Source: a virus. Taken from it: 61,875 nt of DNA. The stretch lies in UHGV virus genome UHGV-0856201; one strand, 5' to 3'. Below, one piece after another: positions 1 through 61,875 of this stretch. A program made the position numbers and the translations under genes. The first letter of the stretch is position 1, and every line of letters starts with the position of its first letter. The notes under the pieces were generated by a model. The model was not told the origin of the DNA and did not search any database. It was given only the letters and a program-made list of their open reading frames with translations.

Positions 1-139
1 TATTCAACAGGAAAACCACCTAATTAGAATTGCCGACCACAAACGGTCACTAACTTCCCTATGTTCTCTAACTTCCTCTTTACATCATTATTATTCATTA
101 GATACATTAGTAATCTGCGTCACAAGGAGGAGTGTCTTA

Positions 140-190
140 TGTGCTATATATTTGAAGACAGTGACGAATGGCTGAGTTTATGCCGCCAGA
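140..190 (+). promoter_or_regulatory. Anellovirus UTR core (TATA-like box plus conserved UTR motif)
   Basis: tatata at 145-150; cgaatggctgagtttatgccgc at 165-186, recognised as the conserved anellovirus UTR element. Confidence 0.6.
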
Positions 191-333
191 CGAAGACGGG
201 ATCACTTCAGTGACTCCAGGCTGAACTTGGGCGGGTGCCGAAGGTGAGTGAAACCACCGAAGTCAAGGGGCAATTCGGGCTAGTTCAGTCTGGCGGAACG
301 GGCAAGAAACTTAATATATATTATTTTACAGAT

Positions 334-618
334 ATGTTCCACAACCCAAACTATGGACACCACCGCCTACAATTGAAAATAACTAACACCTGCATCCAAG
401 TCCACGGATTAACCTGTTCCTGCAACAATCCAGGATTCCACTTACTACAAATTCTAACCACCCAAATAGGAAAAGAACTAAAACCAGAAGAAAAAAATCA
501 AATTAAACAATGCCTTGGAAACCAAGATACTACCGCCGCCGGTGGAGACGACGACCATATTTTTGGAGACCTAGAAGAACTTTTCGAAAAAGATTTTACA
601 GACGCCGATACTGGGTAA
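334..618 (+). CDS. Anellovirus ORF2-like protein
   Basis: ATG at 334 in frame of ORF 235-618; H-x3-C-x-C-x5-H signature (HGLTCSCNNPGFH); overlaps ORF1 start as in anelloviruses. Confidence 0.55.
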   Translation: MFHNPNYGHHRLQLKITNTCIQVHGLTCSCNNPGFHLLQILTTQIGKELKPEEKNQIKQCLGNQDTTAAGGDDDHIFGDLEELFEKDFTDADTG

Positions 619-1619
619 GCAGACGACGCTTTAAAAGAAAATTAAAAAAACTTTTAGTTAAAGAATATCAACCGCATTCTATAAGAAAATGTACTGTTAA
701 AGGACTACTATGTTTATTTCAGACTGATGTACAAAGAATAGGATTTAATTTTGATATGTATGAAGAATCTTTTGTACCAGATAAACTACCAGGTGGAGGA
801 GGCTTTAGCATAAAAAACTTATCATTATACAGTTTATATATAGAACACATAAACGGCCACAACATTTTTACACACTCCAACATCTATTACCCTCTGGTTA
901 GATACTTAGGATGCCAACTAAAATTTTACCAAAGTGCAAATGTAGACTACATAGTAACATACAGCAATACATGGCCATTAGAAAGCAACTTACAAATGTA
1001 CAACACCATGCAACCAGCCATTCACTCACTACAAAAAAACAAAATAATGATACCAGCAAAATCCACACAAAAAAGAAAAAGACCTTATAAAAAAGCATTT
1101 ATACCACCACCAACACAAATGAAATCACAATGGTACTTTGCCGCAGACATAGCAAAAAAACCACTACTAATGCTAAGAACCTCTAGCTGTTCTTTTGATC
1201 ACTGGTACATAGGCACAAGAATGATCAGCACAAACATAACTATATACACATTAAACTCATTAATGATTCAAAACAGACACTGGAATATATCAAACTATCA
1301 ATACTTCTCAAGATACTTAGGAACACAAAAATACTACCTATACAGCACAACACAAACATTTAATGTAATTACAGAACTAGAATTAAAACATGTTATATGT
1401 CTAGGAGACACAAAAAGAAATGTACCAGGAATTTCCTACTGGGACTTATATAAACAAGACCCCACAACAACAGAATTAGAAAAATACAAATCCCAAAAGA
1501 ACTGGGGAAACTGCTTTCATACTAATTATTTACAAGAACATGACCCTGTATTTGCAAGTCAAACAGACTGGGCAACAATAATCACAAAAATAGCAAGCAA
1601 AACCAAAAGACCACAGTAG
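510..1619 (+). CDS. Anellovirus ORF1 (capsid) N-terminal portion, interrupted
   Basis: Arg-rich N-terminus MPWKPRYYRRRWRRRPYFWRPRR; A-rich composition unlike rest of window; stops at 1617-1619, 61 nt before the phage junction. Confidence 0.75.
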   Translation: MPWKPRYYRRRWRRRPYFWRPRRTFRKRFYRRRYWVSRRRFKRKLKKLLVKEYQPHSIRKCTVKGLLCLFQTDVQRIGFNFDMYEESFVPDKLPGGGGFSIKNLSLYSLYIEHINGHNIFTHSNIYYPLVRYLGCQLKFYQSANVDYIVTYSNTWPLESNLQMYNTMQPAIHSLQKNKIMIPAKSTQKRKRPYKKAFIPPPTQMKSQWYFAADIAKKPLLMLRTSSCSFDHWYIGTRMISTNITIYTLNSLMIQNRHWNISNYQYFSRYLGTQKYYLYSTTQTFNVITELELKHVICLGDTKRNVPGISYWDLYKQDPTTTELEKYKSQKNWGNCFHTNYLQEHDPVFASQTDWATIITKIASKTKRPQ

Positions 1620-1684
1620 CAGATTTACCATACACATTTACAGACATACAACTAGTGGAACAAGTAAGATACAACCCATTCCTG

Positions 1685-2029
1685 TCAGTTAACATACTTC
1701 GCGATCAGTTTATCACAGTCCTCGCGACAGGTAGCATACTTAAACAGGTCACTTGCTGCTTCTGCCCGGTAGTCAGTATCAATAGTGTAATGTTCATTGA
1801 CATAGTTATAGGCTGCAAGGTAATTGCTGAACATCCCACTGGTTACCACTTTCGGTTGTCCCCTTACGACCTTACCGTTAAACAGATATGCTATTAGCAA
1901 AATCAGACCACCGATCACAGGACTTGTGAGAAATGCGATAAAGAACCATACACCAGAGTTACGACCTGTTTGTTTGGCAACACCCGCGACAACCAGAGAG
2001 AAAAGAATCCATAAAATAGTGAATAGCAT
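1685..2029 (-). CDS. small membrane protein (phage)
   Basis: 114-aa ORF with hydrophobic segments; RBS aaggagg; first gene downstream of promoter copy at 2050-2100. Confidence 0.5.
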   Translation of the reverse strand: MLFTILWILFSLVVAGVAKQTGRNSGVWFFIAFLTSPVIGGLILLIAYLFNGKVVRGQPKVVTSGMFSNYLAAYNYVNEHYTIDTDYRAEAASDLFKYATCREDCDKLIAKYVN

Positions 2030-2049
2030 GATTATGTCCTCCTTTGTTT

Positions 2050-2100
2050 TGATGTTTGTAGGTTACACGTCCTTGTGTAATCCGTCAAGAATTATTTTAA
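2050..2100 (-). promoter_or_regulatory. conserved phage early promoter (copy 1)
   Basis: plus-strand gtcaagaattatttta at 2084-2099; -35 TTGACG on minus strand with AT-rich upstream element. Confidence 0.6.
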
Positions 2101-2340
2101 ATTATCGTAGACAGGCGGTAAGCCCATTGCAGCCTGTACAGACCGTTTTTCGTATTCCTCCCGAAGTTTCTGAAGTCGTTCAATACCGATGTCACAACCA
2201 CGTATTATATCAGCGCACAGGTCGTTGTAGGTCGCTTCAGATTGCTTGCTGTGTGGGTAATCAACACAGGATGGATCTGCAATAATGACTTTCGGCAGAT
2301 ACGCGACAGTATCGCCCATTGCGTTTTTAAATATCGTCAT
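2092..2340 (-). CDS. hypothetical protein
   Basis: 82-aa ORF in compact minus-strand operon; no recognised motif. Confidence 0.4.
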   Translation of the reverse strand: MTIFKNAMGDTVAYLPKVIIADPSCVDYPHSKQSEATYNDLCADIIRGCDIGIERLQKLREEYEKRSVQAAMGLPPVYDNLK

Positions 2341-2666
2341 AAATACGACCCCACAATTGCAGCACAGTTGACGATCGCTAAACGCGTTGCTTTTTCACGG
2401 TCTTCCCCGTGGCTAACTGGTTGCTTATAACTAACGCCAGTGTCAGGGTTATTAACCGTCACTTCGTTGTCACGAACATCCAGATCCATGTACATGTTAA
2501 CCATCAGACTGAAAGCATCCTCATTACGTGTAAGAGGGTTCCACAGGCGACCATTACCTATATCAATACCTTCGTTTATGTAACGTTCGTCGTACGCGAC
2601 GTAATATTTACCCTGGATTTCAGCAGCCCGTGCTGCGTTGACTAATAAATCACGATTGTTCATCAC
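2337..2666 (-). CDS. hypothetical protein
   Basis: 109-aa ORF, start/stop overlap with neighbours; no confident family. Confidence 0.4.
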   Translation of the reverse strand: MMNNRDLLVNAARAAEIQGKYYVAYDERYINEGIDIGNGRLWNPLTRNEDAFSLMVNMYMDLDVRDNEVTVNNPDTGVSYKQPVSHGEDREKATRLAIVNCAAIVGSYL

Positions 2667-3022
2667 ATGTTCCCCGTTGTACGTTTATATTCTTGAACAC
2701 AGTAATCAAAGTATTCACCATGTGTTTTAACATAATTAATTAGTTCAATTATTACGTCACCGTGGCATGGTTTAGGAGAACAGAAACAAACTAAATCTTT
2801 ACCGTCTAAAGATAAAATATCAGATTTAGTTATGTTTCCTTTCAAACATTCATTCCACAACCATGTTTTATAACGAAATAATGTCGCACCTCGTTCTTCA
2901 TTTTCCGAAAGTTTAAAAGGGTTTGCGAATTTACTTTGTGTTAACCCTTTACCACCGCGACCAATATAAACAGCACCTTCTGGGATTTGTTTACCAATAT
3001 GGTAGAAGTTTAACACTTTCAT
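2663..3022 (-). CDS. DUF4326-family protein
   Basis: Start at internal Met (MKVLNFYHIG); motifs VYIGRGGKG, FANPF, CFCSPKPCHGDV match my recollection of DUF4326. Confidence 0.6.
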   Translation of the reverse strand: MKVLNFYHIGKQIPEGAVYIGRGGKGLTQSKFANPFKLSENEERGATLFRYKTWLWNECLKGNITKSDILSLDGKDLVCFCSPKPCHGDVIIELINYVKTHGEYFDYCVQEYKRTTGNM

Positions 3023-3023
3023 G

Positions 3024-3527
3024 TTACATGTCCCCCGTTGATCCAAACCCGCCATTACGCTGACTATCAACATCTGGTAATTCTTCCACTTCAACCAGGT
3101 TAACAGGTTCGACACGTTCAACCATAAGCTGACAAACACGTTCACCGTCTGCGATAGTCTGTAATTTCTGCCCGTGGTTAGTCAGCGAAACGTAGTATTC
3201 TTCTTTGTAATCACGATCACCGATACCCACACAGTTGATCAGTGATAAACCGTATTTAAGACTCATGCCGGAACGTGGGTAAATTTTAATGCAATATCCG
3301 CTATCAACTGACATTTTCAGACCAGTGGGGATCATAGCGCGGTCGCCGGGCCATAATGCGATTGTTCCTGCAACAACCGGACGTTCCACTTTAGCGCCTG
3401 ATTCTGTGAATATAGTTACCGATTCTTCCCACAGGCAAGCACGAACGTCTAACCCTGCGCTGTCTGGTGTTGCACGTGTCGGAAGTTCAGCGTGGGGTGT
3501 TAGTTTTTTGATATACAGGTTAGTCAT
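3024..3527 (-). CDS. dut: dUTP diphosphatase (dUTPase)
   Basis: Canonical dUTPase motifs: DSAGLDVRA, PRSGMSLKYG, GIGDRDYKEE, RNGGFGSTG. Confidence 0.9.
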   Translation of the reverse strand: MTNLYIKKLTPHAELPTRATPDSAGLDVRACLWEESVTIFTESGAKVERPVVAGTIALWPGDRAMIPTGLKMSVDSGYCIKIYPRSGMSLKYGLSLINCVGIGDRDYKEEYYVSLTNHGQKLQTIADGERVCQLMVERVEPVNLVEVEELPDVDSQRNGGFGSTGDM

Positions 3528-3554
3528 TGTTTGATTCCTCAGTGTGTTTCGTTC

Positions 3555-3605
3555 GTGACAAATGTTAGTGTGACCGCTTGCAATGTGTCAAGAATTATTT
3601 TAAAC
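3555..3605 (-). promoter_or_regulatory. conserved phage early promoter (copy 2)
   Basis: tgtcaagaattattttaaa; -35 TTGACA at 3586-3591 (minus); drives dut operon. Confidence 0.6.
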
Positions 3606-3634
3606 TTCTGTCAACGTTAACCAATGAGGAATAA

Positions 3635-4453
3635 ATGATGTTTGAACATCCGTGGAATATACCTGCATATGATGCTGAAAGTGAAAAACAATCACTTGAC
3701 TATCGAATGAAAACACAACAAGTAGACTGGAGTGAAGCGCCAGACTGGGCTACATGTGTTGTTCTTAATAAGACAACAAACACTTTTGCATGGTCTGACG
3801 GTTCAATGTACGCACCAATTTTAAGAAATCCACCACAAATTATGGAGAATGCTGATGACTTTGAAATCTTTGAAAAACGCTCTTGTGGTCCAGCAACACC
3901 TGTCAAAACAAAACTGTTAATGACACCGAAAGCCCGTGGTAATACTTACGAAGAATTCATTGCGACCGGGTGGAATGACGACCAGTTAGTCGAACATGGT
4001 TATGCTGTTCGCACCAATGATGAAATGACAAAATATAAACAACAGTCATTAGCAGACTTACACCTGGCGCATCTATTCACACCTGTTCAACAACCATCAA
4101 CAGTAACCCGTGCACCTAGACCAACACCACCTTCAAATTGTCGGTGTACATTCACACCTGTTCAACAACCATCAACAGCGTCTGACTTGCTGAAACAGGC
4201 TGAACAGCTACTGACTGAACGTGGTAAGCAGTACGACACGTCTGGTCAGGAACGTTCGTCAGCTAAAATCGTTGCTGCGTTTAACACAATTACCGGGCGC
4301 GACTTAACACCGGGTGAAGGGTGGTTGTTTCTGATGTTGTTAAAAGCGGTTCGTTTCTATTCCAACACTGAAACACTACATCGTGACAGTCTGGAAGACC
4401 TGATTAGCTACGCTGCATTACACGCAGAGGAATATCTTAACGATGAACGGTGA
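3635..4453 (+). CDS. hypothetical protein with internal direct repeat and conserved C-terminal domain
   Basis: 272 aa; repeat FTPVQQPST twice; motif TYEEFIATGWNDDQLVEHGYAV shared with ORF 33970-34881. Confidence 0.5.
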   Translation: MMFEHPWNIPAYDAESEKQSLDYRMKTQQVDWSEAPDWATCVVLNKTTNTFAWSDGSMYAPILRNPPQIMENADDFEIFEKRSCGPATPVKTKLLMTPKARGNTYEEFIATGWNDDQLVEHGYAVRTNDEMTKYKQQSLADLHLAHLFTPVQQPSTVTRAPRPTPPSNCRCTFTPVQQPSTASDLLKQAEQLLTERGKQYDTSGQERSSAKIVAAFNTITGRDLTPGEGWLFLMLLKAVRFYSNTETLHRDSLEDLISYAALHAEEYLNDER

Positions 4454-4625
4454 ACAGGCATTCGACCTTCTGGTTAAATACGACATTATTGTTATTCACT
4501 GTGACCGTGAACAAATCGTTTTCACAGACGATCTTCGTTATGAAGAACCTTATGACGGTGATAAACGGTCTGCCACGATTCGATTAATCGAACGTGTGGC
4601 ACGTGACAGAGGGGAACTATTATAA
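4443..4625 (+). CDS. hypothetical protein
   Basis: 60-aa ORF overlapping neighbours by a few nt (coupled). Confidence 0.35.
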   Translation: MNGEQAFDLLVKYDIIVIHCDREQIVFTDDLRYEEPYDGDKRSATIRLIERVARDRGELL

Positions 4626-4819
4626 TGGCTCAAACTATTTCTGAATTACTACCCACCGTTTATGGCAACGTGACAGAACTTGCCAGGCGGATTGGGTGTA
4701 ACAAAGCGACAGTTTATAAATATATGGATGACACCAACGGTGAATTTCACGCGGTGGTGAATGGTAAGTTGATGGTCAGACCAGGTTTTAAAGGACGTTA
4801 TACTCGTGACAAAAGATGA
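4625..4819 (+). CDS. small helix-turn-helix DNA-binding protein
   Basis: 64 aa; HTH-like segment TELARRIGCNKATVYKY. Confidence 0.45.
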   Translation: MAQTISELLPTVYGNVTELARRIGCNKATVYKYMDDTNGEFHAVVNGKLMVRPGFKGRYTRDKR

Positions 4820-4963
4820 AAAATTATTACGTGAACTTGAAATAGACTACGAACGAGCACAAAAAGCGTTACAGTTTCTGGAAGAACAGATCCGCGAAGT
4901 TAAGAACCGCATTCAGGGAACTGAAAAACGTAATCTTCCACGCCCGTAACACGTGATATAATC

Positions 4964-4992
4964 GGCCTCAGTGTGTTAACTGAGGCTTTTTT
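4964..4992 (+). terminator. rho-independent terminator
   Basis: hairpin ggcctcag...ctgaggc followed by TTTTTT. Confidence 0.7.
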
Positions 4993-5952
4993 ATGGCTAC
5001 TAAAGACCCATACCCGGATATTTCAGACAAGTATGACGCTCGCATTCGCGAAGCACTTGACGTTGTGTGGGAAAACGTGCGTCGTAGTGAGTCGTTAGCT
5101 AACCTGGAATACATCATTGAAACTCAGGGTATTGCCGGGCTACTCCCCATTCTTGAAACACTCCCTGATGAACTTAGTGCACAGTTGCGCCCGGTTATTG
5201 AAGACGCGATCGCCGAATCAGGTCGTGTAGTCGTTCAGGTTTTACCGAAAGCGGCTGTGACAGGTCCGGTTGTGTTCAGTCTGGTCACCCCACAGGTCAG
5301 TACATACATCAACAACTATGTCGGACAACTGATCCGTGAAGTCAGTGACGAAACAGTCAAAGCTGTTCAGATTGCTGTTAACCAGGGTGTGGTAACCGGA
5401 CGAAATCCGCGTCAGATAGCCCGTGATTTTCGATCATCAATAGGGTTAACCACACGGCAGGAAATGACGGTTCAACGTCTGCGATCAGCACTGGAAAAAG
5501 GTGAAGCAGGTTATGTGAACAGTCTGACCACTGTTACAGACAGTGCAAAGAACGCTGTAAGTGCCGGGAAACTATCACAGGCGAAGATTGACCAGATAAT
5601 CGAACAGACACGCTTGCGTTACGTAAAACAGCGTACAGAGACAATAGCGCGTACTGAATCACTTCGTGCTGTATCAGTTGGTCAGGATCAGGCAATACGT
5701 CAGGGACAGATTACCGGGGCTATTAGTAATGAATTGCTGAAGCGCTGGTTATATAGAAAGGATGGTCGGACACGTGATGCGCATATTTCCACGGGTGAAA
5801 CGAACGGTTGGATACCAATGGACAGACCGTTTTCAACGCCGTTAGGACCACTCATGTTTCCTCGTGATCCTAACGGTAGTGCCGCGAACGTGATTAATTG
5901 TCGTTGCAGGGTTGCTTATTCTCTCCCTCAAGATATAAATGTTATCCCGTGA
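4993..5952 (+). CDS. head morphogenesis protein (Mu F-like / SPP1 gp7-like)
   Basis: 319 aa; C-terminal NVINCRCRV motif and overall pattern typical of Mu-F family minor head proteins. Confidence 0.65.
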   Translation: MATKDPYPDISDKYDARIREALDVVWENVRRSESLANLEYIIETQGIAGLLPILETLPDELSAQLRPVIEDAIAESGRVVVQVLPKAAVTGPVVFSLVTPQVSTYINNYVGQLIREVSDETVKAVQIAVNQGVVTGRNPRQIARDFRSSIGLTTRQEMTVQRLRSALEKGEAGYVNSLTTVTDSAKNAVSAGKLSQAKIDQIIEQTRLRYVKQRTETIARTESLRAVSVGQDQAIRQGQITGAISNELLKRWLYRKDGRTRDAHISTGETNGWIPMDRPFSTPLGPLMFPRDPNGSAANVINCRCRVAYSLPQDINVIP

Positions 5953-6865
5953 TTATACGTATTAGAGTGGTTATATTTGGATTCCATTTTAACCACTCTG
6001 TACAACCATCGAACCCGGTTAATCCTGCAGATTCAAAATGAGAATGAAAATCTTTTTCAAGTGAACGAATGGTTTTACCATCAGAATTATATATTTCAAT
6101 AACATTGAATTCAAAAGGTGTTCTTTTCTTCAATATTTTTATTCTATTTTCAACATTGTTGCTAATACCTATTTTAACATAACTACCGCATAGAGATCTT
6201 AAAACATATAAGCTAGCTTTGTTTTTGATTTTAAAACCTGTTGCAGCGCAACCTGCACAACGTCTGTCAGTATGTAATAATGTTGTAGGTGTTGTTATAA
6301 ATTCACCATGTTTTTGACATTTAATTTTTATCTTACTGTATTGATTAACATACCCATTGACCCAACCCAAAAATTCATAATTTAATGACAAACATTTTTC
6401 ATTTATCTCTTTTTCTCTTATATGTAATGGTGTCTTTTTATTTTCAAAATAACATTTCTTACAGAAACTTTTATTTATAGTAATGTTGTTACCGGAAGAC
6501 ACCCACTGACCATGTTTAGTACATTCTATTAATGCTTTTGTGCGAACACCATGATAATTTTCAATCCATTTTACAAATTTATAACCTCGCGAGTTACAAA
6601 TATTAGTGATACGTTTTTCATATTCTTTTTGGTCTATACTATTTTTTAGTGCTATGTTCTCATTACTACATTTCTTACAAAAATTTCTACCATTCACTAT
6701 CAAATCAGAGGATGTTTCCCACTCACCATGTTTTTGACAATGCATTATTAGTCTACTTGATGCATTCTTGTAACCATTTAAGAATCTGACAAAATGATAA
6801 ATAGTACCTTTGCAAATTTCTGAAATCTCTGAAAGTCTTTCATGTTCTGTTTTTCGTTTAGTCAA
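5942..6865 (-). CDS. T5orf172-domain protein with Zn-ribbon repeats (homing-endonuclease-like), paralog 1
   Basis: Repeated CxKHGxW...CKKC modules; C-terminal YVLRS...KIGIS...GFDGCTEWL typical of T5orf172 domain. Confidence 0.65.
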   Translation of the reverse strand: MTKRKTEHERLSEISEICKGTIYHFVRFLNGYKNASSRLIMHCQKHGEWETSSDLIVNGRNFCKKCSNENIALKNSIDQKEYEKRITNICNSRGYKFVKWIENYHGVRTKALIECTKHGQWVSSGNNITINKSFCKKCYFENKKTPLHIREKEINEKCLSLNYEFLGWVNGYVNQYSKIKIKCQKHGEFITTPTTLLHTDRRCAGCAATGFKIKNKASLYVLRSLCGSYVKIGISNNVENRIKILKKRTPFEFNVIEIYNSDGKTIRSLEKDFHSHFESAGLTGFDGCTEWLKWNPNITTLIRIITG

Positions 6866-6941
6866 AATAAAACCTCCTGTTGTTTAACTCAATATTAGCA
6901 ACAGGAGGTTAAGTGGTCAAGCAAGATATTGGTTCGTTGGG

Positions 6942-7208
6942 TTAATCAGGTTCACGCCAGTCAAGAGGTCGCACATCACATAACAGACGAACATTATCTT
7001 CAAATTTTATGTTTACCCTGTGATGTGCCGTATCATTTTCATAAACAGAGGGCCATATTTCATAACCCTGAACAGTTCGTGCCACCCACTTGTTAATGCT
7101 TGCCAGATGGATCAACACTTCACAACCAACGGGAGGAAGGTTTTTACCATCCCAAATCTGTTTCATTCCCATAGCGGTTACTCCTGTTTCTCCCCGCAGA
7201 ACGGACAA
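6942..7208 (-). CDS. hypothetical protein
   Basis: 88-aa ORF; no recognised motif. Confidence 0.4.
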   Translation of the reverse strand: MSVLRGETGVTAMGMKQIWDGKNLPPVGCEVLIHLASINKWVARTVQGYEIWPSVYENDTAHHRVNIKFEDNVRLLCDVRPLDWREPD

Positions 7209-7453
7209 TAAGACATTTTGATGTTGGTTTCCAGGCGTGTGAAGTTCTTCGCCAGTTCACCGTTTTTCTTTTTAGCGCGGTATGTAAGACGATATTTCAA
7301 CATGACGTGTGTTTTACCAGACGTCAGACCGAAACACTGATTATCCCAGCCAACTTTATCAAACAGGTTAGTGCTGACTTCCGAACCTACTGGTACTTTT
7401 TCCATCAGACGTTTTTGAAGTTCGTCACCAACTTTTTTCATGCAATCACACAT
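7178..7453 (-). CDS. hypothetical protein with C-terminal Zn-binding motif
   Basis: 91 aa; CDC near N-term and CPFCG at C-term. Confidence 0.4.
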   Translation of the reverse strand: MCDCMKKVGDELQKRLMEKVPVGSEVSTNLFDKVGWDNQCFGLTSGKTHVMLKYRLTYRAKKKNGELAKNFTRLETNIKMSYCPFCGEKQE

Positions 7454-7617
7454 TATGCATACCTCGATAGGCGTTTTAATTTAACGATCAACCTTGTGAC
7501 TTTACTCCAGTCAGATTCAGTAAAGTCGTCCACATCTTTAGCCCATAACTCATTAACATGTCGTGGGTTATATGGTTCTTTCTTGACGGGCGGTTTCCTT
7601 TTCTTTTTACCCATAGG

Positions 7618-8169
7618 TTATAATCCAAGTAAAAGTTTAAGCGCACGTTTACGAACATCATCCTGTTTACGCAAAGCAGTTAATTCTTTTTGCAGATTTT
7701 CTTTCTCTTCCCGTAACTTTTTCATGTCTACCAACAACAAATCATAGGTCTTACGATCGACTTCAATTTCGTTACGTAGTTCGTCATTTTGTTTGTGCAA
7801 TTCTCCGATTTCACACTGTAGTTGCAGTAATGGCTGTGGTTGATGCGTCTGTTGCAACTTCTTTAATTTGGCTAATACAGCTTTGCGAACGGCTTTAGAT
7901 TCACGCATACCCACAAGAAGCATTTGATCCATGTTTAGATCGACCACTTCAAACGGTTTTCTATTACCACCTCTTCCCTGAAGTTTGGGTGTGAAAAGTT
8001 TCGTAACCAAAACTTGACCTTCTAATTCATCCTTAACTCTGGCTAAGAAATCATTATGACGAACCCAGACTTCCTCACCTGCAGCCACACGTGCTGGGTT
8101 GATAAAATTCTTCAAGAAATCCAGACTGGATATTGTGAATTCGTCATCAACATTCATAACTTCAAACAT
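7618..8169 (-). CDS. hypothetical protein with coiled-coil C-terminus
   Basis: Start at MFEVMN (8169), just after leader peptide; heptad-rich C-terminus. Confidence 0.45.
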   Translation of the reverse strand: MFEVMNVDDEFTISSLDFLKNFINPARVAAGEEVWVRHNDFLARVKDELEGQVLVTKLFTPKLQGRGGNRKPFEVVDLNMDQMLLVGMRESKAVRKAVLAKLKKLQQTHQPQPLLQLQCEIGELHKQNDELRNEIEVDRKTYDLLLVDMKKLREEKENLQKELTALRKQDDVRKRALKLLLGL

Positions 8170-8174
8170 AACCG

Positions 8175-8243
8175 TCAACCTCTTACTATTCCTACAATTA
8201 CAGGTACTGCGAAAATCATGAAAGCCAGTATGTAGTAAATCAT
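8175..8243 (-). CDS. small hydrophobic leader peptide (22 aa)
   Basis: MIYYILAFMIFAVPVIVGIVRG; RBS aaggag 8 nt upstream; directly downstream of promoter copy 3. Confidence 0.3.
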   Translation of the reverse strand: MIYYILAFMIFAVPVIVGIVRG

Positions 8244-8264
8244 CGCGTATCTCCTTTTTTCTTC

Positions 8265-8316
8265 CCGTTAACCACAAGATAGTCGTGTCGGTGTAATCCG
8301 TCAAGAATTATTTTAA
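8265..8316 (-). promoter_or_regulatory. conserved phage early promoter (copy 3)
   Basis: ccgtcaagaattattttaaag; -35 TTGACG 8299-8304 (minus), 17-nt spacer, -10 tatctt. Confidence 0.6.
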
Positions 8317-8319
8317 AGA

Positions 8320-8600
8320 TACAGCTAATACAGAACGTGTACTAACTATACATGGTTTTACATAGGTTTCATGATTTTGAGTTACAGCTAATACAGATTC
8401 TGTATTAGTAGATCATAGATTCATAGATTTCGTCATGTTTATTTTTTAACCAACCCCTTTCTATCTTATTCTTTTTATTATCTTTTTATAGATAACATAG
8501 AAAACATAGATAAATAGAAGAGTAGTATAAGTAGTAAAAGTTGCTGCAAGTAGGAGAGGTTTAAAAGGTATAGGGGGTCGCATACTTCCCATGAATCTAT
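8320..8600. other. AT-rich divergent intergenic region with repeats (candidate origin/regulatory hub)
   Basis: Flanked by outward-facing promoters; repeated acagctaataca; ~90-bp block also present at 47697-47785. Confidence 0.4.
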
Positions 8601-8645
8601 ACGTAAAATAATTCTTGACGGATTACACCGACACAACTACCCTGT
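8600..8645 (+). promoter_or_regulatory. conserved phage early promoter (copy 4)
   Basis: aaaataattcttgacggattacaccgac; -35 TTGACG at 8615-8620. Confidence 0.6.
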
Positions 8646-8673
8646 GGTTAAGAAAACAAGAAGGGATGAATGT

Positions 8674-9189
8674 ATGGATCCGAACATCAGAGTTGCTACA
8701 GACGAATTCATTCGTCGCGCCCGTAAAATTCACGGTGATCGTTACGACTACTCATTCAGCATTGTTGAAGATAGTTCCAGCACCGTGGTTATTATTGATC
8801 GTGAAACTAACACAGTGTTCTTTCAGGTCGTCTCTGAACATCTGGACGGTGTTGAACCAGTAACCACTGCTGTTGAACCAGTAACCACTGCTGTTGAACC
8901 AGTAACCACTGCTGTTGAACCAGTAACGACTACTGTTGAACCAGTAACGACTACTGTTGAACCGGTAACGACTGCTGTTGAACCAGTAACCACTGCTGTT
9001 GAACCAGTAACGACTACTGTTGAACCGGTAACGACTGCTGTTGAACCGGTAACGACTGCTGTTGAACCGATCAAGAATCTTTCTGAGATATTCGGTAACG
9101 TTGTAAACAGCGTGTATCACCAGTGCAATTATTCATCTGAAATGTTAGAATTTAGTCATGTTAAAACAATACGAGGACAATCCCCGTGA
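8674..9189 (+). CDS. repeat-containing protein (VEPVTTA x ~10)
   Basis: N-terminal FIRRARKIHGDRYDYS shared with T5orf172 paralogs; central 21-bp in-frame tandem repeats. Confidence 0.5.
   Translation: MDPNIRVATDEFIRRARKIHGDRYDYSFSIVEDSSSTVVIIDRETNTVFFQVVSEHLDGVEPVTTAVEPVTTAVEPVTTAVEPVTTTVEPVTTTVEPVTTAVEPVTTAVEPVTTTVEPVTTAVEPVTTAVEPIKNLSEIFGNVVNSVYHQCNYSSEMLEFSHVKTIRGQSP
8851..9070 (+). repeat. 21-bp tandem repeat (~10 units) inside CDS
   Basis: gttgaaccagtaac(c/g)act(g/a)ct repeated head to tail. Confidence 0.9.
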
Positions 9190-9596
9190 TTAACGTAAAA
9201 GTTAATAAGGTTGACAACTCACTACGTATGGTATTCGGTTGGGGTAGCATCTGTAAAAAACGTAATCAGGAGACAGGCCAGTTAGAAATTTACACAGACA
9301 CGGATAACGAGCAATTTCCCGAGGATGTCACTCTGAAAGCATGGTTGGACTTCATGAATTCTGATCAGCGCATTATGGATAATATGCACAATGAACAACC
9401 TGTTGGGAAAGTTGTGTTTGCGTTTCCGATGACTGAAGACATTGCGGCAAGTTTTGGGCTGGTTGATAAACTGGATCAGACAGGCGTCATTGTTGGTACG
9501 TTGATAACTGATGACGAAGTTTTGAAAAAGTTTCAGACTGGTGAATATACGGGATATAGTATCGGTGGGACTGCATATTATGAGGATGTGGAATAA
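9186..9596 (+). CDS. putative prohead protease
   Basis: 136 aa; position before scaffold/capsid genes; weak resemblance to XkdF-like proteases. Confidence 0.35.
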   Translation: MINVKVNKVDNSLRMVFGWGSICKKRNQETGQLEIYTDTDNEQFPEDVTLKAWLDFMNSDQRIMDNMHNEQPVGKVVFAFPMTEDIAASFGLVDKLDQTGVIVGTLITDDEVLKKFQTGEYTGYSIGGTAYYEDVE

Positions 9597-10861
9597 TGCG
9601 TACAGATGGTACTAATCATTTACGCCGCGCTAAATCGATGAAGATCGGTTTTCTGTCCGGCGTGACAAAACCTGCTCACGAGGGAGCAAATGCTCTTGTT
9701 CTTAAATCACATTCAGAACCGCCTGCTGTTGTTCTTTTAAAGTCAACATTTAGTGCAGCACTGGCTGAAAAAGAACTTGAACAGAAAGTTCGCGATTTCC
9801 TCTCTAATTCGTGGATGTTGAACGATGCGCTTTATGAAGCAGCAGAGGATATTGCAAAAGATGATTCTATTACCGATAAACAAGCAGCATTGCGTGACGC
9901 GGTAAATGAATATATTATAACGTTGCAACAGGCCGCTGGTATTTCGATGAATAAAGCGAAAGGTGGTAAAACTGAAGACGGTGAAGTTTTCCCGGCATCT
10001 GATTATGCATATGTACCAGATCCAGAAAAACCTTCAACCTGGAAACTTCGTTTAACAGCCACCCCTGGCGGTGAACCTGATGCGCGTATTGTAGGCGCTG
10101 CACTTGCTGCATTAGGTCCGGGTTATCGCGGTAACAAAGTTGAAATCCCTGAAGCCGATTTAGCAGGTGTGAAAAACAAAGTCCGATCCGCGTGGAAAAA
10201 ATTACACCCGGACCAGGAAGTACCTCAAGTTTTAAAAACGGCAGAGGAAATCGAAATGTCCGAACTGGAACTGGAAAAATACAAAGCCCTGGCTGAGATG
10301 AACGACGTCCATAAGGCGTATCATAATTCTCTGCCTGAATCTGATCAGGAAGCATTCCGTAAAATGGATGCGACTGCTCGCGATGTCCTCGTGACGATGG
10401 CTAAACAGGCTGATGAATCGTTTACCACGATTGCGGGTCAGGTTGTTCAGAAATCTGTAGCTGGTCCGATGTATGACGTTCTGAAATCTCAGGACGAACA
10501 ACTTCGCAAAGCACAGACTGAAGCGGCACTGGCGAAAGCTAAAGAAACCGTGAACGCTGATTTCGCACACATTCCGGGTGAAATGGTACAGAAAACCCAG
10601 ATGGTCATGACTCTTGAGCGTTTGCCGGAAGCGGATCGTAACTTCCTGGTTGAAAAACTCAAACAGGCCGATGAACTCTGGAAAGCACGTAAAGAGCCAG
10701 CAGCGCCGAATGGCAGTGGTAAAGGTTCCAGTGCACTGGAAGACATGATCAACGAATGGCTGAAAGCAAATCCGGGTAAAACACGCACCCAGGCTATGCA
10801 GGCAGTTTCTGCAACTAAAAAAGGTCAGGAAGCAATCGAAGCGATGCGAGGTGACGAATAA
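9596..10861 (+). CDS. putative scaffolding protein
   Basis: 421 aa, A/E/K-rich and coiled-coil-like; upstream of decoration and major capsid genes. Confidence 0.45.
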   Translation: MRTDGTNHLRRAKSMKIGFLSGVTKPAHEGANALVLKSHSEPPAVVLLKSTFSAALAEKELEQKVRDFLSNSWMLNDALYEAAEDIAKDDSITDKQAALRDAVNEYIITLQQAAGISMNKAKGGKTEDGEVFPASDYAYVPDPEKPSTWKLRLTATPGGEPDARIVGAALAALGPGYRGNKVEIPEADLAGVKNKVRSAWKKLHPDQEVPQVLKTAEEIEMSELELEKYKALAEMNDVHKAYHNSLPESDQEAFRKMDATARDVLVTMAKQADESFTTIAGQVVQKSVAGPMYDVLKSQDEQLRKAQTEAALAKAKETVNADFAHIPGEMVQKTQMVMTLERLPEADRNFLVEKLKQADELWKARKEPAAPNGSGKGSSALEDMINEWLKANPGKTRTQAMQAVSATKKGQEAIEAMRGDE

Positions 10862-11271
10862 TGGCTAAGAACAGCAAAATCTACTGGAACTATGAGCGCC
10901 CGACCCGTGCCGTTGCATCGGTGGCTATTTCGGCAGGTGTTGGTCTTGTTCTGGATACCAGTTTAGGTGACACTAATCAGTGTGTACCTAAATACAAACT
11001 CCCAACAGCTGGCGGTCGCATCGACGGTGTAGCTGTTGACGATGCCACTGCTGGTGTATTCTTCGACCTGGTAAACGAAAAAGAAAAATTTGTACCAGTA
11101 AAAGCATCTGCAGCGTTCGGTACAGGTGTCGAACTTGCTGTTGGTGCTGACGGACGATTCCAGACCGCTACTGCTGAACAACTGGTCGTGGCTATTTCTC
11201 AAACTGGTGCCACTGCTGAAAACCAGGTAGCTACCGCATTACTTATTGCACCGTATTCTAAAGGAGCATAA
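10861..11271 (+). CDS. putative head decoration protein
   Basis: 136 aa Gly/Ala/Val-rich; between scaffold and major capsid, as for lambda D. Confidence 0.4.
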   Translation: MAKNSKIYWNYERPTRAVASVAISAGVGLVLDTSLGDTNQCVPKYKLPTAGGRIDGVAVDDATAGVFFDLVNEKEKFVPVKASAAFGTGVELAVGADGRFQTATAEQLVVAISQTGATAENQVATALLIAPYSKGA

Positions 11272-11274
11272 CCG

Positions 11275-12294
11275 ATGAGTTACAAACAGAATTTTCGCGA
11301 CGTTGGCGCACCAGATACATTCCTGTCTAACTTTTCTGTAAGTTACTGGCAGGATACGTCACTGTTTGTCGGTACTCGTTATTTCCCGGTAGTTCCTGTT
11401 AACCAGGCTGCTGGTAAATTCCTGACTTACCCGAAAGGTTATTTCGGTCGTCCGGTTAACTCCAAACGTGCCGAAGATGGTGTTGCTAATACTATTGGTT
11501 ACAAAACCAAAAACCAGGGTTACACCGTTGATGACGATGCGATCCGCATCTTTATTTCTGACAAAAAACGTGCAAACGTTCAAAATGGTCAGCAACTGGA
11601 TATGGAAGCGTCAGCAGTAACCACAGATGCGTTGCTGATCAACAAAGAAGTGGATTTTGCTGAAAAATTCCTGACCGCTGGTAAATGGGGTCTTGATTTC
11701 AAGGGTAAAGACGCGTCTCCGTCCACGGGCGAATTCCTGAAATGGTCTAATGCGAATGCCGATCCGATTGGTGATATCCTGTCACGTCGTGTTGCGTTCT
11801 CTCTGGCATCCGGTGGTCGTCGCTGGAACAAAGCGCTGATGACGCTGGACGTGTATGACGCACTGACCCGTAGCCCGGCTGTTATTGACCGCATTAACGG
11901 TGGTTCTACCACTCAGAATCCGGGGATCGTGACTAAACAGGCACTGGCTGCACTGCTGGAAGTTGACGAATTGGAAATCATGCAGTCCGTGGTCAACATG
12001 GCTGCTGATGGCGTTGAAGACAGTAACGGCAATCCGCTGTCAGACTTCCAGTTTGCTAAAACTGGTGTACTGATGCTCAACTATGTTGAACCGACTGTTG
12101 GCAATATGAAACCTGTTGCGGCTGCGGGCTTCGTGTGGAACGAGTTCATCGGTCTGGGCGTTAACAACGGTCCGTCTATCCGTACCTATCCGGGTGTCGA
12201 AGGCCGTCGTGGTAATTTCGTTGAAGCGGAATTTGCCATTGATGTTCAGATGGTTGCACCTGACCTGGGCGTTCTGTTCTACGACGCGGTTTAA
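11275..12294 (+). CDS. major capsid protein
   Basis: 339 aa; gene order protease-scaffold-decoration-capsid; followed by terminator. Confidence 0.65.
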   Translation: MSYKQNFRDVGAPDTFLSNFSVSYWQDTSLFVGTRYFPVVPVNQAAGKFLTYPKGYFGRPVNSKRAEDGVANTIGYKTKNQGYTVDDDAIRIFISDKKRANVQNGQQLDMEASAVTTDALLINKEVDFAEKFLTAGKWGLDFKGKDASPSTGEFLKWSNANADPIGDILSRRVAFSLASGGRRWNKALMTLDVYDALTRSPAVIDRINGGSTTQNPGIVTKQALAALLEVDELEIMQSVVNMAADGVEDSNGNPLSDFQFAKTGVLMLNYVEPTVGNMKPVAAAGFVWNEFIGLGVNNGPSIRTYPGVEGRRGNFVEAEFAIDVQMVAPDLGVLFYDAV

Positions 12295-12313
12295 TAACAA
12301 CTGTGGTATCATT

Positions 12314-12341
12314 AAGGGGTGGCTTATGCTGCCCCTTTTTT
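12314..12341 (+). terminator. putative rho-independent terminator after capsid gene
   Basis: aagggg...cccctt stem followed by T-run. Confidence 0.5.
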
Positions 12342-12356
12342 CATGAGGTTAAAATC

Positions 12357-12710
12357 ATGCGTAATTCATATGATCCGTCACTGAAATATGTTTTCACCCG
12401 TCCGATACTGTGGAACGGTAAACAGATGTCCGCTGGCGATAAAGTATCAACATCAAAAGCTACCCCGGCTGTTTTAAATGCCCTTGTGCGTATGCGCCAC
12501 ATTGAACCAGCTACTGCGACTGTTGAAGAACCAGTGATTGTAGCAACCGAAGAATCGGCATCAACCACATCTGCTGAAATCCGACGTGACGCGCCAAAAA
12601 CCTATAACGTTTATGTTATGGGTATGCCGATGAATTCAGAATCGTTTAGTAGTAAAAGTGCCGCTGCTGAATGGTGTGAATCACAAGGCTTGACATATAA
12701 CTATTCTTGA
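12357..12710 (+). CDS. hypothetical protein
   Basis: ATG at 12357 with RBS gaggt; 117 aa. Confidence 0.45.
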   Translation: MRNSYDPSLKYVFTRPILWNGKQMSAGDKVSTSKATPAVLNALVRMRHIEPATATVEEPVIVATEESASTTSAEIRRDAPKTYNVYVMGMPMNSESFSSKSAAAEWCESQGLTYNYS

Positions 12711-13392
12711 CCTATTGTTAGTTGTAGATAGTTTTCGTGGCGACTTTGCGGACTTTTTAGAAACTGACCACAAAGATAAATGCAAACGAAGAACGTTTTC
12801 TGATGGCGGCGTAATAGCCTGTAAGTCAGCAAGGTCTTCCGATTCCTTGTAAATAAATTCGGCGCACTGGCCCGGTGTGATTAATAATGGGCACCCACGA
12901 ATGAGAGTACTGTGATTGATCGTCGTTCTTGCGCGCAAAGTCTGCTCGAAGACAGTATTCTCATTCGTGGGTAACAACGGGCATATCGCCTTAGTAAATC
13001 CCTCAAGGGTGCGGCGAATAATCCGGTAATGTCGTTGCCGTAAGCCACACGAAACGTGGCACACAACAGGTAAGAGCATTGGGTAATGTAAAGCTGTGCT
13101 GCGACGATTACCATACATCTCAGTGCTCTTATCGTTGTGGTGAATTGCAGTTCTCAGAAACAACCAGAAGATAAGCGCCTGGCACTGCAACCAAACACTC
13201 GCTGATAAGGAGGTGATCCTTATCTTGCTGGCGGGAAAGCCGCAAATCGTGGGTAAAGCATGTTGTGAAACATCCTGAACTGCGTGTCGTTTTACATAAC
13301 TGGTTATTCACGTGTCACGCATAGGGGTATGTTGGGACGTCAGGTGTGGATGACCAGTTATGTAAAACCCTCATTATCACCCAGAGCCATTT
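12711..13392. other. long non-coding structured region inside structural module
   Basis: No convincing ORF on either strand; 19-bp inverted repeat 12894-12912/12952-12970; hairpin gataagga-ggtga-tccttatc. Confidence 0.4.
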
Positions 13393-13418
13393 GCCGTCTG
13401 TTTAAGACGGCTTTTTTT
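13393..13418 (+). terminator. rho-independent terminator
   Basis: gccgtctgtttaagacggc followed by TTTTTTT. Confidence 0.65.
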
Positions 13419-13457
13419 CGTGCTAATATAACGAAAACATTTCTCACAGGTGATCAC

Positions 13458-13868
13458 ATGGCTATTACAGTTGAAGGTATTCGTTATTTGATCAGTGTCC
13501 CTGATGTTACTGATGAACAAATTCAGTGGTACATTGACAACGGTTATACAAATCCTCTCAGTATTTGCGTCGCTCTCTGTGATTATATGGCGTCTATTGC
13601 CAGCAACGATACTGACATTAAAGTAGGTCCGATCTCACTCAGCAGTAGTCAGTCAGCAGACGCCTGGAATAAACTTAAAAAAGATTTTATTTTACGTATT
13701 AATACTGGCGCTGATTCAGGTGGCGGTTTGTTAGGTGGTTTTATGGGTGTCGGTGGAGCTACATTAACTGGCGCTGGTATGCAACCTGCTATTCAGCGTG
13801 GTCAGTTCGACAACCCACCTGTAACACTTGAAAGCGGTGGTCGTGCACTTAACGAAGGTGAACGGTGA
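13458..13868 (+). CDS. hypothetical structural protein (head-tail region)
   Basis: ATG 13458 after terminator; 136 aa, Gly-rich C-terminus. Confidence 0.4.
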   Translation: MAITVEGIRYLISVPDVTDEQIQWYIDNGYTNPLSICVALCDYMASIASNDTDIKVGPISLSSSQSADAWNKLKKDFILRINTGADSGGGLLGGFMGVGGATLTGAGMQPAIQRGQFDNPPVTLESGGRALNEGER

Positions 13869-14242
13869 TGACAGACAAACGTCAAAGTGTCCTGAATGGT
13901 GTTACTCGTGCACTTGCTGAAGTAGGTGAGGATTTGACGGTAAAACGTGTGACAACAGTTCCCAACCCGTCTAATCCTACATTACCGGGTACAACCGTTA
14001 CTGAATCACACACCTGCCGTGGTTATATTTACCCATTAGAAAAGTGGGATCCGACTACTATGACCCGAATAGCCACAACGATGGTAATTATGGATAGTCA
14101 GAGTTTTGAACCACGATTTGTTCCTGATCGGGGTGATGTTGTGGTTGATGAACGTGGTAAAGAATATCGCCTTCTTGATCGTCAAAACCCACGATTGTTA
14201 GGGGATGATATGGCATTTATTCACCCTGTTGGAGCGGTATAA
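13865..14242 (+). CDS. hypothetical structural protein (head-tail region)
   Basis: 125 aa; ATGA overlap with upstream gene. Confidence 0.4.
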   Translation: MMTDKRQSVLNGVTRALAEVGEDLTVKRVTTVPNPSNPTLPGTTVTESHTCRGYIYPLEKWDPTTMTRIATTMVIMDSQSFEPRFVPDRGDVVVDERGKEYRLLDRQNPRLLGDDMAFIHPVGAV

Positions 14243-15214
14243 CTATAACATCCGTATCAGAGTGGTTATATTTGGATTCCATTTTAACCACTCTGTACAA
14301 CCATCGAACCCTGTTAATCCTGCAGATTCAAAATGAGAATGAAAATCTTTTTCAAGTGAACGAATGGTTGCCCCGTGTCCATTCAATTTTTCTATTACTT
14401 GAAAATCAAATGGTGTTTTTCTACGAAGTGTATTAATTCTTTGCTCTACACAATTACTGATACCTATTTTAACGTAACGACCGCATGTGGACCGCAAGAC
14501 ATAAAGTGTTGCATACTTACCAGCTTTAAACCCTGTTTTACTACAGTTTGGACAACCTTTTTGTTTACTAAGAAAAGAATTAATTGTTGTAACAAAATCA
14601 CCATGCGTTGAACACTTTAATGATATTTTAGATTTCCATGTCGGATGTTCGTCGAATATCTTATTAAAAAACAACCCTGTTTCTTTACATCTATTTGTTA
14701 TTTCAATTTCTCGTTCTTGTTTAGTTTTCTGTCTATTCGTTATACACAATGGACAATCAACAGATGTAAAGATTAGTCTATTGACTGTTGTCTCCCATCC
14801 ACCATGATCAATACAGCTCAGCAAACAAACAGAATTTCCATTTTGAAAATTAGTTTTAAATTTAATAAACTTTGATTTAGAATCTGTTAAACTGTTTTTA
14901 ATCTGTGCAATTCTTAACCCTTTTGTGGTTCGTGTTCCACCACAGATTGGACAACCAGAACCATTCAAAAAATGATAACATTTAGTGTCCCATTCCCCGT
15001 GTGTAACACAAGATAAAATAATTCGTGATTCTTTGTTTTTAAACCCGTCTTTCCATTTTATAAATTTGTAATTTTTTGATTGACAAATATCTTTTATGTT
15101 ATGCTCTAGTTGTTCTTTGGTTAGTCTTTTACCGCCCATTTTTCTACCTTTAGGTTTGTCAATGACTAGCAAAATCAATGATATAAATCGTATTACTGGA
15201 GTGTTTAAAGACAT
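14243..15214 (-). CDS. T5orf172-domain protein with Zn-ribbon repeats, paralog 2
   Basis: C-terminus nearly identical to paralog 1 (GFDGCTEWLKWNPNITTLIR); repeated C..HGxW..C modules. Confidence 0.65.
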   Translation of the reverse strand: MSLNTPVIRFISLILLVIDKPKGRKMGGKRLTKEQLEHNIKDICQSKNYKFIKWKDGFKNKESRIILSCVTHGEWDTKCYHFLNGSGCPICGGTRTTKGLRIAQIKNSLTDSKSKFIKFKTNFQNGNSVCLLSCIDHGGWETTVNRLIFTSVDCPLCITNRQKTKQEREIEITNRCKETGLFFNKIFDEHPTWKSKISLKCSTHGDFVTTINSFLSKQKGCPNCSKTGFKAGKYATLYVLRSTCGRYVKIGISNCVEQRINTLRRKTPFDFQVIEKLNGHGATIRSLEKDFHSHFESAGLTGFDGCTEWLKWNPNITTLIRML

Positions 15215-15590
15215 AAAAGCCGACTTACAAGATTTTACGGATCGTCAAGTCATTAGATATGTTTTAACACTACGTAACATACTCATAAGTGAGCCTCCTG
15301 ATGGTACACCAATATTGAGTGGCTGGGCAAGCAACAACTGGTGGTTCGATCAGGGGCAACCCGCTAATAGTCCTGATACACCAACAGGTAATGTTGAAGC
15401 CAGTAAAGCACGTATCGAACAGGATACGGTCACTATCAGCAGTATTAAAGTTAATGGTCAGGAACTGCATATTACTAACAACGTTCCTTACATTGGGGTT
15501 CTCAATGGTGGTAGCAGTACACAGACACCTTCCGGGTTTGTCGAACGTGCTATATTAAAAGCCGGAATAATGGTGAGGTTTAATCAGTGA
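15162..15590 (+). CDS. putative neck / tail-completion protein
   Basis: Start at internal Met 15162 (MTSKINDINR); position between head and tail genes. Confidence 0.35.
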   Translation: MTSKINDINRITGVFKDIKADLQDFTDRQVIRYVLTLRNILISEPPDGTPILSGWASNNWWFDQGQPANSPDTPTGNVEASKARIEQDTVTISSIKVNGQELHITNNVPYIGVLNGGSSTQTPSGFVERAILKAGIMVRFNQ

Positions 15591-16012
15591 TGACACTCTC
15601 AGATGTTTCAGGAATTGTTTATAATCGCGTTCTGGCGAATCTCCCCGTGGAAATTACGCCTGACAGATTTACAATCGCTTCTGGTCAACTTCCTGACGAC
15701 ACTACAGAAAAACCAGGTCTGATTCTGACACACAATCCCGGTCCGTGGACAATAACCACGCTGGGTGGGGAAGGTGTTTGTCGCCGTCGTTTAAGAACAG
15801 GAAACGTTTTTTTACAGGTACGCACACCTGCTCAGTATGGTATGGACACTTTGAGTATTGATATTGCGGATCGGCTTGCAAAATTATTTGAAGGTGTCTG
15901 GCAGGATCGCCCGTTAATTTACACGAGTGTTGATATTCGTCATCAGGGTCGTGATAACGCGTGGTTTTTAACGAACGTCGTACTTAGTTACGAATACGAA
16001 GAAATATATTAA
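15587..16012 (+). CDS. putative tail-completion protein
   Basis: 141 aa; coupled to upstream gene; precedes major tail gene. Confidence 0.35.
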   Translation: MMTLSDVSGIVYNRVLANLPVEITPDRFTIASGQLPDDTTEKPGLILTHNPGPWTITTLGGEGVCRRRLRTGNVFLQVRTPAQYGMDTLSIDIADRLAKLFEGVWQDRPLIYTSVDIRHQGRDNAWFLTNVVLSYEYEEIY

Positions 16013-16048
16013 ACTACGAATGATTGCAATCAAACGAGGCTTAGAACA

Positions 16049-17506
16049 ATGGCTGAATCAATTTTTAAATGTTCGCAAACACCTGCGGCTGATGTAAACG
16101 CAACACGACTCAGTGTAGCAAAAGTCTGTGAACCTGTTTCTGGTACACCCTGGACGGTTCAACAACCGAATGAAATCAGTTCTTACAGTGCTGATATTAC
16201 AAAGACTCAGCGTACACCGATCAGTACGGACCGATCTGCACGTAAAGGCACGGTAACTAACGTTGAAGTTGCACCGGGCTTTCAGACAGACCTGACACTT
16301 GATGCGTTCCGCTACTGGGGTGACGGATTCCTTTATAGTAAATGGGTCGGTGCTGGTGCAATTGATATCGACGTTACCAGTGTTGACGCTGACGCTTATA
16401 ACGTTACTACTCTTGATGCGGCATTACCTGAAGGTGCTCTTGTTTATGCGACAGGTTTTACACTGGCTGCAAACAACGGTTTGAAAACTGTAGGTACTGA
16501 TAGTACCACTACTGCTATCAACGTGTCAGGGCTTAGTGCCGAAGCGTCACCGCCTGCTGAAGCTCGTTTATATCTCGTGGGGTATGCTGCAGCGTCTGGT
16601 GACATCGCTGTTAACAGTAATGGTCAGTTGACGTCTACCACCCTGGATTTTTCCACACTGGGTTTAGTACCGGGACAGTATATTTATATTGATGGTCTAA
16701 CACAGTCTGTAACCAGTAAAATGGCCCGTGTGACTATGGTTGGCGATCATGTTCTGACTCTCGCTAACAGTGAATTCACCACTGAAGAAGGTACGGGTAA
16801 AACTGTACGTTTATTTGTTTCCAGTTTTGTTCGAAACGTTCCTGTTGACTCTGCAGAGTTCGTTAAAACTGAATACACAATGGAAGCACGTTACAACACG
16901 ACACCTGTCATTTATGAATATGCGCGTGCTGTAGCTGCAAATCAGATGACGATCAACGCGCCGTTGACTGAAAAAATGACAATGGATCTGACGTTTGTCG
17001 CACAAGACTTGTCAGCACCGTCAGAAACCGCGTTACCGGGTTCCGGGTATATTGAATTCGTGGCTAACGAAGCGTACAACACCGTAACGAACCTGAACCG
17101 TGTACGACTGACCGGTATTGATGATAGTGGCCTCAGTACGTTCCTGAAAGACGTTACTGTCACCGTGAATAACAACGTGTCAGGTGAAAACGTGCTGGGC
17201 GTGATGGGTGCTGCGTTTACCAACATCGGTAACCTGGAAATCACGATGGAAACTGAAACGGTGATGACGGACGGTACTGTATTGGCTGCGATCCGTAACA
17301 ACGCGACCGTTAACTTCGAACTTGCTGGGGTAAACGGTGATGGTGCAATCGTGGTTAACATTCCTGCGATGACACTGGGCGACGGTTCTAAGAACCTGGC
17401 AACTGGCGAAAAAGTGAAAGTTACTGTCAGTGGTAACGCTCACGAAGAAGAATCGATCGGCTTTATGATTGGTTTCAGCTTGTTCCCGTACTTGCCTACA
17501 GCATGA
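16049..17506 (+). CDS. major tail protein (large, possibly with Ig-like extension)
   Basis: 485 aa, Thr/Val-rich; directly upstream of G/GT chaperone and tape measure genes. Confidence 0.5.
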   Translation: MAESIFKCSQTPAADVNATRLSVAKVCEPVSGTPWTVQQPNEISSYSADITKTQRTPISTDRSARKGTVTNVEVAPGFQTDLTLDAFRYWGDGFLYSKWVGAGAIDIDVTSVDADAYNVTTLDAALPEGALVYATGFTLAANNGLKTVGTDSTTTAINVSGLSAEASPPAEARLYLVGYAAASGDIAVNSNGQLTSTTLDFSTLGLVPGQYIYIDGLTQSVTSKMARVTMVGDHVLTLANSEFTTEEGTGKTVRLFVSSFVRNVPVDSAEFVKTEYTMEARYNTTPVIYEYARAVAANQMTINAPLTEKMTMDLTFVAQDLSAPSETALPGSGYIEFVANEAYNTVTNLNRVRLTGIDDSGLSTFLKDVTVTVNNNVSGENVLGVMGAAFTNIGNLEITMETETVMTDGTVLAAIRNNATVNFELAGVNGDGAIVVNIPAMTLGDGSKNLATGEKVKVTVSGNAHEEESIGFMIGFSLFPYLPTA

Positions 17507-17526
17507 CATGGTGGTTGGTAGTGGTT

Positions 17527-17549
17527 GCCCGGTTAACGCCGGGCTTTTT
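17527..17549. terminator. bidirectional rho-independent terminator
   Basis: gcccggttaacgccgggc followed by TTTTT. Confidence 0.65.
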
Positions 17550-17550
17550 G

Positions 17551-17718
17551 TTAGCGTTTGGCGAGATAGTCACAACGGGCGATTGCTAAATCTGCAGTCT
17601 TGTACGAAGACTCACTTGTTGAATGGGTTGTTCCAATAACCATTACATGATATCCGTCTTTGTTTTTTAGAACCCAAAACTTACCGTTTTCATGAATAAT
17701 ATTTTTCTCTTTGGTCAT
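17551..17718 (-). CDS. small hypothetical protein (55 aa)
   Basis: MTKEKNIIHENGKFWVLKNKDGYHVMV...; downstream of promoter copy 5. Confidence 0.35.
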   Translation of the reverse strand: MTKEKNIIHENGKFWVLKNKDGYHVMVIGTTHSTSESSYKTADLAIARCDYLAKR

Positions 17719-17739
17719 CGTCTTATCCTCAGTTCGTTT

Positions 17740-17792
17740 CGTTGAGTTAAAGATACCTTAACAGGTGTAATTCGTCAAGAATTATTTTAAAT
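17740..17792 (-). promoter_or_regulatory. conserved phage early promoter (copy 5)
   Basis: ttcgtcaagaattattttaaat; -35 TTGACG 17773-17778 (minus). Confidence 0.6.
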
Positions 17793-17855
17793 ATCTTGCG
17801 TAATTTGTACAGAACTATTACTATCTAATCGTCTACTACATAAAAGGTAAAAACC

Positions 17856-18278
17856 ATGTCAAAGTTTGACCATCTGAAAAAAGCACTTTCTCCATTAGTG
17901 CTGAAGTCTTCTGCTGAACTGATTTTAAATGAAAATTTCAGTATCACCGTGTTGAACCTGAACACCGCTAACCAGGTATATAACGTAACAGTTGCGGACT
18001 ATGTAAAACAGAACGGTGTGTTGTCTGAAAACTTCTTTGAAAAACTGTGGAATCAGGAATATACACCAGAAGGTGTTAAGTTCGTGGCTAACGTTCTTAT
18101 GCTGGACTGGAAACTGATTGGTGAAGATGACAAACCGGAACCATTCAGTGTTGAAGAAGCTATTGAACTGTTAAGTGATGAACGTTTTGGTCAGGTGATC
18201 TACAGCCGTGTTATTCAGTTCGCAATTAATTCCGCATTCTTCCAGGACGAATGGGAGAAACAGATTGAAAAAAACTGA
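17856..18278 (+). CDS. tail assembly chaperone (G-like)
   Basis: 140 aa between major tail and tape measure genes; ends at slippery heptamer A_AAA_AAC. Confidence 0.6.
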   Translation: MSKFDHLKKALSPLVLKSSAELILNENFSITVLNLNTANQVYNVTVADYVKQNGVLSENFFEKLWNQEYTPEGVKFVANVLMLDWKLIGEDDKPEPFSVEEAIELLSDERFGQVIYSRVIQFAINSAFFQDEWEKQIEKN

Positions 18279-18574
18279 TCGACTTCCTCTTGTGGAACGA
18301 TAAGACAGACGGGGACGACCTGGACTGGGTTACACAAGGGGCGGCTGCACGTGGTATATCTGTTCCGGTTGTTGTACAGAAACGTCCTGAATTGCGACCT
18401 GATGCTATCTTTTACTGGAATGCTTATTTGGATCTGATGGAAGCTGATTGGGTTGCTTGTGAGCGTTATGCACGGGTGTATAACGTTGATGTACAATTCT
18501 TGTGGAAATTATTGGTAGCATTGCGGTCTGCACGTGTTGTCGAGATGAAGAAAAATAAACAAAAGCCCGGTTAG
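17856..18574 (+). CDS. tail assembly chaperone frameshift product (G-T-like fusion via -1 frameshift)
   Basis: Zero-frame gaa aaa aac tga; -1 frame opens at 18275 and runs to 18574 (..LIDFLLWNDKTDGDD..). Confidence 0.5.
18269..18275 (+). other. -1 programmed frameshift slippery heptamer A_AAA_AAC
   Basis: Heptamer in X_XXY_YYZ register just before the G stop codon. Confidence 0.55.
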
Positions 18575-18588
18575 TTCCGGGCGTTTTC
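18564..18588. terminator. putative bidirectional terminator
   Basis: gcccggttagttccgggc then gttttc, between convergent genes. Confidence 0.45.
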
Positions 18589-19485
18589 ATTTATGTAGTC
18601 GAGGATTGCAGGAGAGTATTTAAACCACTCTGTAGCACCGTCAAAGCCTTTGAGACGCGCATTAAGTTCACGGAAGACCTTGTGTACCTCTTGTTCCAGT
18701 TTGTAAGCATCAGCGCCGTGTGGAAACAGGTACGACACGAGTTTAACCACTGGGTGTGTTGTTTCGCGTTGTAGTTGTCGTAGTCGCCGTTTTAAGTCGT
18801 TTGTGATACCGACTTTAAGCAGAGTAGGGCACTTTTTATCGTCAGCTAACACGTAGAGTGTACCGGGTTCTGACGGGTTAAAACCTGTTTGTGAACACTG
18901 AGGACAACCATGTTTTTTATGCAAATGCATGGCTGGACGTTGTTCAAACACTCCATGCTCTGGGCAGATGATTTTTATTCGAGTGAAATTGTTAATATAC
19001 GCCACCAACGAATAGTCGTAACGGTCCCCATGAACTTCGCGAGCACGAGTAATGAAATCTTCGGCGCCTAAGCGTTTTTGTTCAGACGACTGTTTACGAG
19101 CACATTGTGGGCAACCTTTCCCGTGAACATGATTGCCCGGTGTCTGTTCAAACACATCATGTATCGGACAGATAATCTTCACAGGTGTGCACCAATTCAC
19201 ATACTCCACCAGCGAATAGTCATACTTGTCACCATGAACTTCACGAGCACGAGTGATAAACTCTTCTGTGGTTAAACGTTTTTGTTCAACAGTACATTGG
19301 GTACAACCTGCTTTCATTGAAGTGTGATTGTTCGGAGTCTGTTCAAATACCCCGTGTTCGGGGCAGATAATTTTTACTTTGGTGTTAGCACCTTCATACT
19401 CCACTAGCGAGTAATCGTATTTGTGCCCATGAACTTCACGGGCACGCGTGATAAACTCTTCTGTGGTTAAACGTTTCCTACTCAT
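18571..19485 (-). CDS. T5orf172-domain protein with three Zn-ribbon repeats, paralog 3
   Basis: Three repeats of FITRAREVHGxKYDYSLV..KIICPEHGVFEQ; C-terminal GTLYVL..LKVGIT..GFDGATEWF. Confidence 0.65.
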   Translation of the reverse strand: MSRKRLTTEEFITRAREVHGHKYDYSLVEYEGANTKVKIICPEHGVFEQTPNNHTSMKAGCTQCTVEQKRLTTEEFITRAREVHGDKYDYSLVEYVNWCTPVKIICPIHDVFEQTPGNHVHGKGCPQCARKQSSEQKRLGAEDFITRAREVHGDRYDYSLVAYINNFTRIKIICPEHGVFEQRPAMHLHKKHGCPQCSQTGFNPSEPGTLYVLADDKKCPTLLKVGITNDLKRRLRQLQRETTHPVVKLVSYLFPHGADAYKLEQEVHKVFRELNARLKGFDGATEWFKYSPAILDYINENARN

Positions 19486-19486
19486 C

Positions 19487-19666
19487 TTATTTGTCGCTTT
19501 TTAACACAGACCAGATTAACGCACCTAACCAACCGACGAATGTCCAACCCGCAAAGATGTTAAGTAAAATAATTGCTGTTTGTTGTTTATGTTTAACGTT
19601 AATCGCGATGAGTGCTGGGATCAGATATACAGCAGCGATTAAGAAAAGAATGATGAAAGTAGCCAT
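19487..19666 (-). CDS. small membrane protein, superinfection-immunity-like
   Basis: 59 aa MATFIILFLIAAVYLIPALIAINVKHKQQTAIILLNIFAGWTFVGWLGALIWSV; resembles Imm_superinfect family. Confidence 0.45.
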   Translation of the reverse strand: MATFIILFLIAAVYLIPALIAINVKHKQQTAIILLNIFAGWTFVGWLGALIWSVLKSDK

Positions 19667-19689
19667 TTTGTAACCCTCCTTTGTTTTGA

Positions 19690-19738
19690 TGTTTGTAGGT
19701 TACACGTCCTTGTGTAATCCATCAAGAATTATTTTAAA
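19690..19738 (-). promoter_or_regulatory. conserved phage early promoter (copy 6)
   Basis: ccatcaagaattattttaaacg; -35 TTGATG; upstream segment near-identical to copy 1. Confidence 0.55.
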
Positions 19739-19800
19739 CGTTTGTCGCTTTTTAGACCCGTGTTAAACTGTGTACATGCTTCACGAAAAGGTTAACCAAC

Positions 19801-22703
19801 ATGGCACAATATCCTATTGATATTAAGATTGACACCGGTTCGGCTGACCGCAATCTTAATAATCTTAACAGTCAGTTAGATCAGACTGAAAAATCAACCA
19901 TAGCGGCAACACAGGCTGCTAATCAGTTATCTGTGGCTGAACAGCAGGTTGCAAAAGCAGCACAGCAACTGGCACAACAACAAGCTAATCAGGCTGCGCG
20001 TACTATAGCAACTGCTCGCGCTACTCGTGAAGCGGCACAGGAACAATCACGCCTGTTAGCAACACAGGGTGCTGCTGCTCGTGCGGCTGGTCAGACTGTT
20101 AATAATCAACAGAAATTTGCTGAATTAGCCAAAATTATCAAACAAGCAACTGCTGATGAAAAGAAAGCAATTGACGATCTGACTAACAGTCTTAAAAAAC
20201 TTGATAATCAGCAGAATAACACTAACCAATCAACACAAAAAACTAAGGGCGCTCTTGAAACACTTGTCACTGGTGCAAAAGCGTTTGTCGGTTTACAGAT
20301 TGCAGGATCGCTTTACGACTGGGGTAAAGCCTTTGTAGATACTGCAACGAAAGTCGAACTGCTACAAAGTCGTATCAATCTGTACACATCAACGTCTGTC
20401 GAATCACAACAGATATTTGCGCAATTAGTACAACAAGCTAACCGTGCTGGTACAGATATTGACGCTGTGGCAAACAGTTTTCAGCGTTTTGCCGCTGCTG
20501 GTAAAGATGCCGGGATTAGTAATCAGGTTATTTTACAGTTTACCGACAACCTGCAAAAAATGGCCCGTGTATCTGGTGCATCCAGTGCTGAAGCATCTGC
20601 GGCTATTTATCAATTGTCACAGGCATTTGCATCTGGTCTTTTGCAGGGGGATGAATTCCGATCTGTGTCAGAACAGTTACCAACTGTTCTTCAGGTGCTG
20701 GCTAAACAGATGGGTGTTACCACGGATGAACTTAAACAGTTAGGTTCTGATGGCGAAATTACCCGTGATAAACTGTTATTGTTAAACAACGCGACTGATG
20801 AAATCAGCGCACAGTTCGATAAACTTCCTCGTTCTGTAGATCAGTCTGCCACTGCGTTACGTAACAACCTGTCCGTGGCTATCGCTGAACTCGATCAGCA
20901 GATTGGCGCATCTAAATTCCTGGCTAAATTCCTGGACCTGTTAGCAGGTGGTGTATCGGGTACAACAGAGTTAATAAAAGCCGCTGCAGGTGCTGACAAA
21001 CTGGCACAAGCCACTAACAATCTGAATAGTGTTACCGCAAAACGTGAAGCCAATCTGAAAGAAATTGCAGATCTGGAAGCACAAATTCAGCGTGGGTATA
21101 CAACACAGTCAATTGGTGGGTATACAAAATTTGTTGGTGACACCAGTGCTGCACAGAAGAAATTAAACGAACTTAAAAAACTTGATGTTCAGTTAACAAA
21201 ACAACAAGCAGAAGCACAACGAGGGGTTGTTCAGGCTACTCCGTTGGGTAAGGGTGTTGCTGAAAATCTTGCAAATCAGGCAAGCACTTTACAGGCGAGT
21301 ATTACGGCTGCTCAGGCTGCCGGACGTCCTGATGCCGAATCTGCAAAACAGATTAAAAACCTGAAAGAACAGATCACCTACACCCAGGCGCTTGCTGACG
21401 GTAACTATGAACTGGCAGCAAGTCAGAAACTGGGTAATAAAGCAACTAAGGAACAGATTGCAGACTATGCTGCATTGTTGAAACAACAGGCAGAATATAA
21501 AGAAAACCAAAAAAACAGAAGGAATCAGCGAGTGCTGCTAAACGTGCACAGAAAGAACTGGAACGTAATCAGGCTGCTAACCAGAAATACCTGAAAACGC
21601 TTCAGGATAAAATCAATGCTGGTAATTATGATGTTCAGTTAGCCCGCGAACAGGTTCAGATTGCTTTAACACAGGGGTCGTCTGTTGAACAACTTACAGC
21701 AACGTATCAGAAAGAATATCAGGTACGTCAACAGTTAACGCTGGCTTCACAACAAGCAGAAGCACAGTCACGACTGAATAAAGACGCGACAGATGCTGAA
21801 CGTGCTGCTGTTGATGCACATGTGGCTGCATTGCAACGTCAACAGCAGATAGCACAGTTAAGCGCAGATGTAAAACAAGTTGACATTGATGTGAAAGCAC
21901 AGTTGAACCCGTATCAATCACAAATTGATCAGGTTAATCAACAGGAAGCAACACGTCTTAGTATTATCCAAGCTGCCCGTGAACAAGATTTAATCAACGA
22001 ACAACAATACCAGGATATGAAAACGCAGATTCAACAGGCTGGGGAACAAGCCCGTACGAATCTTGCAAACGCTAACTACAGCTTGTTGCTACAATCCAGT
22101 GCTGATTTTTTGGGTCAAATGGCTGCTGGTCTGGCACAATCTAAAGGTGAGCAATCAAACGCGTATAAAGCGATGTTTGCACTGTCTAAAGCCTTTAGTA
22201 TCGCACAGGCGAGTATTAACCTGTGGACAGCCGTTAGTCAGGCTATGGCGTTGCCGTTCCCGGCGAATATTCCGTTCATTGCACAGGCTTTATCATACGG
22301 GACAAGTGTGTTAGGTAACATTCAGTCTGTGGCTGCAACAGGTTTTGCAACGGGTGGTTATGTTAAAGGTCCGGGTACAGGTCAGAGTGACAGTATAAAC
22401 GCACGTTTGAGTAATGGTGAGTTTGTCAGTACCAAACAGGCTACCAGTCGTTATCGTAGCACTCTGGAAGCAATGAATCGTGGCACATATACACCAGGAT
22501 CTGAAGGTGGTTCATCACCTAATATTCAGGTTCATAACTACGGTGGTGAACGTGTTCAGGTGAAACAAGGATTAACACGAGATGACGTAGTGCTTATCAT
22601 AGGTGAAGAATTCCCACGACAATCAGCGGCACAATGGAATGACCCGTACAGTCAGACGAATAAAGCGTTCAGGTCTAACTATGATGCGAACAGGAAAATA
22701 TAA
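19801..22703 (+). CDS. tape measure protein, split by a -1 frame change at an A7 run
   Basis: ORFs 19801-21594 and 21501-22703 are both TMP-like; frames overlap 21501-21594. Confidence 0.7.
21510..21516 (+). other. A_AAA_AAC heptamer at the tape measure frame change
   Basis: Same heptamer and register as the chaperone site; a -1 slip here continues the ORF to 22703. Confidence 0.4.
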
Positions 22704-23206
22704 TGAGCAATACAGATGATTTACCACGACTTGAGTACGGCGCGAAAATGGTGTTACCTGAGCGTGATAATTACAGTTATAACCCGCCGTGGGGTGTAAC
22801 TAAATCTGATATTTCCGGGACGCTATCACGGTTAGGTCGTAGCGCCTTTGGTGGTCCTGCTCAGGTATCGTGTACAATTCAGTTATATAGTCCTGCGATG
22901 CTTCAGTGGTGGGACGATTTTTATAATCTGGAAATCGCTGAAGGTAGTAAGCGGTTTGTGATGCAACTGTTTGTGAACGGTTTGATTCAGGAACACGTTG
23001 TTCAGATTGTCAGTAACCCGTCATCCTCTGTTGTAGGATGGAAAGGATCTGTCGATCTACAGTTGCAAGCTGTTCCGGTAATCGACCGTTGCGCAATGGC
23101 ATCACGATTGTTAATCACTAAATGCCAGGGTGATTACGCTGCTTGTTACCTTAAAGAAATTATTGATACTGGCCTACTCTTAAATAACGCGTGGACACCA
23201 GAATGA
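22703..23206 (+). CDS. minor tail protein
   Basis: 167 aa immediately after tape measure gene. Confidence 0.4.
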   Translation: MSNTDDLPRLEYGAKMVLPERDNYSYNPPWGVTKSDISGTLSRLGRSAFGGPAQVSCTIQLYSPAMLQWWDDFYNLEIAEGSKRFVMQLFVNGLIQEHVVQIVSNPSSSVVGWKGSVDLQLQAVPVIDRCAMASRLLITKCQGDYAACYLKEIIDTGLLLNNAWTPE

Positions 23207-23709
23207 AAGACGAACTACGTGAATTATTAACGGTCGCAACAACTGGTAAAGGTGTTGTTGACGGTGTGAAACTGAATCATAGTTCATGGCCCAATCCGCT
23301 ATACATCACCAGTGTTTATCCGGGATTTATCGCTGTGCATGAAGACGGTAAGGAATACGAGTATGAGTACGTTCCTATGTCCGTCAAGAAGGCGAATAAA
23401 CAAAACGATTTATCACAGGATTATTCATTCACCATTCAGGATCTGAATGAAGTTGTCGGTGTATATCTGGACTTAATTCCACTTGACAGCAATGAAAAAC
23501 CATCTGTTGAGTTACGAACGTTTGTTTATCGTGAAGATGGTTCCATGTCTGATATTCAGGATGGGCCATATCTTCTGGAATCTGGTGACATTACTACCGA
23601 ACCACAGGGTTGTACGTTCACAGCATCACCACCTATTACGAACTTTGCCGGGACAGGTGAATTATATACGTTTGAACGTTTTCCCACTCTACTGGCGTAT
23701 GCAACATGA
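23191..23709 (+). CDS. minor tail protein
   Basis: 172 aa; coupled in tail-tip operon. Confidence 0.4.
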   Translation: MDTRMKDELRELLTVATTGKGVVDGVKLNHSSWPNPLYITSVYPGFIAVHEDGKEYEYEYVPMSVKKANKQNDLSQDYSFTIQDLNEVVGVYLDLIPLDSNEKPSVELRTFVYREDGSMSDIQDGPYLLESGDITTEPQGCTFTASPPITNFAGTGELYTFERFPTLLAYAT

Positions 23710-24065
23710 TCGGTGACCGCTACGATATTGACAAATGGAATTGTACACACGAGGTTAGTCAGTGGTATCAGGTCCACAACTACCCATACGTATTGAAAAC
23801 TGTTTCAGGTGATGAATGGGATATTGCGTTTGTCAGATGGATGCGAAAACGTTTTTCACCAATTACCACACCGGAACAAGGCGCACTTGTACTGATGAAG
23901 AACCGATATTCAGGCGGTTTTCATGTCGGCGTGTGGGATTGTGGAATGGTTCATCATTGTTATCAACCACCGGGTGATTCACCAGGACAGACAATCAGAT
24001 CACCTTTAAGTATAATCAAGACAGCACATAAAGAAATCACGTTCTGGAGAATGAAAAGTGTCTAA
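23706..24065 (+). CDS. tail assembly protein, NlpC/P60-like
   Basis: 119 aa; candidate Cys/His residues (WNCTH, GGFHVGV, VHH); position as lambda K. Confidence 0.4.
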   Translation: MIGDRYDIDKWNCTHEVSQWYQVHNYPYVLKTVSGDEWDIAFVRWMRKRFSPITTPEQGALVLMKNRYSGGFHVGVWDCGMVHHCYQPPGDSPGQTIRSPLSIIKTAHKEITFWRMKSV

Positions 24066-26586
24066 AGTCATCTATCACACTAACCCTGTTGAACACGCTG
24101 ATAACGTTGACTTTGGTGAATGGATGCTGAAACGCTGGCCCGTGGGTACAGTTCGTCCGCGTGGGTTACTGATTTATAAAAACGACGAAAACATTACCCA
24201 AAAGTGGGTTACTGACCCCAGCGTATTGACTGATCCTGACGCTGTTTATCATATTTATGAACTACCAAAAGGAGGAGTGGTTAGTGCAATAACGAAAGTT
24301 ATTAGCACAATTCTAAACCCCATTTTAAAATTGTTTATGCCGAACACCAGTGCGTCGGCTAATCTTAAGAACTCACGTTCAGCGTCGTCTAACAACGCGC
24401 TTCAGGGGCGTACTAATGCTTCACGACCGGGTGAACGTATTTCTGATATCCGTGGTCGTGTACTGGCATATCCTGACCTGTTAATGGACTACCGAATCTT
24501 CATTGACCGAACAGAATACGAAGTTCAGTTTCTGTGTCTGGGTGCTGGTGAATACGAAGTCGAAGACGTTCGTGATGGTATTACACCTGCTGTAAACATC
24601 AGCGGTGAAAAATTAGACTTTTATAAAAAAGGTAATGCACCAGGGTATGGTTCTCCATATATGAATATCGGTGGTGCAATTGATATTAACACTTTTCCGA
24701 TCATGGTTGCTAAGTCATCGAACGAAGCAGACGGATCTGAAGTCAAGCCACCAAACTATGCTGATATCAGCAAAGCGAGTTTTAAAATTTACAGCACAGG
24801 TGAAATTGATACTACGATTTCCAGCGACGATAATACTACAATCGACTGGTCAGAACGTGCACCAATCGGTAGTAAAATTCGTTTATCACAATTTTACAGT
24901 TTTACACCTAATACGTTACCGTTAAACACGTATGTACGCAATGACCTGTCCGGTGAATATGATGTTATTTATGCAGGTGAGAATACGTTAATCATTGATA
25001 CTAATGGTCATGATGGTTGGGATGCTCTATCTGAAAGTGGTCAGGCTGCGTATACACAGGCTTATTTGCGAAACGATGGTTACTGGGAACTTGAAACCAC
25101 TGAAGGAAGTGGAAGTATTTTATACAAGTTTTCACCGTCTCTTGACAGTACCACGCCGTATATTGTCGGGCCTTATCTGATTGATAGTGCGGATAAGTTG
25201 ATGATTAACCTTTATGCACAAAATGGCGTGTATAAAACTGATGGCGACATTTATCCGTTTACCTGTGATTTCCAGGTAATCTTGTCAGACCCGAACGGTG
25301 TAAAAGCGAATGTGACACACTCTATGTCTGTCCGCGGTCGTTATACAGAAGCTGTAGGTAATTCATTAATTGTGGACAACCCTTTTGACGGTCCTGTCAA
25401 CGTGTCTGTAAGACGACTGTCAAATACAGACAAAGACTTCGAAGGGTCTGTTGTTGACAACATCAAGTGGCGCGATTTGTACGCTATCACGAACGTTTCC
25501 CCGCGTTCCTATGGTGATGTGACATTGATCCATACAGTGACGAAAGCAACAAATGCGGCACTGAAACAAAAAGAACGTAAATTAAACATGATTGCAACCC
25601 GTGTGTATAACGGTGTTGCAAGTAGTAATTTTGCAGACGTTGTATTGTCAATGCACACAGATCCTTTATTTGGTCGTCGCACATTAGACACCATTGATCG
25701 TGATGCTTTATATGCTGTTCAGGCACAAATTCTTGAATATTTTGGTGACCAACGAGCAATTGAAGTTGGCTATACATTTGATAACAACAGTACGACGTAC
25801 GAAGAAGGATTGGACACTATCTGTAACACGGTGAACATTAAACCGTATCAGATCGGTAGTGTATTGTATTTCTGGCCTGAATTACCGCAAGACCAGTCCG
25901 CAATGCAGTTTGGTCATGCGTTTAAAATTCCTGACAGTGACAAACGCACACGTTCTTTCGCACCACCTAAAGAATACACTGGTGTTCAGGTTAAATACTT
26001 CGACCACGATGAAAAATCATATTTGTATGTAACCAAAGGTGAAGAAACAAACCTTAATAAGATAGACCTTGTTGCGTGTCAGTCGCGATATCTTGCAAAC
26101 ATTCGCGCTAATCGTGAGATGAATAAGTTACGTTATCAACGTATCACCCATGAATGTACAGCGCTTAGTATCGGGTTACAGGCTACCCCGGGTATGCGCG
26201 TGGACATGATTGATAACACCCGTATGAAACAACACGAAGGTGTCGTAGTTGACGTTGACGGTTTAACGCTTATTCTCAGCGATCCTGTTACGTTCACCAC
26301 GGGTAATACATACAGCATAACGTTAACACACCGACTGGGAACACTTGAAAATATTCCTATAACTGCCGGGGATAATGAATTTTCAGTGGTAATGGCTTAT
26401 CAACCGTCTGAAGAAATTTATACAGGATGGTTGCGTGACCGTACAGCATATGTGATCCGTGCTGATGATGAAAGAAGTAAATTAGCGATGCTTGTTCAGA
26501 GTATGGAACCGTCAGGAAGGAATAATAACTATCAGGTAGGTTTAACGTGCATCAATTACGATGCACGTTATTATCAGGATGATTAA
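24058..26586 (+). CDS. tail tip / central fiber protein (J-like)
   Basis: 842 aa; last large gene of tail operon. Confidence 0.45.
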   Translation: MSKVIYHTNPVEHADNVDFGEWMLKRWPVGTVRPRGLLIYKNDENITQKWVTDPSVLTDPDAVYHIYELPKGGVVSAITKVISTILNPILKLFMPNTSASANLKNSRSASSNNALQGRTNASRPGERISDIRGRVLAYPDLLMDYRIFIDRTEYEVQFLCLGAGEYEVEDVRDGITPAVNISGEKLDFYKKGNAPGYGSPYMNIGGAIDINTFPIMVAKSSNEADGSEVKPPNYADISKASFKIYSTGEIDTTISSDDNTTIDWSERAPIGSKIRLSQFYSFTPNTLPLNTYVRNDLSGEYDVIYAGENTLIIDTNGHDGWDALSESGQAAYTQAYLRNDGYWELETTEGSGSILYKFSPSLDSTTPYIVGPYLIDSADKLMINLYAQNGVYKTDGDIYPFTCDFQVILSDPNGVKANVTHSMSVRGRYTEAVGNSLIVDNPFDGPVNVSVRRLSNTDKDFEGSVVDNIKWRDLYAITNVSPRSYGDVTLIHTVTKATNAALKQKERKLNMIATRVYNGVASSNFADVVLSMHTDPLFGRRTLDTIDRDALYAVQAQILEYFGDQRAIEVGYTFDNNSTTYEEGLDTICNTVNIKPYQIGSVLYFWPELPQDQSAMQFGHAFKIPDSDKRTRSFAPPKEYTGVQVKYFDHDEKSYLYVTKGEETNLNKIDLVACQSRYLANIRANREMNKLRYQRITHECTALSIGLQATPGMRVDMIDNTRMKQHEGVVVDVDGLTLILSDPVTFTTGNTYSITLTHRLGTLENIPITAGDNEFSVVMAYQPSEEIYTGWLRDRTAYVIRADDERSKLAMLVQSMEPSGRNNNYQVGLTCINYDARYYQDD

Positions 26587-26648
26587 CCAACTATCAAGTA
26601 GGGTTAACGTGCATCAATTACGATGCACGTTATTACCAGGATGATTAA
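26527..26648 (+). repeat. tandem ~60-bp duplication at the 3' end of the tail tip gene
   Basis: 26527-26586 and 26589-26648 near-identical, each with palindrome cgtgcatc..gatgcacg. Confidence 0.85.
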
Positions 26649-28652
26649 CTAACCATCATACCATGTTCCGTTTAAAAATTGAGTAACTCTATTCCTTGAT
26701 AGTTCAAATAGCTGAGTGCCGTTTTGTACGCCTGTTAAGTCCGTCCTGCTATTTTTGGTTAACATATCCCATCCCGTGGCAGATGGTGATACATATATTT
26801 TGGTTGTAGCATTATAAATTATGTTGCCACGGAGACTAATGTCTGAAATAGAACCTGAACCTGTTACTTCCAGTGAAATTCCTATGTTGGATGCCGGACA
26901 TAAAATAGTGTTGCCAGAAGCAATAAAACCAGTCATGGAACCTGACGTTAGCATATTTATTCCATCTGAAAGAGTGGAGATGTTATTATTAGTGACCTTC
27001 ACATTTGATGTCGTACCTGCGTCACCTGACTTAATGAAATTGGTTGTGTTGCTTGACCGGTTGTAGTCAACATTAAGCCCTGCTATTGTTGACGCTCTCA
27101 GGAAATAACTATCATTAGAACTATTGCCAGAGAATACATTTTCAGAAATATAAACATCTTCAGACATATATACATCTGCAAATGATTTACACGTCCCTTT
27201 TGCCCTGTTGCGGTTTATTTTGATGTGTTTACTACCACTACCATCATATGTCTTGATGAATAATGGGATTACAACAGCACCGCCGATCAGGTCGTTATCC
27301 GTAATTTCAATCTCATCCGCATGGTTTCCTATATGAAATGCTTCTGTGCCGTATTGCCCGGCGGACAGGGTATTGCCATAGACCTTAATGTAAGAGGTGT
27401 TAGCGTGTATATCAATACCAAAGGTTTGACCTACACCAGCACCTTCCGTGAAGTAACGTGATGCAAATCCTACAATGGTATTATTGTAAACCTTACCATT
27501 ACTGGTTGTGTAAACAGAATCAGGTTCAATGTCTATAGCGGCCAATAGAGTATCACCAATGTAATTATTATGTACTTTAAAGTGGATACAATCACTACCT
27601 ATTGAGATACCCATACGGTTAGTAGTAACAGTGTTGTTGTTTCGGATAGTGAAGTTTTTCGCGTTATAAACCAGGATGCCATCACCACGCTGCATCCCTA
27701 CACCGCCAATATTGTTAATGCGGCAATTTTGGATTAATAGTCCATCAGTTTGATTCTCATAGTGTGCGTAGTCTCCGAACCAGATCCCCATGCCGCACTC
27801 GCCAGTCAATGCTGAAACCCCGATGTCGTGAACACTCACTCCGTCAATAACGATATTGCTGCCACCGTACCCACGAATGCCACCGTCCAGGGTTCCGGTT
27901 ATATCAACATCAATCACTTTGGCATTAGCGATGTTAGCCATAAGTATCCCGGATTTCTCTTGCTGAGTTCCACCAACAAACTGAAAATTCAGGGAACCAC
28001 TATGTATCACTTTATTGCTTTTGTGGTTAATGGTATCGGAAACCTTGGAAACAAATCCTCTTCCGCCGAGCTTTATACTCGGTGAATCAGAGTTTAGAGC
28101 CGCTAAAATGGCTGAATCATTGAATCCACCGTCTACAGCCCCCCACCCTCTAATGTCACCCTCATCTCTCCATTGCTGAATTTTAATATGCTGATCCATC
28201 GATGGGATTAGAAGATATCCGTTTGGACCAGCTAATTGTGCTCTCAATGTCAAATCAGTTTGGTTTACCCATCCTGTAGGACTAATACCACCTGTTGTTG
28301 CAGGTGTTGAACCAACCGGGACAACTTTAGGTAGTGTGCCCATCCATTGATAATAATTACCTTCTGCTTCGTATATTAATACTTCCCAGCGATGATTAAT
28401 CGTACCACCGCCTTCAAATGAACCATCCGTAGGTTTAAATCCAATAGAACCAAAAAAACCATCTAGTGTTTTGTTAGTAACTGATTCACCACGGATAGTA
28501 TCTGTTACTTCCAGTGCGGGATTGCCAGCAGCATCACGACTTTTTGCAACGTGTTCAATATGTAAAATCGCTTGTTTGCCTGTTTTTAAATCATCAGCAC
28601 TGATATAATCGTTACAGTTAGCCATCTTTAAGTCTCCAGGAGTGTAGAACAA
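26649..28652 (-). CDS. tailspike / tail fiber protein with beta-helix
   Basis: 667 aa; repetitive N/G/I-rich beta-solenoid-like pattern; convergent to tail operon. Confidence 0.55.
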   Translation of the reverse strand: MFYTPGDLKMANCNDYISADDLKTGKQAILHIEHVAKSRDAAGNPALEVTDTIRGESVTNKTLDGFFGSIGFKPTDGSFEGGGTINHRWEVLIYEAEGNYYQWMGTLPKVVPVGSTPATTGGISPTGWVNQTDLTLRAQLAGPNGYLLIPSMDQHIKIQQWRDEGDIRGWGAVDGGFNDSAILAALNSDSPSIKLGGRGFVSKVSDTINHKSNKVIHSGSLNFQFVGGTQQEKSGILMANIANAKVIDVDITGTLDGGIRGYGGSNIVIDGVSVHDIGVSALTGECGMGIWFGDYAHYENQTDGLLIQNCRINNIGGVGMQRGDGILVYNAKNFTIRNNNTVTTNRMGISIGSDCIHFKVHNNYIGDTLLAAIDIEPDSVYTTSNGKVYNNTIVGFASRYFTEGAGVGQTFGIDIHANTSYIKVYGNTLSAGQYGTEAFHIGNHADEIEITDNDLIGGAVVIPLFIKTYDGSGSKHIKINRNRAKGTCKSFADVYMSEDVYISENVFSGNSSNDSYFLRASTIAGLNVDYNRSSNTTNFIKSGDAGTTSNVKVTNNNISTLSDGINMLTSGSMTGFIASGNTILCPASNIGISLEVTGSGSISDISLRGNIIYNATTKIYVSPSATGWDMLTKNSRTDLTGVQNGTQLFELSRNRVTQFLNGTWYDG

Positions 28653-28975
28653 TGTCTGATAACCCAGTGTTGAGGTATTGGCCTATAATAGCATTTGTTG
28701 CCACGGGGTTGGTAGGTTACGGGGTAACTCAAAACCAAATCAATTCTAATGAAAAAGATATTACAGATGCAAAAACCTATGCGCATGAGGCGCTTAATCT
28801 GGCAAAACGAGTGGAATCCCGTGTGGATGTTCATGATATCAAAATCGAATATCAGGCGACACAGAACGCTGAAATTCTCACCAGTGTTAAAGAGCTAACA
28901 CAGTCAACAAATGACCTGAAAGTTGTTATTGAAGGTTTAAAAGCGGAACAACGTAAAACCGGGGGTAAGCAATGA
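28652..28975 (+). CDS. putative holin (single TMD plus coiled coil)
   Basis: 107 aa; TMD YWPIIAFVATGLVGYGV; directly upstream of endolysin. Confidence 0.4.
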   Translation: MSDNPVLRYWPIIAFVATGLVGYGVTQNQINSNEKDITDAKTYAHEALNLAKRVESRVDVHDIKIEYQATQNAEILTSVKELTQSTNDLKVVIEGLKAEQRKTGGKQ

Positions 28976-29361
28976 GTAACTTTAAATTCAGTCAGAGAAG
29001 TGAAAATAATCTGAAAAAGGTTAACCCGGATCTTGTGAAAATCGTGCGTCGGGCACTTCAGTTATCACCCGTTGATTTCGGTATCACAGAAGGTTTACGA
29101 ACTGTTGAACGACAACGACAACTGGTTGCTGCAGGTAAAAGTCAGACAATGAACAGTCGTCATATTTCGGGTCACGCCGTGGATGTATTTGCTTACCCTA
29201 CATCTGCCGGGTCGTGGGAGTGGAAGTATTACGAACAAATTGCCACTGCATTTAAACAGGCTGCAAAAGAACTGAATATTCCTGTTGAATGGGGCGGTGA
29301 CTGGAAAACACTGAAAGATGGTCCACACTTCCAGTTACCACATGAGAAATATCCCGCGTGA
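28972..29361 (+). CDS. endolysin, L-alanyl-D-glutamate peptidase (M15-type)
   Basis: SRHISGHAVDV and DGPHFQL metal-binding motifs; N-terminus resembles T5-type endolysin. Confidence 0.85.
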   Translation: MSNFKFSQRSENNLKKVNPDLVKIVRRALQLSPVDFGITEGLRTVERQRQLVAAGKSQTMNSRHISGHAVDVFAYPTSAGSWEWKYYEQIATAFKQAAKELNIPVEWGGDWKTLKDGPHFQLPHEKYPA

Positions 29362-29371
29362 GATAACAATC

Positions 29372-29602
29372 ATGGACAAATTCAGCATATTACGTAACAC
29401 AACCGGGGGGATCTCTTTAAGCCGCGCACAAGCGGCTTTAGGCTTCCTCGTGGTAACAGGGATTCTGATTTATCAGGCCGTGGACCGCACACTTGATGAT
29501 ACAGTGCTGTTAACCTATTTCGGTTTCTGTATAGGTCAGTATGTTGGTGCTAAAAAAATCGCTGTAGATAAACAACGAGGTACGCCAAATGACAACCCGT
29601 AG
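29372..29602 (+). CDS. small membrane protein (holin/antiholin candidate)
   Basis: Start at MDKFSIL; TMD ALGFLVVTGILIY; between endolysin and spanins. Confidence 0.35.
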   Translation: MDKFSILRNTTGGISLSRAQAALGFLVVTGILIYQAVDRTLDDTVLLTYFGFCIGQYVGAKKIAVDKQRGTPNDNP

Positions 29603-29987
29603 CGTGTTAATCACCGTTGTTGCAACTGTTCTGGTATTAGGCGCTGGTGCGTATACGTGTTACCACGCGGGATATAAAGCACGGGTAAATGAAGAACGTC
29701 AGGAACGTTTAGACGATGCACAACGGGAACAACAACGGTTAAAGGCACAACAGGAACTGGCGGATGATGTACTCCGTGGTTTAGCTGACTGGTCACAGAA
29801 TACTAAAATCGTGGAAATACGACATGAAAAGACTAATACTGTTTTTCGTAATGAGTGTCTTACTTCTGAATATCAACGCCTGTACAACGAACGAGTTACC
29901 GAAGCAGAAGCCCGTTTATCAGGCCGCATTAGTTCAGAAGTGTCAGACCGAAAACCTTCCACGGCTGAACGGTCTGACAGGAAATGA
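29589..29987 (+). CDS. i-spanin (Rz-like)
   Basis: N-terminal TMD then charged coiled-coil region; lysis cassette context. Confidence 0.5.
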   Translation: MTTRSVLITVVATVLVLGAGAYTCYHAGYKARVNEERQERLDDAQREQQRLKAQQELADDVLRGLADWSQNTKIVEIRHEKTNTVFRNECLTSEYQRLYNERVTEAEARLSGRISSEVSDRKPSTAERSDRK

Positions 29988-30072
29988 TTCAACAGATGTT
30001 AACGACCAGTGGTTAGATATTTATTTCAAATGTGCAACTATTCACAACGCATTAGTAGACAGTCTTCAGTAA
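29824..30072 (+). CDS. o-spanin (Rz1-like lipoprotein), overlapping i-spanin in +1 frame
   Basis: Signal peptide with lipobox-like LLNINAC; overlapped architecture typical of Rz/Rz1. Confidence 0.45.
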   Translation: MKRLILFFVMSVLLLNINACTTNELPKQKPVYQAALVQKCQTENLPRLNGLTGNDSTDVNDQWLDIYFKCATIHNALVDSLQ

Positions 30073-30285
30073 ATCTTCAACTGATACTTCAATCCACGAT
30101 GCAGGAACCGGATATTCAGTCCTGTACATAAACAAGGATGTTCCTATCAACCCGTGTGGGTCTGTTTTAATCCCTCGCATGTTCAACAACGGAAAAAACT
30201 GTTCACGCGTTTGTGGTAATCGTGCAAAGCGTCCTGTCGGGCGTTTAGCAGGATCCATAGGGTTGAATTCAACGATTGTGGACAT
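30052..30285 (-). CDS. hypothetical protein
   Basis: 77-aa ORF at the end of the minus-strand replication operon. Confidence 0.35.
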   Translation of the reverse strand: MSTIVEFNPMDPAKRPTGRFARLPQTREQFFPLLNMRGIKTDPHGLIGTSLFMYRTEYPVPASWIEVSVEDLLKTVY

Positions 30286-30790
30286 AACAATAACTCCTGT
30301 ACGCTTGTCTTTTTATTTTCTGATAGTCGGAAACTTTTACAGATCTTGTTTTACATTCACCAATACGATGTGGGTCGAAAATAAACATCATCTGTGAACG
30401 GTCATTTCCTCCTGCTGGTAACCCGGTGTCAGGGTCTACAAATGCTATACGGCCTTTAAACACCCATAGTTCCGAACAATGTGTCAGTGCTTTGTGAAAC
30501 CAGTCTGCAGACGTCATAGCGTTCACGAGTAATAACGAACCAGTTCCCTGATGAACAGTGGTTATTATTTTATTAACCCAGGGAGACGGATCGCTGTACG
30601 GTGGGTTACACCAGATGAACCCACCACCATTATTTTGAACAATCGAATGCCAGTCTTTATTCAGACTATCAGTGATAAATAACGAACATTTAGCGTTAGA
30701 ACCATCGGTACACACATCAAGAACAAGTGGGAATTCACGAGAAACGTTATCAATAAAATCCCACGGTGTTTCCCAGTTGTCTTTAGCCAT
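30269..30790 (-). CDS. DNA N6-adenine methyltransferase (phage Dam-type)
   Basis: Start at MAKDNWETPW; motifs WETPWDF, LDVCTDGSNAKC, WCNPPYS. Confidence 0.7.
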   Translation of the reverse strand: MAKDNWETPWDFIDNVSREFPLVLDVCTDGSNAKCSLFITDSLNKDWHSIVQNNGGGFIWCNPPYSDPSPWVNKIITTVHQGTGSLLLVNAMTSADWFHKALTHCSELWVFKGRIAFVDPDTGLPAGGNDRSQMMFIFDPHRIGECKTRSVKVSDYQKIKRQAYRSYCYVHNR

Positions 30791-31136
30791 GTTCAGGTAC
30801 ACTCTCCACGCTGTAATACACAGGAATACCCAGACGTTCAGCTTCTGCAATTTCTGCAATAGTCCCGGACGAACGACGATAATCAGGAAGCACCAGAACA
30901 GCGTCACAGCGGCGCATAATTTCTAACGTGCCTGACAGGTAGTATTCAGGTTGTATATTGCGTAAACCGCCGTCAAAGTCCCACAATTCGGTGTTCTTGT
31001 GAGGGATAACCGGGAACCACCCCGGACGTTGTAAAGCAAGTCGTTTACCCGCCTGTTCAGCACGTGACACGTTACGGGATGTTTTAAGCGCACAGTCAGC
31101 ACGATAAGGCCCTGCAATGTAACAGAGTTTAATCAT
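30783..31136 (-). CDS. DUF4406 / nucleoside 2-deoxyribosyltransferase-like protein
   Basis: Start MIKLCYIAGPYRA; later DAVLVLPDY..SSGTIAEIAEAERLGIPV. Confidence 0.5.
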   Translation of the reverse strand: MIKLCYIAGPYRADCALKTSRNVSRAEQAGKRLALQRPGWFPVIPHKNTELWDFDGGLRNIQPEYYLSGTLEIMRRCDAVLVLPDYRRSSGTIAEIAEAERLGIPVYYSVESVPEHG

Positions 31137-31464
31137 GGTTGTTTTCCTGCATCTGTAAGAACACAATCATTGCTGCACGGAGTGGATTAGCGTGAGAACA
31201 ATAAATTGTAGGTTCGTTAATCATATCCCAACCACATTGATCAAATTCAAAATCACCCCAGGCTAACCATTCGTTTTCATTAGTGTCAAACGCAATGCTA
31301 ATCTTATTTTCAACAATAATCGGCATTGCGTCTGTAGGGTTATTGCAGTAATCAACTACTTGATTCACCAGTTCCAGACGATGTTCGTGTGATGGTTCAC
31401 CGTATAATTTACGACTAACCATTGCGTTGATTGAAATATCACTTAAAACGCTGTAATCAGTCAT
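31129..31464 (-). CDS. hypothetical protein
   Basis: 111-aa ORF, coupled. Confidence 0.4.
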   Translation of the reverse strand: MTDYSVLSDISINAMVSRKLYGEPSHEHRLELVNQVVDYCNNPTDAMPIIVENKISIAFDTNENEWLAWGDFEFDQCGWDMINEPTIYCSHANPLRAAMIVFLQMQENNHD

Positions 31465-31993
31465 GACGATTCATTCCTTCTAACATATCCCAGATAAGTG
31501 CAACACGACGCGGATCCGTGCTGATAGTGTGTAAAGTTTCACATCCGTAATGCCACCCCCAACGAACGGATAATTCTGACAATAGATAACCACGGGAATT
31601 AGCCAGTTCAGCCAGTTCACCGGGTTTAAACGTCGTTGTATTAGGTTCTGTAAGAACACGAGTACCACAGATAGCGTCACTGATGCGCCACGGTTTCATC
31701 AGGTCATCAACTTTGTACCAGTTACTGATACTGATTTCAGATGTTCCCCAGCGTGCAGCCAGTTTCAGACGTTCCTGACGGGCCGGGAACATTGGCATTT
31801 GTGGTAAACGCAGTTGGATCTGTTCTGCAGGTTCGAACATGTCATCATCTGTTAAACGGAATTCACCACGGTCATCAATATAAAAACCACGGGAACGACC
31901 ATCACGGGTGAACCCGTCAACACGGTTGTAAATTTTACCGGGAGTAAAGACACCAATCGGTGAACCAGCTACAAATTTGTGTGAAGTATGCAT
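31457..31993 (-). CDS. hypothetical protein
   Basis: 178-aa ORF downstream of polymerase gene. Confidence 0.4.
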   Translation of the reverse strand: MHTSHKFVAGSPIGVFTPGKIYNRVDGFTRDGRSRGFYIDDRGEFRLTDDDMFEPAEQIQLRLPQMPMFPARQERLKLAARWGTSEISISNWYKVDDLMKPWRISDAICGTRVLTEPNTTTFKPGELAELANSRGYLLSELSVRWGWHYGCETLHTISTDPRRVALIWDMLEGMNRHD

Positions 31994-32032
31994 TGTTATC
32001 GCCTCAATAAGTTTTAAATAATTCTATACGGT

Positions 32033-33889
32033 TTACCGAAGTGGTGCAACGAGTTTTTCAGCTTCTTTGATGTAAAAATCATAATTGAGTGTTGCCCGGT
32101 TAAAACGTTTCATGTCGTTGCACTCAGTGGTCAACCAACCTTTACACACTGACATACGGCGTTCAGGCGCATCAGGGTTCAGTTTCAGTGATTTTGCCAG
32201 TGGTGGCATGACTTTTGTCAACGGCGCACCATCTGTACTGACGTAATAACGGGTAATGTTCTGAACCTGTTTATCACCCCATAGTAATTTGCTGTTACGC
32301 GGTACTTTCGTCACTAACATGAAATCGTGAATATCTTCGTGTGATGTTATAAAATCACGAATATCTTTATTGTGTACCAGTGCTGCTTCAGCCGCTTTTG
32401 CGACAACCTGCATACTGTGGTTTTGATGCCAACCAAGGTCAACGCTGTGACAATAAGCGCCTTTACGTTTAACTTTCTTACCACCTTCGTAAACAGCGAT
32501 GTAGTTGTTTACGTCGCGAATAAACATCACGTCATAAATCGCTTCTTCAAGCTGGAGTCTGGTTAATTTTTCCCACGCGTGACGAACCTGTTCTACTTGT
32601 CCGGTAAACACTCGTGGTACGTAAACCGTAAGACCATCTGTGTTAGCCTGGATCATGGACAAACCAGGGATTTTCAGAAGTTCTTCAGCCAACATGCACA
32701 AAAGTAACTGTCCATTAATCGTAATAGCCATTGTATAAGCAGGATCGTAGAATGGACTGTATATGTTATTACTGTCACCATACACACCGTTTAACGCCAG
32801 TTTTAACATTGCATTTTCTGGTGTACCTTTCGGGTAACTGGAACGCATGTCGTAAACATTTTTATAAATGGTGCAAAATTGTTTTCCCAGATGTGCCGGG
32901 TAAAGTTCATTACTGATCGCAAGGTTCGGGTAAAAACTGGCAACGTCCAGATCGATGATCACATAATTTTCAGTGGACCTGATAGTTTGAGACTCAATAG
33001 ACCCGTGGATACCACCCGTACCAAAATCAAACGAGAACCCGTTAATGTCTGCGCTTAAATCTGTGAATACACCTTTTGTTTCAGTGATGACCTGTTGACG
33101 TAACCAGTTAAGAACACGATTAAATTCAGGTTGTTCAAAACGGACATAAGGGAAAATCACACTGTTTAATGCGATTGATGGTCTGTGCGTCTGCCGTGGT
33201 TTTCTGCTACCCGGTTCGAAACATTGAATACCTGATTTTTCAAGTTCCATGATGAAATAGTCTTTACCGATTTTCGTGTCGTTATGGTTCATGAAATTAC
33301 GACCGTATTTAGCAGAAAGTTCACGACGAAAATCGATCAGCTTTTTACTGTGTTTATAAAACATCAAAGTCGCTTTCAAATCGTGCATCAGATATTGACG
33401 AAGCGTATCAATTTGAGAATCGGTTAAATAAGTCCCTGGGATAAACGGAAGGTCTTCAATGTTTTCCATTCTCATGTTGAACTCAAGTGTTTTCAGACTT
33501 GTTCGTTTTGCCTGATTGTCGAAATGATGAATTTTGTACAAATCAAGCTGGGGAACTATCCAGTCTTTTTCCCACACCATATGAGCAAAACGATTTTCAT
33601 CACCGGCGTTAATTATCGAATCGCCTTTTTTGTAAATGTCTGCGTTGGTGATATACATGATGTTGTTCAAAATAGAATGCTGAACAGGATAGTCGTAACC
33701 CAGATTGTTATAACCAACTTCTTCAGCACGATGTTCACGCAAATATTCCGTGAAGAAGTAAAAAGCCTGACGATCATCGCGACGATGTGAAATCTCAAAA
33801 ATATAAGGCGTTTCAGTTAACGCGTGAATAGCACCGAACAGGAAAACATTAGGATAGTTTTCAATATCGTGAACGTAAGCATCTGACAT
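32033..33889 (-). CDS. DNA polymerase (compact; PolB-like motifs)
   Basis: Exo-like DIE near N-term; DLDVASFYPN, KLALNGVYGDSNN, NTDGL resemble polymerase motifs A/B/C; family uncertain. Confidence 0.6.
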   Translation of the reverse strand: MSDAYVHDIENYPNVFLFGAIHALTETPYIFEISHRRDDRQAFYFFTEYLREHRAEEVGYNNLGYDYPVQHSILNNIMYITNADIYKKGDSIINAGDENRFAHMVWEKDWIVPQLDLYKIHHFDNQAKRTSLKTLEFNMRMENIEDLPFIPGTYLTDSQIDTLRQYLMHDLKATLMFYKHSKKLIDFRRELSAKYGRNFMNHNDTKIGKDYFIMELEKSGIQCFEPGSRKPRQTHRPSIALNSVIFPYVRFEQPEFNRVLNWLRQQVITETKGVFTDLSADINGFSFDFGTGGIHGSIESQTIRSTENYVIIDLDVASFYPNLAISNELYPAHLGKQFCTIYKNVYDMRSSYPKGTPENAMLKLALNGVYGDSNNIYSPFYDPAYTMAITINGQLLLCMLAEELLKIPGLSMIQANTDGLTVYVPRVFTGQVEQVRHAWEKLTRLQLEEAIYDVMFIRDVNNYIAVYEGGKKVKRKGAYCHSVDLGWHQNHSMQVVAKAAEAALVHNKDIRDFITSHEDIHDFMLVTKVPRNSKLLWGDKQVQNITRYYVSTDGAPLTKVMPPLAKSLKLNPDAPERRMSVCKGWLTTECNDMKRFNRATLNYDFYIKEAEKLVAPLR

Positions 33890-33969
33890 AATAAAACCCT
33901 GATAAGTAAATGGGGCACTATGGCCCCATGTCTGTTTAAAGCGGTATGTCGTCCCAGTTCCAGTAACTA

Positions 33970-34881
33970 TCAGTAACCGTTACCGTTGAGAAAATTCGGG
34001 GCCGGGGTGGTCATTACCATATAACCGTTAGCGATCAGTTGTTCATCGTTCCAACCTTGCGTAATAAACTGTTCGTAAGTTGCACCACCTGCTTTTTCAG
34101 TCATTACCTTCACAGGTGCTGCCGCTGCTACAGGTGCTGCCGCTGGTGTAGGCGCTGCTACAGGTGCTGCCGCTGGTGTAGGCGCTGCTACAGGTGCTGC
34201 CGCTGGTGTAGGCGCTGCTACAGGTGCTGCCGCTGGTGTAGGCGCTGCTACAGGTGCTGCCGCTGGTGTAGGCGCTGGTGTTACGCCGATCGGACGTGCA
34301 CCTTCAGGCATTGCAGGAGCCGCACCGAACACAGAGGCAGGGGCCGGACCGGAAATGATTTCTTCACCTGCATAAAGCAATTGCGCCATTTCCATGTTGA
34401 TATATACACCAGCCTGATTACCTGTACGACCGTTTGCAACAGATGATCCGCTGATACGGTAGTAATAACCTTTTTTCGCCAGATTTTTATCAATAACTGG
34501 CTGGTACGCTGCGTTATAAACCGGACACGCGTCAATAGCCACGTTGCGTGAGAAACCAATTACCCAGTGACCAGCATAACCAGTTTTACTCGCATGTTTC
34601 GGATCGTCACCGTTAATAATTTTCCATGCGAAAGTAGGTTGTTGTGGTTCGCCGTTCACATAGTGTGAGTTAGCCGCTCGCATGATGGCCTGGAACACCG
34701 CACCAAGTTCACCTTGTTCTTCCCACCAGTTCGCAGCTGTTTTAGGAAATGCCAGACCAACCCACCAGTTATGTTTTTCAGGTGCTAACGGTTTATTTTC
34801 GTGGTCATGAGTGTTGATATCGAAAAAAGAACCGCCAACCAGACGACCAACCGGAGTTACAAAAGATTCTTTCTGTGCCAT
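33970..34881 (-). CDS. putative ssDNA-binding / replication accessory protein with Pro/Ala repeat linker
   Basis: 303 aa; between nuclease and polymerase; AAPVAAPTPA x5; C-terminal YEQFITQGWNDEQLIANGY. Confidence 0.4.
   Translation of the reverse strand: MAQKESFVTPVGRLVGGSFFDINTHDHENKPLAPEKHNWWVGLAFPKTAANWWEEQGELGAVFQAIMRAANSHYVNGEPQQPTFAWKIINGDDPKHASKTGYAGHWVIGFSRNVAIDACPVYNAAYQPVIDKNLAKKGYYYRISGSSVANGRTGNQAGVYINMEMAQLLYAGEEIISGPAPASVFGAAPAMPEGARPIGVTPAPTPAAAPVAAPTPAAAPVAAPTPAAAPVAAPTPAAAPVAAPTPAAAPVAAAAPVKVMTEKAGGATYEQFITQGWNDEQLIANGYMVMTTPAPNFLNGNGY
34115..34280 (-). repeat. 30-bp tandem repeat (5 units) inside CDS
   Basis: ggtgctgccgctggtgtaggcgctgctaca repeated in frame. Confidence 0.9.
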
Positions 34882-34896
34882 GTTATTAACCTTCTT

Positions 34897-36042
34897 TTAA
34901 AGTGGACGTGCGCCAGTCGGCATCGTCACGGGTTTATTAAAAACAGATTCTGCCAGTGTGCTGTGACCTTTACGTGGGTCACTGTCAGGTACTAAAACTG
35001 GCTGACCTTCTGGTTTTGTCGTACACATGTCAACAAGTGCCGGAGGCAGTGATTTTTCCAATGTTGACAACGGTTTTAATTTACGTTCGTACAATGTTTC
35101 AGGGTTTACACCAAACATGGGTGCAGCACCGATCAATTTTCCTTCGTCCGTAAGTTGACGTCGGGTTTGCTTTGTTGCAAGTTTAAAACCCGGTAAAGCC
35201 TTACCCATGCGAACAAAATGTAACCCCTGAGTATGTAAAGCTGTTTTTGCTTCAGAAGAACGCGTATACAGTTCTTCAAGAAGTGCCAGACGACGCGCTA
35301 CTTCTTCTGGCGTAAGTGATGGTGGTGCATCAAGAACAGTAGCCAATTCTAAAATCCTCTCATACATCGCCGGACACATACCACGCGCCGGACAGTAATG
35401 ACAATGACTACCAACATTTAACGGTGCGTCTGGTTTATGTGCCTCGTTAAACCCGTGTTTAAATCGTTCAGCCCATTCCATCAATGTTGCCCGGTTAAAC
35501 TCCCATCGTCTTACAGGTCCGAGTGGGTGATAAGCCCGTGGCTGAACAATTGTGAACACAACGCGCTTAACAGTATCAATACAACGTTGGTCCAGTGCGT
35601 AATAGACCCCCTGTGAGTTATCAACTGCTTCAACTGCAACACGACCATATTTATAATCCCATACGTAAAGCGTATCAGTAATAAAGTCATACCAGCGATA
35701 ATCACAGGTTCCGTACTGACCGGGTAATAACCAGTCAATGTGAATGCGAACTTCTGAAAACAGCGGATCAAGTTTCGCACCAACTGAAAGAACATCTGCT
35801 ATAAAGTCATCCGCGTAAATATGCATGTCTTCAGTAACCTGAACACCGTTAGGAGCAAGACACGGCATTAATGGCGGTTCACCTTTAATCTTCTGTTCTA
35901 ACACCCAGTGTCCGGCTGTACCTTCTTCAGCACTGGGTGATGATGGTTCTACATAGTCAATCTGCTGTGACAGTTGAACGCTACCCGGACAAGCTAACCA
36001 ACGTTTTGATCCACTGGCACTAAAGGTAGCGTGACTGGTCAT
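34897..36042 (-). CDS. PD-(D/E)xK-type nuclease with C-terminal Cys cluster (DUF2800-like)
   Basis: N-terminus SHATFSASGSKRWLACPGS; cluster CHYCPARGMC. Confidence 0.55.
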   Translation of the reverse strand: MTSHATFSASGSKRWLACPGSVQLSQQIDYVEPSSPSAEEGTAGHWVLEQKIKGEPPLMPCLAPNGVQVTEDMHIYADDFIADVLSVGAKLDPLFSEVRIHIDWLLPGQYGTCDYRWYDFITDTLYVWDYKYGRVAVEAVDNSQGVYYALDQRCIDTVKRVVFTIVQPRAYHPLGPVRRWEFNRATLMEWAERFKHGFNEAHKPDAPLNVGSHCHYCPARGMCPAMYERILELATVLDAPPSLTPEEVARRLALLEELYTRSSEAKTALHTQGLHFVRMGKALPGFKLATKQTRRQLTDEGKLIGAAPMFGVNPETLYERKLKPLSTLEKSLPPALVDMCTTKPEGQPVLVPDSDPRKGHSTLAESVFNKPVTMPTGARPL

Positions 36043-36803
36043 CAGAATGCCCCACCCATTTGTTTAACAGATTCAGCCTGACCAACAATGTTTTCAGCAT
36101 CAGCCGGGGCTGCGTTAATGCGTTCAATCAGTTCGATGATAGATTTCAGTTTTACTGGGTCGTCAATCTGCATCACGTTCTGAGTTTCATACAGTCCCAT
36201 GATTCGCTGACTTAATGGCGCAGCACGGTCACCCGTAATTTGTCCAAACATCTGCATCAGTGCTGACTGAAGAACCTGTGTGTTATAAACTTTAGCCGGA
36301 TCCGTGGTTACAGGTTGCTCGACTGGTGCAGCCGGTGCTGCTGGTACAACTGGAGCTACCGGAGCGGCAGGAACCGCTGGAGCAGGATCAACAGGTGCTA
36401 CATAACCCGGTGCAAGTTCTGCAGGTCCGGTATAACGCCCTGCTTCAACTGCTTCAGCAATAAGTTCACGTTTAACACCGTCAACAAACGCTTCATCCAG
36501 TTTTTTCTTCTGACGCCACAGACCATCACCTTTGTTCAGGGATTTACTGTCAATGTGGATACGCGGATCGTGACGCAAACCCCATTTGTCGAACTCTTCA
36601 GTGCTGGTTTCGTTATCGTCAACATCTTCAGTTGGTGCAGATACAACAGGCAGTGATTCAGCAACGACAGTCACAGTTTCTTTAGTGATACCATCACCCT
36701 GAGCAGTCATGAGTGGTGCAGCACCAGTCGCAATCGCTGCTGCCAGATTGTTGATCGCAGTTTCCAGACCCGGAGCAGTTACAAGTAATTTAACTTCGAA
36801 CAT
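36042..36803 (-). CDS. hypothetical protein (first gene of replication operon)
   Basis: 253 aa; Pro/Ala-rich linker; start coupled to promoter copies 7/8. Confidence 0.4.
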   Translation of the reverse strand: MFEVKLLVTAPGLETAINNLAAAIATGAAPLMTAQGDGITKETVTVVAESLPVVSAPTEDVDDNETSTEEFDKWGLRHDPRIHIDSKSLNKGDGLWRQKKKLDEAFVDGVKRELIAEAVEAGRYTGPAELAPGYVAPVDPAPAVPAAPVAPVVPAAPAAPVEQPVTTDPAKVYNTQVLQSALMQMFGQITGDRAAPLSQRIMGLYETQNVMQIDDPVKLKSIIELIERINAAPADAENIVGQAESVKQMGGAF

Positions 36804-36824
36804 TACGTTTTCCTCTTGTTGTTT

Positions 36825-36876
36825 GGTTGTCGCTAACTTTAAAAGGTGTTGTGTAATCTGTCAAGAATTATTTTAC
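36825..36876 (-). promoter_or_regulatory. conserved phage early promoter (copy 7)
   Basis: ctgtcaagaattattttacac; -35 TTGACA 36859-36864 (minus). Confidence 0.6.
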
Positions 36877-36889
36877 ACTCACCTTTCGT

Positions 36890-36940
36890 TGATGCAGATG
36901 TTAGAGGAATGAGTTGCAATACGTCAAGAACTATTTTAAA
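36890..36940 (-). promoter_or_regulatory. conserved phage early promoter (copy 8, tandem)
   Basis: acgtcaagaactattttaaac; -35 TTGACG 36922-36927 (minus). Confidence 0.5.
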
Positions 36941-36973
36941 CTTTTTTCACGATTCGATATTACAGGGTAGAAA

Positions 36974-38635
36974 ATGAAAGCTCGTTATTATCAGACTGAA
37001 GCTATCAATAACGTATGTCAGGCATGGTCAAGCGGTGCTGACGACGTGATTCTTGTGCTTCCCACGGGGGCAGGAAAAACGTTCTGTATGTCTGAACTGG
37101 TAAAAACAAGAGACGGTGTAAAAGTCATCCAGGCACACCGTAAAGAACTGGTTAGTCAAATAGCAATGGCTGTTGCTCGCCAGGGGTTAGCACACAGATT
37201 TATAGCGCAAAAAGATACTGTTAAGTTTGCAACTAATCAGCAGATGAAAACGCTTGGTTACAGTACCTATTCCCCCGGTGCTGACATCGTTATTACCAGT
37301 TCACAAACGTTAAGAACAAAACAGTACGAACGATGGTACAACGACGTGTCTCTTGTATTCAGCGATGAAGCGCATCACCTGGTGCGTGGAACACAGTGGG
37401 GAGACTGCCGGGAAAAATTCCCTAACGCTAAAGGTCTGGGTGTTACAGCTACACCGATCCGTGCTGACGGTAAAGGCTTGGGTCGTCATGCGTCAGGTTA
37501 CGCAGATCAGATGATCATTGGTCCGTCAATGCGTGAGTTAATCAGTCAACAACATCTGGCTGATTATCGTCTGATTATGGCTGAAACAGACCTGGAATTA
37601 ACCGCAGAAATGATTTCCCATACCACGGGTGATTACAAACCTTCTGCATTAAAAAAAGCGATGGAAGATTCAAACATCGTTGGTGATACCGTCAGTACGT
37701 GGAAAACGTACGCAGACGGTTTGCTCACTGTTGTGTTTACGTGTGATGTGGATTCTGCAGAAGCACTGGCAAAAGAATTTCGCGATGCTGGCATTCCTGC
37801 AGAGGCAATCAGTTCACGAAACAGTAATCAGGAACGAGCGGATATTCTGGAACGTTTTGAACGACGTAAAACACTCGTGCTGTGTAACAACGATTTATTC
37901 GGTGAAGGATACGACTGTCCTGCAATGGAATGTGCTGTAATGGACCGTCCAACAGAATCTTACTCTTTGTTTGTACAACAAATGGGTCGTCCGTTGCGTT
38001 TCAAACCGGGTAAAAAAGCACTGATTATTGATAAAGTCGGTAATGTTCGTCGATTTCTGGCCCGTGGTTTTCCACTTCCCGATCAGCATTACAACTGGTC
38101 TTTAGATGACCGTGACCGTCGTTCATCTAACAGCAGTGGGAACAGTAACACAACATGCACAAACAAGGGTGATCCTGATAACGGTATTCCACCGTGTCTG
38201 AAGCCTTATCCGTCTGGTCTTCCGTGCTGCCCGTATTGTGGTCATATTCCTGAAAAAGCCGAACGCTCAGGACCGGATCGTGTAGAAGGTAATTTACGTG
38301 AACTGACACCTGAAGAACTGGAAGAATTACGCCGGGCAGTTGTGATAATCGACCGTGATCCTGTTGCGGTAAAAGAACAAATGTTGAATGCTGGTGCACC
38401 ACCTGTTGCAGCTTACAGTGCAATGAAAAACATTCAGGCAATGAACGATGCACAGCGTAAATTACGTAGCATGATTACCACATGGGCCGGTATTCAGCGT
38501 GATAAAGGTATACCCGTTGATGACGCTTACAAGATGTTTTACAGGGTGTTTGGTGTTGATGTACTTAGTGCACAGGGCTTACGTACTCGTGAAGCTAATG
38601 AACTCGCCGCAAGGGTTGCAAGTTCATTAATCTGA
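36974..38635 (+). CDS. SF2 DEAD/DEAH-box DNA helicase
   Basis: Walker A LPTGAGKT, DEAH box FSDEAHH, C-terminal CCPYCGH zinc finger. Confidence 0.8.
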   Translation: MKARYYQTEAINNVCQAWSSGADDVILVLPTGAGKTFCMSELVKTRDGVKVIQAHRKELVSQIAMAVARQGLAHRFIAQKDTVKFATNQQMKTLGYSTYSPGADIVITSSQTLRTKQYERWYNDVSLVFSDEAHHLVRGTQWGDCREKFPNAKGLGVTATPIRADGKGLGRHASGYADQMIIGPSMRELISQQHLADYRLIMAETDLELTAEMISHTTGDYKPSALKKAMEDSNIVGDTVSTWKTYADGLLTVVFTCDVDSAEALAKEFRDAGIPAEAISSRNSNQERADILERFERRKTLVLCNNDLFGEGYDCPAMECAVMDRPTESYSLFVQQMGRPLRFKPGKKALIIDKVGNVRRFLARGFPLPDQHYNWSLDDRDRRSSNSSGNSNTTCTNKGDPDNGIPPCLKPYPSGLPCCPYCGHIPEKAERSGPDRVEGNLRELTPEELEELRRAVVIIDRDPVAVKEQMLNAGAPPVAAYSAMKNIQAMNDAQRKLRSMITTWAGIQRDKGIPVDDAYKMFYRVFGVDVLSAQGLRTREANELAARVASSLI

Positions 38636-38676
38636 TGGTAATCTGCATAGAAATATTTTAAACGTAAGGAACTGTA

Positions 38677-39183
38677 ATGCGTGATTTGATGGTTGACATT
38701 GAAACGTGTGGTACTAAACCGGGTTGTGCAGTGCTGTCAATTGGCGCTGTTTATTTTGATCGTCAGGGTAATATTGGTGAAACGTTTTACGCATCAATGG
38801 GTTTTAATGCACTTGCTTATGGTCACACGGACCCTGACACTATGAAGTGGTGGTCGCAGCAGTCAGAACAAGCACAAAAAGATGCTTTTGGTGGTACTGC
38901 CGATCCTGTTCAGGTTGCTAAAGATTTTGCCAAATTCATCTGGCACGATGCTAAACCGTGGGGAAATGGTTCCACATTCGATATCACTATTCTGGAAGCA
39001 TGGTTTAATGCTGTTGGGGTTCGTTGCCCGTGGAAGTTCTGGAATGTTCGTGATGTTCGTACAGCTGTTGATTTGCTGGGTATTAACCCGAAAGAATTTA
39101 CCCGTGACGGTACTTACCACAATGCGTTAGACGACTGTTTACACCAGATTAAATATCTTACTAGTGGGACTAAAACATTATGA
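38677..39183 (+). CDS. 3'-5' exonuclease (DnaQ-like fold)
   Basis: MVDIETCG (DxE) and YHNALDD motifs. Confidence 0.65.
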   Translation: MRDLMVDIETCGTKPGCAVLSIGAVYFDRQGNIGETFYASMGFNALAYGHTDPDTMKWWSQQSEQAQKDAFGGTADPVQVAKDFAKFIWHDAKPWGNGSTFDITILEAWFNAVGVRCPWKFWNVRDVRTAVDLLGINPKEFTRDGTYHNALDDCLHQIKYLTSGTKTL

Positions 39184-39671
39184 CAACGCTTGAACAATGG
39201 GCGATTCGTCACGGTATTAGTCAGATGGCGTTGTACGAGTTATACGCGCTTTATCAGCCTGATGGAACACCACACGAAGACGGTGTAAGTGAAAGCGCCA
39301 CCAGTAAAGAGTGTGAACTGATTGCGGCACGTGCCGGGCAACGTATCTGGCGTAATAACTCAGGTGCTCTGAAAAACGAAAAAGGAATGATGGTTCGTTA
39401 TGGTCTTGGTAACACCAGTGCGAAAATCAACGCTGTTATGAAGTCAAGCGACTACATCGGAATTAAAACCAAAATCGTTACACCGGATATGATCGGTTCG
39501 AAAGTGGGCGTCTTTATTGCTGCCGAAATGAAACGCCCTGACTGGCACATGATCCCCAGTGATAAACGTGCACAAGCACAGGCCACTTTCGGTGCGATTG
39601 TTGAAAACGCAGGTGGTGAATTTCGTTTCATTACTCACCCTTCACAATTTGAAAAATGGATTAAACAATGA
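39180..39671 (+). CDS. VRR-NUC domain nuclease
   Basis: IWRNNSGA ... DYIGI ... GVFIAAEMK pattern. Confidence 0.6.
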   Translation: MTTLEQWAIRHGISQMALYELYALYQPDGTPHEDGVSESATSKECELIAARAGQRIWRNNSGALKNEKGMMVRYGLGNTSAKINAVMKSSDYIGIKTKIVTPDMIGSKVGVFIAAEMKRPDWHMIPSDKRAQAQATFGAIVENAGGEFRFITHPSQFEKWIKQ

Positions 39672-39841
39672 ATACTGAACGCATTGAACGTCTGCAAAAA
39701 CTGATTGATAACCACGGTATTGAAGCTGTTGCCAAACGTCTGAACGTTACTGAAATTCATGTTAAACGTAATCTGCTTACCGGGCGATCTGCTATCAACC
39801 TGGTCAAACTGATGGCTGCTGAACGTCAGTTCGGAGCGTAA
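39668..39841 (+). CDS. small DNA-binding protein (57 aa)
   Basis: ATGA overlaps with both neighbours; HTH-like; below ORF-track size cutoff. Confidence 0.4.
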   Translation: MNTERIERLQKLIDNHGIEAVAKRLNVTEIHVKRNLLTGRSAINLVKLMAAERQFGA

Positions 39842-39844
39842 ATT

Positions 39845-42199
39845 ATGAAAGGGTTACTGAACCGTAAACAGTGGGTCATGTGGCGACTTGAGACAGTCGC
39901 CGATCGTCCAAAACCAACGAAAGTACCATACAGCCCGGTACACGGTTATAAAGCCAGTACCACTAACCCTAACGACTGGTCTGACTATCACACCGCGTTA
40001 GGTATGGCGCAAATGTACGGTATGTCCGGTGTTGGTTTTGTATTCACAGAAAACGACCCTTATTTCTTTATCGATGTTGATAACTGTCTGGTAGATCAGG
40101 CAACAGCTACGTGGTCACCACTGGCGCATGAATTCGTAAACCGTTTCCCAAATGCTTACACTGAAGTAAGTCAGTCAGGAACAGGTTTACATATCATCTG
40201 TGCTTATACCAGCATACCGGAAGGTTTTAACAGTCTTAACGACCAGAAAACCGGACTGGAAATGTACTGGCGTGATCGTTTCGTCGCGATGACGCTCACG
40301 GGTAATGGTGATGTTGATATTGATTATACCCAGGGTATTCATGATTCTATTGCCCGGTATGGTCGCATCCGTTCAGACCGTTCCGCACGCTGGACAACAG
40401 CACCCTGTGATGACTGGTCAGGCCCAGCAGACGATGATGAACTGATTAAAATGGCGTTAAATTCGTCCAGTGCTGCTTCAGTATTTGGTAATAAAGCATC
40501 ATTTGCGGATCTGTGGAATGCAAACGTTGAACGCCTGTCTGTGTCATATCCCAGCGACCAGGGAAAAGACTACAATGCATCTGCCGCTGATGCTGCCCTG
40601 TGCTCACACCTTGCTTTCTGGACCGGGAAAGATTGCGAACGCATTGAACGGTTGTTTAACCGTTCCGGGCTGGTTCGTGGTAAATGGACAGACCGTCAGG
40701 ATTACCGTGAGAATACGATTCTGGGCGCTGTGGAACGTTGTGATACGGTTTATTGTAGTCAACCGACACTGACACCAGAACTGATGAAAGCAGTCACACC
40801 AGCACCTACCGTTGTTCCTAACGGTGGAACACCTGCGTACATGAGTGTGAAACCCGGTGAAGGTGCGTATGGTTCAAACCACACGGTTAACGCATCCACG
40901 TTCGTTAATAACTATTATCCGAACAACACATTGATTTTCGTCCAGCAACAGCCGTACCGGTTCAACGGTCGCGTATGGGAACGTGTCAGTGAAGATGAAC
41001 TGAAACATCAGATATCTATGGCAATGCTCGCCAGCGAACCAAAAGCCGATGTGATTAATGGTACGTACAAGGTATTGTCGTATTTATTCACGCGGGCTGA
41101 TCGTGAGCTTGGAACATGGCCCGGTGTTGATGTATCGCACTATATTGTTTGTCAGAACGGAATACTGGATGTACACACGGGTAAATGTGATGCACATAAC
41201 CCGGATTTCTTTACGACCAGTATTTTACCGTATAGCTACGATCCGTTTGCCCGTGCGCCAGCATTTGAACAGTTTTTAAATACAACTCTGGAAGGTGATC
41301 AGGAACGTATTGCATTGTTGCAGGAATGGCTGGGTTACATGCTTGTCAACTCGTATGACTATCAGAAAGCAATGCTGTTGATTGGTGCACCACGTTCCGG
41401 TAAAGGTACGATTGGTCGCATCATTCAGGCACTGGTAGGTGATGAAGCGTATGCAGGGATCACACTGGAGGGTTTAGCAAGTGATGCGGTACTTGAAACT
41501 GTGCTGGATAAATCTGTGCTGTTTATCGGTGATGCTCACAGTGTGTCCGGGCCTGATCGCAACCGAATTCTGGACCGTTTCAAATCTATTACAGGTTGTG
41601 ATGCGATTCCGGTTAATCGTAAGTATAAAGGTGCATGGAACGGTCGTTTACCTGGACGTATGACACTGGCTGCTAACAACATCCCGGCATTTGCTGATGA
41701 TTCCGGTGCAATGGCTAACCGTTTGCTGATCCTACCATTCAACATTTCGTTCCTGGGTCGTGAAGATACCACTCTGGAAGCACGACTGATGAAAGAACTA
41801 CCGGGGATCTGTAACTGGGCGATTGAAGGTTTACAACGATTACGTGCAAACGGACGGTTTACTGAACCAAAAGCAAGTATGGAAGAACGTCAGGAAATTA
41901 TGGATCAACAATCACCACTTAGAAGTTTTATCAGAGATTGTTGCGAATTGGTATCTGATGGTGAGGTGCATACTGAAGAACTATATGGTCGTTATCGTCT
42001 CTGGAAAACACAGGAAGGTGGTCCAGCAATGACTAAAACTGCATTTAGTCGGGCGTTTAAATCCACCCTTCGTGGTAAAGTGAAAAAAGACGTTGTTAAT
42101 ATAAATAACGTACGACTAAACGGTTTCAGGGGTGTTCGTCTTCTCCCTTTTCAGTCAACAGCTAATGTAGTGCCTTTCCCACCTGCGAGTAACGGTTAG
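39845..42199 (+). CDS. primase / D5-like helicase-primase (P4-type)
   Basis: 784 aa; Walker A GAPRSGKGT; Walker B-like VLFIGDAH; N-terminal primase-like region. Confidence 0.75.
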   Translation: MKGLLNRKQWVMWRLETVADRPKPTKVPYSPVHGYKASTTNPNDWSDYHTALGMAQMYGMSGVGFVFTENDPYFFIDVDNCLVDQATATWSPLAHEFVNRFPNAYTEVSQSGTGLHIICAYTSIPEGFNSLNDQKTGLEMYWRDRFVAMTLTGNGDVDIDYTQGIHDSIARYGRIRSDRSARWTTAPCDDWSGPADDDELIKMALNSSSAASVFGNKASFADLWNANVERLSVSYPSDQGKDYNASAADAALCSHLAFWTGKDCERIERLFNRSGLVRGKWTDRQDYRENTILGAVERCDTVYCSQPTLTPELMKAVTPAPTVVPNGGTPAYMSVKPGEGAYGSNHTVNASTFVNNYYPNNTLIFVQQQPYRFNGRVWERVSEDELKHQISMAMLASEPKADVINGTYKVLSYLFTRADRELGTWPGVDVSHYIVCQNGILDVHTGKCDAHNPDFFTTSILPYSYDPFARAPAFEQFLNTTLEGDQERIALLQEWLGYMLVNSYDYQKAMLLIGAPRSGKGTIGRIIQALVGDEAYAGITLEGLASDAVLETVLDKSVLFIGDAHSVSGPDRNRILDRFKSITGCDAIPVNRKYKGAWNGRLPGRMTLAANNIPAFADDSGAMANRLLILPFNISFLGREDTTLEARLMKELPGICNWAIEGLQRLRANGRFTEPKASMEERQEIMDQQSPLRSFIRDCCELVSDGEVHTEELYGRYRLWKTQEGGPAMTKTAFSRAFKSTLRGKVKKDVVNINNVRLNGFRGVRLLPFQSTANVVPFPPASNG

Positions 42200-42214
42200 T
42201 CATTGCACAAGGAT

Positions 42215-42260
42215 GTGTAAAATAATTCTTGACGAATTACAGATGTGTGCGCTATAGTCT
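42215..42260 (+). promoter_or_regulatory. conserved phage early promoter (copy 9)
   Basis: aaaataattcttgacgaattac; -35 TTGACG 42229-42234; -10 tatagt. Confidence 0.6.
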
Positions 42261-42289
42261 GTACATCAAGTGAACAAGGAGTGATTGTT

Positions 42290-42502
42290 ATGAAACCACG
42301 CTACCGATTAATGAGACTTTCACAGTGTCCTAACGGAACACGGTTTTATTTTTATCGTCTGAAGCAACTATTACCTTTCACGTTAATTGCTAACAGTTTT
42401 AAGAAATACGAAAGTATTTATCACGAAGGTCACGATTTTAATATAACCGCGCGAAAATACAGAACGTCTATTCATAAACTTGTGTGGGCTAAGGTGAACT
42501 AA
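42290..42502 (+). CDS. hypothetical protein
   Basis: Start MKPRYRL with RBS aaggag. Confidence 0.4.
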   Translation: MKPRYRLMRLSQCPNGTRFYFYRLKQLLPFTLIANSFKKYESIYHEGHDFNITARKYRTSIHKLVWAKVN

Positions 42503-42504
42503 TA

Positions 42505-42744
42505 ATGGGTGGTCGTGGGTCATGTCGTCGAACTCGTTCGTTACGTTGTAGCAAATGTTATGAGCGAAATCTACGTGATTATTTATTAGGGTTTGGTACA
42601 CGCAACTGGGAAAACGTTGATGTAACAGGTAAAAACGGAAACGCTTACACCTGTCGTTGTAAATCCTGTGGTCACACTTATCAAACAACATCAGCGGCTG
42701 CACGTCGCGAATGGAACTGGAGAAAGAACCATGTTATTAACTAG
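42505..42744 (+). CDS. Cys4 zinc-ribbon protein
   Basis: C..C...CRCKSCGH arrangement; 79 aa. Confidence 0.4.
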   Translation: MGGRGSCRRTRSLRCSKCYERNLRDYLLGFGTRNWENVDVTGKNGNAYTCRCKSCGHTYQTTSAAARREWNWRKNHVIN

Positions 42745-42988
42745 TATTTTCATACTTGTATTTTGGATAATTATCGTTATACGTATAATTATTTGTGCTG
42801 TCATACAAAGAAAAATGATTGATTTTTATTACTCTGATGAAAGTGGTTGGGACACACATCAACAGAGTATGTTTGATGCTTACCCACAATTAGATACTTT
42901 CAAAATGATTTTTAAATTCTGGGTATGGCCTATGTCAAAATTCTATCCTGAATACAGGAAAGGTAAAAACCATGAAAAACATATTTGA
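42731..42988 (+). CDS. small membrane protein
   Basis: Start MLLTSIFILVFWIIIVIRIIICAV, strongly hydrophobic. Confidence 0.35.
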   Translation: MLLTSIFILVFWIIIVIRIIICAVIQRKMIDFYYSDESGWDTHQQSMFDAYPQLDTFKMIFKFWVWPMSKFYPEYRKGKNHEKHI

Positions 42989-43169
42989 CCGTTTAATCAC
43001 TGTTATCGTGTTCCTTGTGTCCGTAACACTAGCGTCTTGTATTGTCGGACTAATGACCCGTGGTAATCATGCGGAAACTCCGTGGTGGTTCCTGGCGGGT
43101 ATTGGATTATTAGCGGCTGCGGCATCAATTGGTGCTTGCATGTGGGGAGTGAAAAACGATCATGACTGA
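42972..43169 (+). CDS. small membrane protein (two TMDs)
   Basis: LITVIVFLVSVTLASCIVGL and WWFLAGIGLLAAAASIGA. Confidence 0.4.
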   Translation: MKNIFDRLITVIVFLVSVTLASCIVGLMTRGNHAETPWWFLAGIGLLAAAASIGACMWGVKNDHD

Positions 43170-43377
43170 GTTCGGTGCTGTAATCAAAAAAGAAGACCGT
43201 TATGCACATATTGATACCCGGATTACCTGGGTTGATATCAGTGAAGCTACTCTATTCAGTTCAACTTACATGGCTGGTGTTGCACTTAAAGCACTTCGTG
43301 ATCAAGGTTTCAATTGCAGAAAAGTAACAATCGCGCCTGTTAAAATCACGCGGATCGTCGAGGAGACAGAAGGATGA
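43162..43377 (+). CDS. hypothetical protein
   Basis: 71-aa ORF, coupled. Confidence 0.35.
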   Translation: MTEFGAVIKKEDRYAHIDTRITWVDISEATLFSSTYMAGVALKALRDQGFNCRKVTIAPVKITRIVEETEG

Positions 43378-43769
43378 TAATAGTCGTCACAGGTGGTCGT
43401 GACTTTAACGACAGAACAGCAGTGTTTTCCGCGTTAGGACTACTTCACAAACAATTCCCCATTACCGAACTAATTGAAGGAGGTGCGTCAGGTGTTGATA
43501 ACCTGTGTAAGCAATGGGCGCAATTACACGGTATTCCTGTGCGTAGTTGTCCGGCAGCGTGGGACGATCTGACTGTACCGGGTGCGGTTGTAAAACAAGG
43601 TAAGCATGGGCCTTATAACGCTGTTGCAGGTCATCAACGTAATCAGGCAATGTTAGAGGGCGAACCACGCCCTACATACGGTGTTGTGTTCCCCGGTGGG
43701 CGTGGTACTGCCGACATGCATCGTCGTATGTTGAAAGCTGGTTTAACTGTGTGGGTTCCGTATCCTTAA
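43374..43769 (+). CDS. SLOG-family (DUF2493-like) protein
   Basis: IVVTGGRDFND ... IEGGASGVD resembles DprA/LOG-like SLOG Rossmann motifs. Confidence 0.5.
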   Translation: MIIVVTGGRDFNDRTAVFSALGLLHKQFPITELIEGGASGVDNLCKQWAQLHGIPVRSCPAAWDDLTVPGAVVKQGKHGPYNAVAGHQRNQAMLEGEPRPTYGVVFPGGRGTADMHRRMLKAGLTVWVPYP

Positions 43770-43810
43770 AATAATTCTTGACAGATTACCAACCCTCCCC
43801 GATAATCAGC
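43762..43810 (+). promoter_or_regulatory. conserved phage early promoter (copy 10, near-consensus)
   Basis: -35 TTGACA 43778-43783, 17-nt spacer, -10 gataat 43801-43806. Confidence 0.7.
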
Positions 43811-43840
43811 CTCAGTTAACACACATGAGGCTGAACACAA

Positions 43841-44071
43841 ATGGCTAACAAGATTCATAGAGTCGATGACACTTTTGTCATTTCAGACGATGGCGGTTGG
43901 TTGCCTGGCTGTTATGACAGTTTTGAAACAGCAGAAAAAGCACATGCTGTTAAACATTTGGAAAACTGGAATTTCCTCCAGCGTCTTCAGAATGAAGTAA
44001 ACACCCGTAACGGTGGCGTAGACGGTGTAATCACTCTTAATGATATTGAAAACAAATCTGCACGGAGCTAA
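43841..44071 (+). CDS. hypothetical protein
   Basis: 76-aa ORF after promoter copy 10. Confidence 0.4.
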   Translation: MANKIHRVDDTFVISDDGGWLPGCYDSFETAEKAHAVKHLENWNFLQRLQNEVNTRNGGVDGVITLNDIENKSARS

Positions 44072-44076
44072 TAACC

Positions 44077-44844
44077 ATGAGCAACATTAACTCACTTCGC
44101 AAGCTATCTGATACCGATAAAACCAACGTAAAACGTGGTAACGCATATCGCATTGATCCGCGTATTATCAAGATTCGTCCAGGACATAACCCACGCGGTG
44201 TGTTTACCGACAACTACTGGGAAACTGAAGCAGCACTGACACACATTGAAAACTTTCGTCAGGCTTATACTAACGGTGATTTCGTTCCACCGATCGTGGT
44301 ACAGGTTGTTGACGGTGTTCCGTATGTTCAGGATGGTGAACATCGTTTACGTGGTGTATTGGCAGCTATTGAAGCCGGGACGCCGATTCTGACAGTAGAT
44401 GTTGTTGAATCGTCCGGTGACGAACTACAACAGACCCTGACACTGTTAAAAGGTAATGAAGGTAAACCGTGGTCGCCTGTTGAACGTGCTGTTATTTACG
44501 GTCGTTTCCGTTCATATGGGATGAGTGTTGAGCAGATCGCTACACAGGTTGGTAAAACCGTTCAGCATGTTTACGAACAACTGAATATTCTTGATATGCC
44601 GCTGGAACTTAAACGTCGTATTCAGAACGGTGAAATCAGCGCATCAGCAGCCATTCGCCAGTTTAAAGCAGGTGATAAAGAACCAATAATCACACGTCGC
44701 CCGCCTGCTAAACTGGTACGGTCTGCAGTGGAAGCAATCCGCGGTGAATGGTCTGTAACCCGTTCGGAAGGTGGTAAAGTCCTGGTTGAACTCACTGCTG
44801 AACAGTTCGAAGCGTTAAAAGCACTGAAGGATCACCAGTTATGA
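44077..44844 (+). CDS. ParB-like nuclease domain protein
   Basis: ParB N-terminal-like region (VDGVPYVQDGEHRLRGVLAA) plus HTH-like segment. Confidence 0.55.
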   Translation: MSNINSLRKLSDTDKTNVKRGNAYRIDPRIIKIRPGHNPRGVFTDNYWETEAALTHIENFRQAYTNGDFVPPIVVQVVDGVPYVQDGEHRLRGVLAAIEAGTPILTVDVVESSGDELQQTLTLLKGNEGKPWSPVERAVIYGRFRSYGMSVEQIATQVGKTVQHVYEQLNILDMPLELKRRIQNGEISASAAIRQFKAGDKEPIITRRPPAKLVRSAVEAIRGEWSVTRSEGGKVLVELTAEQFEALKALKDHQL

Positions 44845-45032
44845 AAAACCGTAAAGCTAAGATGCTTATCTCCCGTGTATACAGACTTTGCTATCCCAGC
44901 CAGTGGTTGAGAGTTAGCAATCGTCGTGTGGTGTTGTTTTCATTTTCTGGAATTGCCAGAGAGGGAGTCCAAGATAAGCCCAGCGCGGCACAAAACCGCT
45001 GGAAAAACCACCTGCGCACTAAAGGAGACTAG
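44841..45032 (+). CDS. hypothetical protein
   Basis: 63-aa ORF, coupled. Confidence 0.3.
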   Translation: MKNRKAKMLISRVYRLCYPSQWLRVSNRRVVLFSFSGIAREGVQDKPSAAQNRWKNHLRTKGD

Positions 45033-45035
45033 TTT

Positions 45036-45197
45036 ATGTCAGACAACTTAACATCAATTTACGGTACATTGACCTGTCGTTCTAAATTTAAACCGTTGAC
45101 AAAAGAAGAAGAACGTCAGTGTAAATTCAATAATAGTTTCACCAGCGTTAATGAAAATCGTTGGATTGCTAAACTAACCGGGAGTAAAAAGAAATGA
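45036..45197 (+). CDS. small hypothetical protein (53 aa)
   Basis: RBS aaggag before ATG 45036; ATGA overlap with next gene. Confidence 0.3.
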   Translation: MSDNLTSIYGTLTCRSKFKPLTKEEERQCKFNNSFTSVNENRWIAKLTGSKKK

Positions 45198-45418
45198 ATA
45201 TCCGACTGATGAATCCAACCGTTGCCCGTGATATTAAACCGGGTGATAAGATTGAAGTGTTTAACGATTGGTATTGGGTGCGTTATATCAATTACCACGG
45301 GTCACAGATTACGCTTCGTTTACAGCCGGAAGAGGAACCGCTATCACCATTTTGCGAAAACGACCGCGTTGTGGTGACAGTACCAGAAGATTTAATGATT
45401 GATGTCGAGGTGCGTTAA
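45194..45418 (+). CDS. hypothetical protein
   Basis: 74-aa ORF. Confidence 0.35.
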   Translation: MNIRLMNPTVARDIKPGDKIEVFNDWYWVRYINYHGSQITLRLQPEEEPLSPFCENDRVVVTVPEDLMIDVEVR

Positions 45419-45853
45419 ATGACTGTATATGAAATGGAAGGTTTTCTTCGTGGTAAATGTCTTCCGGGTGATCTGAAAGTTAACGAAACAAACGCTGAAT
45501 ATCTGGTGCGTAAATTTGCTGAACTTGAAAATAAATGCGCGTCGCTGGCGGCGGAGAATGCTGGGCTGAAACATGCAATGGCTGTAACTCTTGAGCATGT
45601 GTCGGTCACGGATGCAGGTCAGGCCGGAGTTGCTGCAATGATTATCAACGATGCCCTGCACCACAGCGAAACCCCAGATACCGACGCTCTCCTGGCTGAA
45701 GTACGTGCGCAGGGGGTGGATATGGCTCGTAACGCGATGATTGATTTTGTTGATGGTGAAGTTGGGCCAAACAAGAACGTTCCGGGGCTGATTAGAGGCG
45801 CAGAGATATGCGTAAGTATTGCCGCACAGCTTCGCAAAGGAGGCAACCAGTGA
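45419..45853 (+). CDS. hypothetical protein
   Basis: 144-aa ORF; GTGA overlap with next gene. Confidence 0.4.
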   Translation: MTVYEMEGFLRGKCLPGDLKVNETNAEYLVRKFAELENKCASLAAENAGLKHAMAVTLEHVSVTDAGQAGVAAMIINDALHHSETPDTDALLAEVRAQGVDMARNAMIDFVDGEVGPNKNVPGLIRGAEICVSIAAQLRKGGNQ

Positions 45854-46233
45854 GCAAGATTGACTATCAGGCACTGCGTGAAAAGGCAGAGAAAGCAACA
45901 AGTGGTGTGTGGTCGCTCGAATATGGAGAGGAGAGATTTGATGCTGATGATGCGCTAATTCATCGTGAAGTTGCTGGATATATTCCTATTTGCAGAATTG
46001 AAGGAGCGCATCCAGAAAGCTGTTTCGATGAAGATTTCCAAATGGAACAGCAGGCCAATGCTGAATTCATCTCCGCAGCCAATCCGGCTACCGTGCTTGC
46101 TCTTCTTGATGAAATGGAAGCTCAAAACAAACGCATTGCAGAGCTTGAGTCTGCATTAAATCGCCATTATGAGTTGCCTGACGTTTATGATATGGCGATA
46201 AAGCAATTCGAAAACCTGGCTAAAAGTGAATAG
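45850..46233 (+). CDS. Ea22/Ead-like protein
   Basis: GTG start with RBS ggagg; motif NAEFISAANPATVLALLDEMEAQN resembles lambda Ea22 C-terminus. Confidence 0.45.
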   Translation: MSKIDYQALREKAEKATSGVWSLEYGEERFDADDALIHREVAGYIPICRIEGAHPESCFDEDFQMEQQANAEFISAANPATVLALLDEMEAQNKRIAELESALNRHYELPDVYDMAIKQFENLAKSE

Positions 46234-46296
46234 CTACCCGTTCATATTAATTATCAGTGCGCTCTATGTGGCGCACGTTTTCTGGGAGATGTACCG

Positions 46297-46635
46297 ATGA
46301 GTTTATTTCAATGTGAAAACTGTGGATGTGTTGAAAATACCGCTCTGTCTTCTCAGGGGTTTAACGGTTTCTTTGAAAAATTATACGACTGGTCATATGC
46401 GCCTGAAAGGAAAGGTAAACGATTATGTTCAGCGTGTGGTCCCGTTAAATACAAAAATGGAAAAGATACCGAATACGGTAAATGGCATAACGTTTTTCCA
46501 CGTCAGTATTTACCATTGGGTAAGTTTAAAACGAATCGTCAGGGTAATCTGGAACATGTTGAAACGGGTGAAACAGATTATCAACCTTACATACTTAAAC
46601 AGGATGGTGACTGGAAAAACGAACCCTTCTGTTAA
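46297..46635 (+). CDS. hypothetical Cys-rich protein
   Basis: CENCGC ... CSACG arrangement; 112 aa. Confidence 0.4.
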   Translation: MSLFQCENCGCVENTALSSQGFNGFFEKLYDWSYAPERKGKRLCSACGPVKYKNGKDTEYGKWHNVFPRQYLPLGKFKTNRQGNLEHVETGETDYQPYILKQDGDWKNEPFC

Positions 46636-46640
46636 CAAAA

Positions 46641-46660
46641 AGCGGGGTAATTACCCCGCT
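46641..46660. terminator. putative bidirectional terminator hairpin
   Basis: agcggggtaattaccccgct between convergent genes. Confidence 0.45.
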
Positions 46661-46664
46661 ATCT

Positions 46665-47468
46665 TTATTGACCCATCATATCTTTATACATCATCAAAAC
46701 AACATCATCCGGCATATTATCTACATCGCAATGCGGGTTGTGTGATAACGCATACAACCTGATTTTCTCCTTCAAATCGCTGACATCGACTACAGGTGCT
46801 TCCACTCGTGCTACAGGTGCTTCCACTCGTGCTACAGGTGCTTCCACTCGTGCTACAGGTGCTTCCACTCGTGCTACAGGTGCTTCCACTCGTGCTACAG
46901 GTGCTTCACAAACCATCACGTTAAACGGTGTCCCGGTGTCTTCGTATTTTTCAAGCAAATCGACCATTACATTTACACATTCCGGGATCCATCCCCGGCG
47001 CAAACCATTCTGAATCCAACTGTCAGTAATTGTGTGTTCATTTAAATTCCTGCGTAACACGTATCTTGCACATTCAAAATTACCACACATCGCCTCAAAC
47101 CGTGTCCACACGTCGTGACCGTGAACAGCTTCCAGGATCTGTGAATCAACGTATCTGACACGTTGCCAGTAGTTATTAGCAAAACGCCTGTGTGGTAATT
47201 TCTGACGCAGTTCGGTAACCGGTATTGTGTGTTTAAGAACAATGTTTTCGTCAGAATGTTGTACTGACAAGGGTGACAGTGTGAAGTCAGTAATCTCTTC
47301 AAGAATAATACTGATCGTTTCATATTTAGGATGAAACCTACCGCTTAACCATTGGTTGTAACGACCAACAGTTACCTTAACACCTCGACGATTAAGGTAT
47401 TCAACAGCATTTTGTACCCCGCCTTTTAAATCTATCAATTCGTCTAAAAGGTTCTTTTTCATTATCAC
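46665..47468 (-). CDS. hypothetical protein with EAPVARV x6 repeat
   Basis: 267 aa; HTH-like N-terminus; adjacent to iteron-rich region. Confidence 0.5.
   Translation of the reverse strand: MIMKKNLLDELIDLKGGVQNAVEYLNRRGVKVTVGRYNQWLSGRFHPKYETISIILEEITDFTLSPLSVQHSDENIVLKHTIPVTELRQKLPHRRFANNYWQRVRYVDSQILEAVHGHDVWTRFEAMCGNFECARYVLRRNLNEHTITDSWIQNGLRRGWIPECVNVMVDLLEKYEDTGTPFNVMVCEAPVARVEAPVARVEAPVARVEAPVARVEAPVARVEAPVVDVSDLKEKIRLYALSHNPHCDVDNMPDDVVLMMYKDMMGQ
46788..46915 (-). repeat. 21-bp tandem repeat (6 units) inside CDS
   Basis: tccactcgtgctacaggtgct repeated head to tail. Confidence 0.9.
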
Positions 47469-47479
47469 CCCTCCTTATT

Positions 47480-48050
47480 TAACCACGGGTAAATCATAAC
47501 TCGTGTTAGCAGCTAGTGCAAGATGTGCTTTATATGTTAGTGTATTTACACCTAATGCATGTTGTGCTTTAGCAGCTAGTGCAAGATGCACGTTGTGTAT
47601 TAGCTGTTAGTGCACGTTGTGTATCTATGTTGGTACAGCTAATGCATGTTGTGCTTTATATAGTGCATATTGTGCATTAAAGTTATACTTAACATAGATT
47701 TCGTCATGTTTATTTTTTAACCAACCTCTCTCTATCTTATTCTTTTTATTATCTTTTTATAGATAACATAGAAAACATAGATATAAAGAAGAAGTAGTAT
47801 AGAAAGATAGAGATAGTGCATATAGTGTATTAGCTGTAAATAGAGCTAAAATAAAAGTCTGGGAGATACCTATTGTAATCTATGTTTTTATGCAAGTCTT
47901 TGAAATGATTGTGATTATGGGTTACGTATTTATGTATGTGGTCGAAAATTAGTGCATGTTGTGCACTAACTGTAAACTTAATACTAACATTGTATTAGCT
48001 GTAAAACAGGCCGTGTAGACAACCCGCGGGTATCTGTGGGAAACTAATTT
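47480..48050. other. iteron-rich AT-rich intergenic region (candidate origin / pac / operator array)
   Basis: Multiple agctagtgcaagatg and tgcatgttgtgc copies; second copy of the ~90-bp block at 8421-8510. Confidence 0.45.
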
Positions 48051-48072
48051 AAAATTTATGGGAGACAAATTT

Positions 48073-48708
48073 ATGAAAATTTCAGACCGGGCTAAAAGGG
48101 CTGCTCTGGAGTTAACAACAGATCAACTCCGTTTCGCTAACCTGTGGTTAGATCGTGTCAATAACGGCTTCAGCAACGCTCAGTGCGTCTTACACGCTTA
48201 TCCGGGGCATAAAGACCCTGACGCAGCTAAAGTCACCGCACACCGCCTCCTGTCGAATACAAAGGTGTTGAACTATCTGGACGCGATGGGGAGTCATGCG
48301 CTTGAGTCTGTCGGGGAATCGTTAACGAGTCGTGTCGAGTGGTGGAAACGAGCGGCAAGCACGGCTGAAGAATTACTGGAACCGTATTGTCAGCGCGTTA
48401 TCGTCCCTGGCGAAGACGACACAGAAGCGAAACACCTGTGGGTGAACAGTACCGACGATATCCCCAGCCATCTGCAACAGTACGTAGTTTGCTACAAACG
48501 TTACATGCTGGGCGGATATATTCTGGTGACGCGTGAATTGTTCGATCCGAAAACTCGTGCAAAAGCGTCTGAACAACTGGATAAGATCACCGGGAACAGT
48601 ATCGACCGTGTGGAATTGTCTGGCGTGGTTGGTAACGTGGTTCAGAGTGTTCCTGAAGGTGCAACTATCGACGACATCGCGCAACTGTACCAGAAAGCAC
48701 TTAAATAA
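48073..48708 (+). CDS. terminase small subunit
   Basis: Start MKISDRAK; N-terminal DNA-binding-like region (LTTDQLRFANLW...NAQCVLHAY) resembles Terminase_2 family. Confidence 0.55.
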   Translation: MKISDRAKRAALELTTDQLRFANLWLDRVNNGFSNAQCVLHAYPGHKDPDAAKVTAHRLLSNTKVLNYLDAMGSHALESVGESLTSRVEWWKRAASTAEELLEPYCQRVIVPGEDDTEAKHLWVNSTDDIPSHLQQYVVCYKRYMLGGYILVTRELFDPKTRAKASEQLDKITGNSIDRVELSGVVGNVVQSVPEGATIDDIAQLYQKALK

Positions 48709-48800
48709 CGCCGGAAACCGTTTGCGTTTTCGATAAACAGGGTTGAGTGGCACAAGTGTACTGGTGAGAGTATTAAATTCGTCAGAGAGCGTTTTAGAAA

Positions 48801-48818
48801 GCCGGGTTAATTCCCGGC
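48801..48818. terminator. putative bidirectional terminator hairpin
   Basis: gccgggttaattcccggc between convergent genes. Confidence 0.45.
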
Positions 48819-48826
48819 GATGTTTG

Positions 48827-49033
48827 TTACTGTGCTACAACTTCAAAAACTGTCCGTTCTGTACCGTTATCAAAACGACCTAAAGCAAAACGACCATCTT
48901 CACGCTTGTGAACGTTCCATGCCAGACCCTGGTGATATACAATCATGTCATCAACATCCAGTGAAACAACAGCGCCGATTTTAAAAGCGCCTGACATCAT
49001 ATCTTTAGCGCGTTTGATTACTTTCAGTTCCAT
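48827..49033 (-). CDS. hypothetical protein
   Basis: 68-aa ORF at end of island operon. Confidence 0.35.
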   Translation of the reverse strand: MELKVIKRAKDMMSGAFKIGAVVSLDVDDMIVYHQGLAWNVHKREDGRFALGRFDNGTERTVFEVVAQ

Positions 49034-49059
49034 TTTTCAGTTCCTCACAATTCGTTGTC

Positions 49060-49112
49060 TATGTAAGTAATTTACACGTCCTTGTGTAATCCGTCAAGAA
49101 TTATTTTAAACT
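49060..49112 (-). promoter_or_regulatory. conserved phage early promoter (copy 11)
   Basis: ccgtcaagaattattttaaactg; -35 TTGACG 49092-49097 (minus). Confidence 0.6.
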
Positions 49113-49348
49113 GCAATTAACCAATCATCAGCTAAAATATCAGTTTGACTTGCAAGCCACGGAACAAACTTGTTATCGGCGGTTTTCATACCGATCCACG
49201 GGAGAGCATCCGGGGCTTCATACTCAAAGGCCACTTTGTCAGCGATGTCTGCTGGCACCAGTTTTAACCACATGCCTTTTCCATTCCACCCGGAACGGCA
49301 AACGCGCTTACCTTCTTTCATCATTGTAACTGCTTCGCCAAAATTCAT
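49106..49348 (-). CDS. DUF2829-family protein (Tad2-like, candidate anti-Thoeris sponge)
   Basis: Likely start MNFGEAVTMMKEGKRVCRSGWNGKGMWL; later KTADNKFVPWLASQTDILADDW; pattern matches my recollection of DUF2829. Confidence 0.55.
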   Translation of the reverse strand: MNFGEAVTMMKEGKRVCRSGWNGKGMWLKLVPADIADKVAFEYEAPDALPWIGMKTADNKFVPWLASQTDILADDWLIAV

Positions 49349-49349
49349 A

Positions 49350-49508
49350 CTATTCACCTTTTAAATATTCGTCATTACCTGCAACCCAGAAACGATCACC
49401 AACATCAGGTGACGATTCCCAGGGCATTTTTTCAGTTACTTCAATTTCAACTTCCCCGTGTTCATTACGGTTAATAATTTTCACGGGTACACCGTCATAG
49501 GTTTTCAT
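49350..49508 (-). CDS. small hypothetical protein (52 aa)
   Basis: [52 protein letters not shown]; coupled between rdgC and DUF2829 gene. Confidence 0.3.
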
Positions 49509-50419
49509 CGTTTCGCTTCCCCACCCAAAGCCGTGATAAGTTGTTTAATCAGCGCCTGAAGTTCACCTGTCATTAGTACAAAATCAGCGTCAAATCGTGC
49601 CAGTCCATCTTCAAGGTCAATATCGTCGTTCTGGTCGAGCAACCCGTCGCAGAATTTCACACGGTTTAACGTCATGCTGTCAGTTAGTGTAAACGTTACC
49701 CGCTGCTGCCAGTCCATCGCCAGCTTTGTAACGACTTTCCCTGCTTCAATATGTGTGGCTATTTCATCACTGGTTAAATCCTGTTTTTTAACGCGTGCAA
49801 CACCGCCATCAGTCAGGATCGCTTTCAGTTCCGCAGAATCACCCATTGTAAAACCTGTTGGCGCGTTTCCTGAACGTACCCACTCCGTTGTTGTCAGTTC
49901 AACAGGGTTTTCCATCGTCAGCGGGACGACTGGCAGACTACCCAGGGATTTACGCAACAGCGCTAACGCATCTTCAGCCCGTTTAGCACTGGGCGCATCA
50001 ACCACGATCAACCCGCTAGTGATATCAATCCACAACTGTGTACGACTGTTTTTAACGAACGCCCGTGGTAACAGACTGTGCAACACTTCGTCTTTCAGCG
50101 CGTCTTTCTCTGTTTTCTTCAGCTTACGCGCCTGTTCAGTTTCCAGTTTGGCGATTCGCGCGTTCAGATGCTGTTTAATGACCGGACCAGGAATAATCTT
50201 TTCCTGTTTCTGGATGGTCAGCAGATATTGCCCGTTAGCCTGGTGAACCAGTGTATAATGTTGTTCGGTTGCCGGAACCCAACCAGTACGCGCCATATCC
50301 TGTGAACCGCAAGGATTGAATTGAAACGTACACAAGCTGTCTTCCAGCGTTGGCAACTGGGTCATTAATGCCATCGGGTTGGTCAGACGATAAATAATAG
50401 CGTTTTTAAAGAAGTTCAT
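49505..50419 (-). CDS. rdgC: recombination-associated protein RdgC homolog
   Basis: Full-length collinear similarity to E. coli RdgC ([79 protein letters not shown]). Confidence 0.85.
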
Positions 50420-50496
50420 AGTTGTTTTCCTGTTTAATTTATGAATGAGATAATCAACCGTTTTGGTTTACTTTTCACATAATCAACCAAAGCATT

Positions 50497-50730
50497 TCAT
50501 TTCCGGTTCCTTCTTTTCTTCGCCTCGCATCGGGCTTTTGCAATACTTGTTTTACGATGTGGTTGTTTACGGCCAGTAATAAGTCGTTGTGGTGGAACAC
50601 CCCATAAAGTATTGTTCAGACCATAATTATCTGCCGAATAATACAAACCGTTGGCGGTGATAATTACATTCGGATCGTACACAGTAACTTTCCGAAAACA
50701 GTTGATAATTGTTGTTTTCGTACTCATCAT
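50497..50730 (-). CDS. hypothetical protein
   Basis: 77 aa with basic C-terminus. Confidence 0.35.
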   Translation of the reverse strand: MMSTKTTIINCFRKVTVYDPNVIITANGLYYSADNYGLNNTLWGVPPQRLITGRKQPHRKTSIAKARCEAKKRRNRK

Positions 50731-50993
50731 ACGTTCACCACTTTTAAATCAGGTGTCAGACTACGATGGTCATGATGACCGTTCATAGTAAATGAGAAAG
50801 TGTAATTGCACTGTTCATCGTTGAACGTGAAGGGGGTTTGAAACCCTGTATCGTCAGCGATGCGAACTTTAACCGGGTATTCAGCTTGCGGATCGACTGC
50901 TACAACAGTACCAAACGGTTTAGATTTGCGACGTGCGAGAATTTCTAACAATCGTGGACTGGTGATTTCTACGTGTTGACCAGTTTTAAACAT
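50727..50993 (-). CDS. hypothetical protein
   Basis: Start MFKTGQHV with RBS ggag, first gene after promoter copy 12. Confidence 0.4.
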   Translation of the reverse strand: MFKTGQHVEITSPRLLEILARRKSKPFGTVVAVDPQAEYPVKVRIADDTGFQTPFTFNDEQCNYTFSFTMNGHHDHRSLTPDLKVVNV

Positions 50994-51014
50994 GGTAATA
51001 ACTCCAGTTGTTTT

Positions 51015-51066
51015 ACACAAACTGAAGTCTATCTGACAATGCGTAAACCGTCAAGAATTATTTTAA
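51015..51066 (-). promoter_or_regulatory. conserved phage early promoter (copy 12)
   Basis: ccgtcaagaattattttaaactg; -35 TTGACG 51049-51054 (minus); -10 tagact. Confidence 0.6.
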
Positions 51067-51235
51067 ACTGTCCGTCACTGCCTGCAGCGTAACAAATACC
51101 GTGACTGTAGATTGTCGCAGTTCGTGTAATGCGTTGATAGTCTGAGCATTGGTTACGAATACGCAGGTCATACCCGGACTGTATAATCAGCCAGGTTGCA
51201 ATGATGGCGAGTAATTTTAAAACGTATCTGAACAT
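51029..51235 (-). CDS. small hydrophobic protein (uncertain)
   Basis: MFRYVLKLLAIIATWLII with RBS aggag; 3' end overlaps promoter copy 12. Confidence 0.3.
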   Translation of the reverse strand: MFRYVLKLLAIIATWLIIQSGYDLRIRNQCSDYQRITRTATIYSHGICYAAGSDGQFKIILDGLRIVR

Positions 51236-51296
51236 GTTCCACACTCCTGTTTGATAGTTTCAGGGTAGTGTGGAACTGGTGAAGATGGTATAGGAT

Positions 51297-51695
51297 TTAC
51301 GATAATTTAACAGTTAACCCGGCGTTGGTCAGAACGTTAGCGACATCGCGCACACCAGCTTCATATCCGTCTATAGGTGTTGCGGATGATTTAATACAAA
51401 TGCCAGTATGCTTTGGTAATTCAATTACCAACTGTTCCCGGCTGGCTTTCCACATGTCCCACGCGCGATTCAAACGATCGCCTTCTTCCACGGTGTACTC
51501 GTCATCTTTCCTTAATTTTTCTAAGACGTTTTTTGGTGTTCCGTATTTGTCTGAATAACACGCTTCAAACTGTTCACGACTCTTATCCACTTTTTCAACC
51601 CTCCACCCATATTTGGCACGATTCATAGCGGTCCGTTCATCATTCGTGGTGAACAGTACGTACCCGGATTTATGACAAATGTTCCAAGTCGTCAT
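51297..51695 (-). CDS. hypothetical protein
   Basis: 132-aa ORF. Confidence 0.4.
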   Translation of the reverse strand: MTTWNICHKSGYVLFTTNDERTAMNRAKYGWRVEKVDKSREQFEACYSDKYGTPKNVLEKLRKDDEYTVEEGDRLNRAWDMWKASREQLVIELPKHTGICIKSSATPIDGYEAGVRDVANVLTNAGLTVKLS

Positions 51696-51747
51696 TTCGC
51701 TAATACACCAATAATGAAAATTAGCATGTAGAATAAAACATTACGGG

Positions 51748-51906
51748 TCATAATTTATAAACCTTAAAATTACCGCCTGAATAGCGATGTTTACCACACA
51801 ACTTACAACGGTGTTCCTGAGTGGCGTAATTACGTTCATCACCGTGGGTAGTACGATATAAATACCATTCGTGTTTACAGAATAATCGTTTGAGAAATAT
51901 CTTCAT
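51748..51906 (-). CDS. small zinc-ribbon protein (52 aa)
   Basis: MKIFLKRLFCKHEW...HRCKLCGKHRY; two Cys pairs; below ORF-track cutoff. Confidence 0.3.
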   Translation of the reverse strand: MKIFLKRLFCKHEWYLYRTTHGDERNYATQEHRCKLCGKHRYSGGNFKVYKL

Positions 51907-51909
51907 AGT

Positions 51910-52140
51910 TCAATAACCCCTCCTCGACTGGTAATCAATTTTCTTCAGTGATTGTTGCACAATCTGCCAGGACGACAACATGAATAATTGCGCGTATTGC
52001 CCCAGTGCTAAATTTCGTGGTTTATCCTGATAAGCGTAAATCGTTGCAACGTCATCACCATTTAAACGGATCCGCCACGGTGTCAGAGTTGGTTTATCAC
52101 CCATGTTCGACGCGCTCCAGTAGTTCACGAATGTTTTCAA
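51910..52140 (-). CDS. hypothetical protein
   Basis: 76-aa ORF. Confidence 0.35.
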   Translation of the reverse strand: MKTFVNYWSASNMGDKPTLTPWRIRLNGDDVATIYAYQDKPRNLALGQYAQLFMLSSWQIVQQSLKKIDYQSRRGY

Positions 52141-52420
52141 TTACACGTTGTTTTGTCTGAGTAGTGACACATGCACCATCGGTACGCCCAAAAGTTTCTA
52201 ACACGGTTTGAAGTGCTTGATACATTTCAGGACTGTTTAACATTAATGACAGGTTACCCCGGAGTTCCTGGAGTTTTTCTTGTTCTTCGTTTGGTAAGTA
52301 ACAAGGGTCTTCCATTTTAATAACCACTTGCGCGATTGCCCCGTGGTCTGGTGATGAAATGCTCACATGATTTTCAACCCACCCTTCATCTTTAAACCAC
52401 GGTAATTGTGAACATTTCAT
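52097..52420 (-). CDS. hypothetical protein
   Basis: Start at MKCSQLPW (52420) preferred over upstream Met. Confidence 0.4.
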   Translation of the reverse strand: MKCSQLPWFKDEGWVENHVSISSPDHGAIAQVVIKMEDPCYLPNEEQEKLQELRGNLSLMLNSPEMYQALQTVLETFGRTDGACVTTQTKQRVIENIRELLERVEHG

Positions 52421-52527
52421 AATATTTACCTTTTTGTTTAGTGACAAGATATCTCTTCAACCCGACATGCACCAAAATCTTTAAGTTCATTTTTAGTAAT
52501 TTTCATTCTGTATAACCCTCTGTTCAT

Positions 52528-52617
52528 TTACCGACTGATTTTAGACCCAACATATATACCTGCGAACACGGTTAAAGCACCCATGATAAAGCCTATTGCA
52601 AACGTATATTCTTCCAC
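52528..52617 (-). CDS. small hydrophobic leader peptide (29 aa, GTG start)
   Basis: RBS aggag then GTG; (V/M)EEYTFAIGFIMGALTVFAGIYVGSKISR; downstream of promoter copy 13. Confidence 0.25.
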   Translation of the reverse strand: MEEYTFAIGFIMGALTVFAGIYVGSKISR

Positions 52618-52639
52618 GATTCACTACTCCTGTTCATTT

Positions 52640-52692
52640 GATAACCAGATTCTAGTTGTTCACCTGTAATCTGTCAAGAATTATTTTAAATC
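52640..52692 (-). promoter_or_regulatory. conserved phage early promoter (copy 13)
   Basis: ctgtcaagaattattttaaatc; -35 TTGACA 52673-52678 (minus); -10 tagaat. Confidence 0.6.
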
Positions 52693-52753
52693 TCTGTTAC
52701 CACCCGTCACCCGTGGTAAACTGTACAGAACAATTACAAACGGACCGATAACC

Positions 52754-54517
52754 ATGAATAAGTTTACTGGAAATATTCATAATTACCCGCGCTGGCGTGA
52801 TGCCTACGCAAACGACGAACGTATCTGGCGAAAAGGTCAGCCACGACCGGATTACAAACAGTGTTACATTGACCGTATTAACCTGTTAAATCGTATGCGC
52901 ACGGATCGGGCAATTGTCCCGGTACTGAAAAAGTATTACGAAACAAACCCTGTAGCGTTCATTCTCGACTGGGCGTTTACTTATGACCCGCGTAACGTTG
53001 GTACTGAATACCCGCCAAACATGCCTTTCTGCCTTTTCGAACGTCAAATCGACATGGTTCAGTTTGTTTACGAAGCGCTTGAAGACAAAGAAAAGGGGCT
53101 TTGGGAAAAATCGCGAGATTATGGTGCGACCTGGGTAGCCTGTGGTTTGTCCGTGTGGGCGTGGTTGTATCGTCCTGGTTCGTCAGTCGGCTGGGGTTCA
53201 CGTAAAGAACAGCTTGTCGATAAACTGGGTGACCCGGATAGTATTTTTGAAAAGATTCGCCAGATTATCCGCGCATTACCACCGGAATTACGTCCTATTA
53301 GTCTGCGTGAAAAAGACCATCTGGTTTACACGAAATGTATCAACCCTGAAAACGGTGCGACAATTACTGGTGAAGCTGGCGATAACATCGGTCGTGGTGG
53401 TCGTAAATCTGTTTATTTTTTGGACGAAGCAGCACACGTAGATCGTCCTGAACTGATTGAAGCGTCGTTGTCAGCTAACACCAACGTTCGAATTGATATC
53501 AGTTCCGTTAACGGTGTTGGTAACGTTTTTTATCGCAACCGTAAAGCTGGTCTGGAATGGGAACCTGGCAAGAAATTACCCCGTGGTAAATTGCGTGTCA
53601 TGGTTCTGGACTGGCGTGATCACCCGGCTAAAGACGACGAATGGTATAAACGAGAAAAACAATCGTTCGCTGAAAAGGGTTTACAGCATATTTTCGCACA
53701 GGAAGTTGACCGCGATTATGCAGCTGCTGTCCAGGGTGTACTGATTAAAGCTGAATGGGTACGTGCTGCTTTTGACGCTTTCCGTGACACAGAATGGCGC
53801 AAAGCTAACGGACTACTTACACCAACAGGTCAACGTATCGCCGGACAGGACGCAGCAGACGGTGGTGAAGACGCAAGCGCACTGGTAATTGCTCACGGTG
53901 TATTCCTGACACATCTGCAACTTGACCACAGAGGCGCTGAACTGGCTGCACCAGGGATGTTGACGATGGCTAATATGCTGGGTGTTGATGAATACTGGTA
54001 CGAAGTTAACGGTGTTGGTACAGGCGTTAAAGTAGCGGCAAACGACCGGAAAGATACTTTACGCTTCCGTGTGCGCCCGTGGTTACCGAATGGAAAAGTT
54101 GTGGATCCGGGTGGTGATATTATTGGTGGTACAAAACCTGGTGACAAAGACCGTAAATCAAACAAAGATTATTTCTCAAATTATAAAGCACAAGCATCGT
54201 GGGCGTTACGCCTGCGTTGTCAGCGAATTTATAAATGGTATGTGGAAGGTCAACCACAGGATCCGGACGAAATCATTCTGATTGATCCGTCACTGGAAAA
54301 CGCACAACGGTTAGAAGCTGAGTTAAGTCAGCCAACGTATACCAGTAACGGTGCCGGGAAGATTGTGATCGACAAGAAACCAAACGGAAGTAAGTCACCA
54401 AACTTTTTCGATGCTGCGGTTATTGCACTATCACCAAAACGCACTGAATTTGTCGAAGAACCATTTACTGGTGGTGTGAACCCTGTTGGTACTCCTGAAT
54501 ACGGTGACATTTTTTAA
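52754..54517 (+). CDS. terminase large subunit
   Basis: 587 aa; Walker B-like VYFLDEAAH; size and position before portal; followed by strong terminator. Confidence 0.65.
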   Translation: MNKFTGNIHNYPRWRDAYANDERIWRKGQPRPDYKQCYIDRINLLNRMRTDRAIVPVLKKYYETNPVAFILDWAFTYDPRNVGTEYPPNMPFCLFERQIDMVQFVYEALEDKEKGLWEKSRDYGATWVACGLSVWAWLYRPGSSVGWGSRKEQLVDKLGDPDSIFEKIRQIIRALPPELRPISLREKDHLVYTKCINPENGATITGEAGDNIGRGGRKSVYFLDEAAHVDRPELIEASLSANTNVRIDISSVNGVGNVFYRNRKAGLEWEPGKKLPRGKLRVMVLDWRDHPAKDDEWYKREKQSFAEKGLQHIFAQEVDRDYAAAVQGVLIKAEWVRAAFDAFRDTEWRKANGLLTPTGQRIAGQDAADGGEDASALVIAHGVFLTHLQLDHRGAELAAPGMLTMANMLGVDEYWYEVNGVGTGVKVAANDRKDTLRFRVRPWLPNGKVVDPGGDIIGGTKPGDKDRKSNKDYFSNYKAQASWALRLRCQRIYKWYVEGQPQDPDEIILIDPSLENAQRLEAELSQPTYTSNGAGKIVIDKKPNGSKSPNFFDAAVIALSPKRTEFVEEPFTGGVNPVGTPEYGDIF

Positions 54518-54524
54518 ACAGTGT

Positions 54525-54556
54525 GGCGGGATTATTCCCGCCCGTTTTCTTTTTTT
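54525..54556 (+). terminator. rho-independent terminator after terL
   Basis: ggcgggattattcccgcc followed by gttttcttttttt. Confidence 0.7.
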
Positions 54557-54600
54557 AATTCTTGACAAATTACATTATAAATGTTTGTAAATTATCTGTT
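54548..54600 (+). promoter_or_regulatory. conserved phage early promoter (copy 14)
   Basis: ttaattcttgacaaattac; -35 TTGACA 54563-54568; -10 not clearly assigned. Confidence 0.5.
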
Positions 54601-54680
54601 AGGCTAATGTAACGCGTTTATACTCCTGTAGGTAACCGATCGGTTACAGTTAATTAACATTCTCTCACAGGAGTTTCAAC

Positions 54681-55376
54681 ATGTCTGACATGACTTTAGT
54701 TCCCACTGGCGGTTTCGGCGGTGAAGCTGGCGCGGCTGCACTTGGTGGTGGTATCGGCGGTCTTATCGGTTCCTGGTTCGGTAACGGCTGGGGTGGCGGT
54801 GGTGGCTGGGGTGGTCGCGGTAACTTTGGTGGTCCTGTAGAAGTTCAAGCCTCTGTAGATACCAACGCTATTCTGCAAGCCATCAATAACGGTGCTCTTC
54901 AGACCATTCAGGGTCAGAATGGTACAAACCTGACCGTTGAACGCGCTGCAGCTTCCACTTTTAACGGTATCACTCAACAGAACACACAAAACCTGCTGGC
55001 ATCTGTACAAGGTTTTGCAGGTCTGAACACGCAGATTCAACAGGGTACTAACACTGTGACCAATGCGATCTGTGCATCTGAAACTGCGGCACTGACTCGT
55101 TCTTTCCAGGCACAGTTAGCGGCTGAGAAGTGTTGTTGCGAAACCAACCTGAACATTGAACGTCAGGCAGAAGCAACTCGTGCACTGATCCGTGACCAGT
55201 TCGCACAGTCTCAGGCTGTTCTGATTTGTGACCTGAAATCTCAGATTCAAACCCGTGACTTCCAGTTGTCTCAATTATCACAAACGTCTCAGTTGGAGTG
55301 CAAAATTAACCAGGTCGATCAGCTTATTAACTTCAAGCTGCCTACTCCGCAAACTCCACCGACTGGCTGCTGCTAA
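54681..55376 (+). CDS. Gly-rich / Gln-Asn-rich protein with Cys motifs
   Basis: N-terminus GGFGGEAGAAALGGGIGGLIGSWFGNGWGGGGGWGGRGNFGG; CCC internal and C-terminal GCC; RBS aggag. Confidence 0.5.
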   Translation: MSDMTLVPTGGFGGEAGAAALGGGIGGLIGSWFGNGWGGGGGWGGRGNFGGPVEVQASVDTNAILQAINNGALQTIQGQNGTNLTVERAAASTFNGITQQNTQNLLASVQGFAGLNTQIQQGTNTVTNAICASETAALTRSFQAQLAAEKCCCETNLNIERQAEATRALIRDQFAQSQAVLICDLKSQIQTRDFQLSQLSQTSQLECKINQVDQLINFKLPTPQTPPTGCC

Positions 55377-55426
55377 TTGGTCAACTAAGCGCCTCTGTAC
55401 GGGGCGCTTTAACAGGAGATGAGAGT

Positions 55427-55786
55427 ATGCATTACAAACCGTATTACGTTATCAAAAAAGACGATGATGACGATGAAGAGGAAGATGTAGAAATTCATCA
55501 CCACCATCATTATCACCACGGGCATCACCCGGACACGATGGGAGTATTTCATCATGATAGCTCTGTTAGCGAACATGGTTCAGTTATGGCCCATGTTAAA
55601 GCACGTATGGATAACCCTCCTTCGACTTGGGCGTCGTACCACGATAAGCCCGGCGGGATGATGTCCATTGTTGAAATGGAATATCGCGAACTAATGGAAG
55701 AAAAAGCCGAAGGTTCGACGTCTGGTATTAAAAAAGAGCTAACAGATCTGGCTGCAGCCTGTATCAACGCGCTTAAAAAGATGTAA
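55427..55786 (+). CDS. His-rich acidic protein
   Basis: DDDDDEEEDVEIHHHHHYHHGHH near N-terminus; 119 aa. Confidence 0.45.
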   Translation: MHYKPYYVIKKDDDDDEEEDVEIHHHHHYHHGHHPDTMGVFHHDSSVSEHGSVMAHVKARMDNPPSTWASYHDKPGGMMSIVEMEYRELMEEKAEGSTSGIKKELTDLAAACINALKKM

Positions 55787-55802
55787 CTAACAGGAAACCG
55801 AC

Positions 55803-56306
55803 ATGCAGAATATTAACGCAGGTATGGGTGTCACCCAGTTTAACGGCATGAAACCGCGAAGCACTATTAACATTGGTGGTGTGGAGTGGTCATTACGTCG
55901 GGATGCCACTGACTCAACAACAATGTTTCCTCATCCGAAGGTAAGCTGGCTTAACGCTGGTTGTGAACCGATGGGTGATGGTCGTTTTCATTACTGTTGG
56001 ATTTTGGGTGTGATTCCCCCGACACCGGGGACAATCGAACGACCGGTTAATGTGATGTATGTTGGTTTCCATCAATTTAAAATTAATATTGCACCTAATT
56101 CAATTAGTCAGGCTGATTTGGACAGGATGCATGTTTATGTCAGCGACACTTCACATTTTGCTGGTGAATTTGTCAGTAAGTTTTTAGGTACAGAACCTGA
56201 ACCTGTGGAAACTCGTGAAAATATCAGCCCGTGGCCCCCGATGAATGATCCTCGTGAGCAACCAAAAGTAGCCAAAAATAAGGTAAACGAAGATGACGAA
56301 GAATGA
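55803..56306 (+). CDS. hypothetical protein
   Basis: 167 aa, acidic C-terminus. Confidence 0.4.
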   Translation: MQNINAGMGVTQFNGMKPRSTINIGGVEWSLRRDATDSTTMFPHPKVSWLNAGCEPMGDGRFHYCWILGVIPPTPGTIERPVNVMYVGFHQFKINIAPNSISQADLDRMHVYVSDTSHFAGEFVSKFLGTEPEPVETRENISPWPPMNDPREQPKVAKNKVNEDDEE

Positions 56307-56547
56307 AGGGGTAGACAAAGTAGTCGAAAGTCTGGGGTTACGCGCACACGTAATCGTAGACGAAGGTCACAGTCAAGAAGCGATCATGAAGTCGGCATTT
56401 AACGATTTTAAAGCGTTGGGTTCAATGAGTGGGATCATGGGAGTGATGGCTACCGGGAAATTAAGTCAGCAACAGTTAGATCTGGCACAACGTATCGCTG
56501 TGAAAGTAATTGCCGTTTTAGGTCTTAAAGAGTCAGAAAAAGCGTAA
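56293..56547 (+). CDS. hypothetical protein
   Basis: 84-aa ORF overlapping previous stop. Confidence 0.35.
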   Translation: MTKNEGVDKVVESLGLRAHVIVDEGHSQEAIMKSAFNDFKALGSMSGIMGVMATGKLSQQQLDLAQRIAVKVIAVLGLKESEKA

Positions 56548-56560
56548 AAAGGGGGTTATT

Positions 56561-56725
56561 ATGTGTTGTAGAACATCATGTTGTCTGGGAAGTCCTGCTA
56601 CGCAATTTGGTCTTCTTCAGTCACAGATTGCACATACTCAGGCCGTTTTCAGAGGGTTTACCAGTCCGTTCATAGTACCGTTACAGTTTTCCGCGTTCAC
56701 GTTTAGGCCTTTTGTATTTTACTGA
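56561..56725 (+). CDS. small Cys-rich peptide (54 aa)
   Basis: Strong RBS aaaaagggggt; MCCRTSCCLGSPATQFG...; ends at terminator. Confidence 0.3.
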   Translation: MCCRTSCCLGSPATQFGLLQSQIAHTQAVFRGFTSPFIVPLQFSAFTFRPFVFY

Positions 56726-56733
56726 TCGACTTT

Positions 56734-56759
56734 GCCCCGGAACTGTCCGGGGCTTTTTT
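56734..56759. terminator. bidirectional rho-independent terminator
   Basis: gccccggaactgtccggggc followed by TTTTTT. Confidence 0.7.
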
Positions 56760-57040
56760 CAACGTCTGAAAGATGAAAGAACAGCGAGGCTAGCAGAACC
56801 TAAACCGAATATGACGGCGTATGTTAGTTGATGTTGAAGTTTCACAAAACCGTAATAATCGCTTTGTAATTCCACGATGTCAAAAGCAATTGAAAAACTG
56901 GTTACCAGCAACATGATTGAAAGAACACGAATCAGAGCAACTGCTAACCCTATCACCCCTTGTTCTTTTTTCTCAGTTGTAATAACGACAACAATCATTA
57001 ACAGAAGTGAAAAAGCAATGTACATGTATTCCATAATCAT
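56759..57040 (-). CDS. small membrane protein
   Basis: 93 aa with two hydrophobic helices. Confidence 0.4.
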   Translation of the reverse strand: MIMEYMYIAFSLLLMIVVVITTEKKEQGVIGLAVALIRVLSIMLLVTSFSIAFDIVELQSDYYGFVKLQHQLTYAVIFGLGSASLAVLSSFRR

Positions 57041-57201
57041 TAGTCCCGATAAACTTCAGCACACCCGTAATTTTTACCAGGGTTGTAAGCCTGTTCAGCT
57101 TGTAAAGCACCCTGACACTGTTCGAACGTCATGATGCGTTCTGTCACAGGTTCAATAGCCACACCGTATAGAACAAGCACCAGTACATAACCAATTAACA
57201 T
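57040..57201 (-). CDS. small membrane/secreted protein (53 aa)
   Basis: MLIGYVLVLVLYGVAIEPV...; TAATG-type overlap with downstream gene. Confidence 0.3.
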   Translation of the reverse strand: MLIGYVLVLVLYGVAIEPVTERIMTFEQCQGALQAEQAYNPGKNYGCAEVYRD

Positions 57202-57530
57202 TCTCTTAGAGTCTCCGCCCAGTCCAGACCATGTAGGTTTACAGTTGCAAGCCTCACTTTTGGGATACCGTAACGACGATTATCCCAAAATTCATCACAG
57301 AGTTCTGGTTCACTAAAATACCCGTAAACAACCCCGTAACTATTCGTGGCTATATAGTCAATATCTTCAGGAACAGTTAAAGACAAACCAAAATAATTGA
57401 CCGTTTTATACACGTCTGCACTAGCCAGTGTCATTTTACAATCTGGTGCTTCTTCGTGGATATCCCACGATTTACCACAATGCGAACACTGATATTCATC
57501 ATTACAGCGAATAGCGTTTACATGATTCAT
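57195..57530 (-). CDS. hypothetical Cys-containing protein
   Basis: CNDEYQCSHCGKSWDIHEEAPDC; 111 aa. Confidence 0.4.
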   Translation of the reverse strand: MNHVNAIRCNDEYQCSHCGKSWDIHEEAPDCKMTLASADVYKTVNYFGLSLTVPEDIDYIATNSYGVVYGYFSEPELCDEFWDNRRYGIPKVRLATVNLHGLDWAETLREC

Positions 57531-57542
57531 GATTATTCTTCC

Positions 57543-57878
57543 TCAGTTACGGATGATACCGTTGATGGAATGTGAATTAGCACATGACTTTGTAGTAATA
57601 TTTCCATTAACTGTTTTGATATTACCGCTATCCCCAGTGACAGAAACATTACCATTAACCGTTTTGATATCTCCACTGTTTCCTGAAATGTTAACTTCAC
57701 CGTTAGTCGTTTCAATGGATTCGACATCACCATAAACACTGATCGATATGTTACCAACCAGATTACCATCAACCTGTATGCCATCAACAATTACTTTATC
57801 ACCGTTAATTTCAAATTTACGCCCTGTAAATTCACGACCGTCAATTATTACTTTACCATTACTCATATTTATTTTCAT
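57543..57878 (-). CDS. beta-solenoid repeat protein (bactofilin-like)
   Basis: Repeats VIVDGIQVDGNLVGNISISVYGDVESIETTNGEVNISGNSGDIKTVNGNVSVTGDSGNIKTVNGNI. Confidence 0.45.
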   Translation of the reverse strand: MKINMSNGKVIIDGREFTGRKFEINGDKVIVDGIQVDGNLVGNISISVYGDVESIETTNGEVNISGNSGDIKTVNGNVSVTGDSGNIKTVNGNITTKSCANSHSINGIIRN

Positions 57879-58195
57879 TTAACTGTCTCCGGTACAAACC
57901 ACATTGACGCAAGATATGCACACCCGGCAATTTTATGTTCGTGTTTAGGTTCGAAACTACCCAGGATCACTTTGATATGTGCGTGAGCATCTTTAAAGTT
58001 CACACCTTCAACAGCAACTGCGTATTCTTTCAGACCGTTGAAAAACCATTTGCTGATCCACTGATTCCACGGGTTAGAATTTTCGAAAAATTCTTTCGGA
58101 ATACTACCCATCGTCGGGAGGAATTCAGCAATGTTTTTAGGTCCAAAAGCAATATCCAGTTGTGTAATATTTTCATTCGGTTTCATAGTCATCAC
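57875..58195 (-). CDS. hypothetical protein
   Basis: 106 aa; first gene after promoter copy 15. Confidence 0.4.
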   Translation of the reverse strand: MMTMKPNENITQLDIAFGPKNIAEFLPTMGSIPKEFFENSNPWNQWISKWFFNGLKEYAVAVEGVNFKDAHAHIKVILGSFEPKHEHKIAGCAYLASMWFVPETVK

Positions 58196-58209
58196 CCTTC
58201 GTTCATTTG

Positions 58210-58260
58210 ATGACTAAAGCATAATCGCAAGTTTGCAATCCGTCAAGAATTATTTTAACA
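58210..58260 (-). promoter_or_regulatory. conserved phage early promoter (copy 15)
   Basis: ccgtcaagaattattttaacacc; -35 TTGACG 58241-58246 (minus). Confidence 0.6.
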
Positions 58261-58328
58261 CCGTGCAAAAAAACCATCACTGATATAACATACGTTAAGA
58301 ACCGTAAACCGTATGGAGCCTGTAAAAC

Positions 58329-59684
58329 ATGGCTGATCAACAATTCGAACAACTAGCCGTTGCCGGGTACAGTCGAACAGGCAACCAGGTAAACGACGAT
58401 TTCCTTCCTAAACTAAACGGTAAACAAGGCCGTCGTATTCTTCGTCAGATGGCTGAGAACGACGAAACTATTGGCGGTGTGTTGTTCGCCATGAGTAGCG
58501 TTTATCGTTCTGTACAGTGGATTTTTGACCCGTCTGACAAAGATGATCCAGAAGCTATCCGTTATTCAGAATGGTTACAGGATGCTATTGAAAATAAAAT
58601 GGGTGATCCGCGTGGTGCACTCCCGGATGATACCTGGTCTGCGTTCGTTCAGACATGGACAGACGTTGATGTATTCGGCTGGGGTTGGTATGACATCTGG
58701 GTCAAAGATCTTGATGACGGCACTGTGGGTATTGCCCGTCTGGTTCCTGTAGCACCTGAAACGCTTGCTGGCTGGGATATTGAAGAACCGACAGGTTATG
58801 TTCGTGGTATTTATCAACGTTCACCTAATCAGGGTACAACGACGTTAATCACACGTGACCGTTCGCTTCATTTGATTTCAAGTCCGAATAAAGGTAACCC
58901 GGAAGGTTTATCACTGCTGCGCACAGCTTATCGTCCGTGGTATTACAAAAAAGTGAATATGGAAATCGAATCCATACTTGCCGAACGTGGTACAGGGTTC
59001 CCGGTAATTACTGTTAACGCAGATATTAAGAAAGCGGCTAATGACCCTAATGTTCCTGAACAACAGCGTCAGGCAGCACAGGCGATGATTGATAACTATG
59101 AAAATATCGTTGCTAATATCAAACGCAATGAACAATCAGGACTGGTGATTTATTCTAAACCTTATATCACGGGTTACGATAACGAAACAGGTGTTACCAC
59201 GTACGGTGGTGAACAACAGGTGAAGCTGGAATTCGTTACACCTAACCAGACCAGTTCCGTGGATATTGACCGGACGATTAAACGCCTGGATACCAGTATT
59301 GCCCGTGCGTTACTGGCTGATTTCATGTTTTTCGGAACGGGTGGTAATACCGGGAATAACGCCAACCTGGGTAGTCGTACTGAATTATGGATCCGCGCAA
59401 TGCAATCACGTATTGACAGCATTGTAGAATGTGTTAATCGTCAGTTGATACCGCAGTTATGGTCGTTAAACGCATTTCCTGATGAATACCGCCCGTCGAT
59501 TCGCGCCGGATCGATCAGTAAAGACAGTATCGAAACGTTGACCACTGCACTTGCACGACTTGCACAAGCTGGCGCACCTGTATTCCCGGATCCAGACCTT
59601 CAGGAATACGTATATAAAGAGGCGGGTCTACCAATTACGGGGATTGATAAAGCAGGGGACGGATTACCGTCTATTGACGACTGA
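58329..59684 (+). CDS. putative portal protein
   Basis: 451 aa; downstream of terL and, across the circular join, upstream of the Mu-F-like gene. Confidence 0.5.
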   Translation: MADQQFEQLAVAGYSRTGNQVNDDFLPKLNGKQGRRILRQMAENDETIGGVLFAMSSVYRSVQWIFDPSDKDDPEAIRYSEWLQDAIENKMGDPRGALPDDTWSAFVQTWTDVDVFGWGWYDIWVKDLDDGTVGIARLVPVAPETLAGWDIEEPTGYVRGIYQRSPNQGTTTLITRDRSLHLISSPNKGNPEGLSLLRTAYRPWYYKKVNMEIESILAERGTGFPVITVNADIKKAANDPNVPEQQRQAAQAMIDNYENIVANIKRNEQSGLVIYSKPYITGYDNETGVTTYGGEQQVKLEFVTPNQTSSVDIDRTIKRLDTSIARALLADFMFFGTGGNTGNNANLGSRTELWIRAMQSRIDSIVECVNRQLIPQLWSLNAFPDEYRPSIRAGSISKDSIETLTTALARLAQAGAPVFPDPDLQEYVYKEAGLPITGIDKAGDGLPSIDD

Positions 59685-59690
59685 ATGAAA

Positions 59691-59712
59691 AAGGGACCGT
59701 TACTGGTCCCTT
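59691..59712. terminator. bidirectional terminator hairpin
   Basis: aagggaccgttactggtccctt between convergent genes. Confidence 0.55.
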
Positions 59713-59717
59713 AATTT

Positions 59718-60050
59718 TTACTTAGCTTCAGGTTGCACGATTGACAGTAATTTGCTCGCTTCATCAACCGCAGTCTGAATACGAGTCTGTAACGGATAAC
59801 TGTTGTTGATCGCACGTTCCAGCGTTTTATCAAGCAATTGCAGTTTGACTTCATCATCGCCAGTGAACGCGTACATGTCAGCAACGACTTCCTTAAACTG
59901 TGATGCTTTCTCAACGATAGTTGTGGTTACAATGTAGTTCCAGACTTTGTTGAGTAGTTTAAATTTCACTTCGTTGTCAGCAACTGCATCAACCAGAATT
60001 TCAGCAGCAGTCTTGTCATATTTAACAAGCTCAAGAATTTCAAAACGCAT
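59718..60050 (-). CDS. hypothetical protein
   Basis: 110-aa ORF; RBS ggagaagac; co-transcribed with 1685-2029 across the circular join. Confidence 0.4.
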   Translation of the reverse strand: MRFEILELVKYDKTAAEILVDAVADNEVKFKLLNKVWNYIVTTTIVEKASQFKEVVADMYAFTGDDEVKLQLLDKTLERAINNSYPLQTRIQTAVDEASKLLSIVQPEAK

Positions 60051-60060
60051 TTAAGTCTTC

Positions 60061-60187
60061 TCCTGTCAGTTAACATACTTCGCGATCAGTTTATCACAGT
60101 CCTCGCGACAGGTAGCATACTTAAACAGGTCACTTGCTGCTTCTGCCCGGTAGTCAGTATCAATAGTGTAATGTTCATTGACATAGT
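60061..60187. repeat. 127-bp exact repeat of phage start (1681-1807); circular-contig overlap
   Basis: 60061-60187 identical to 1681-1807; length 127 equals a common assembler k-mer size. Confidence 0.9.
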
Positions 60188-60287
60188 NNNNNNNNNNNNN
60201 NNNNNNNNNNNNNNNNNNNNNNNNNNNNNNNNNNNNNNNNNNNNNNNNNNNNNNNNNNNNNNNNNNNNNNNNNNNNNNNNNNNNNNN
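60188..60287. other. 100-N scaffold gap
   Basis: Run of exactly 100 N. Confidence 1.
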
Positions 60288-60414
60288 CGTGAATTGTTCG
60301 ATCCGAAAACTCGTGCAAAAGCGTCTGAACAACTGGATAAGATCACCGGGAACAGTATCGACCGTGTGGAATTGTCTGGCGTGGTTGGTAACGTGGTTCA
60401 GAGTGTTCCTGAAG
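60288..60414. repeat. 127-bp exact repeat of phage 48532-48658 (inside terS)
   Basis: Identical to terS internal segment; diverges into anellovirus sequence at 60415. Confidence 0.9.
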
Positions 60415-61454
60415 ACAAACAACAACTAGAGCAACACGCAGGAAACCCTTTTACATCAGAATATTTAACTAATCCAGAAGGACTATTCACAAGCACAAAA
60501 GACCCTACAAACTTTTTTCTACAATTTACAGAAAAAACACAAGCACTTGAAACACATAAAACAACATTAAACTACAATCACCTACAACACCCATTAATAT
60601 TAGAAACAAGATACAATCCAAATAAAGACCAAGGCCTACATAACAAAGCATATGTACTACCAGTAAACAAACCAGGAGTTAACTGGACACCACCAAATGA
60701 TGAAGACTTAATATTAGAAGGATTTCCAATATGGTTACTAATATTTGGATTTATAGACTACATTAAAAAAACTCAAAAGCTAATTAATGTAGACGAAAAA
60801 CATGTACTATGCATACAAACATCTAACACAAACCCAAAATGGGACCAACCTATTATACCACTCTCATATACATTTGAAGAAGGACACAGCCCTTACAGCA
60901 AACAATTAAACCCATATGACACAGACAAATGGTATCCACAAATACAATACCAAGAAGAAGCCATAAATGATATTATAAAATGTGGACCAGGAACAGCTAA
61001 AATAGGAGACAGACTTAGTGAAGAGATTAAATGTGAATATGAATTTTATTGGAAATGGGGAGGACATCCACCTAAAATGCTAACTATAGACAATCCTGCA
61101 CAACAGGGAACATATCCCATACCCCGTAACAGCATCACATCAAATTCGTTACAGAATCCAGCAACACCACCAGAGTACTTCTTATACAGCTTCGACGAAA
61201 GACAGGGACTGCTTACAAAAACAGCTGCAAAAAGAATTAGAAAAGACTGGGAATCTAAAGACTATGTATCTGACTTTACAGAATCAACAAAAGAAGTCCC
61301 AATGCAAACACTCCAAACATCATCCGACGAAACATCGGACTCGGAAAAAGAAGAGGAGACACTACTCCAGCAGCTCCACCGACAGCAACAGCACCAGAAG
61401 CAGCTCAAGCGCCGAATTCTCAGATTAATGCAGAAAAATCCAAATTTAGAATAA
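60415..61454 (+). CDS. Anellovirus ORF1 C-terminal portion (partial)
   Basis: A-rich, Thr/Asn/Lys-rich ORF ending in Ser/Glu-rich and basic tail; composition matches 510-1619. Confidence 0.65.
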
Positions 61455-61658
61455 TACAATGTACTCAATATGTTAAACTGTTTGATGATAAAACTGTAAA
61501 AAATAGACGCATGAATAAGTATGAAATGGAACATGAAAAAGATGTAGCTAAAGCCTTTTGTAGACCACCAAAAAAATTCTTACTTGATGTACCATACTAC
61601 CCATGGGTAGACATCCCAGAACCACTTGTAAACTTTCACCTGAGATATAACTTTGATG

Positions 61659-61664
61659 AATAAA
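61659..61664 (+). promoter_or_regulatory. polyadenylation signal (AATAAA)
   Basis: aataaa ~200 nt downstream of ORF1 stop, as in anelloviruses. Confidence 0.5.
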
Positions 61665-61749
61665 CAAGGCCAACAATATTCACTTAGTGGTGTCAGTTTA
61701 TATAAGTTAAAACCTAAATAAACATCCGTTACCAATTGAAATTTGTTGG

Positions 61750-61840
61750 CGCCAAAAGGGGGCTCCGCCCCCTTTAACCCCCAAGGGGGCTCCGCCCCCT
61801 TAAACCCCCAAAGGGGGCTCCGCCCCCTTAAACCCCCGGA
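61750..61840. repeat. Anellovirus GC-rich region with three ~27-bp repeats
   Basis: gggggctccgccccc at 61758, 61785 and 61813, each followed by ttaaaccccc. Confidence 0.8.
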
Positions 61841-61875
61841 AACCACAAAATTTGCATTGCCGACCACAAACGAAC

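What the first reader, a model, noticed from the sequence alone, without database searches (positions are those of the whole stretch)
48827..52700. Accessory island between terS and terL: ~12 small minus-strand genes under three early promoters
terS and terL are normally adjacent; here ~4 kb of opposite-strand genes lies between them, driven by promoter copies 11-13 and bounded by hairpin terminators. Contents include a DUF2829 (Tad2-like) protein, an rdgC homolog, small zinc-ribbon and hydrophobic peptides, and several proteins with no recognisable motifs. Placement and composition fit a host-takeover / anti-defense island and make this the best place in the window to look for uncharacterised anti-defense functions.
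Basis: partly seen in the sequence, partly recalled or inferred. Interest (0 to 1): 0.7.

Follow-up and report, generated by a model that had tools for sequence, protein, structure and literature searches.

The report
Variable early-gene island splitting terminase genes
A 4-kb block of small backward-facing genes sits between the two DNA-packaging genes of this 9NA-like E. coli phage; this layout is normal for its lineage, gene content varies between relatives by swapping at a repeated promoter, and the block carries one recognisable immune-evasion gene (a Tad2 sponge) among mostly unknown genes.

Summary
Between terS (48058-48708,+) and terL (52754-54517,+) lie 11 tightly packed minus-strand ORFs plus one or two mini-ORFs. 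They form three units behind three exact copies of a 22-nt sigma-70-type promoter core (15 copies in the window, 0.01 expected). Only the terS end has a hairpin.

The window is a 9NA-like siphophage (Nonanavirus/Sashavirus). All 31 GenBank phage records with this terS have terS and terL split, by 0.9-5.6 kb. Across 25 islands I found 70 gene families, 36 of them singletons, around a syntenic backbone that includes RdgC.

Three products are identifiable:
- a Tad2/DUF2829 sponge with 10 of 12 gcADPR-contact residues identical to HgmTad2; present in 2 of 25 islands and recently exchanged with a Klebsiella phage;
- a homologue of Gp54(Bas11), the CapRel(SJ46) trigger; present in 5 of 25 islands;
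- an RdgC 65% identical to E. coli RdgC.

The other genes match nothing informative.

Mosaic breakpoints fall on the promoter cores. Sasha carries a P3/P1 hybrid promoter and 536P12 a P2/P1 hybrid. This parallels the T4 PeSL cassettes.

Verdict: a real accessory early-gene island of a known kind. The "anti-defence island" label is only partly supported. Early timing is inferred, not shown.

The parts
48058..48708 (+). terS (terminase small subunit); left boundary of the island
   Evidence: phrog_51 3.4e-12. Pfam Terminase_2 only 0.0094, below its cut-off. 81-100% identical to proteins annotated as terS in relatives.
48801..48818 (.). G+C hairpin GCCGGGTTAATTCCCGGC where terS and the island transcripts converge; probably a weak bidirectional terminator
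   Evidence: Terminator scan. dG -14.1 (+) and -12.8 (-) kcal/mol, z -2.4 and -3.7. Homology with several relatives (PJ16, Sasha, Sergei, SP069) runs through it. T-tracts are weak.
48827..49033 (-). 68-aa Gp54-family protein; the only gene of the P1 unit
   Evidence: PF25180 'Phage antiviral trigger protein Gp54' 3.4e-18, 65.6 bits against a cut-off of 27. PDB 9axb Gp54 4.9e-8. Present in 5 of 25 islands.
49069..49107 (-). Promoter P1: conserved core 49107-49086, -35 TTGACG 49097-49092, -10 TAAATT 49074-49069
   Evidence: The ~82-bp block 49028-49110 is an isolated homology island in most relatives.
49106..49357 (-). 83-aa Tad2-like (DUF2829) protein (alternative ATG start at 49348 gives 80 aa); predicted sponge for TIR-made ADPR-derived signals
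   Evidence: PF11195 2.8e-26. Solved Tad2 structures 1.3e-17 to 7e-17 over the full length. GWNG loop and WLASQTD are identical to the HgmTad2 gcADPR contacts. Present in 2 of 25 islands; 98% aa and 93% nt identity to Klebsiella phage VLCpiS10a.
49350..49508 (-). 52-aa protein of unknown function
   Evidence: ORF overlaps its neighbours by 4-8 nt. Present in 9 of 25 islands. No family match.
49505..50419 (-). 304-aa RdgC homologue
   Evidence: PF04381 2.6e-114. E. coli RdgC 2OWL 6.6e-127, 65% identity over the full length. phrog_724. Present in 20 of 25 islands.
50497..50730 (-). 77-aa protein with a basic C-terminal tail; unknown function
   Evidence: Family present in 20 of 25 islands. No family match.
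50727..50993 (-). 88-aa lineage-restricted protein; first gene of the P2 unit
   Evidence: Present in 20 of 25 islands. Its 71 database homologues include 9NA-like phage proteins and contigs of about 56-59 kb; many others lie on short contigs. AF2 pLDDT 53.6, unusable.
51026..51064 (-). Promoter P2, embedded in the last codons of the TM-protein gene: -35 TTGACG 51054-51049, -10 TAGACT 51031-51026
   Evidence: Homology with 536P12 and 9NA starts exactly at 51043.
51029..51235 (-). 68-aa protein with an N-terminal TM helix; the most conserved gene of the island
   Evidence: phrog_38795 5e-36. Present in 22 of 25 islands.
51297..51695 (-). 132-aa protein with a conserved 37-aa N-terminal module and a variable remainder; unknown function
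51748..51906 (-). 52-aa CxH...CxxC protein (putative zinc ribbon)
   Evidence: Sequence. phrog_3036 9.5e-8. Present in 14 of 25 islands.
51910..52104 (-). 64-aa protein of unknown function
   Evidence: phrog_31372 7.6e-36. Present in 17 of 25 islands.
52097..52420 (-). 107-aa protein of unknown function (ATG start; the ORF listing TTG start at 52447 is less likely)
   Evidence: phrog_33811 and phrog_1273. Lineage-restricted, no Pfam domain, no PDB match. Present in 16 of 25 islands.
52438..52506 (-). 22-aa ORF; probably the 5' remnant of a larger 9NA-gp10-type gene
   Evidence: The first ~15 aa match the N-terminus of the first P3-unit gene in 9NA, Sergei, PDP46 and 536P12. phrog_21347 positions 1-15 of 186.
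52528..52617 (-). 29-aa hydrophobic peptide (GTG start, AGGAG 9 nt upstream); first ORF of the P3 unit
   Evidence: Sequence. 90% identical in Bas82, where 29-aa genes are annotated, and 79% in VLCpiS10a.
52649..52687 (-). Promoter P3: -35 TTGACA 52677-52672, -10 TAGAAT 52654-52649 (11 of 12 consensus matches); diverges from terL
   Evidence: Homology with 9 relatives on the terL side ends at 52658-52668.
52754..54517 (+). terL (terminase large subunit); right boundary of the island
   Evidence: phrog_2 5.6e-17. 86-99.5% identical to proteins annotated as terL in relatives.

Best explanation
The region is the largest of several backward-facing cassettes of small genes that interrupt the late (virion and packaging) genes of 9NA-like siphophages.

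Transcription (inferred). Host sigma-70 RNA polymerase reads the region from three near-identical strong promoters, each with an A/T-rich upstream element, TTGACR, a 17-nt spacer and a -10-like hexamer. This gives three leftward units:
- P3: 29-aa peptide, 107 aa, 64 aa, Zn protein, 132 aa, TM protein.
- P2: 88 aa, 77 aa, RdgC, 52 aa, Tad2.
- P1: Gp54-like.
With no internal terminators, transcripts read through to a shared hairpin next to terS. Expression should therefore start as soon as the DNA enters, before packaging genes are needed.

Functions.
- Shown at sequence level: Tad2 keeps the ADPR-signal pocket, so it most likely sequesters 3'cADPR-type Thoeris signals.
- Inferred: RdgC, 65% identical to the host protein, most likely binds dsDNA and restrains RecA.
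- Unknown role for the phage: Gp54-like belongs to a family that a CapRel defence protein senses.
- The remaining small proteins are unassigned host-interaction candidates.

Evolution.
- Shown comparatively: a backbone of about 8 genes is kept, while the cassette ends and some internal slots turn over.
- Inferred mechanism: the identical 22-nt promoter cores serve as recombination joints. Crossovers there delete, swap or import whole promoter-plus-gene cassettes.
For: Lineage and architecture. Every relative has terS and terL split by a minus-strand block, and Bas82 has at least five more such blocks among its late genes.

Promoters: 15 copies against 0.01 expected, with proper -10 spacing and a start codon 60-70 nt downstream. 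One to three copies occupy equivalent positions in all 14 enterobacterial relatives' islands that were scanned.

Proteins:
- Tad2.
- Gp54.
- RdgC.

Variability: 70 families in 25 islands, 36 singletons; Tad2 in 2 of 25 and Gp54 in 5 of 25.

Recombination at promoter cores:
- Sasha's single promoter joins the P3 upstream context to the P1 downstream context.
- 536P12 joins P2 upstream to the P1 UTR and Gp54.
- 9NA homology starts at the first base of the P2 core.
- 39 of 274 homology endpoints lie within 10 bp of a core, against 8.8 expected.
- The block shared with VLCpiS10a at 93% nt identity (P1 promoter plus most of its 5' UTR, Tad2 and the 52-aa gene) sits between flanks of 75-79% identity.

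No defence-system, RNA-family or structural-protein signal was found.
Against: - No expression data exist for this phage group in what I could read. Timing is inferred from sequence, and one copy of the same promoter (8605,+) precedes the scaffold/capsid operon.
- Only one of about 13 genes belongs to a validated anti-defence family.
- Homology endpoints at promoter cores are partly expected simply because promoters are conserved between variable genes, and the endpoints are not phylogenetically independent.
- Gene boundaries are equally frequent breakpoints.
- Tad2 ligand specificity varies within the family: 3'cADPR, His-ADPR, N7-cADPR, cUMP (PMC12393519).
- Bas82, with the backbone only, is not notably defence-resistant.
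Confidence: 0.6

Rival explanations
1. A generic early or host-takeover and DNA-metabolism region. The conserved backbone (RdgC, TM protein, small basic and Zn proteins) manages host recombination, replication and membrane physiology for the phage's own cycle. Tad2 and Gp54 are occasional passengers, so the block is not an anti-defence island as such.
For: Backbone genes occur in 14-22 of 25 islands, while Tad2 and Gp54 are rare. RdgC is a recombination modulator, and the phage also encodes its own exonuclease and annealase. Bas82 is defence-sensitive. No other anti-defence family was detected in 60 family representatives.
Against: Small rapidly exchanging early genes are where anti-defence genes are typically found. 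Known-family searches cannot detect new inhibitors. Sasha dispenses with almost the whole block (896-bp gap), so the backbone is not needed for the basic cycle.
Confidence: 0.25
2. The block mainly encodes superinfection-exclusion or phage-versus-phage defence functions (small membrane proteins and DNA binders) rather than counter-defence.
For: Two small hydrophobic or TM products lie in the island: the 68-aa TM protein, which is its most conserved gene, and the 29-aa peptide. Other minus-strand cassettes of Bas82 carry an annotated superinfection immunity protein.
Against: No PADLOC hit for any of 10 proteins. Tad2 is a counter-defence protein. This is a virulent phage with a short window in which exclusion would pay off.
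Confidence: 0.07
3. The promoter-like repeats are primarily binding or recombination sites rather than early promoters. For example, they could bind a phage regulator, or cause transcriptional interference with the convergent and divergent late genes. The block's timing would then not be early.
For: The conserved core (22 nt plus flanking TTT) is longer than sigma-70 recognition needs, while the -10 varies. One copy precedes the capsid operon.
Against: Each copy has a correctly spaced -10-like hexamer and a start codon 60-70 nt downstream, and most have an evident AGGAG/GAGG-type Shine-Dalgarno sequence. Copies also head the replication modules. The A/T-rich upstream part fits an UP element (established knowledge).
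Confidence: 0.08

Closest known systems
Genes 2-10 region of Salmonella phage 9NA and the equivalent blocks of Sasha, Sergei, Solent, SP069, AVIO78A, PJ16, PDP46, Bas82 and the Klebsiella/Proteus relatives
   Same: Same position between terS and terL, same strand, same promoter core, shared backbone genes at 70-98% aa identity.
   Different: No GenBank record covers more than 79% of window 48000-53000. This combination, Tad2 plus Gp54-like at the terS end, is not found in any of the 24 compared islands.
Hyperplastic regions and PeSL (promoter-early stem-loop) cassettes of T4-type phages (PMC2839356, PMC4122927)
   Same: Small, mostly unknown early genes flanked by a repeated conserved early-promoter motif. 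Indels and swaps between relatives have their junctions in the motif.
   Different: A siphovirus lineage with a different motif. In this window the promoter copies are not coupled to a stem-loop terminator. The cassettes lie antisense within the late gene cluster.
Tad2 anti-Thoeris sponge family (SPO1 Tad2, HgmTad2/AcrIIA7, MoTad2; PDB 8sme, 8kbi, 9eib)
   Same: Single DUF2829 domain of the same length, with full-length alignment. The GWNG loop and WLASQTD strand that contact gcADPR are conserved.
   Different: About 45-50% identity at most. The short beta2-beta5 insertion resembles SPO1 Tad2, so the cyclic-dinucleotide pocket of HgmTad2 is probably absent. Ligand and phenotype are untested.
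Gp54 of phage Bas11, a direct activator of CapRel(SJ46) (PMC11578894; PDB 9axb)
   Same: Same Pfam family and length; a small non-structural protein in a variable region.
   Different: Low identity to the Tunavirinae homologues (47%). Even close Gp54 homologues fail to trigger CapRel(SJ46), so no trigger activity can be inferred.
E. coli RdgC (PDB 2OWL), a toroidal dsDNA-binding dimer and negative modulator of RecA (PMC1885664)
   Same: 65% identity over all 304 residues.
   Different: Encoded by a virulent phage in a putative early operon. No role in infection has been shown.

Membership tests
Tad2 (Thoeris anti-defence 2, DUF2829) | DUF2829/Tad2-like domain above Pfam's curated threshold | tested here: met
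   PF11195: 92.3 bits against a cut-off of 25, residues 4-81 on profile positions 1-72 of 73.
Tad2 (Thoeris anti-defence 2, DUF2829) | Full-length sequence similarity to experimentally characterised and solved Tad2 proteins | tested here: met
   8v3e/9eib 1.3e-17, SPO1 Tad2 8sme 6.8e-17, HgmTad2 8kbi 1.3e-13.
Tad2 (Thoeris anti-defence 2, DUF2829) | Conservation of the gcADPR-contact residues described for HgmTad2 (W21, N22, G23, M76, A78, T82, V84, W87, L88, S90, T92, D93) | tested here: met
   10 of 12 are identical: W24, N25, G26, M57, V65, W67, L68, S70, T72, D73. A78 becomes T and T82 becomes K. Residue list from PMC10680739; alignment.
Tad2 (Thoeris anti-defence 2, DUF2829) | Tetramer that sequesters the signal, and rescue of phage plating on Thoeris hosts | not testable with these tools
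   Needs binding assays and plaque assays.
Gp54 (phage antiviral trigger protein, PF25180) | Pfam domain above threshold and similarity to the solved Gp54(Bas11) | tested here: met
   65.6 bits against a cut-off of 27; 9axb 4.9e-8 over residues 2-65.
Gp54 (phage antiviral trigger protein, PF25180) | Direct activation of CapRel(SJ46) | not testable with these tools
   Homologues from SECphi27, Bas5, Bas8 and Bas10 do not activate it (PMC11578894), so activity cannot be inferred from homology.
RdgC | Full-length RdgC domain and close similarity to E. coli RdgC | tested here: met
   PF04381 382 bits; 2OWL 6.6e-127, 198 of 304 identical.
RdgC | Ring dimer that binds dsDNA and inhibits RecA | not testable with these tools
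   Biochemistry required.
PeSL-type mobile regulatory cassettes (T4-type phages) | A repeated, conserved early-promoter motif flanking variable small ORFs | tested here: met
   Three exact cores in the island and 15 in the window. One to three at equivalent sites in each enterobacterial relative.
PeSL-type mobile regulatory cassettes (T4-type phages) | A stem-loop terminator coupled to each promoter copy | tested here: not met
   No hairpin next to P1, P2 or P3 in this window. Some relatives have a terminator annotated just upstream of their P1 copy (AVIO78A, Sergei). So it works like a PeSL cassette but is not a member.
PeSL-type mobile regulatory cassettes (T4-type phages) | Indel or swap junctions between relatives lie inside the motif | tested here: met
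   Sasha has a P3/P1 hybrid, 536P12 a P2/P1 hybrid, and 9NA a breakpoint at the P2 core. Endpoints are enriched 39 against 8.8 expected, not independent.
Terminase small subunit (for the left boundary gene) | Match to a TerS profile | tested here: inconclusive
   phrog_51 3.4e-12, but Pfam Terminase_2 scores only 17 bits against a cut-off of 26.1 and NCBIfam gives nothing. The 9NA record itself calls it hypothetical.
9NA-like phages (Nonanavirus/Sashavirus) | Colinear genome with high identity of core genes | tested here: met
   terL 99.5% and terS 100% aa identity to Escherichia phages PJ16, AVIO78A and PDP46. Colinear across the junction 60187->1807.

The most novel reading that the evidence does not exclude
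The 22-nt promoter core may be a dedicated cassette-exchange site, a siphoviral analogue of T4 PeSLs. It would let 9NA-like phages of E. coli, Salmonella and Klebsiella trade promoter-plus-gene cassettes. The slots it defines would then be reservoirs of uncharacterised inhibitors of bacterial immunity. Two slots stand out: the terS-proximal P1 unit, and the position just upstream of P1, where Tad2 replaces the common 111-aa phrog_1229 gene. On this reading the phrog_1229 protein and the P1-unit genes of relatives are alternative counter-defence proteins.
Probability: 0.2. Interest if true: 0.55.

Novelty: new member of a known kind. Interest (0 to 1): 0.35.

Why it matters
The island gives a compact, promoter-delimited set of about 70 small gene families from one genomic slot in phages that plate on laboratory E. 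coli, Salmonella and Klebsiella. Bas82 is in the public BASEL collection. This makes a practical shortlist for anti-defence screening, with Tad2 as a built-in positive control. The promoter-core junctions suggest how such genes move between phages of different hosts. None of this changes current concepts: hypervariable early regions that carry counter-defence genes are already well known.

Tried and rejected
- Family searches. Pfam, PHROGs, NCBIfam and PADLOC scans of the island ORFs gave informative hits only for Tad2, Gp54 and RdgC.
- Pan-island Pfam scan. 49 representatives of the other pan-island families gave only Gp54, DUF7170, CxxCxxCC and a PAPS-reductase fragment.
- g88. The shallow alignment gave pLDDT 53.6, so I did not run a fold search. 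The idea that g88 is a Gp54-like barrel, prompted by a natural g88/Gp54 chimera (P0094), stays untested.
- g107. It has only lineage-restricted homologues and no PDB match.
- phrog_1229. This gene sits in the Tad2 slot of relatives and has no PDB or named-family match.
- Rfam found nothing in 47400-53000.
- No internal terminators were found.
- The key genomics paper on this group (Zeng et al. 2019, PMC6819911) is not held. I could not check whether the promoter repeats or the split terminase genes are already described there.
- Rejected: that the 127-bp terS copy at 60288-60414 is biological. It is an assembly artefact.

Full report
WHAT THE WINDOW IS

Megablast of 48000-53000 finds only 9NA-like siphophages (Nonanavirus/Sashavirus). 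The best are Sashavirus BDX09P1 and Escherichia phages AVIO78A, PDP46, PJ16 and Bas82, at 91-94% identity but with only 56-79% coverage. TerL is 99.5% and TerS 100% identical to those of E. coli phages of this group. The left boundary gene is TerS by PHROG (phrog_51, 3.4e-12). It stays below Pfam's threshold, and the 9NA record calls it hypothetical.

CHECK OF THE OBSERVATION

Between terS (48058-48708,+) and terL (52754-54517,+) lie 4,045 bp with negative GC skew. This stretch holds 11 head-to-tail minus-strand ORFs of 52-304 aa, several overlapping by 4-8 nt. There is also a 29-aa hydrophobic ORF that is 90% conserved in Bas82, where 29-aa genes are annotated, and a 22-aa ORF.

The 22-aa ORF matches only the first ~15 residues of the larger first gene of this unit in 9NA, Sergei, PDP46 and 536P12. 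It is probably a deletion remnant.

The motif AAAATAATTCTTGACRGNTTAC occurs 15 times in the window against 0.01 expected. Three exact copies lie on the minus strand at 49086-49107, 51043-51064 and 52666-52687. Each has TTGACR, a 17-nt spacer, a -10-like hexamer (TAAATT, TAGACT, TAGAAT) and a start codon 60-70 nt downstream.

A 6-bp G+C hairpin at 48801-48818 (dG -12.8/-14.1 kcal/mol, z -3.7/-2.4, weak T-tracts) sits where terS and the island converge. The terL side shows no structure beyond shuffles, and no internal hairpins were found.

WHAT THE GENES ARE

Tad2-like (49106-49357):
- It matches PF11195 Tad2-like at 2.8e-26.
- It aligns over its full length with solved Tad2 proteins: MoTad2 8v3e/9eib 1.3e-17, SPO1 Tad2 6.8e-17, HgmTad2 1.3e-13.
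- The HgmTad2 gcADPR contacts are listed in PMC10680739. Ten of the 12 are identical here, including the GWNG loop and a WLASQTD strand identical to HgmTad2. SPO1 Tad2 has WVPSQTD, and the His-ADPR-binding MoTad2 has WTPSVSD.
- The beta2-beta5 insertion is short, as in SPO1 Tad2.
- I therefore file it as a sequence-level member of the family. Its most likely ligand is 3'cADPR. Specificity varies within the family (PMC12393519) and activity is untested.

Gp54(Bas11) is a non-essential 66-aa protein of unknown function. It directly activates the CapRel(SJ46) defence protein, whereas its close homologues do not (PMC11578894).

RdgC (49505-50419): a full-length RdgC (PF04381, 2.6e-114), 65% identical to E. 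coli RdgC 2OWL. This suggests a host-derived gene that keeps the dsDNA-binding, RecA-restraining activity. That is inference from PMC1885664 and established RdgC biochemistry.

The other genes remain unassigned: 52, 77, 88, 68 (TM), 132, 52 (Zn), 64 and 107 aa, plus the 29-aa peptide.
- They match nothing, or only PHROGs of unknown function.
- The 132-aa protein has a conserved 37-residue N-terminal module and a variable remainder.
- The 88-aa protein is confined to this lineage and modelled poorly.

COMPARATIVE PICTURE

All 31 GenBank phage records with this terS have it separated from terL. The gap is 896 bp in Sasha, 3.1 kb in 9NA, 4.0 kb here and up to 5.6 kb in Klebsiella phage phi_270. 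It is 1.6-2.5 kb in Proteus and Morganella relatives whose TerS is only 31-34% identical. The split is therefore ancestral for the lineage, not a peculiarity of this genome.

I extracted 25 islands: the window, 15 GenBank loci and 9 IMG/VR loci. Minus-strand ORFs of 35 aa or more were clustered. This gave 314 ORFs in 70 families, 36 of them singletons.

A syntenic backbone recurs in 14-22 islands: 107 aa, 64 aa, Zn, 132 aa, TM, 88 aa, 77 aa, RdgC. Turnover is concentrated at the two ends and at slots around RdgC.

Tad2 is in 2 of 25 islands and Gp54-like in 5 of 25. In the window, Tad2 occupies the position just upstream of P1, where most relatives have a 111-aa phrog_1229 protein of unknown function.

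The stretch 49040-49508, which covers the P1 promoter, most of its 5' UTR, Tad2 and the 52-aa gene, is 93% identical in DNA to Klebsiella phage VLCpiS10a. The flanking terS and RdgC are 79% and 76% identical. This indicates recent lateral transfer.

Homologues of Tad2 (238 phage records from many host genera) and of Gp54 (148 records, mostly T1-like coliphages) show that both genes move between phage families.

PROMOTER CORES AS JOINTS

Every enterobacterial relative has one to three copies of the core at equivalent island positions.
- In Sasha, the single copy is flanked upstream by the window's P3 context and downstream by its P1 context. Everything in between is missing.
- In 536P12, the P2 context (the end of the TM-protein gene) is joined through the core to the P1 UTR and a Gp54 gene. 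Tad2 through the 88-aa gene are absent.
- In 9NA, homology begins at the first base of the P2 core.
- Of 274 homology endpoints inside the island, 39 lie within 10 bp of a core against 8.8 expected. As distinct positions, 13 of 105 do so against 3.4 expected.
- These endpoints are not independent. Promoter conservation alone produces some of the effect, and gene boundaries are also frequent breakpoints.

The pattern matches the PeSL cassettes of T4-type phages (PMC2839356, PMC4122927). It does not match in one respect: in this window the promoters are not coupled to stem-loops.

CONTEXT IN THE GENOME

The Bas82 annotation shows that the plus-strand late genes are interrupted by at least five further minus-strand clusters of small genes. 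The late genes are terL, portal, head morphogenesis, scaffold, capsid and tail. In the window these clusters and the replication modules are headed by the same promoter core.

One copy (8605,+) precedes the operon that runs into the scaffold and major capsid genes. The motif alone therefore does not prove early timing.

MECHANISM AND VERDICT

Most likely, with confidence about 0.6, the island consists of three host-RNAP-driven leftward units that read through to the shared hairpin and are expressed before packaging. It carries accessory host-interaction genes. One of them, Tad2, is a recognisable immune-signal sponge.

The island diversifies by cassette exchange at the repeated promoter. Shown: gene identities at sequence level, variability, and junction positions. 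Inferred: timing, biochemical activities, and the recombination mechanism.

The main rival, at about 0.25, is that the backbone serves the phage's own DNA and host-takeover needs and that anti-defence is incidental. This is a new member of a known kind of region. It is a reasonable screening target but would not surprise a specialist. Interest: 0.35.

Noticed in passing
window 60188-61875 and 1-1679 (with 60061-60187 = 1680-1806, and 60288-60414 = 48532-48658): The window is a chimeric scaffold. The phage genome proper is 1680-60187: relatives are colinear across 60187->1807, which gives a circle of about 58.4 kb. Then come 100 N, an exact 127-bp copy of part of terS, and about 3.1 kb of an anellovirus (TT_ORF2-like at 235-618; TT_ORF1 N-part at 510-1619 and C-part at 60415-61454). 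Joins of exactly 127 bp point to a de Bruijn assembly artefact, not biology.
   Followed up: yes
window 2077, 3580, 8293, 8605, 17767, 19714, 36853, 36916, 42219, 43768, 58235 (plus a degenerate copy at 32015): The same promoter core heads the replication modules and the other minus-strand cassettes. The copy at 8605(+) precedes the operon that contains the scaffold and major capsid genes. Some copies share much longer identical blocks: 2038-2101 against 19675-19738 (64 bp, 98%), and 39 bp shared with P1.
   Followed up: partly
window about 57195-58256, 59718-60187 with 1685-3601, 5942-8314, 17500-17790, 18571-19735: The late plus-strand virion genes are repeatedly interrupted by minus-strand clusters of small genes (one includes dUTPase), as in Bas82. 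The terS-terL block is just the largest.
   Followed up: partly
window 46665-47468 (-) and 47469-48057: A 267-aa ORF (phrog_25538) contains six tandem PVARVEA repeats. It is followed by about 590 bp of low-GC (0.36) apparently non-coding DNA just upstream of terS, which is a candidate regulatory or pac region.
   Followed up: no
proteins P0094 and P0089 (database homologues of window 50727-50993): Natural in-frame chimeras exist. One joins the N-terminal 48 aa of the 88-aa protein to the C-terminal half of a Gp54 domain. Another joins the 88-aa protein to the basic tail of the 77-aa protein. Mosaicism therefore reaches below gene level.
   Followed up: partly
window 51297-51695 (-) homologues P0001-P0018: Most full-length homologues carry a precomputed Pfam label PF26207 that is absent from the local Pfam copy, so I could not read its name. 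Several also give weak DUF5490 hits.
   Followed up: no
window 54681-55376 (+) and 55427-55786 (+): Directly after terL come two unusual proteins. One is a 231-aa protein with a glycine-rich N-terminus and a C-terminal CC (phrog_9288, unknown function). The other is a 119-aa protein with an acidic run followed by a histidine-rich tract (HHHHHYHHGHH).
   Followed up: no

What the first reader, a model, noticed from the sequence alone, without database searches (positions are those of the whole stretch)
49505..50419. Phage-encoded RdgC with near-host-like sequence
The 304-aa protein is collinear with E. coli RdgC over its whole length, with many identical blocks, indicating relatively recent capture from an enterobacterial host. 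RdgC binds DNA and modulates RecA, so a phage copy could tune host recombination or protect phage DNA ends. It also points to an Enterobacteriaceae host.
Basis: partly seen in the sequence, partly recalled or inferred. Interest (0 to 1): 0.5.

Follow-up and report, generated by a model that had tools for sequence, protein, structure and literature searches.

The report
Phage RdgC gene, long resident
The gene is a real, intact phage copy of the bacterial DNA-binding protein RdgC, but it is an old, already-annotated accessory gene of this phage group rather than a recent theft from the E. coli host, so it is ordinary.

Summary
The ORF at 49505-50419 (minus strand, 304 aa) is real and is a full-length RdgC (Pfam PF04381, E=2.6e-114; PDB 2OWL, E=6.6e-127). 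All ten mutationally tested E. coli residues are identical, and dN/dS within the phage clade is 0.15-0.20, so the protein is probably functional.

"Near-host-like" and "recent capture" are not supported.
- Identity to E. coli RdgC is 65% (amino acid) and 64% (nucleotide), and synonymous sites are saturated.
- The protein is equally distant (62-67%) from every Enterobacterales chromosomal RdgC sampled, whereas E. coli's own RdgC is 70-93% identical to them.
- In bootstrapped NJ trees the phage clade is monophyletic (100%). It never joins E. coli to the exclusion of Salmonella. Its nearest neighbours are other phage or prophage copies in 99.8% of replicates.
- The gene occupies the same terS-terL cassette in E. 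coli, Salmonella and Klebsiella relatives (17 of 24 database genomes). Its divergence tracks that of TerL. Carvaje retains only a truncated remnant.

The window is a 9NA/Sasha-like E. coli siphophage. The likely role is a ring-shaped DNA binder that restrains RecA early in infection; this is inferred, not shown. The gene is already annotated in relatives, so interest is low.

The parts
49505..50419 (-). rdgC coding sequence, 304 aa, full-length RdgC-family protein
   Evidence: ORF; Pfam PF04381 E=2.6e-114; NCBIfam NF001462 at 411.9 bits, above the 330 cutoff; PHROG 724; PDB 2OWL E=6.6e-127; tested residues conserved and dN/dS 0.15-0.20
50420..50496 (-). 77-nt intergenic leader with an AGGA Shine-Dalgarno-like motif 8 nt upstream of the rdgC ATG
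   Evidence: read directly from the sequence
49350..49508 (-). 52-aa ORF whose ATG overlaps the rdgC stop codon (ATGA), suggesting translational coupling; function unknown
   Evidence: no Pfam or PHROG hit; homologues in Carvaje and in a metagenomic relative only
48827..52447 (-). Leftward accessory-gene cassette of 11 ORFs between terS and terL; rdgC is its largest and most widely shared gene; the gene content is mosaic among relatives
52649..52677 (-). Near-consensus sigma-70 promoter-like site (TTGACA-17-TAGAAT, 11 of 12 matches) upstream of the first cassette ORF; a candidate early promoter
   Evidence: consensus scan only; not evidence of function
48058..48708 (+). Small terminase subunit gene, the left boundary of the cassette
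   Evidence: weak Pfam Terminase_2 hit; annotated terS at the equivalent position in Sasha, AVIO78A and Bas82
52754..54517 (+). Large terminase subunit gene, the right boundary of the cassette; used as the backbone marker for the phage group
   Evidence: 99.5% identical to TerL of AVIO78A, PJ16 and PDP46

Best explanation
This is an intact RdgC-family gene that has long been carried by the 9NA/Sasha-like virulent siphophages of E. coli, Salmonella and Klebsiella. It is a frequently retained accessory gene in the leftward cassette between terS and terL. It belongs to a mobile-element lineage of RdgC (phages, prophages, P1 HrdC) that is distinct from the chromosomal Enterobacterales orthologues and evolves faster than them. 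It is not a recent host acquisition.

[quoted passage not shown] The basic finger should load the ring onto DNA, and DNA should be held non-specifically in a basic pore.

The most likely role is inferred rather than shown. Expressed from the cassette, probably early, it would coat or clamp DNA and so limit RecFOR/RecA filament function on phage replication and packaging intermediates, and limit RecA-dependent SOS signalling. The gene is dispensable: several relatives lack it, and P1 hrdC is non-essential.

Confidence is split. Identity as a functional RdgC and long residence in the phage group: about 0.95. The specific RecA-antagonist role during infection: about 0.45.
For: Identity
- Full-length Pfam, NCBIfam, PHROG and PDB matches.
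- All 10 residues shown by mutagenesis to matter in E. coli RdgC are identical in the window protein: fingertip R97/K98/K100/K101, gate R118/F120, horseshoe Q212/E218/H222/K227. Six of them are invariant in all 16 clade members; K98 is K or R and R97 is C in one member (residues taken from PMC2965237).
- All 8 DNA-binding positions tested in P. aeruginosa RdgC remain basic (PMC1885664).
- Purifying selection: dN/dS is 0.15-0.20 against AVIO78A and Bas82.

Long residence in the phage group
- Clade monophyly has 100% bootstrap support.
- The gene sits at the same terS-terL locus in Bas82, AVIO78A, SP-062, a Salmonella-assembly contig, and a metagenomic relative at 78% identity.
- RdgC identity falls in step with TerL identity across E. 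coli, Salmonella and Klebsiella phages (Spearman 0.95).
- Carvaje retains only a remnant covering residues 202-304.

Not host-derived recently
- dS is saturated.
- 0 of 5,426 E. coli genomes carry a match covering 80% or more of the gene.
- The protein is equidistant from all Enterobacterales sampled.
- Its sister group consists only of mobile-element copies in 99.8% of 500 bootstraps. Those copies lie next to CI-like repressors and lambda O/P-like replication genes.

Expression
- An SD-like motif, an ATGA overlap with the next ORF, and a near-consensus promoter upstream of the cassette.

Function of the family
- RdgC binds DNA non-specifically, counters RecFOR-mediated RecA loading, and inhibits RecA strand exchange (PMC2965237).
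Against: No experiment on any phage RdgC was found in the searchable literature, so the RecA-antagonist role rests only on homology to the E. coli protein.

The N-terminal 74 residues are much more diverged (44% identity to E. coli) than in comparably diverged chromosomal pairs (63-75%). Partner interactions or specificity may therefore differ.

The gene is dispensable in nature: it is absent from the whole genomes of Sasha and 9NA.

Early expression is inferred from a consensus promoter match only.

The basal placement of the mobile-element lineage comes from NJ on 304 columns with one distant outgroup. Chromosomal monophyly has only 58% bootstrap support, and the phage lineage evolves faster (distance to outgroup 1.09 versus 0.88). 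An old origin from inside the Enterobacterales cannot be excluded.

The AlphaFold model had low confidence (mean pLDDT 48.7), so the fold was not confirmed independently.
Confidence: 0.6

Rival explanations
1. One reading: the gene was captured relatively recently from the E. coli or Enterobacteriaceae host chromosome and still looks host-like.
For: Full-length collinearity with 65% identity and long identical blocks. GC3 of the gene (0.49) lies between the phage backbone (0.39 +/- 0.05) and the host gene (0.59).
Against: - dS is saturated and third-position identity is 46%.
- The best E. coli DNA match is 71% over 77% of the gene, and no genome of 5,426 covers 80% or more.
- Enterobacteriaceae orthologues are 85-93% identical to each other, against 63-67% to the phage protein.
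- 0 of 500 bootstraps place the clade with E. coli to the exclusion of Salmonella, and only 0.8% nest it inside a group that excludes Serratia.
- The gene is conserved, syntenic and co-diverging across phages of three host genera.
Confidence: 0.03
2. The protein is a conflict factor rather than a recombination modulator: either a counter-defence or host-takeover protein, or a RexA-like exclusion or switch protein. It would use the RdgC DNA-binding ring to blunt or trigger an immune pathway.
For: - It lies in a mosaic accessory cassette that in this window also carries a Tad2-like Thoeris anti-defence gene (E=2.8e-26) and a Gp54 'antiviral trigger' homologue (E=3.4e-18).
- Lambda RexA is a structural relative of RdgC (PMC11077077).
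- Some lambdoid phages carry RdgC next to cI, and a RexA-like role has been suggested for it (PMC12315714).
- The N-terminal domain is unusually diverged in this clade and in P1 HrdC.
Against: - The Tad2-like and Gp54-like genes are absent from all 8 relatives compared, so the association is not conserved.
- No RexB-like or other recognisable partner is adjacent.
- The residues needed for the canonical E. coli function are all intact.
- Bas82, which carries this rdgC, is still sensitive to RM systems and to Old (PMC11990801).
Confidence: 0.2
3. The protein mainly protects or organises phage DNA. It would bind ends and duplex DNA, shielding it from RecBCD or other nucleases in a Gam-like way, or act as a nucleoid-associated protein that compacts replicating or packaging DNA.
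For: E. coli RdgC is nucleoid-associated, binds duplex DNA non-specifically, has increased affinity for DNA ends, and bends DNA (PMC2965237; PMC1885664). The gene sits between the two terminase genes. No RecBCD inhibitor was recognised among the proteins scanned.
Against: No evidence that RdgC blocks RecBCD. Proximity to the terminase genes reflects a divergently oriented cassette, not an operon shared with them. Relatives without the gene are viable.
Confidence: 0.15
4. It is an exonuclease, as annotated in several relatives and in the Pfam and PHROG family names.
For: Database labels only: 'exonuclease', 'RdgC exonuclease', 'putative exonuclease, RdgC'.
Against: No nuclease activity could be detected for E. 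coli RdgC (PMC1885664). The family is a DNA-binding ring with no catalytic motif described. The label is a legacy name.
Confidence: 0.02

Closest known systems
RdgC of Escherichia phages vB_EcoS_AVIO78A, PJ16, PDP46, KarinMuster (Bas82) and Sashavirus BDX09P1; Salmonella phages Sergei, Solent, SP069 and FSL SP-062; Klebsiella phages Kpn BU9, VLCpiS10a, KP13-27 and phi_270
   Same: The same gene at the same terS-terL locus, 76-95% amino-acid identity, already annotated as RdgC, recombination-associated protein or exonuclease.
   Different: It is an allele: 95% identical to the closest relatives (AVIO78A and BDX09P1). The genes immediately downstream differ: a 52-aa ORF and a Tad2-like gene here, an unrelated 111-aa protein in AVIO78A and Bas82.
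Escherichia coli RdgC (PDB 2OWL), the chromosomal recombination-associated DNA-binding ring
   Same: Same length and collinear, 65% identity. All mutationally defined finger, gate and horseshoe residues are identical, and the pore residues are basic.
   Different: The window protein falls below the NCBIfam NF001460 cutoff (466.6 versus 501). It lies outside the chromosomal clade. Its N-terminal 74 residues are only 44% identical. It is phage-borne in an accessory cassette, not in the mak-rdgC chromosomal context.
Phage P1 HrdC and RdgC homologues of temperate phages and prophages (Tbat2_3, KpF5, PdC23; second copies in Serratia, Edwardsiella and Pectobacterium genomes)
   Same: The same mobile-element branch of the family. 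These are the nearest neighbours of the Sasha-like clade in 99.8% of bootstraps, and P1 HrdC shares the diverged N-terminal region. P1 hrdC was scored non-essential by CRISPRi (PMC10695390).
   Different: Only 58-66% identical. They lie in replication or immunity regions of temperate elements, next to O/P-like genes or CI-like repressors, whereas this one is in a virulent-type siphophage between the terminase genes.
Lambda RexA
   Different: No detectable sequence similarity was reported. RexA lacks the tip (finger) domain and works with RexB. No RexB-like neighbour is present here.

Membership tests
RdgC family (Pfam PF04381 / NCBIfam PRK00321) | Full-length match to the family profile above the curated threshold | tested here: met
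   PF04381 at 382 bits against a cutoff of 25, covering profile positions 2-298 of 298. NF001462 at 411.9 bits against a cutoff of 330.
RdgC family (Pfam PF04381 / NCBIfam PRK00321) | End-to-end homology with the solved RdgC structures | tested here: met
   2owl_A E=6.6e-127 over residues 2-304; 2owy_A E=1.6e-65 over residues 3-301.
RdgC family (Pfam PF04381 / NCBIfam PRK00321) | Basic fingertip needed for loading onto circular DNA (E. coli R97, K98, K100, K101) | tested here: met
   Window R98, K99, K101 and K102 are identical to E. coli. K100 and K101 are invariant in the 16-member clade; K98 is K or R; R97 is C in one member (PMC2965237).
RdgC family (Pfam PF04381 / NCBIfam PRK00321) | Gate interface residues R118 and F120 | tested here: met
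   Window R119 and F121; 16 of 16 in the clade.
RdgC family (Pfam PF04381 / NCBIfam PRK00321) | Horseshoe interface network Q212, E218, H222, K227 | tested here: met
   Window Q213, E219, H223 and K228; 16 of 16 in the clade.
RdgC family (Pfam PF04381 / NCBIfam PRK00321) | Basic residues lining the central pore (P. aeruginosa R4, K70, R81, R122, K146, R198, R208, R252) | tested here: met
   All eight positions are K or R in the window protein (PMC1885664).
RdgC family (Pfam PF04381 / NCBIfam PRK00321) | [quoted passage not shown] | tested here: inconclusive
   The AlphaFold2 monomer model had mean pLDDT 48.7 from a shallow alignment, so no fold search was run. The fold is inferred from 65% identity to 2OWL. 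The dimer cannot be modelled with these tools.
RdgC family (Pfam PF04381 / NCBIfam PRK00321) | Non-specific DNA binding and inhibition of RecA function | not testable with these tools
   Biochemical and genetic properties. Known only for the E. coli, Neisseria and P. aeruginosa proteins.
Chromosomal Enterobacteriaceae RdgC orthologue / recent host-derived copy | Score above the cutoff of the best-matching equivalog model NF001460 | tested here: not met
   466.6 bits against a cutoff of 501.
Chromosomal Enterobacteriaceae RdgC orthologue / recent host-derived copy | Groups inside the chromosomal Enterobacteriaceae clade, closest to the host genus | tested here: not met
   62-67% identity to all Enterobacterales sampled. 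0% of bootstraps place it with E. coli to the exclusion of Salmonella, and 0.8% nest it excluding Serratia.
Chromosomal Enterobacteriaceae RdgC orthologue / recent host-derived copy | Unsaturated synonymous divergence from the host gene | tested here: not met
   dS is 1.6 (LWL85) to 3.1 (NG86), and third-position identity is 46%.
RexA/RexB-type exclusion module | Paired with a RexB-like membrane partner, or located next to the repressor gene | tested here: not met
   The ten neighbouring cassette ORFs give only Tad2-like and Gp54 Pfam hits, with no RexB and no repressor.

The most novel reading that the evidence does not exclude
Mobile-element RdgCs, including this one and P1 HrdC, may form a functionally distinct branch. 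Their conserved DNA-ring core, combined with a re-modelled N-terminal centre domain, could serve as an early anti-RecA/anti-SOS or counter-defence factor. This would be analogous to PsiB in plasmid leading regions, and it would explain why these genes recur in accessory and anti-defence hotspots of virulent and temperate phages.
Probability: 0.2. Interest if true: 0.5.

Novelty: already known. Interest (0 to 1): 0.15.

Why it matters
As it stands, it matters little. The gene is already annotated in at least 17 related phage genomes, and RdgC homologues occur in about 510 phage records.

The useful outcome is corrective. High collinearity with a host protein does not mean recent capture, and the 'exonuclease' label on these genes is a legacy error.

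A modest open question remains: what do phage-borne RdgCs do? No experimental study was found. The clade is abundant, under purifying selection, repeatedly lost, and has a distinctive N-terminal region. The question is tractable, because Bas82 (KarinMuster) is in the public BASEL collection.

Tried and rejected
- Structure prediction. AlphaFold2 on a 30-sequence alignment gave mean pLDDT 48.7 and pTM 0.35, because the alignment was too shallow (64-94% identity). I did not run a fold search on it.
- Biopython NJ with bootstraps timed out. I replaced it with a numpy NJ.
- My first residue mapping was shifted by one, because I had dropped alignment columns. I redid it on the full alignment.
- The pattern-based genome scan missed E. 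coli, Salmonella and Klebsiella, because its peptide patterns were phage-specific. I obtained those sequences with a second protein search.
- Mak synteny as a marker of the chromosomal locus works only for part of the order (44 loci), so I did not use it as a general classifier.
- The anti-defence neighbourhood as evidence for RdgC function: rejected as weak, because the Tad2-like and Gp54-like genes are absent from all 8 relatives compared.
- Literature searches for experimental work on phage RdgC found none. Moore 2003 and Zeng 2019 were not in the held library.
- A circular wrap of the window was tested and not found. The extra length is chimeric anellovirus sequence instead.

Full report
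**1. Observation**

The ORF list shows an ATG-initiated ORF of 304 aa at 49505..50419 on the minus strand, exactly as reported. An AGGA motif lies 8 nt upstream of the ATG. The TGA stop overlaps the ATG of the next ORF in an ATGA junction.

The protein matches the relevant libraries over its whole length:
- Pfam RdgC (PF04381): E=2.6e-114, 382 bits, profile positions 2-298 of 298.
- NCBIfam RdgC models: NF001462 scores 411.9 bits against a cutoff of 330. The best-scoring model, NF001460, scores 466.6 bits, which is below its cutoff of 501.
- PHROG 724.
- The two solved RdgC structures: E. coli 2OWL at E=6.6e-127 and P. aeruginosa 2OWY at E=1.6e-65.

A global alignment with K-12-type E. coli RdgC gives 199 identities in 305 columns (65%) with two small indels. 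The title phrase 'near-host-like' is not.

**2. What the window is**

The gene and the large terminase identify the window as a 9NA/Sasha-like siphophage of E. coli. TerL is 99.1-99.5% identical to those of AVIO78A, PJ16, PDP46, BDX09P1 and KarinMuster/Bas82. rdgC is 89.5-93.9% identical to theirs at the DNA level.

rdgC lies in a leftward cassette of 11 ORFs (52447 to 48827). The cassette sits between the rightward terS (48058-48708) and terL (52754-54517) genes. A near-consensus sigma-70 promoter-like site (TTGACA-17-TAGAAT) lies just upstream of the cassette.

**3. Is it a recent capture from the host? No.**

(a) Against E. coli rdgC, nucleotide identity is 64% and third-position identity is 46%. 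Only 98 of 199 identical residues use the same codon. dS is saturated (1.6 by LWL85, 3.1 by NG86) and dN is 0.30.

(b) In 5,426 complete E. coli genomes, the best DNA match is 71% identity over 77% of the gene. No genome has a match covering 80% or more.

(c) Chromosomal RdgC is strongly conserved. Identity to E. coli is 93% for Salmonella, 91% for Klebsiella and Citrobacter, 85-86% for Cronobacter, about 82% for Serratia, 74% for Edwardsiella and 70-72% for Providencia. The phage protein is 62-67% identical to all of them, with no preference for Escherichia.

(d) I built an NJ tree of 108 sequences on 304 columns, rooted with P. aeruginosa RdgC.
- The Sasha-like clade has 100% bootstrap support, and all 80 chromosomal Enterobacterales sequences form a separate group with 58% support.
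- In 500 replicates, the phage clade joins E. coli to the exclusion of Salmonella in 0%.
- It nests with E. coli to the exclusion of Serratia in 0.8%, and to the exclusion of Providencia in 14%.
- Its nearest neighbours are exclusively other mobile-element copies in 99.8%. These are Tbat2_3, KpF5, PdC23, P1 HrdC, and second copies in Serratia, Edwardsiella, Pectobacterium and Brenneria genomes.
- The second copies tested lie next to CI-like repressors and lambda O/P-like replication genes, so they are in prophages.

Caveats: the method is NJ with a single distant outgroup. The phage lineage is also faster-evolving (distance to the outgroup 1.09 versus 0.88). An old origin from within the Enterobacterales followed by acceleration cannot be excluded. 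A recent origin can.

**4. Is it a conserved gene of the phage group? Largely yes.**

Of 24 database records with TerL at least 86% identical, 17 carry rdgC at 76-95% amino-acid identity. These phages infect E. coli, Salmonella and Klebsiella.

The best 120 hits listed from the 5.8-billion-protein collection were all 78-94% identical, and all sit on contigs of at most about 61 kb.

The locus is the same in Bas82, AVIO78A, SP-062, a 57-kb contig in a Salmonella assembly, and a metagenomic relative at 78% identity. RdgC identity declines in step with TerL identity (Spearman 0.95 over 13 phages; the points are not phylogenetically independent).

The gene is not strictly core:
- Sasha has only three small genes in the cassette, and no RdgC anywhere in its genome.
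- 9NA has nine small genes in the cassette, and no RdgC anywhere in its genome.
- 536P12 is absent from the rdgC hit list, but I did not check it directly.
- Carvaje keeps only a 5'-truncated remnant covering residues 202-304 at 83% identity.

The simplest reading is ancestral presence with repeated loss. The cassette is otherwise mosaic.

**5. Is it functional, and how would it work?**

Within the clade, dN/dS is 0.15-0.20.

All ten residues whose mutation impairs E. coli RdgC are identical in the window protein (PMC2965237). They are the fingertip residues R97, K98, K100 and K101, the gate residues R118 and F120, and the horseshoe residues Q212, E218, H222 and K227. The eight DNA-binding positions mutated in P. 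aeruginosa RdgC are all K or R (PMC1885664). Of 104 columns invariant among the 80 chromosomal sequences, 95 carry the same residue in the window protein.

By homology, the protein should be a toroidal dimer that loads onto DNA through its basic finger and holds DNA in a basic pore. E. coli RdgC counters RecFOR-mediated RecA loading and inhibits RecA strand exchange (PMC2965237). It has no detectable nuclease activity and has increased affinity for DNA ends (PMC1885664). The 'exonuclease' label on the phage genes is therefore a legacy name.

The most likely role in the phage is to limit RecA function on phage DNA, and RecA-dependent signalling, early in infection. This step is inferred. I found no experimental study of any phage RdgC. 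P1 hrdC was scored non-essential by CRISPRi (PMC10695390).

The phage encodes its own DNA polymerase, Enc34-type SSB, DUF2800/PD-(D/E)XK nuclease, SF2 helicase, 3'-5' exonuclease and primase. No recombinase was recognised among the proteins scanned.

**6. A feature worth recording**

Divergence from the chromosomal type is concentrated in the N-terminal 74 residues. These are 44% identical to E. coli, against 63-75% for comparably diverged chromosomal pairs. The finger (85%) and base (69%) regions are as conserved as between chromosomal orthologues. P1 HrdC shows the same pattern. This could reflect a changed interaction surface in mobile-element RdgCs, and it is the basis of the 'novel case' reading.

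**7. Rivals**

A counter-defence or RexA-like role is suggested by three things:
- the Tad2-like (PF11195, E=2.8e-26) and Gp54-like (PF25180, E=3.4e-18) genes just downstream;
- the structural kinship of RexA with RdgC (PMC11077077);
- a published suggestion for lambdoid RdgCs (PMC12315714).

However, those two neighbours are absent from all eight relatives compared. Bas82 remains sensitive to RM systems and to Old (PMC11990801).

End protection or nucleoid-protein roles are compatible with the known biochemistry but are untested.

**8. Comparison and novelty**

The gene is an allele (95% identical) of an already annotated gene in AVIO78A, BDX09P1 and their relatives. It belongs to a family present in about 510 phage records. 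Verdict: already known and ordinary.

**9. Failed or discarded steps**

The AlphaFold model had low confidence (pLDDT 48.7) and was not used. Other dead ends are listed under Tried and rejected.

Noticed in passing
window 60188-61875 and 1-1679: The window is a chimeric scaffold. A run of 107 N (60188-60294) is followed by a duplicated terS fragment (60295 to about 60414, 98.4% identical to Sasha terS). That fragment is fused in frame to the C-terminal part of an anellovirus (torque teno-like) ORF1 (Pfam TT_ORF1, E=2e-39). The N-terminal part of ORF1 lies at 510-1619 (E=4.8e-79). Phage homology resumes only at 1680. This is most likely an assembly or scaffolding artefact in a virome dataset.
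   Followed up: partly
window 49106-49357 (-): An 83-aa ORF two genes downstream of rdgC is a Tad2-like Thoeris anti-defence protein (PF11195, E=2.8e-26, 92 bits). It is absent from the 8 relatives compared.
   Followed up: partly
window 48827-49033 (-): A 68-aa ORF matches Pfam PF25180, 'Phage antiviral trigger protein Gp54' (E=3.4e-18). It is also unique to this window among the relatives compared.
   Followed up: partly
window 18571-19485 (-): A 304-aa ORF with T5orf172/MUG113 and DUF723 domains (homing-endonuclease-like) lies on the opposite strand inside the tail-gene region. It is probably a mobile endonuclease insertion.
   Followed up: no
window 46665-47468 (-): A 267-aa ORF contains six tandem copies of the heptad VEAPVAR. 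It corresponds to the 'direct tandem repeat region' gene (gp81) annotated in Sasha. No Pfam hit.
   Followed up: no
L091 (Klebsiella phage Carvaje) 2683-2991: Carvaje carries only a 5'-truncated rdgC remnant (residues 202-304, 83% identity), annotated as a 110-aa 'RdgC exonuclease'. It is a snapshot of gene decay in the same cassette.
   Followed up: yes
L008, L067, L070, L080 (Serratia, Pectobacterium and Brenneria second copies), about 3989-5137: The longest ORFs through these prophage-borne RdgC copies are 377-382 aa, against the usual ~303 aa. Since the RdgC match begins near the ORF start, this suggests a C-terminal extension of about 75 aa. Its nature was not examined.
   Followed up: no
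L094 (GCA_008687945.1 SQUZ01000012.1, 57,208 bp); P0035, P0037, P0039, P0041, P0051, P0058, P0111: Several proteins labelled 'Salmonella enterica' sit on contigs of about 16-59 kb (most 53-59 kb). The one contig examined (L094) has the 9NA/Sasha-like phage layout, so whole-phage contigs occur in isolate assemblies. Together with the ParB-like gene (window 44077-44844), this raises the possibility of carrier-state or episomal persistence, or simply of phage contamination of cultures.
   Followed up: no
L003 ('Vagococcus sp. WN89Y') and L024 ('Pseudomonas lundensis I31'): These records carry rdgC genes typical of Enterobacteriaceae (91% identical to E. coli, with mak synteny) and of Serratia respectively. 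This suggests mislabelled or contaminated assemblies.
   Followed up: no
window 49505-50419 (-), residues 1-74: The N-terminal centre-domain segment is disproportionately diverged from chromosomal RdgC (44% identity, against 63-75% in comparably diverged chromosomal pairs). P1 HrdC shares this pattern.
   Followed up: partly

What the first reader, a model, noticed from the sequence alone, without database searches (positions are those of the whole stretch)
54548..56760. Moron cassette after terL: Gly-rich/Cys protein, poly-His acidic protein, small Cys-rich peptide
A separate transcription unit (promoter copy 14 to the strong terminator at 56734-56759) is inserted between terL and portal. It encodes a protein with an extreme Gly/Trp-rich N-terminus and a Q/N-rich body containing CCC and a C-terminal GCC, a protein with DDDDDEEEDVEIHHHHHYHHGHH, two unknown proteins, and a 54-aa peptide with two CC pairs behind a very strong RBS. 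The composition is reminiscent of secreted, metal-binding or bacteriocin-like proteins; function unknown.
Basis: seen in the sequence. Interest (0 to 1): 0.55.

Follow-up and report, generated by a model that had tools for sequence, protein, structure and literature searches.

The report
Conserved phage accessory operon, function unknown
This stretch is a real, separately transcribed five-gene cassette that many unrelated enterobacterial phages carry in the same gene order; its proteins show no secretion or bacteriocin features and form an uncharacterised, dispensable module that most likely acts inside the infected cell.

Summary
Between terL and portal of a 9NA-like (Nonanavirus/Sashavirus) E. 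coli phage lies a unit bounded by the terL terminator, a copy of the phage's repeated UP/-35 promoter, and a strong bidirectional terminator. It encodes five proteins with the reported compositions: A 231 aa, B 119 aa, C 167 aa, D 84 aa, E 54 aa.

It is not specific to this phage. A-B-C-D keep the same order in about 40 loci from Nonanavirus, Seuratvirus/Nonagvirus, T1-like Hanrivervirus, Yersinia phages P400 and PY100, and eiAU-like phages, at different genome positions. The cassette is absent from Carvajevirus, truncated in 9NA and frameshifted in AVIO78A, so it is a mobile, dispensable accessory operon.

- A belongs to a large unnamed family (128 clusters at 50% identity; more than 530 IMG/VR loci; Lachnospiraceae genomes). 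It has an N-terminal glycine zipper that is a true transmembrane helix in distant members, a helical body and an almost invariant CCC.
- B is a remote MazG/HisE-type NTP pyrophosphohydrolase with a His/Asp/Glu-rich extension.
- C has no recognisable fold relative.
- E is a real gene (variable codon positions 1/4/22).

There are no signal peptides and no export or immunity genes, so the bacteriocin reading is not supported. Function is unproven. My best guess is an early, membrane-associated host-takeover or exclusion module.

The parts
54525..54556 (+). terL intrinsic terminator (stem 54525-54542 plus T-run). It isolates the cassette from terL transcription.
   Evidence: -14.7 kcal/mol, z = -3.5, 0 of 200 shuffles as stable. 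Annotated as a terminator in AVIO78A.
54545..54592 (+). Cassette promoter: A/T-rich UP-like stretch, -35 TTGACA (54562-54567), 17-nt spacer, TG (54582-54583), weak -10 TTGTAA (54585-54590). It is one of 17 copies of the phage's AATTCTTGACrrATTAC promoter family.
   Evidence: (D11 copy at 54542-54573), and conservation in 6 genomes. AVIO78A annotates a promoter here. The -10 is non-canonical and was not listed by the consensus scan.
54622..54674 (+). 5' leader in which ACTCCTGT (54622-54629) is the exact complement of the Shine-Dalgarno region ACAGGAGT (54667-54674). It encloses the palindrome GTAACCGATCGGTTAC (54632-54647). Possible translational control of A.
   Evidence: conserved; Sergei shows an A-U to G-U change in the inner stem. 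In the fold these segments pair, but z is only -1.85.
54681..55376 (+). Gene A, 231 aa. Features in order: invariant N-terminal MSDMTL.P; glycine zipper G22-x3-G26-x3-G30-x3-G34 followed by a Gly/Trp tract; Q/N/T-rich helical body; invariant CCC151-153 and C183; C207 co-varying with the C-terminal PTPxTPPTGCC tail.
   Evidence: phrog_9288, E 2.5e-128; all-helical model, pLDDT 51.
55388..55410 (+). A-B intergenic hairpin (GCGCC...GGCGC) with a short T-run. A partial terminator or attenuator that should lower B-E expression relative to A.
   Evidence: -18 kcal/mol, z = -3.0. One search shows it is conserved, with a different loop and a longer T-run in Sasha and Sergei. Annotated as a terminator.
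55427..55786 (+). Gene B, 119 aa. A variable acidic and His-rich N-terminal part (DDDDDEEEDVEIHHHHHYHHGHH) precedes a conserved C-terminal domain of about 65 aa. That domain has invariant E85, E88 and E104 and near-invariant D107 (EMEYxEL ... KELTDLAAA). Remote MazG/HisE-type all-alpha NTP pyrophosphohydrolase.
   Evidence: phrog_9157; best PDB profile hit 2p06, E 0.16, aligning both motifs; 8 of 31 members hit PRA-PH and 4 of 31 hit MazG, best E 7.6e-4 and 1.9e-3. KurtStettler's homologue is annotated 'putative pyrophosphatase'.
55803..56306 (+). Gene C, 167 aa. A beta-rich globular domain (residues about 20-130; invariant W29, D34, D37, H44, C65, W66, H90, D105, R108, H110) followed by a variable acidic disordered tail. 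No recognisable fold relative.
56293..56547 (+). Gene D, 84 aa. Small protein with no match to any known family; overlaps C by 14 nt, which suggests translational coupling.
   Evidence: (phrog_7239).
56561..56725 (+). Gene E, 54 aa. MCCRTSCCLGSPATQ... with an aromatic-rich C-terminus ending in Y or W. A real gene, restricted to the Nonanavirus, Seuratvirus and yong3 lineages.
   Evidence: variable columns 1/4/22 by codon position; ORF intact in 6 genomes; Seuratvirus homologue shares CCLGSPATQ.G.LQ.Q; phrog_25697, E 1.9e-7. Annotated as gp15 in 9NA.
56734..56759 (.). Strong intrinsic terminator that closes the cassette. It also lies at the end of the convergent minus-strand block 58195-56759.
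   Evidence: -17.3 kcal/mol, z = -3.3. Stem conserved while the loop varies.

Best explanation
The region is one copy of a horizontally mobile, dispensable accessory operon shared by many virulent phages of Enterobacterales. Its core is the fixed gene order A-B-C-D; E is an add-on in some lineages.

Shown or directly read from sequence:
- A host-type promoter of the phage's repeated family drives a leader whose anti-Shine-Dalgarno segment can mask A's ribosome-binding site.
- A hairpin after A should attenuate read-through, so A would be made in excess over the closely packed B, C, D and E (C and D overlap).

Inferred roles of the proteins:
- A is the anchor component. Its N-terminal glycine zipper inserts into, or lies on, the inner membrane; the same segment is an unambiguous transmembrane helix in distant family members. 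It carries a long helical, probably oligomeric stalk held or metallated through the invariant CCC and the Cys-rich tail.
- B is a small MazG/HisE-type nucleotide pyrophosphohydrolase with a His/Asp/Glu-rich metal-binding extension.
- C, D and E are family-specific partners.

Inferred function: the module works inside the infected cell, early, to modify the envelope and/or the nucleotide pool in the phage's favour. Superinfection exclusion or counter-defence are the likeliest uses. It is neither a secreted toxin nor an essential virion part.

Confidence by level: about 0.85 for 'conserved mobile dispensable operon'; about 0.6 for 'A is membrane-associated and B is a MazG-type hydrolase'; about 0.3 for the exclusion/counter-defence role. 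The overall figure of 0.5 is for the statement as a whole.
For: Synteny:
- tblastn finds A-B-C-D in the same order in L001, L002, L004, L005, L007-L010 and L012-L045. These are Nonanavirus, Seuratvirus/Nonagvirus, Hanrivervirus, P400, PY100 and eiAU-type loci, with identities down to 32-45%.
- HMM searches extend A-B-C to L046/L047 and A-B to L048-L054.

Mobility and dispensability:
- Neighbours differ between groups: terL/portal here; a lateral tail fibre in KurtStettler and KarlJaspers; head genes in P400; early genes in PY100.
- Absent in Carvaje; A, B and the first 28 codons of C are missing in 9NA; AVIO78A has a 38-nt frameshifting deletion in A.
- No C homologue in 185,579 representative bacterial and archaeal genomes.

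Transcription unit:
-.
- Other copies of the same promoter family sit directly upstream of the block that corresponds, ORF length for ORF length, to Sergei's gp75-gp72 DNA-polymerase operon. This argues for early or middle expression.

Protein A:
- Family conservation.
- 65 of 74 full-length representatives keep CCC. All have a hydrophobic Gly-rich segment at about residues 15-35; 31 of 74 reach a KD15 of 1.6 or more, with examples such as IIILILFFLIFGMGG.
- The family profile's best PDB matches are influenza HA2 fusion peptide plus helix A (E 0.01-0.2) and the SlyB glycine zipper (E 0.08). The HA2 match is order-dependent: 19.4 bits against 0 of 2000 full shuffles and 1 of 2000 block shuffles.

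Protein B.

Against a lysis role: a complete lysis cassette (holin/antiholin, endolysin, i- and o-spanin) lies elsewhere in Sergei.
Against: - No experiment or annotation gives a function. A, C, D and E have no Pfam, NCBIfam or PADLOC match, and their PHROGs are 'unknown function'.
- In this phage A's zipper is only weakly hydrophobic (KD19 1.14). The Sasha and Sergei records note transmembrane domains for several neighbouring genes but give none for A's homologues.
- The AF2 model of A is low-confidence (pLDDT 51), so oligomeric state and topology are inferred.
- B's Pfam hits are all below the gathering thresholds, and its PDB match has E 0.16.
- The cassette's -10 element is poor, and timing was not measured.
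- In three phage groups the cassette lies next to lateral tail-fibre genes. In KurtStettler A is fused in frame to a tail-fibre protein with an S74-like C-terminal chaperone region (domain read by eye). This leaves room for a fibre-related or virion role.
Confidence: 0.5

Rival explanations
1. Tail-fibre accessory or chaperone, or a minor virion module. A (with B-D) would help assemble or decorate lateral tail fibres, or would itself be a fibrous, disulfide-stapled virion protein. PJ16 labels its A homologue 'lateral tail fiber chaperone'. BASEL labels the fused KurtStettler ORF 'putative lateral tail fiber chaperone' and KarlJaspers' A homologue 'putative sugar-binding protein'.
For: - A lies directly downstream of a lateral tail-fibre gene and its S74-like chaperone in Hanrivervirus. 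It follows a lateral fibre gene in Seuratvirus, and a 755-aa protein with an S74-like C-terminus (read by eye) in T5-like Epseptimavirus.
- In KurtStettler, A's residues from about 15 onward are fused in frame after an S74-like chaperone region.
- A is predicted to be a long helical rod. Its Pro-rich tail ending in GCC resembles interchain cystine knots; this is recalled, not tested.
- In Firmicutes relatives the A-like gene is followed by a BclA_C-like trimeric domain protein (E 5.5e-8).
Against: - In Nonanavirus, P400 and PY100 the cassette is far from fibre genes. 9NA-like phages use tailspikes (PMC4153490).
- The fusion is an exception. In 28 of 32 A-containing loci examined, A is a separate ORF beginning M(S/T)DM..; a 29th (L038) begins MADMTL. 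KurtStettler is the fusion, and AVIO78A and phage 36 carry frameshifts.
- In an S74-type protein the part from the chaperone domain onward is cleaved off (established biology of that domain; the domain here was read by eye, not scanned). The fused A would therefore be released, not kept in the particle.
- The PJ16 label is most simply an annotation transferred from the fused ORF (inference).
- B looks like an enzyme of nucleotide metabolism.
- The promoter is of the class that also drives replication genes.
Confidence: 0.15
2. An anti-defence island. The genes would be independent counter-defence factors that merely travel together. B would hydrolyse signalling or alarmone nucleotides. C's acidic tail and the other small proteins would inhibit host immunity proteins.
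For: - Accessory, variable presence among close relatives.
- Early-type promoter.
- B belongs to the MazG/HisE superfamily.
- All proteins are small orphan families, as anti-defence proteins typically are.
Against: - Gene order A-B-C-D is kept down to 32-45% identity across phage families. C and D overlap, and the B-C and D-E gaps are short. This points to one functional unit rather than independent genes.
- This overlaps with the best explanation and is not strictly exclusive of it.
Confidence: 0.2
3. Lysis-related accessory. A would be a holin-, antiholin- or spanin-like membrane protein (bitopic, with a large helical Cys-containing domain like T4 T or lambda Rz) that tunes lysis timing or membrane fusion.
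For: - Architecture: short N-terminal stub, membrane segment, then a helical domain of about 180 aa with conserved Cys.
- Fusion-peptide-like N-terminus.
- By my reading of the translated ORFs (no family scan), A-like genes lie near an endolysin/Rz-like pair in L047 and a holin-like ORF in L068. In L056 an amidase (strong Pfam hit) and a weak, sub-threshold XhlA-like match lie downstream.
- In T4 the holin gene t also follows the tail-fibre genes (recalled knowledge).
Against: - 9NA-like phages already have a complete cassette of two holin/antiholin genes, an endolysin and i/o-spanins elsewhere.
- No sequence similarity to any holin or spanin family.
- 9NA lyses its host without A or B (it forms clear plaques; PMC4153490).
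- The cassette has an early-type promoter rather than sitting in the lysis operon.
Confidence: 0.1
4. One reading: secreted, bacteriocin-like or metal-scavenging proteins released to act on other cells.
For: - Gly-rich N-terminus plus C-terminal Cys, as in microcin V or colicin translocation domains (recalled resemblance).
- The conserved N-terminus ends in GG (MSDMTLVPTGG).
- His-rich B and Cys-rich E.
- Lysis would release the proteins anyway.
Against: - No signal peptide or strong transmembrane segment.
- No ABC exporter, C39 peptidase or immunity gene in or beside the cassette in any of about 40 loci.
- A is 24 kDa.
- The hydrophobic positions of MSDMTLVPTGG do not fit the double-glycine leader pattern (read from sequence).
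- The cassette is confined to virulent phage genomes, with no bacterial copies of C.
Confidence: 0.03

Closest known systems
Phage morons and early exclusion genes placed among structural genes (lambda bor/lom, HK97 gp15, T5 llp, T1/phi80 cor)
   Same: An independent promoter-to-terminator unit inserted between virion genes. Dispensable, patchily distributed among relatives, and found at different positions in different phages. In several lineages it lies beside receptor-binding or fibre genes.
   Different: Those examples are single genes with a lipoprotein or clear membrane signal and a known target. Here there are four to five co-ordered genes, no lipobox or signal peptide, no sequence similarity to any of them, and no demonstrated exclusion phenotype.
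MazG / HisE (PRA-PH) all-alpha NTP pyrophosphohydrolases, including phage MazG-like proteins
   Same: B's conserved C-terminal domain carries the two acidic helix motifs (E-x-x-E ... E-x-x-D). These align with AF_0060 (PDB 2p06) and give weak PRA-PH and MazG Pfam hits.
   Different: The conserved domain is only about 65 residues. All scores are below the curated thresholds. There is an unusual poly-Asp/Glu and poly-His extension. Substrate and activity are unknown, and no structure was predicted.
Glycine-zipper membrane segments and class I viral fusion peptides (influenza HA2 N-terminus; SlyB/17-kDa-antigen glycine zippers)
   Same: A G-x3-G-x3-G-x3-G run with interspersed Ile/Leu/Phe/Trp is followed by a Q/N/S/T-rich helix. 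The A-family profile ranks HA2 chains first in the PDB, and the match depends on residue order.
   Different: E-values are only 0.01-0.2, so this is a resemblance and not homology. A's zipper is not at a free N-terminus. There is no evidence of trimerisation, cleavage or fusion activity, and the body of A is unrelated to HA2.
T4 holin T and lambda Rz-type i-spanins
   Same: A short N-terminal stub, one membrane segment, a large helical C-terminal domain with functionally conserved cysteines, and a gene that often lies near tail-fibre or lysis genes.
   Different: No sequence similarity. A separate complete lysis cassette exists. The cassette has an early-type promoter, and A is dispensable.
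Class II microcins and colicin translocation domains (for example microcin V)
   Same: Gly-rich, Trp-containing N-terminal region and C-terminal cysteines. This is a compositional resemblance only.
   Different: The size is wrong. There is no leader or exporter, no immunity gene, and no homology.

Membership tests
Moron / autonomous accessory transcription unit | Own promoter upstream and terminator downstream, separate from the flanking late genes | tested here: met
   terL terminator at 54525-54542; promoter-family copy with TTGACA at 54562-54567; terminator at 56734-56753. Caveat: the -10 is weak, and transcription was not measured.
Moron / autonomous accessory transcription unit | Present in some and absent from other closely related genomes; dispensable | tested here: met
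   Absent in Carvaje, truncated in 9NA, frameshifted in AVIO78A. Located at other positions in other phage groups.
MazG/HisE all-alpha NTP pyrophosphohydrolase superfamily (protein B) | Conserved acidic metal-binding motifs E-x-x-E and E-x-x-D on two helices | tested here: met
   E85, E88 and E104 are invariant and D107 is at least 90% conserved in 31 sequences. They align to the equivalent motifs of 2p06.
MazG/HisE all-alpha NTP pyrophosphohydrolase superfamily (protein B) | Significant match to the family profile (Pfam gathering score) | tested here: not met
   The window protein has no hit. Only 8 of 31 homologues hit PRA-PH and 4 of 31 hit MazG, all weak (best E 7.6e-4 and 1.9e-3). The PDB profile hit has E 0.16.
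MazG/HisE all-alpha NTP pyrophosphohydrolase superfamily (protein B) | Four-helix-bundle fold and NTP hydrolysis | not tested
Class II bacteriocin / microcin locus | Small precursor with a double-glycine leader, a dedicated ABC exporter with C39 peptidase, and an immunity gene | tested here: not met
   A is 231 aa. No transporter, peptidase or immunity gene lies in or next to the cassette in any locus. No Pfam hit.
Sec/Tat-secreted protein or lipoprotein | N-terminal signal peptide or lipobox | tested here: not met
   No hydrophobic N-terminal h-region in A-E. The best KD19 values are 1.14 (A), 0.48 (B), 0.62 (C), 1.02 (D) and 1.07 (E). This was checked by hydropathy and by eye only; no dedicated predictor was available.
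Peptidase_S74 intramolecular-chaperone tail-fibre proteins ('lateral tail fiber chaperone' label) | C-terminal S74 autoproteolytic chaperone domain | tested here: not met
   The window's A has no Pfam hit. It aligns only to the portion after the S74-like region of KurtStettler's fused 511-aa ORF. The S74-like motifs in KurtStettler, KarlJaspers and rokbiter were read by eye and not scanned.
Holins and spanins | Membership of a holin or spanin family, and a position in the lysis cassette | tested here: not met
   No Pfam or PHROG lysis family. The complete lysis cassette is elsewhere in the syntenic Sergei genome.
Glycine-zipper membrane-inserting segment (protein A) | Consecutive G-x3-G repeats within a hydrophobic stretch long enough to span or enter a bilayer | tested here: inconclusive
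   G22, G26, G30 and G34 form the zipper. Hydrophobicity is marginal here (KD19 1.14) but is clearly transmembrane-like in 12-31 of 74 distant family members. Membrane association was not tested.
Class I fusion-protein-like architecture (HA2) | N-terminal fusion peptide on a trimeric coiled-coil stalk | not testable with these tools
   Only an order-dependent but weak sequence resemblance (E 0.01-0.2). The monomer model has low confidence, and no multimer prediction was available.
Known anti-phage defence or NCBI-named protein families | Match to a PADLOC or NCBIfam model | tested here: not met
   0 hits for A-E at E <= 1.

The most novel reading that the evidence does not exclude
Protein A would define a large, unnamed superfamily of phage and prophage membrane-active proteins. 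It is found in enterobacterial virulent phages and in Lachnospiraceae/Clostridia genomes and MAG contigs, with more than 530 loci in IMG/VR. The architecture would be fusion-peptide-like: a glycine zipper on an oligomeric helical stalk, locked or metallated by an invariant CCC. In Gram-negative phages it would have recruited a MazG-type nucleotide hydrolase and two orphan proteins into a fixed four-gene machine that remodels the inner membrane early in infection, for example to block DNA entry by competing phages or to sense and disarm membrane-linked defences. That would be a new kind of phage exclusion or counter-defence system rather than a variant of a known one.
Probability: 0.12. Interest if true: 0.75.

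Novelty: new variant of a known kind. Interest (0 to 1): 0.45.

Why it matters
Most phage genes still have no known function, and fixed multi-gene modules shared across unrelated phage families are the best place to look for new biology. This cassette is carried by model-collection phages that are easy to manipulate: BASEL Bas06 KarlJaspers, Bas22 KurtStettler and Bas82 KarinMuster. Its function is therefore directly testable. If A is a membrane-inserting, fusion-peptide-like protein working with a MazG-type hydrolase, it would add a new mechanism of phage-host or phage-phage conflict. It would also name a family with hundreds of members in gut viromes. On the practical side, the analysis corrects misleading labels in public records ('lateral tail fiber chaperone', 'sugar-binding protein') and shows that the 54-codon ORF E, often left unannotated, is a real gene.

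Tried and rejected
1. Family libraries. Pfam, NCBIfam and PADLOC scans of A-E gave nothing. PHROGs gave only 'unknown function' families.
2. PDB sequence and profile searches.
   - A1 and A5 gave only weak HA2 and SlyB-like N-terminal matches.
   - C and D gave noise.
   - The single-sequence search with B hit only His-tags of recombinant proteins, which I discarded as an artefact.
3. AlphaFold2 of A with a 33-sequence alignment gave pLDDT 51 and long helices only, too poor for a fold search.
5. Partner proteins of the Firmicutes-type A-like genes were compared with B, C and D by hhalign; they are unrelated. Only A is shared.
6. Spanin or holin idea: rejected as the primary reading, because a complete lysis cassette exists elsewhere.
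7. Fusion to an S74-like chaperone region as a general feature: rejected. It occurs in KurtStettler only; the other loci have a separate ORF.
8. Prophage or bacterial origin of the cassette: no C homologue in the representative genomes.
9. Literature. The 9NA genome note, both BASEL papers, the Sergei paper, the P400 paper and the 9g paper say nothing about these genes. The 9NA-like genomics paper (PMC6819911) and the PY100 virion-proteome paper (PMC2223727) are not held. One literature search was wasted on the plant genus Cajanus.
10. The search for related loci with the very diverse alignment A5 failed for lack of conserved stretches.

Full report
**What the window is.** The phage part of the window is a 9NA-like siphovirus of E. 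coli. Region 52700-59700 is 95-96% identical to Escherichia phages AVIO78A, KarinMuster (Bas82) and PJ16, and 86-91% identical to Salmonella phages Sasha, Sergei and 9NA. terL (52754-54517; weak Terminase_6N hit, phrog_2) and portal (58329-59684; Portal_Mu, E 7e-24) flank the region of interest.

**Checking the observation.**
- After the terL terminator (54525-54542) comes a copy of a repeated promoter element, TTTAATTCTTGACAAATTAC. It belongs to a family with 12 leftward and 5 rightward copies in the window.
- The other copies carry TTGAC(A/G), a 17-nt spacer and a TAnnnT -10, read from the sequences listed. This copy has a perfect -35 but only TG-n-TTGTAA at that spacing, so the consensus scan skipped it.
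- Five ORFs follow on the + strand: A (231 aa), B (119 aa), C (167 aa), D (84 aa, overlapping C by 14 nt) and E (54 aa).
- A strong hairpin with T6 follows at 56734-56759 (-17.3 kcal/mol, z = -3.3).
- The compositional oddities are as reported. Their recurrence in homologues shows they are selected features and not chance.

- A conserved hairpin with a short T-run lies between A and B (55388-55410; z = -3.0). Three related records annotate it as a terminator.
- In the 5' leader, ACTCCTGT (54622-54629) is the exact complement of the Shine-Dalgarno region ACAGGAGT (54667-54674). This is conserved in six genomes, although the fold as a whole is not exceptional (z = -1.85).

**E is a real gene.** Across six Nonanavirus/Sashavirus genomes the ORF stays intact. 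Its 27 variable columns fall 1/4/22 on codon positions 1/2/3. A Seuratvirus homologue keeps the motif CCLGSPATQ.G.LQ.Q and an aromatic C-terminus. Several public records leave E unannotated.

**The cassette is a conserved, mobile four-gene module.**
- tblastn of A-E against fetched loci shows A-B-C-D in the same order and orientation in several groups: Nonanavirus/Sashavirus, Seuratvirus and Nonagvirus (KurtStettler, JenK1/JenP type), T1-like Hanrivervirus (KarlJaspers and relatives), Yersinia phage P400, Yersinia phage PY100 (ORF29-32), eiAU-type phages and metagenomic contigs. That is about 40 loci, with identities falling to 32-45%.
- Profile searches extend A-B-C to L046/L047 and A-B to L048-L054.
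- The neighbours differ from group to group: terL/portal here; lateral tail-fibre genes in KurtStettler and KarlJaspers; head genes and early genes in P400; terL-side early genes and dam/ssb in PY100.
- The Klebsiella relatives (Carvaje) have no cassette between terL and portal.
- 9NA lacks A, B and the first 28 codons of C.
- AVIO78A carries a 38-nt deletion inside the Gly-rich coding part of A.
- T5-like Epseptimavirus phages have only an A-like sequence, apparently broken into pieces.
- No C homologue exists in one genome from each of 185,579 bacterial and archaeal species.

The 'moron' idea is therefore right in spirit, since this is an autonomous, dispensable and patchily distributed unit. 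But it is a coherent operon with a long evolutionary history, not a one-off insertion.

**Protein A.**
- Within the enterobacterial phages A is strongly conserved (alignment A1). Conserved features are the N-terminal MSDMTL.P, the zipper G22-x3-G26-x3-G30-x3-G34, CCC151-153, C183 in LICDLK, and the tail FKLPTPxTPP.
- C207 and the terminal GCC(GC) are gained and lost together.
- An exhaustive profile search found 128 representatives at 50% clustering, mostly full-length proteins of 200-290 aa. A scan of representative genomes found relatives in Lachnospira intestinalis and in many Clostridia and other gut MAG contigs.
- Family-wide features: a short acidic N-terminal stub; a Gly-rich hydrophobic segment at about residues 15-35; a variable number of QGFxGLN-type repeats; GYExRLAT; CCC (65 of 74); EGAxTRxLI; LCDAKxKIxxLExQ; and a Thr/Pro- or Cys/Gly-rich tail.
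- In 12-31 of the 74 members the hydrophobic segment is clearly a transmembrane helix, for example WVLIILFALIFGWGG. In the window's protein it is marginal (KD19 1.14).
- Flanking charges (N-side net -1.4; about one Arg on the C-side) weakly favour an N-out/C-in orientation.
- The AF2 model is all-helical but unreliable (pLDDT 51).
- No Pfam family covers the superfamily. It spans phrog_9288 and phrog_16490, both of unknown function.
- The family profile's best PDB matches are about 60 influenza HA2 chains. Profile positions 22-103 align to the HA2 fusion peptide plus the start of the stalk (E 0.01-0.2). The SlyB glycine zipper follows at E 0.08.
- A shuffle test shows the HA2 match depends on residue order and not only on composition: 19.4 bits, against 0 of 2000 full shuffles and 1 of 2000 block shuffles reaching that score. 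The HA2 test segment was typed in partly from memory. I treat the match as a functional resemblance (a membrane-inserting glycine-rich segment on a helical stalk), not as homology.

**Protein B.**
- The His/Asp/Glu-rich N-terminal part varies in length, but it recurs in several lineages.
- The C-terminal part of about 65 residues is conserved, with invariant E85, E88 and E104 and near-invariant D107 (EMEYxEL ... KELTDLAAA).
- The profile's best PDB match is AF_0060 (2p06), which I recall as a MazG-related structural-genomics protein. It aligns exactly these motifs, at E 0.16.
- 8 of 31 homologues give weak PRA-PH hits and 4 of 31 give weak MazG hits. BASEL annotates the KurtStettler homologue as 'putative pyrophosphatase'.
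- B is therefore most likely a minimal, divergent all-alpha NTP pyrophosphohydrolase with a metal-binding extension. It fails the curated thresholds, and its fold and activity are untested.

**Proteins C and D.**
- C folds with reasonable confidence (pLDDT 77) into a beta-rich domain with a disordered acidic tail.
- C has many invariant His, Cys, Asp and Trp residues.
- D is a small protein without matches.

**What the cassette is not.**
- *Not a bacteriocin or secretion locus.* There are no signal peptides, lipoboxes or strong transmembrane segments. No exporter, peptidase or immunity genes occur in any locus, and A is 24 kDa.
- *Not the lysis system.* Sergei, which is syntenic, has holin/antiholin, endolysin, holin/antiholin, i-spanin and o-spanin elsewhere.
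- *Not a tail-fibre chaperone.* The label on PJ16_015 most probably comes from KurtStettler's 511-aa ORF. There an N-terminal fibre-like part and a region I read by eye as a Peptidase_S74-type chaperone domain are fused in frame to A's residues from about 15 onward. In 28 of 32 A-containing loci examined, A is a separate ORF starting M(S/T)DM.. (a 29th starts MADMTL); AVIO78A and phage 36 carry frameshifts. Even so, the recurrent position just downstream of proteins with S74-like regions in Hanrivervirus, Seuratvirus and Epseptimavirus is real and unexplained.

**Distant A-family context.** In the Firmicutes-type loci A-like genes have different partners:
- a Gln/Pro/Tyr-rich protein and a protein of about 77 aa upstream;
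- a BclA_C-like protein downstream (E 5.5e-8, below the Pfam cut-off);
- a protein of about 220 aa and a small protein with a weak SprT-like match (E 8.7e-4, below the cut-off).

By my reading of the translated ORFs, these clusters sit near integrase-like or lysis-like genes. In L056, Pfam scans place the cluster directly after a terL and upstream of an amidase. These partners are unrelated to B, C and D. A is therefore the ancient core, and B-C-D are a Gram-negative-phage elaboration.

**Most likely mechanism.**
- *Shown.* The unit is autonomous. A is separated from B-E by an attenuator-like hairpin. C and D overlap, and the B-C and D-E gaps are short. The module is dispensable and mobile.
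- *Inferred, expression timing.* Copies of the same promoter family lie directly upstream of the leftward block at 36803-32033. The ORF lengths in that block equal those of Sergei gp75, gp74 and gp72 (DNA polymerase). This argues for early or middle, host-RNA-polymerase-dependent expression.
- *Inferred, protein roles.* A is membrane-associated through its zipper and oligomerises through its helical body, with CCC and the tail Cys as a metal or disulfide lock. B hydrolyses a nucleotide. C, D and E are partners.
- *Speculative, about 0.3.* The module protects the infected cell from competing phages, or from a host response that acts at the membrane or on the nucleotide pool.
- Rivals (fibre or virion accessory, independent anti-defence genes, lysis tuning, bacteriocin) are listed with their evidence in the rival-explanations section.

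**Novelty and interest.** These genes have been deposited many times as 'hypothetical protein', and I found no description of them in the papers I could read. The cross-family four-gene synteny, the size of the A superfamily, the MazG-type assignment of B and the coding status of E are, as far as these tools show, new observations. No function is demonstrated. This makes it a well-defined, experimentally accessible unknown rather than a surprise in itself; interest is about 0.45.

**Seen in passing.** The window is a chimeric scaffold.
- Positions 1-1679 and 60415-61875 are the two halves of an anellovirus ORF1 (Pfam TT_ORF1, E 5e-79 and 6e-39).
- The phage contig is 1680-60187, with an exact 127-nt terminal overlap, giving a circle of 58,381 bp.
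- An N-run at 60188-60287 follows, and then an exact copy of phage 48532-48658.

Noticed in passing
window 1-1679, 60061-60414 and 60415-61875: The window is a chimeric scaffold. The two flanks encode the N- and C-terminal halves of an anellovirus ORF1 (Pfam TT_ORF1, E 5e-79 and 6e-39). The phage contig (1680-60187) has an exact 127-nt terminal overlap (1680-1806 = 60061-60187), giving a circle of 58,381 bp. An N-run follows at 60188-60287, and then an exact copy of phage 48532-48658.
   Followed up: partly
window, 17 sites (e.g. 2077, 3580, 8293, 8595, 17767, 19714, 32005, 36853, 36916, 38638, 42209, 43758, 49086, 51043, 52666, 54542, 58235): A repeated promoter family, AAAATAATTCTTGAC(A/G)(A/G)ATTAC-N-TAnnnT, with an A/T-rich UP-like part: 12 copies read leftward and 5 rightward. 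The copies precede clusters of small genes and the DNA-polymerase operon, which suggests one early or middle regulon.
   Followed up: partly
window 54622-54674: The leader of gene A contains an 8-nt anti-Shine-Dalgarno sequence (ACTCCTGT) complementary to ACAGGAGT at the ribosome-binding site. It encloses the 16-nt palindrome GTAACCGATCGGTTAC. This is conserved in six related genomes and may be translational control or an operator.
   Followed up: partly
L004 (KurtStettler) 5011-6543; L001 (AVIO78A) 3480-4137; L003 (9NA) 2431-2996: Natural variants of gene A. KurtStettler has an in-frame fusion behind a tail-fibre-like protein with an S74-like chaperone region (read by eye). AVIO78A has a 38-nt frameshifting deletion in the Gly-rich tract. 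9NA has lost A, B and the first 28 codons of C. The public labels 'lateral tail fiber chaperone' (PJ16) and 'putative sugar-binding protein' (KarlJaspers) for A homologues look like unsupported annotation transfer.
   Followed up: yes
window 56759-58262 (minus strand): A convergent second accessory block of five small ORFs, driven by a promoter-family copy at about 58235-58262 and sharing the terminator at 56734-56753. It includes a 93-aa protein whose Sasha homologue is annotated with 3 transmembrane domains, a 111-aa protein of short beta-type repeats (57543-57878), and a 111-aa protein with a weak, sub-threshold double-zinc-ribbon match (57195-57530). Its gene content differs between related phages.
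   Followed up: no
L009 (Sasha) 2021-3571: Sasha carries a 516-aa gene inserted between terL and the cassette. It is annotated 'hypothetical protein' in the GenBank record; the RefSeq record lists a homing endonuclease in this region. This shows the terL-portal gap is an insertion hotspot.
   Followed up: no
L056-L125 and L127-L156 (Firmicutes-type loci), e.g. L061 4022-7120, L056 4209-7647: Distant A-like genes sit in a different conserved cluster: a Gln/Pro/Tyr-rich protein, a protein of about 77 aa, the A-like protein with a clear transmembrane helix and a Cys/Gly-rich tail, a BclA_C-like protein, a protein of about 220 aa, and a small protein with a weak, sub-threshold SprT-like match. All are uncharacterised. 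In L056 the cluster also lies right after terL.
   Followed up: partly
window 8808-9122, 34085-34307, 46769-46928: In-frame-length tandem repeats with 21-nt, 9/12/18-nt and 21-nt periods. Sergei's record annotates 'direct tandem repeat regions' within gp73 and gp91, which appear to be the counterparts of the latter two.
   Followed up: no
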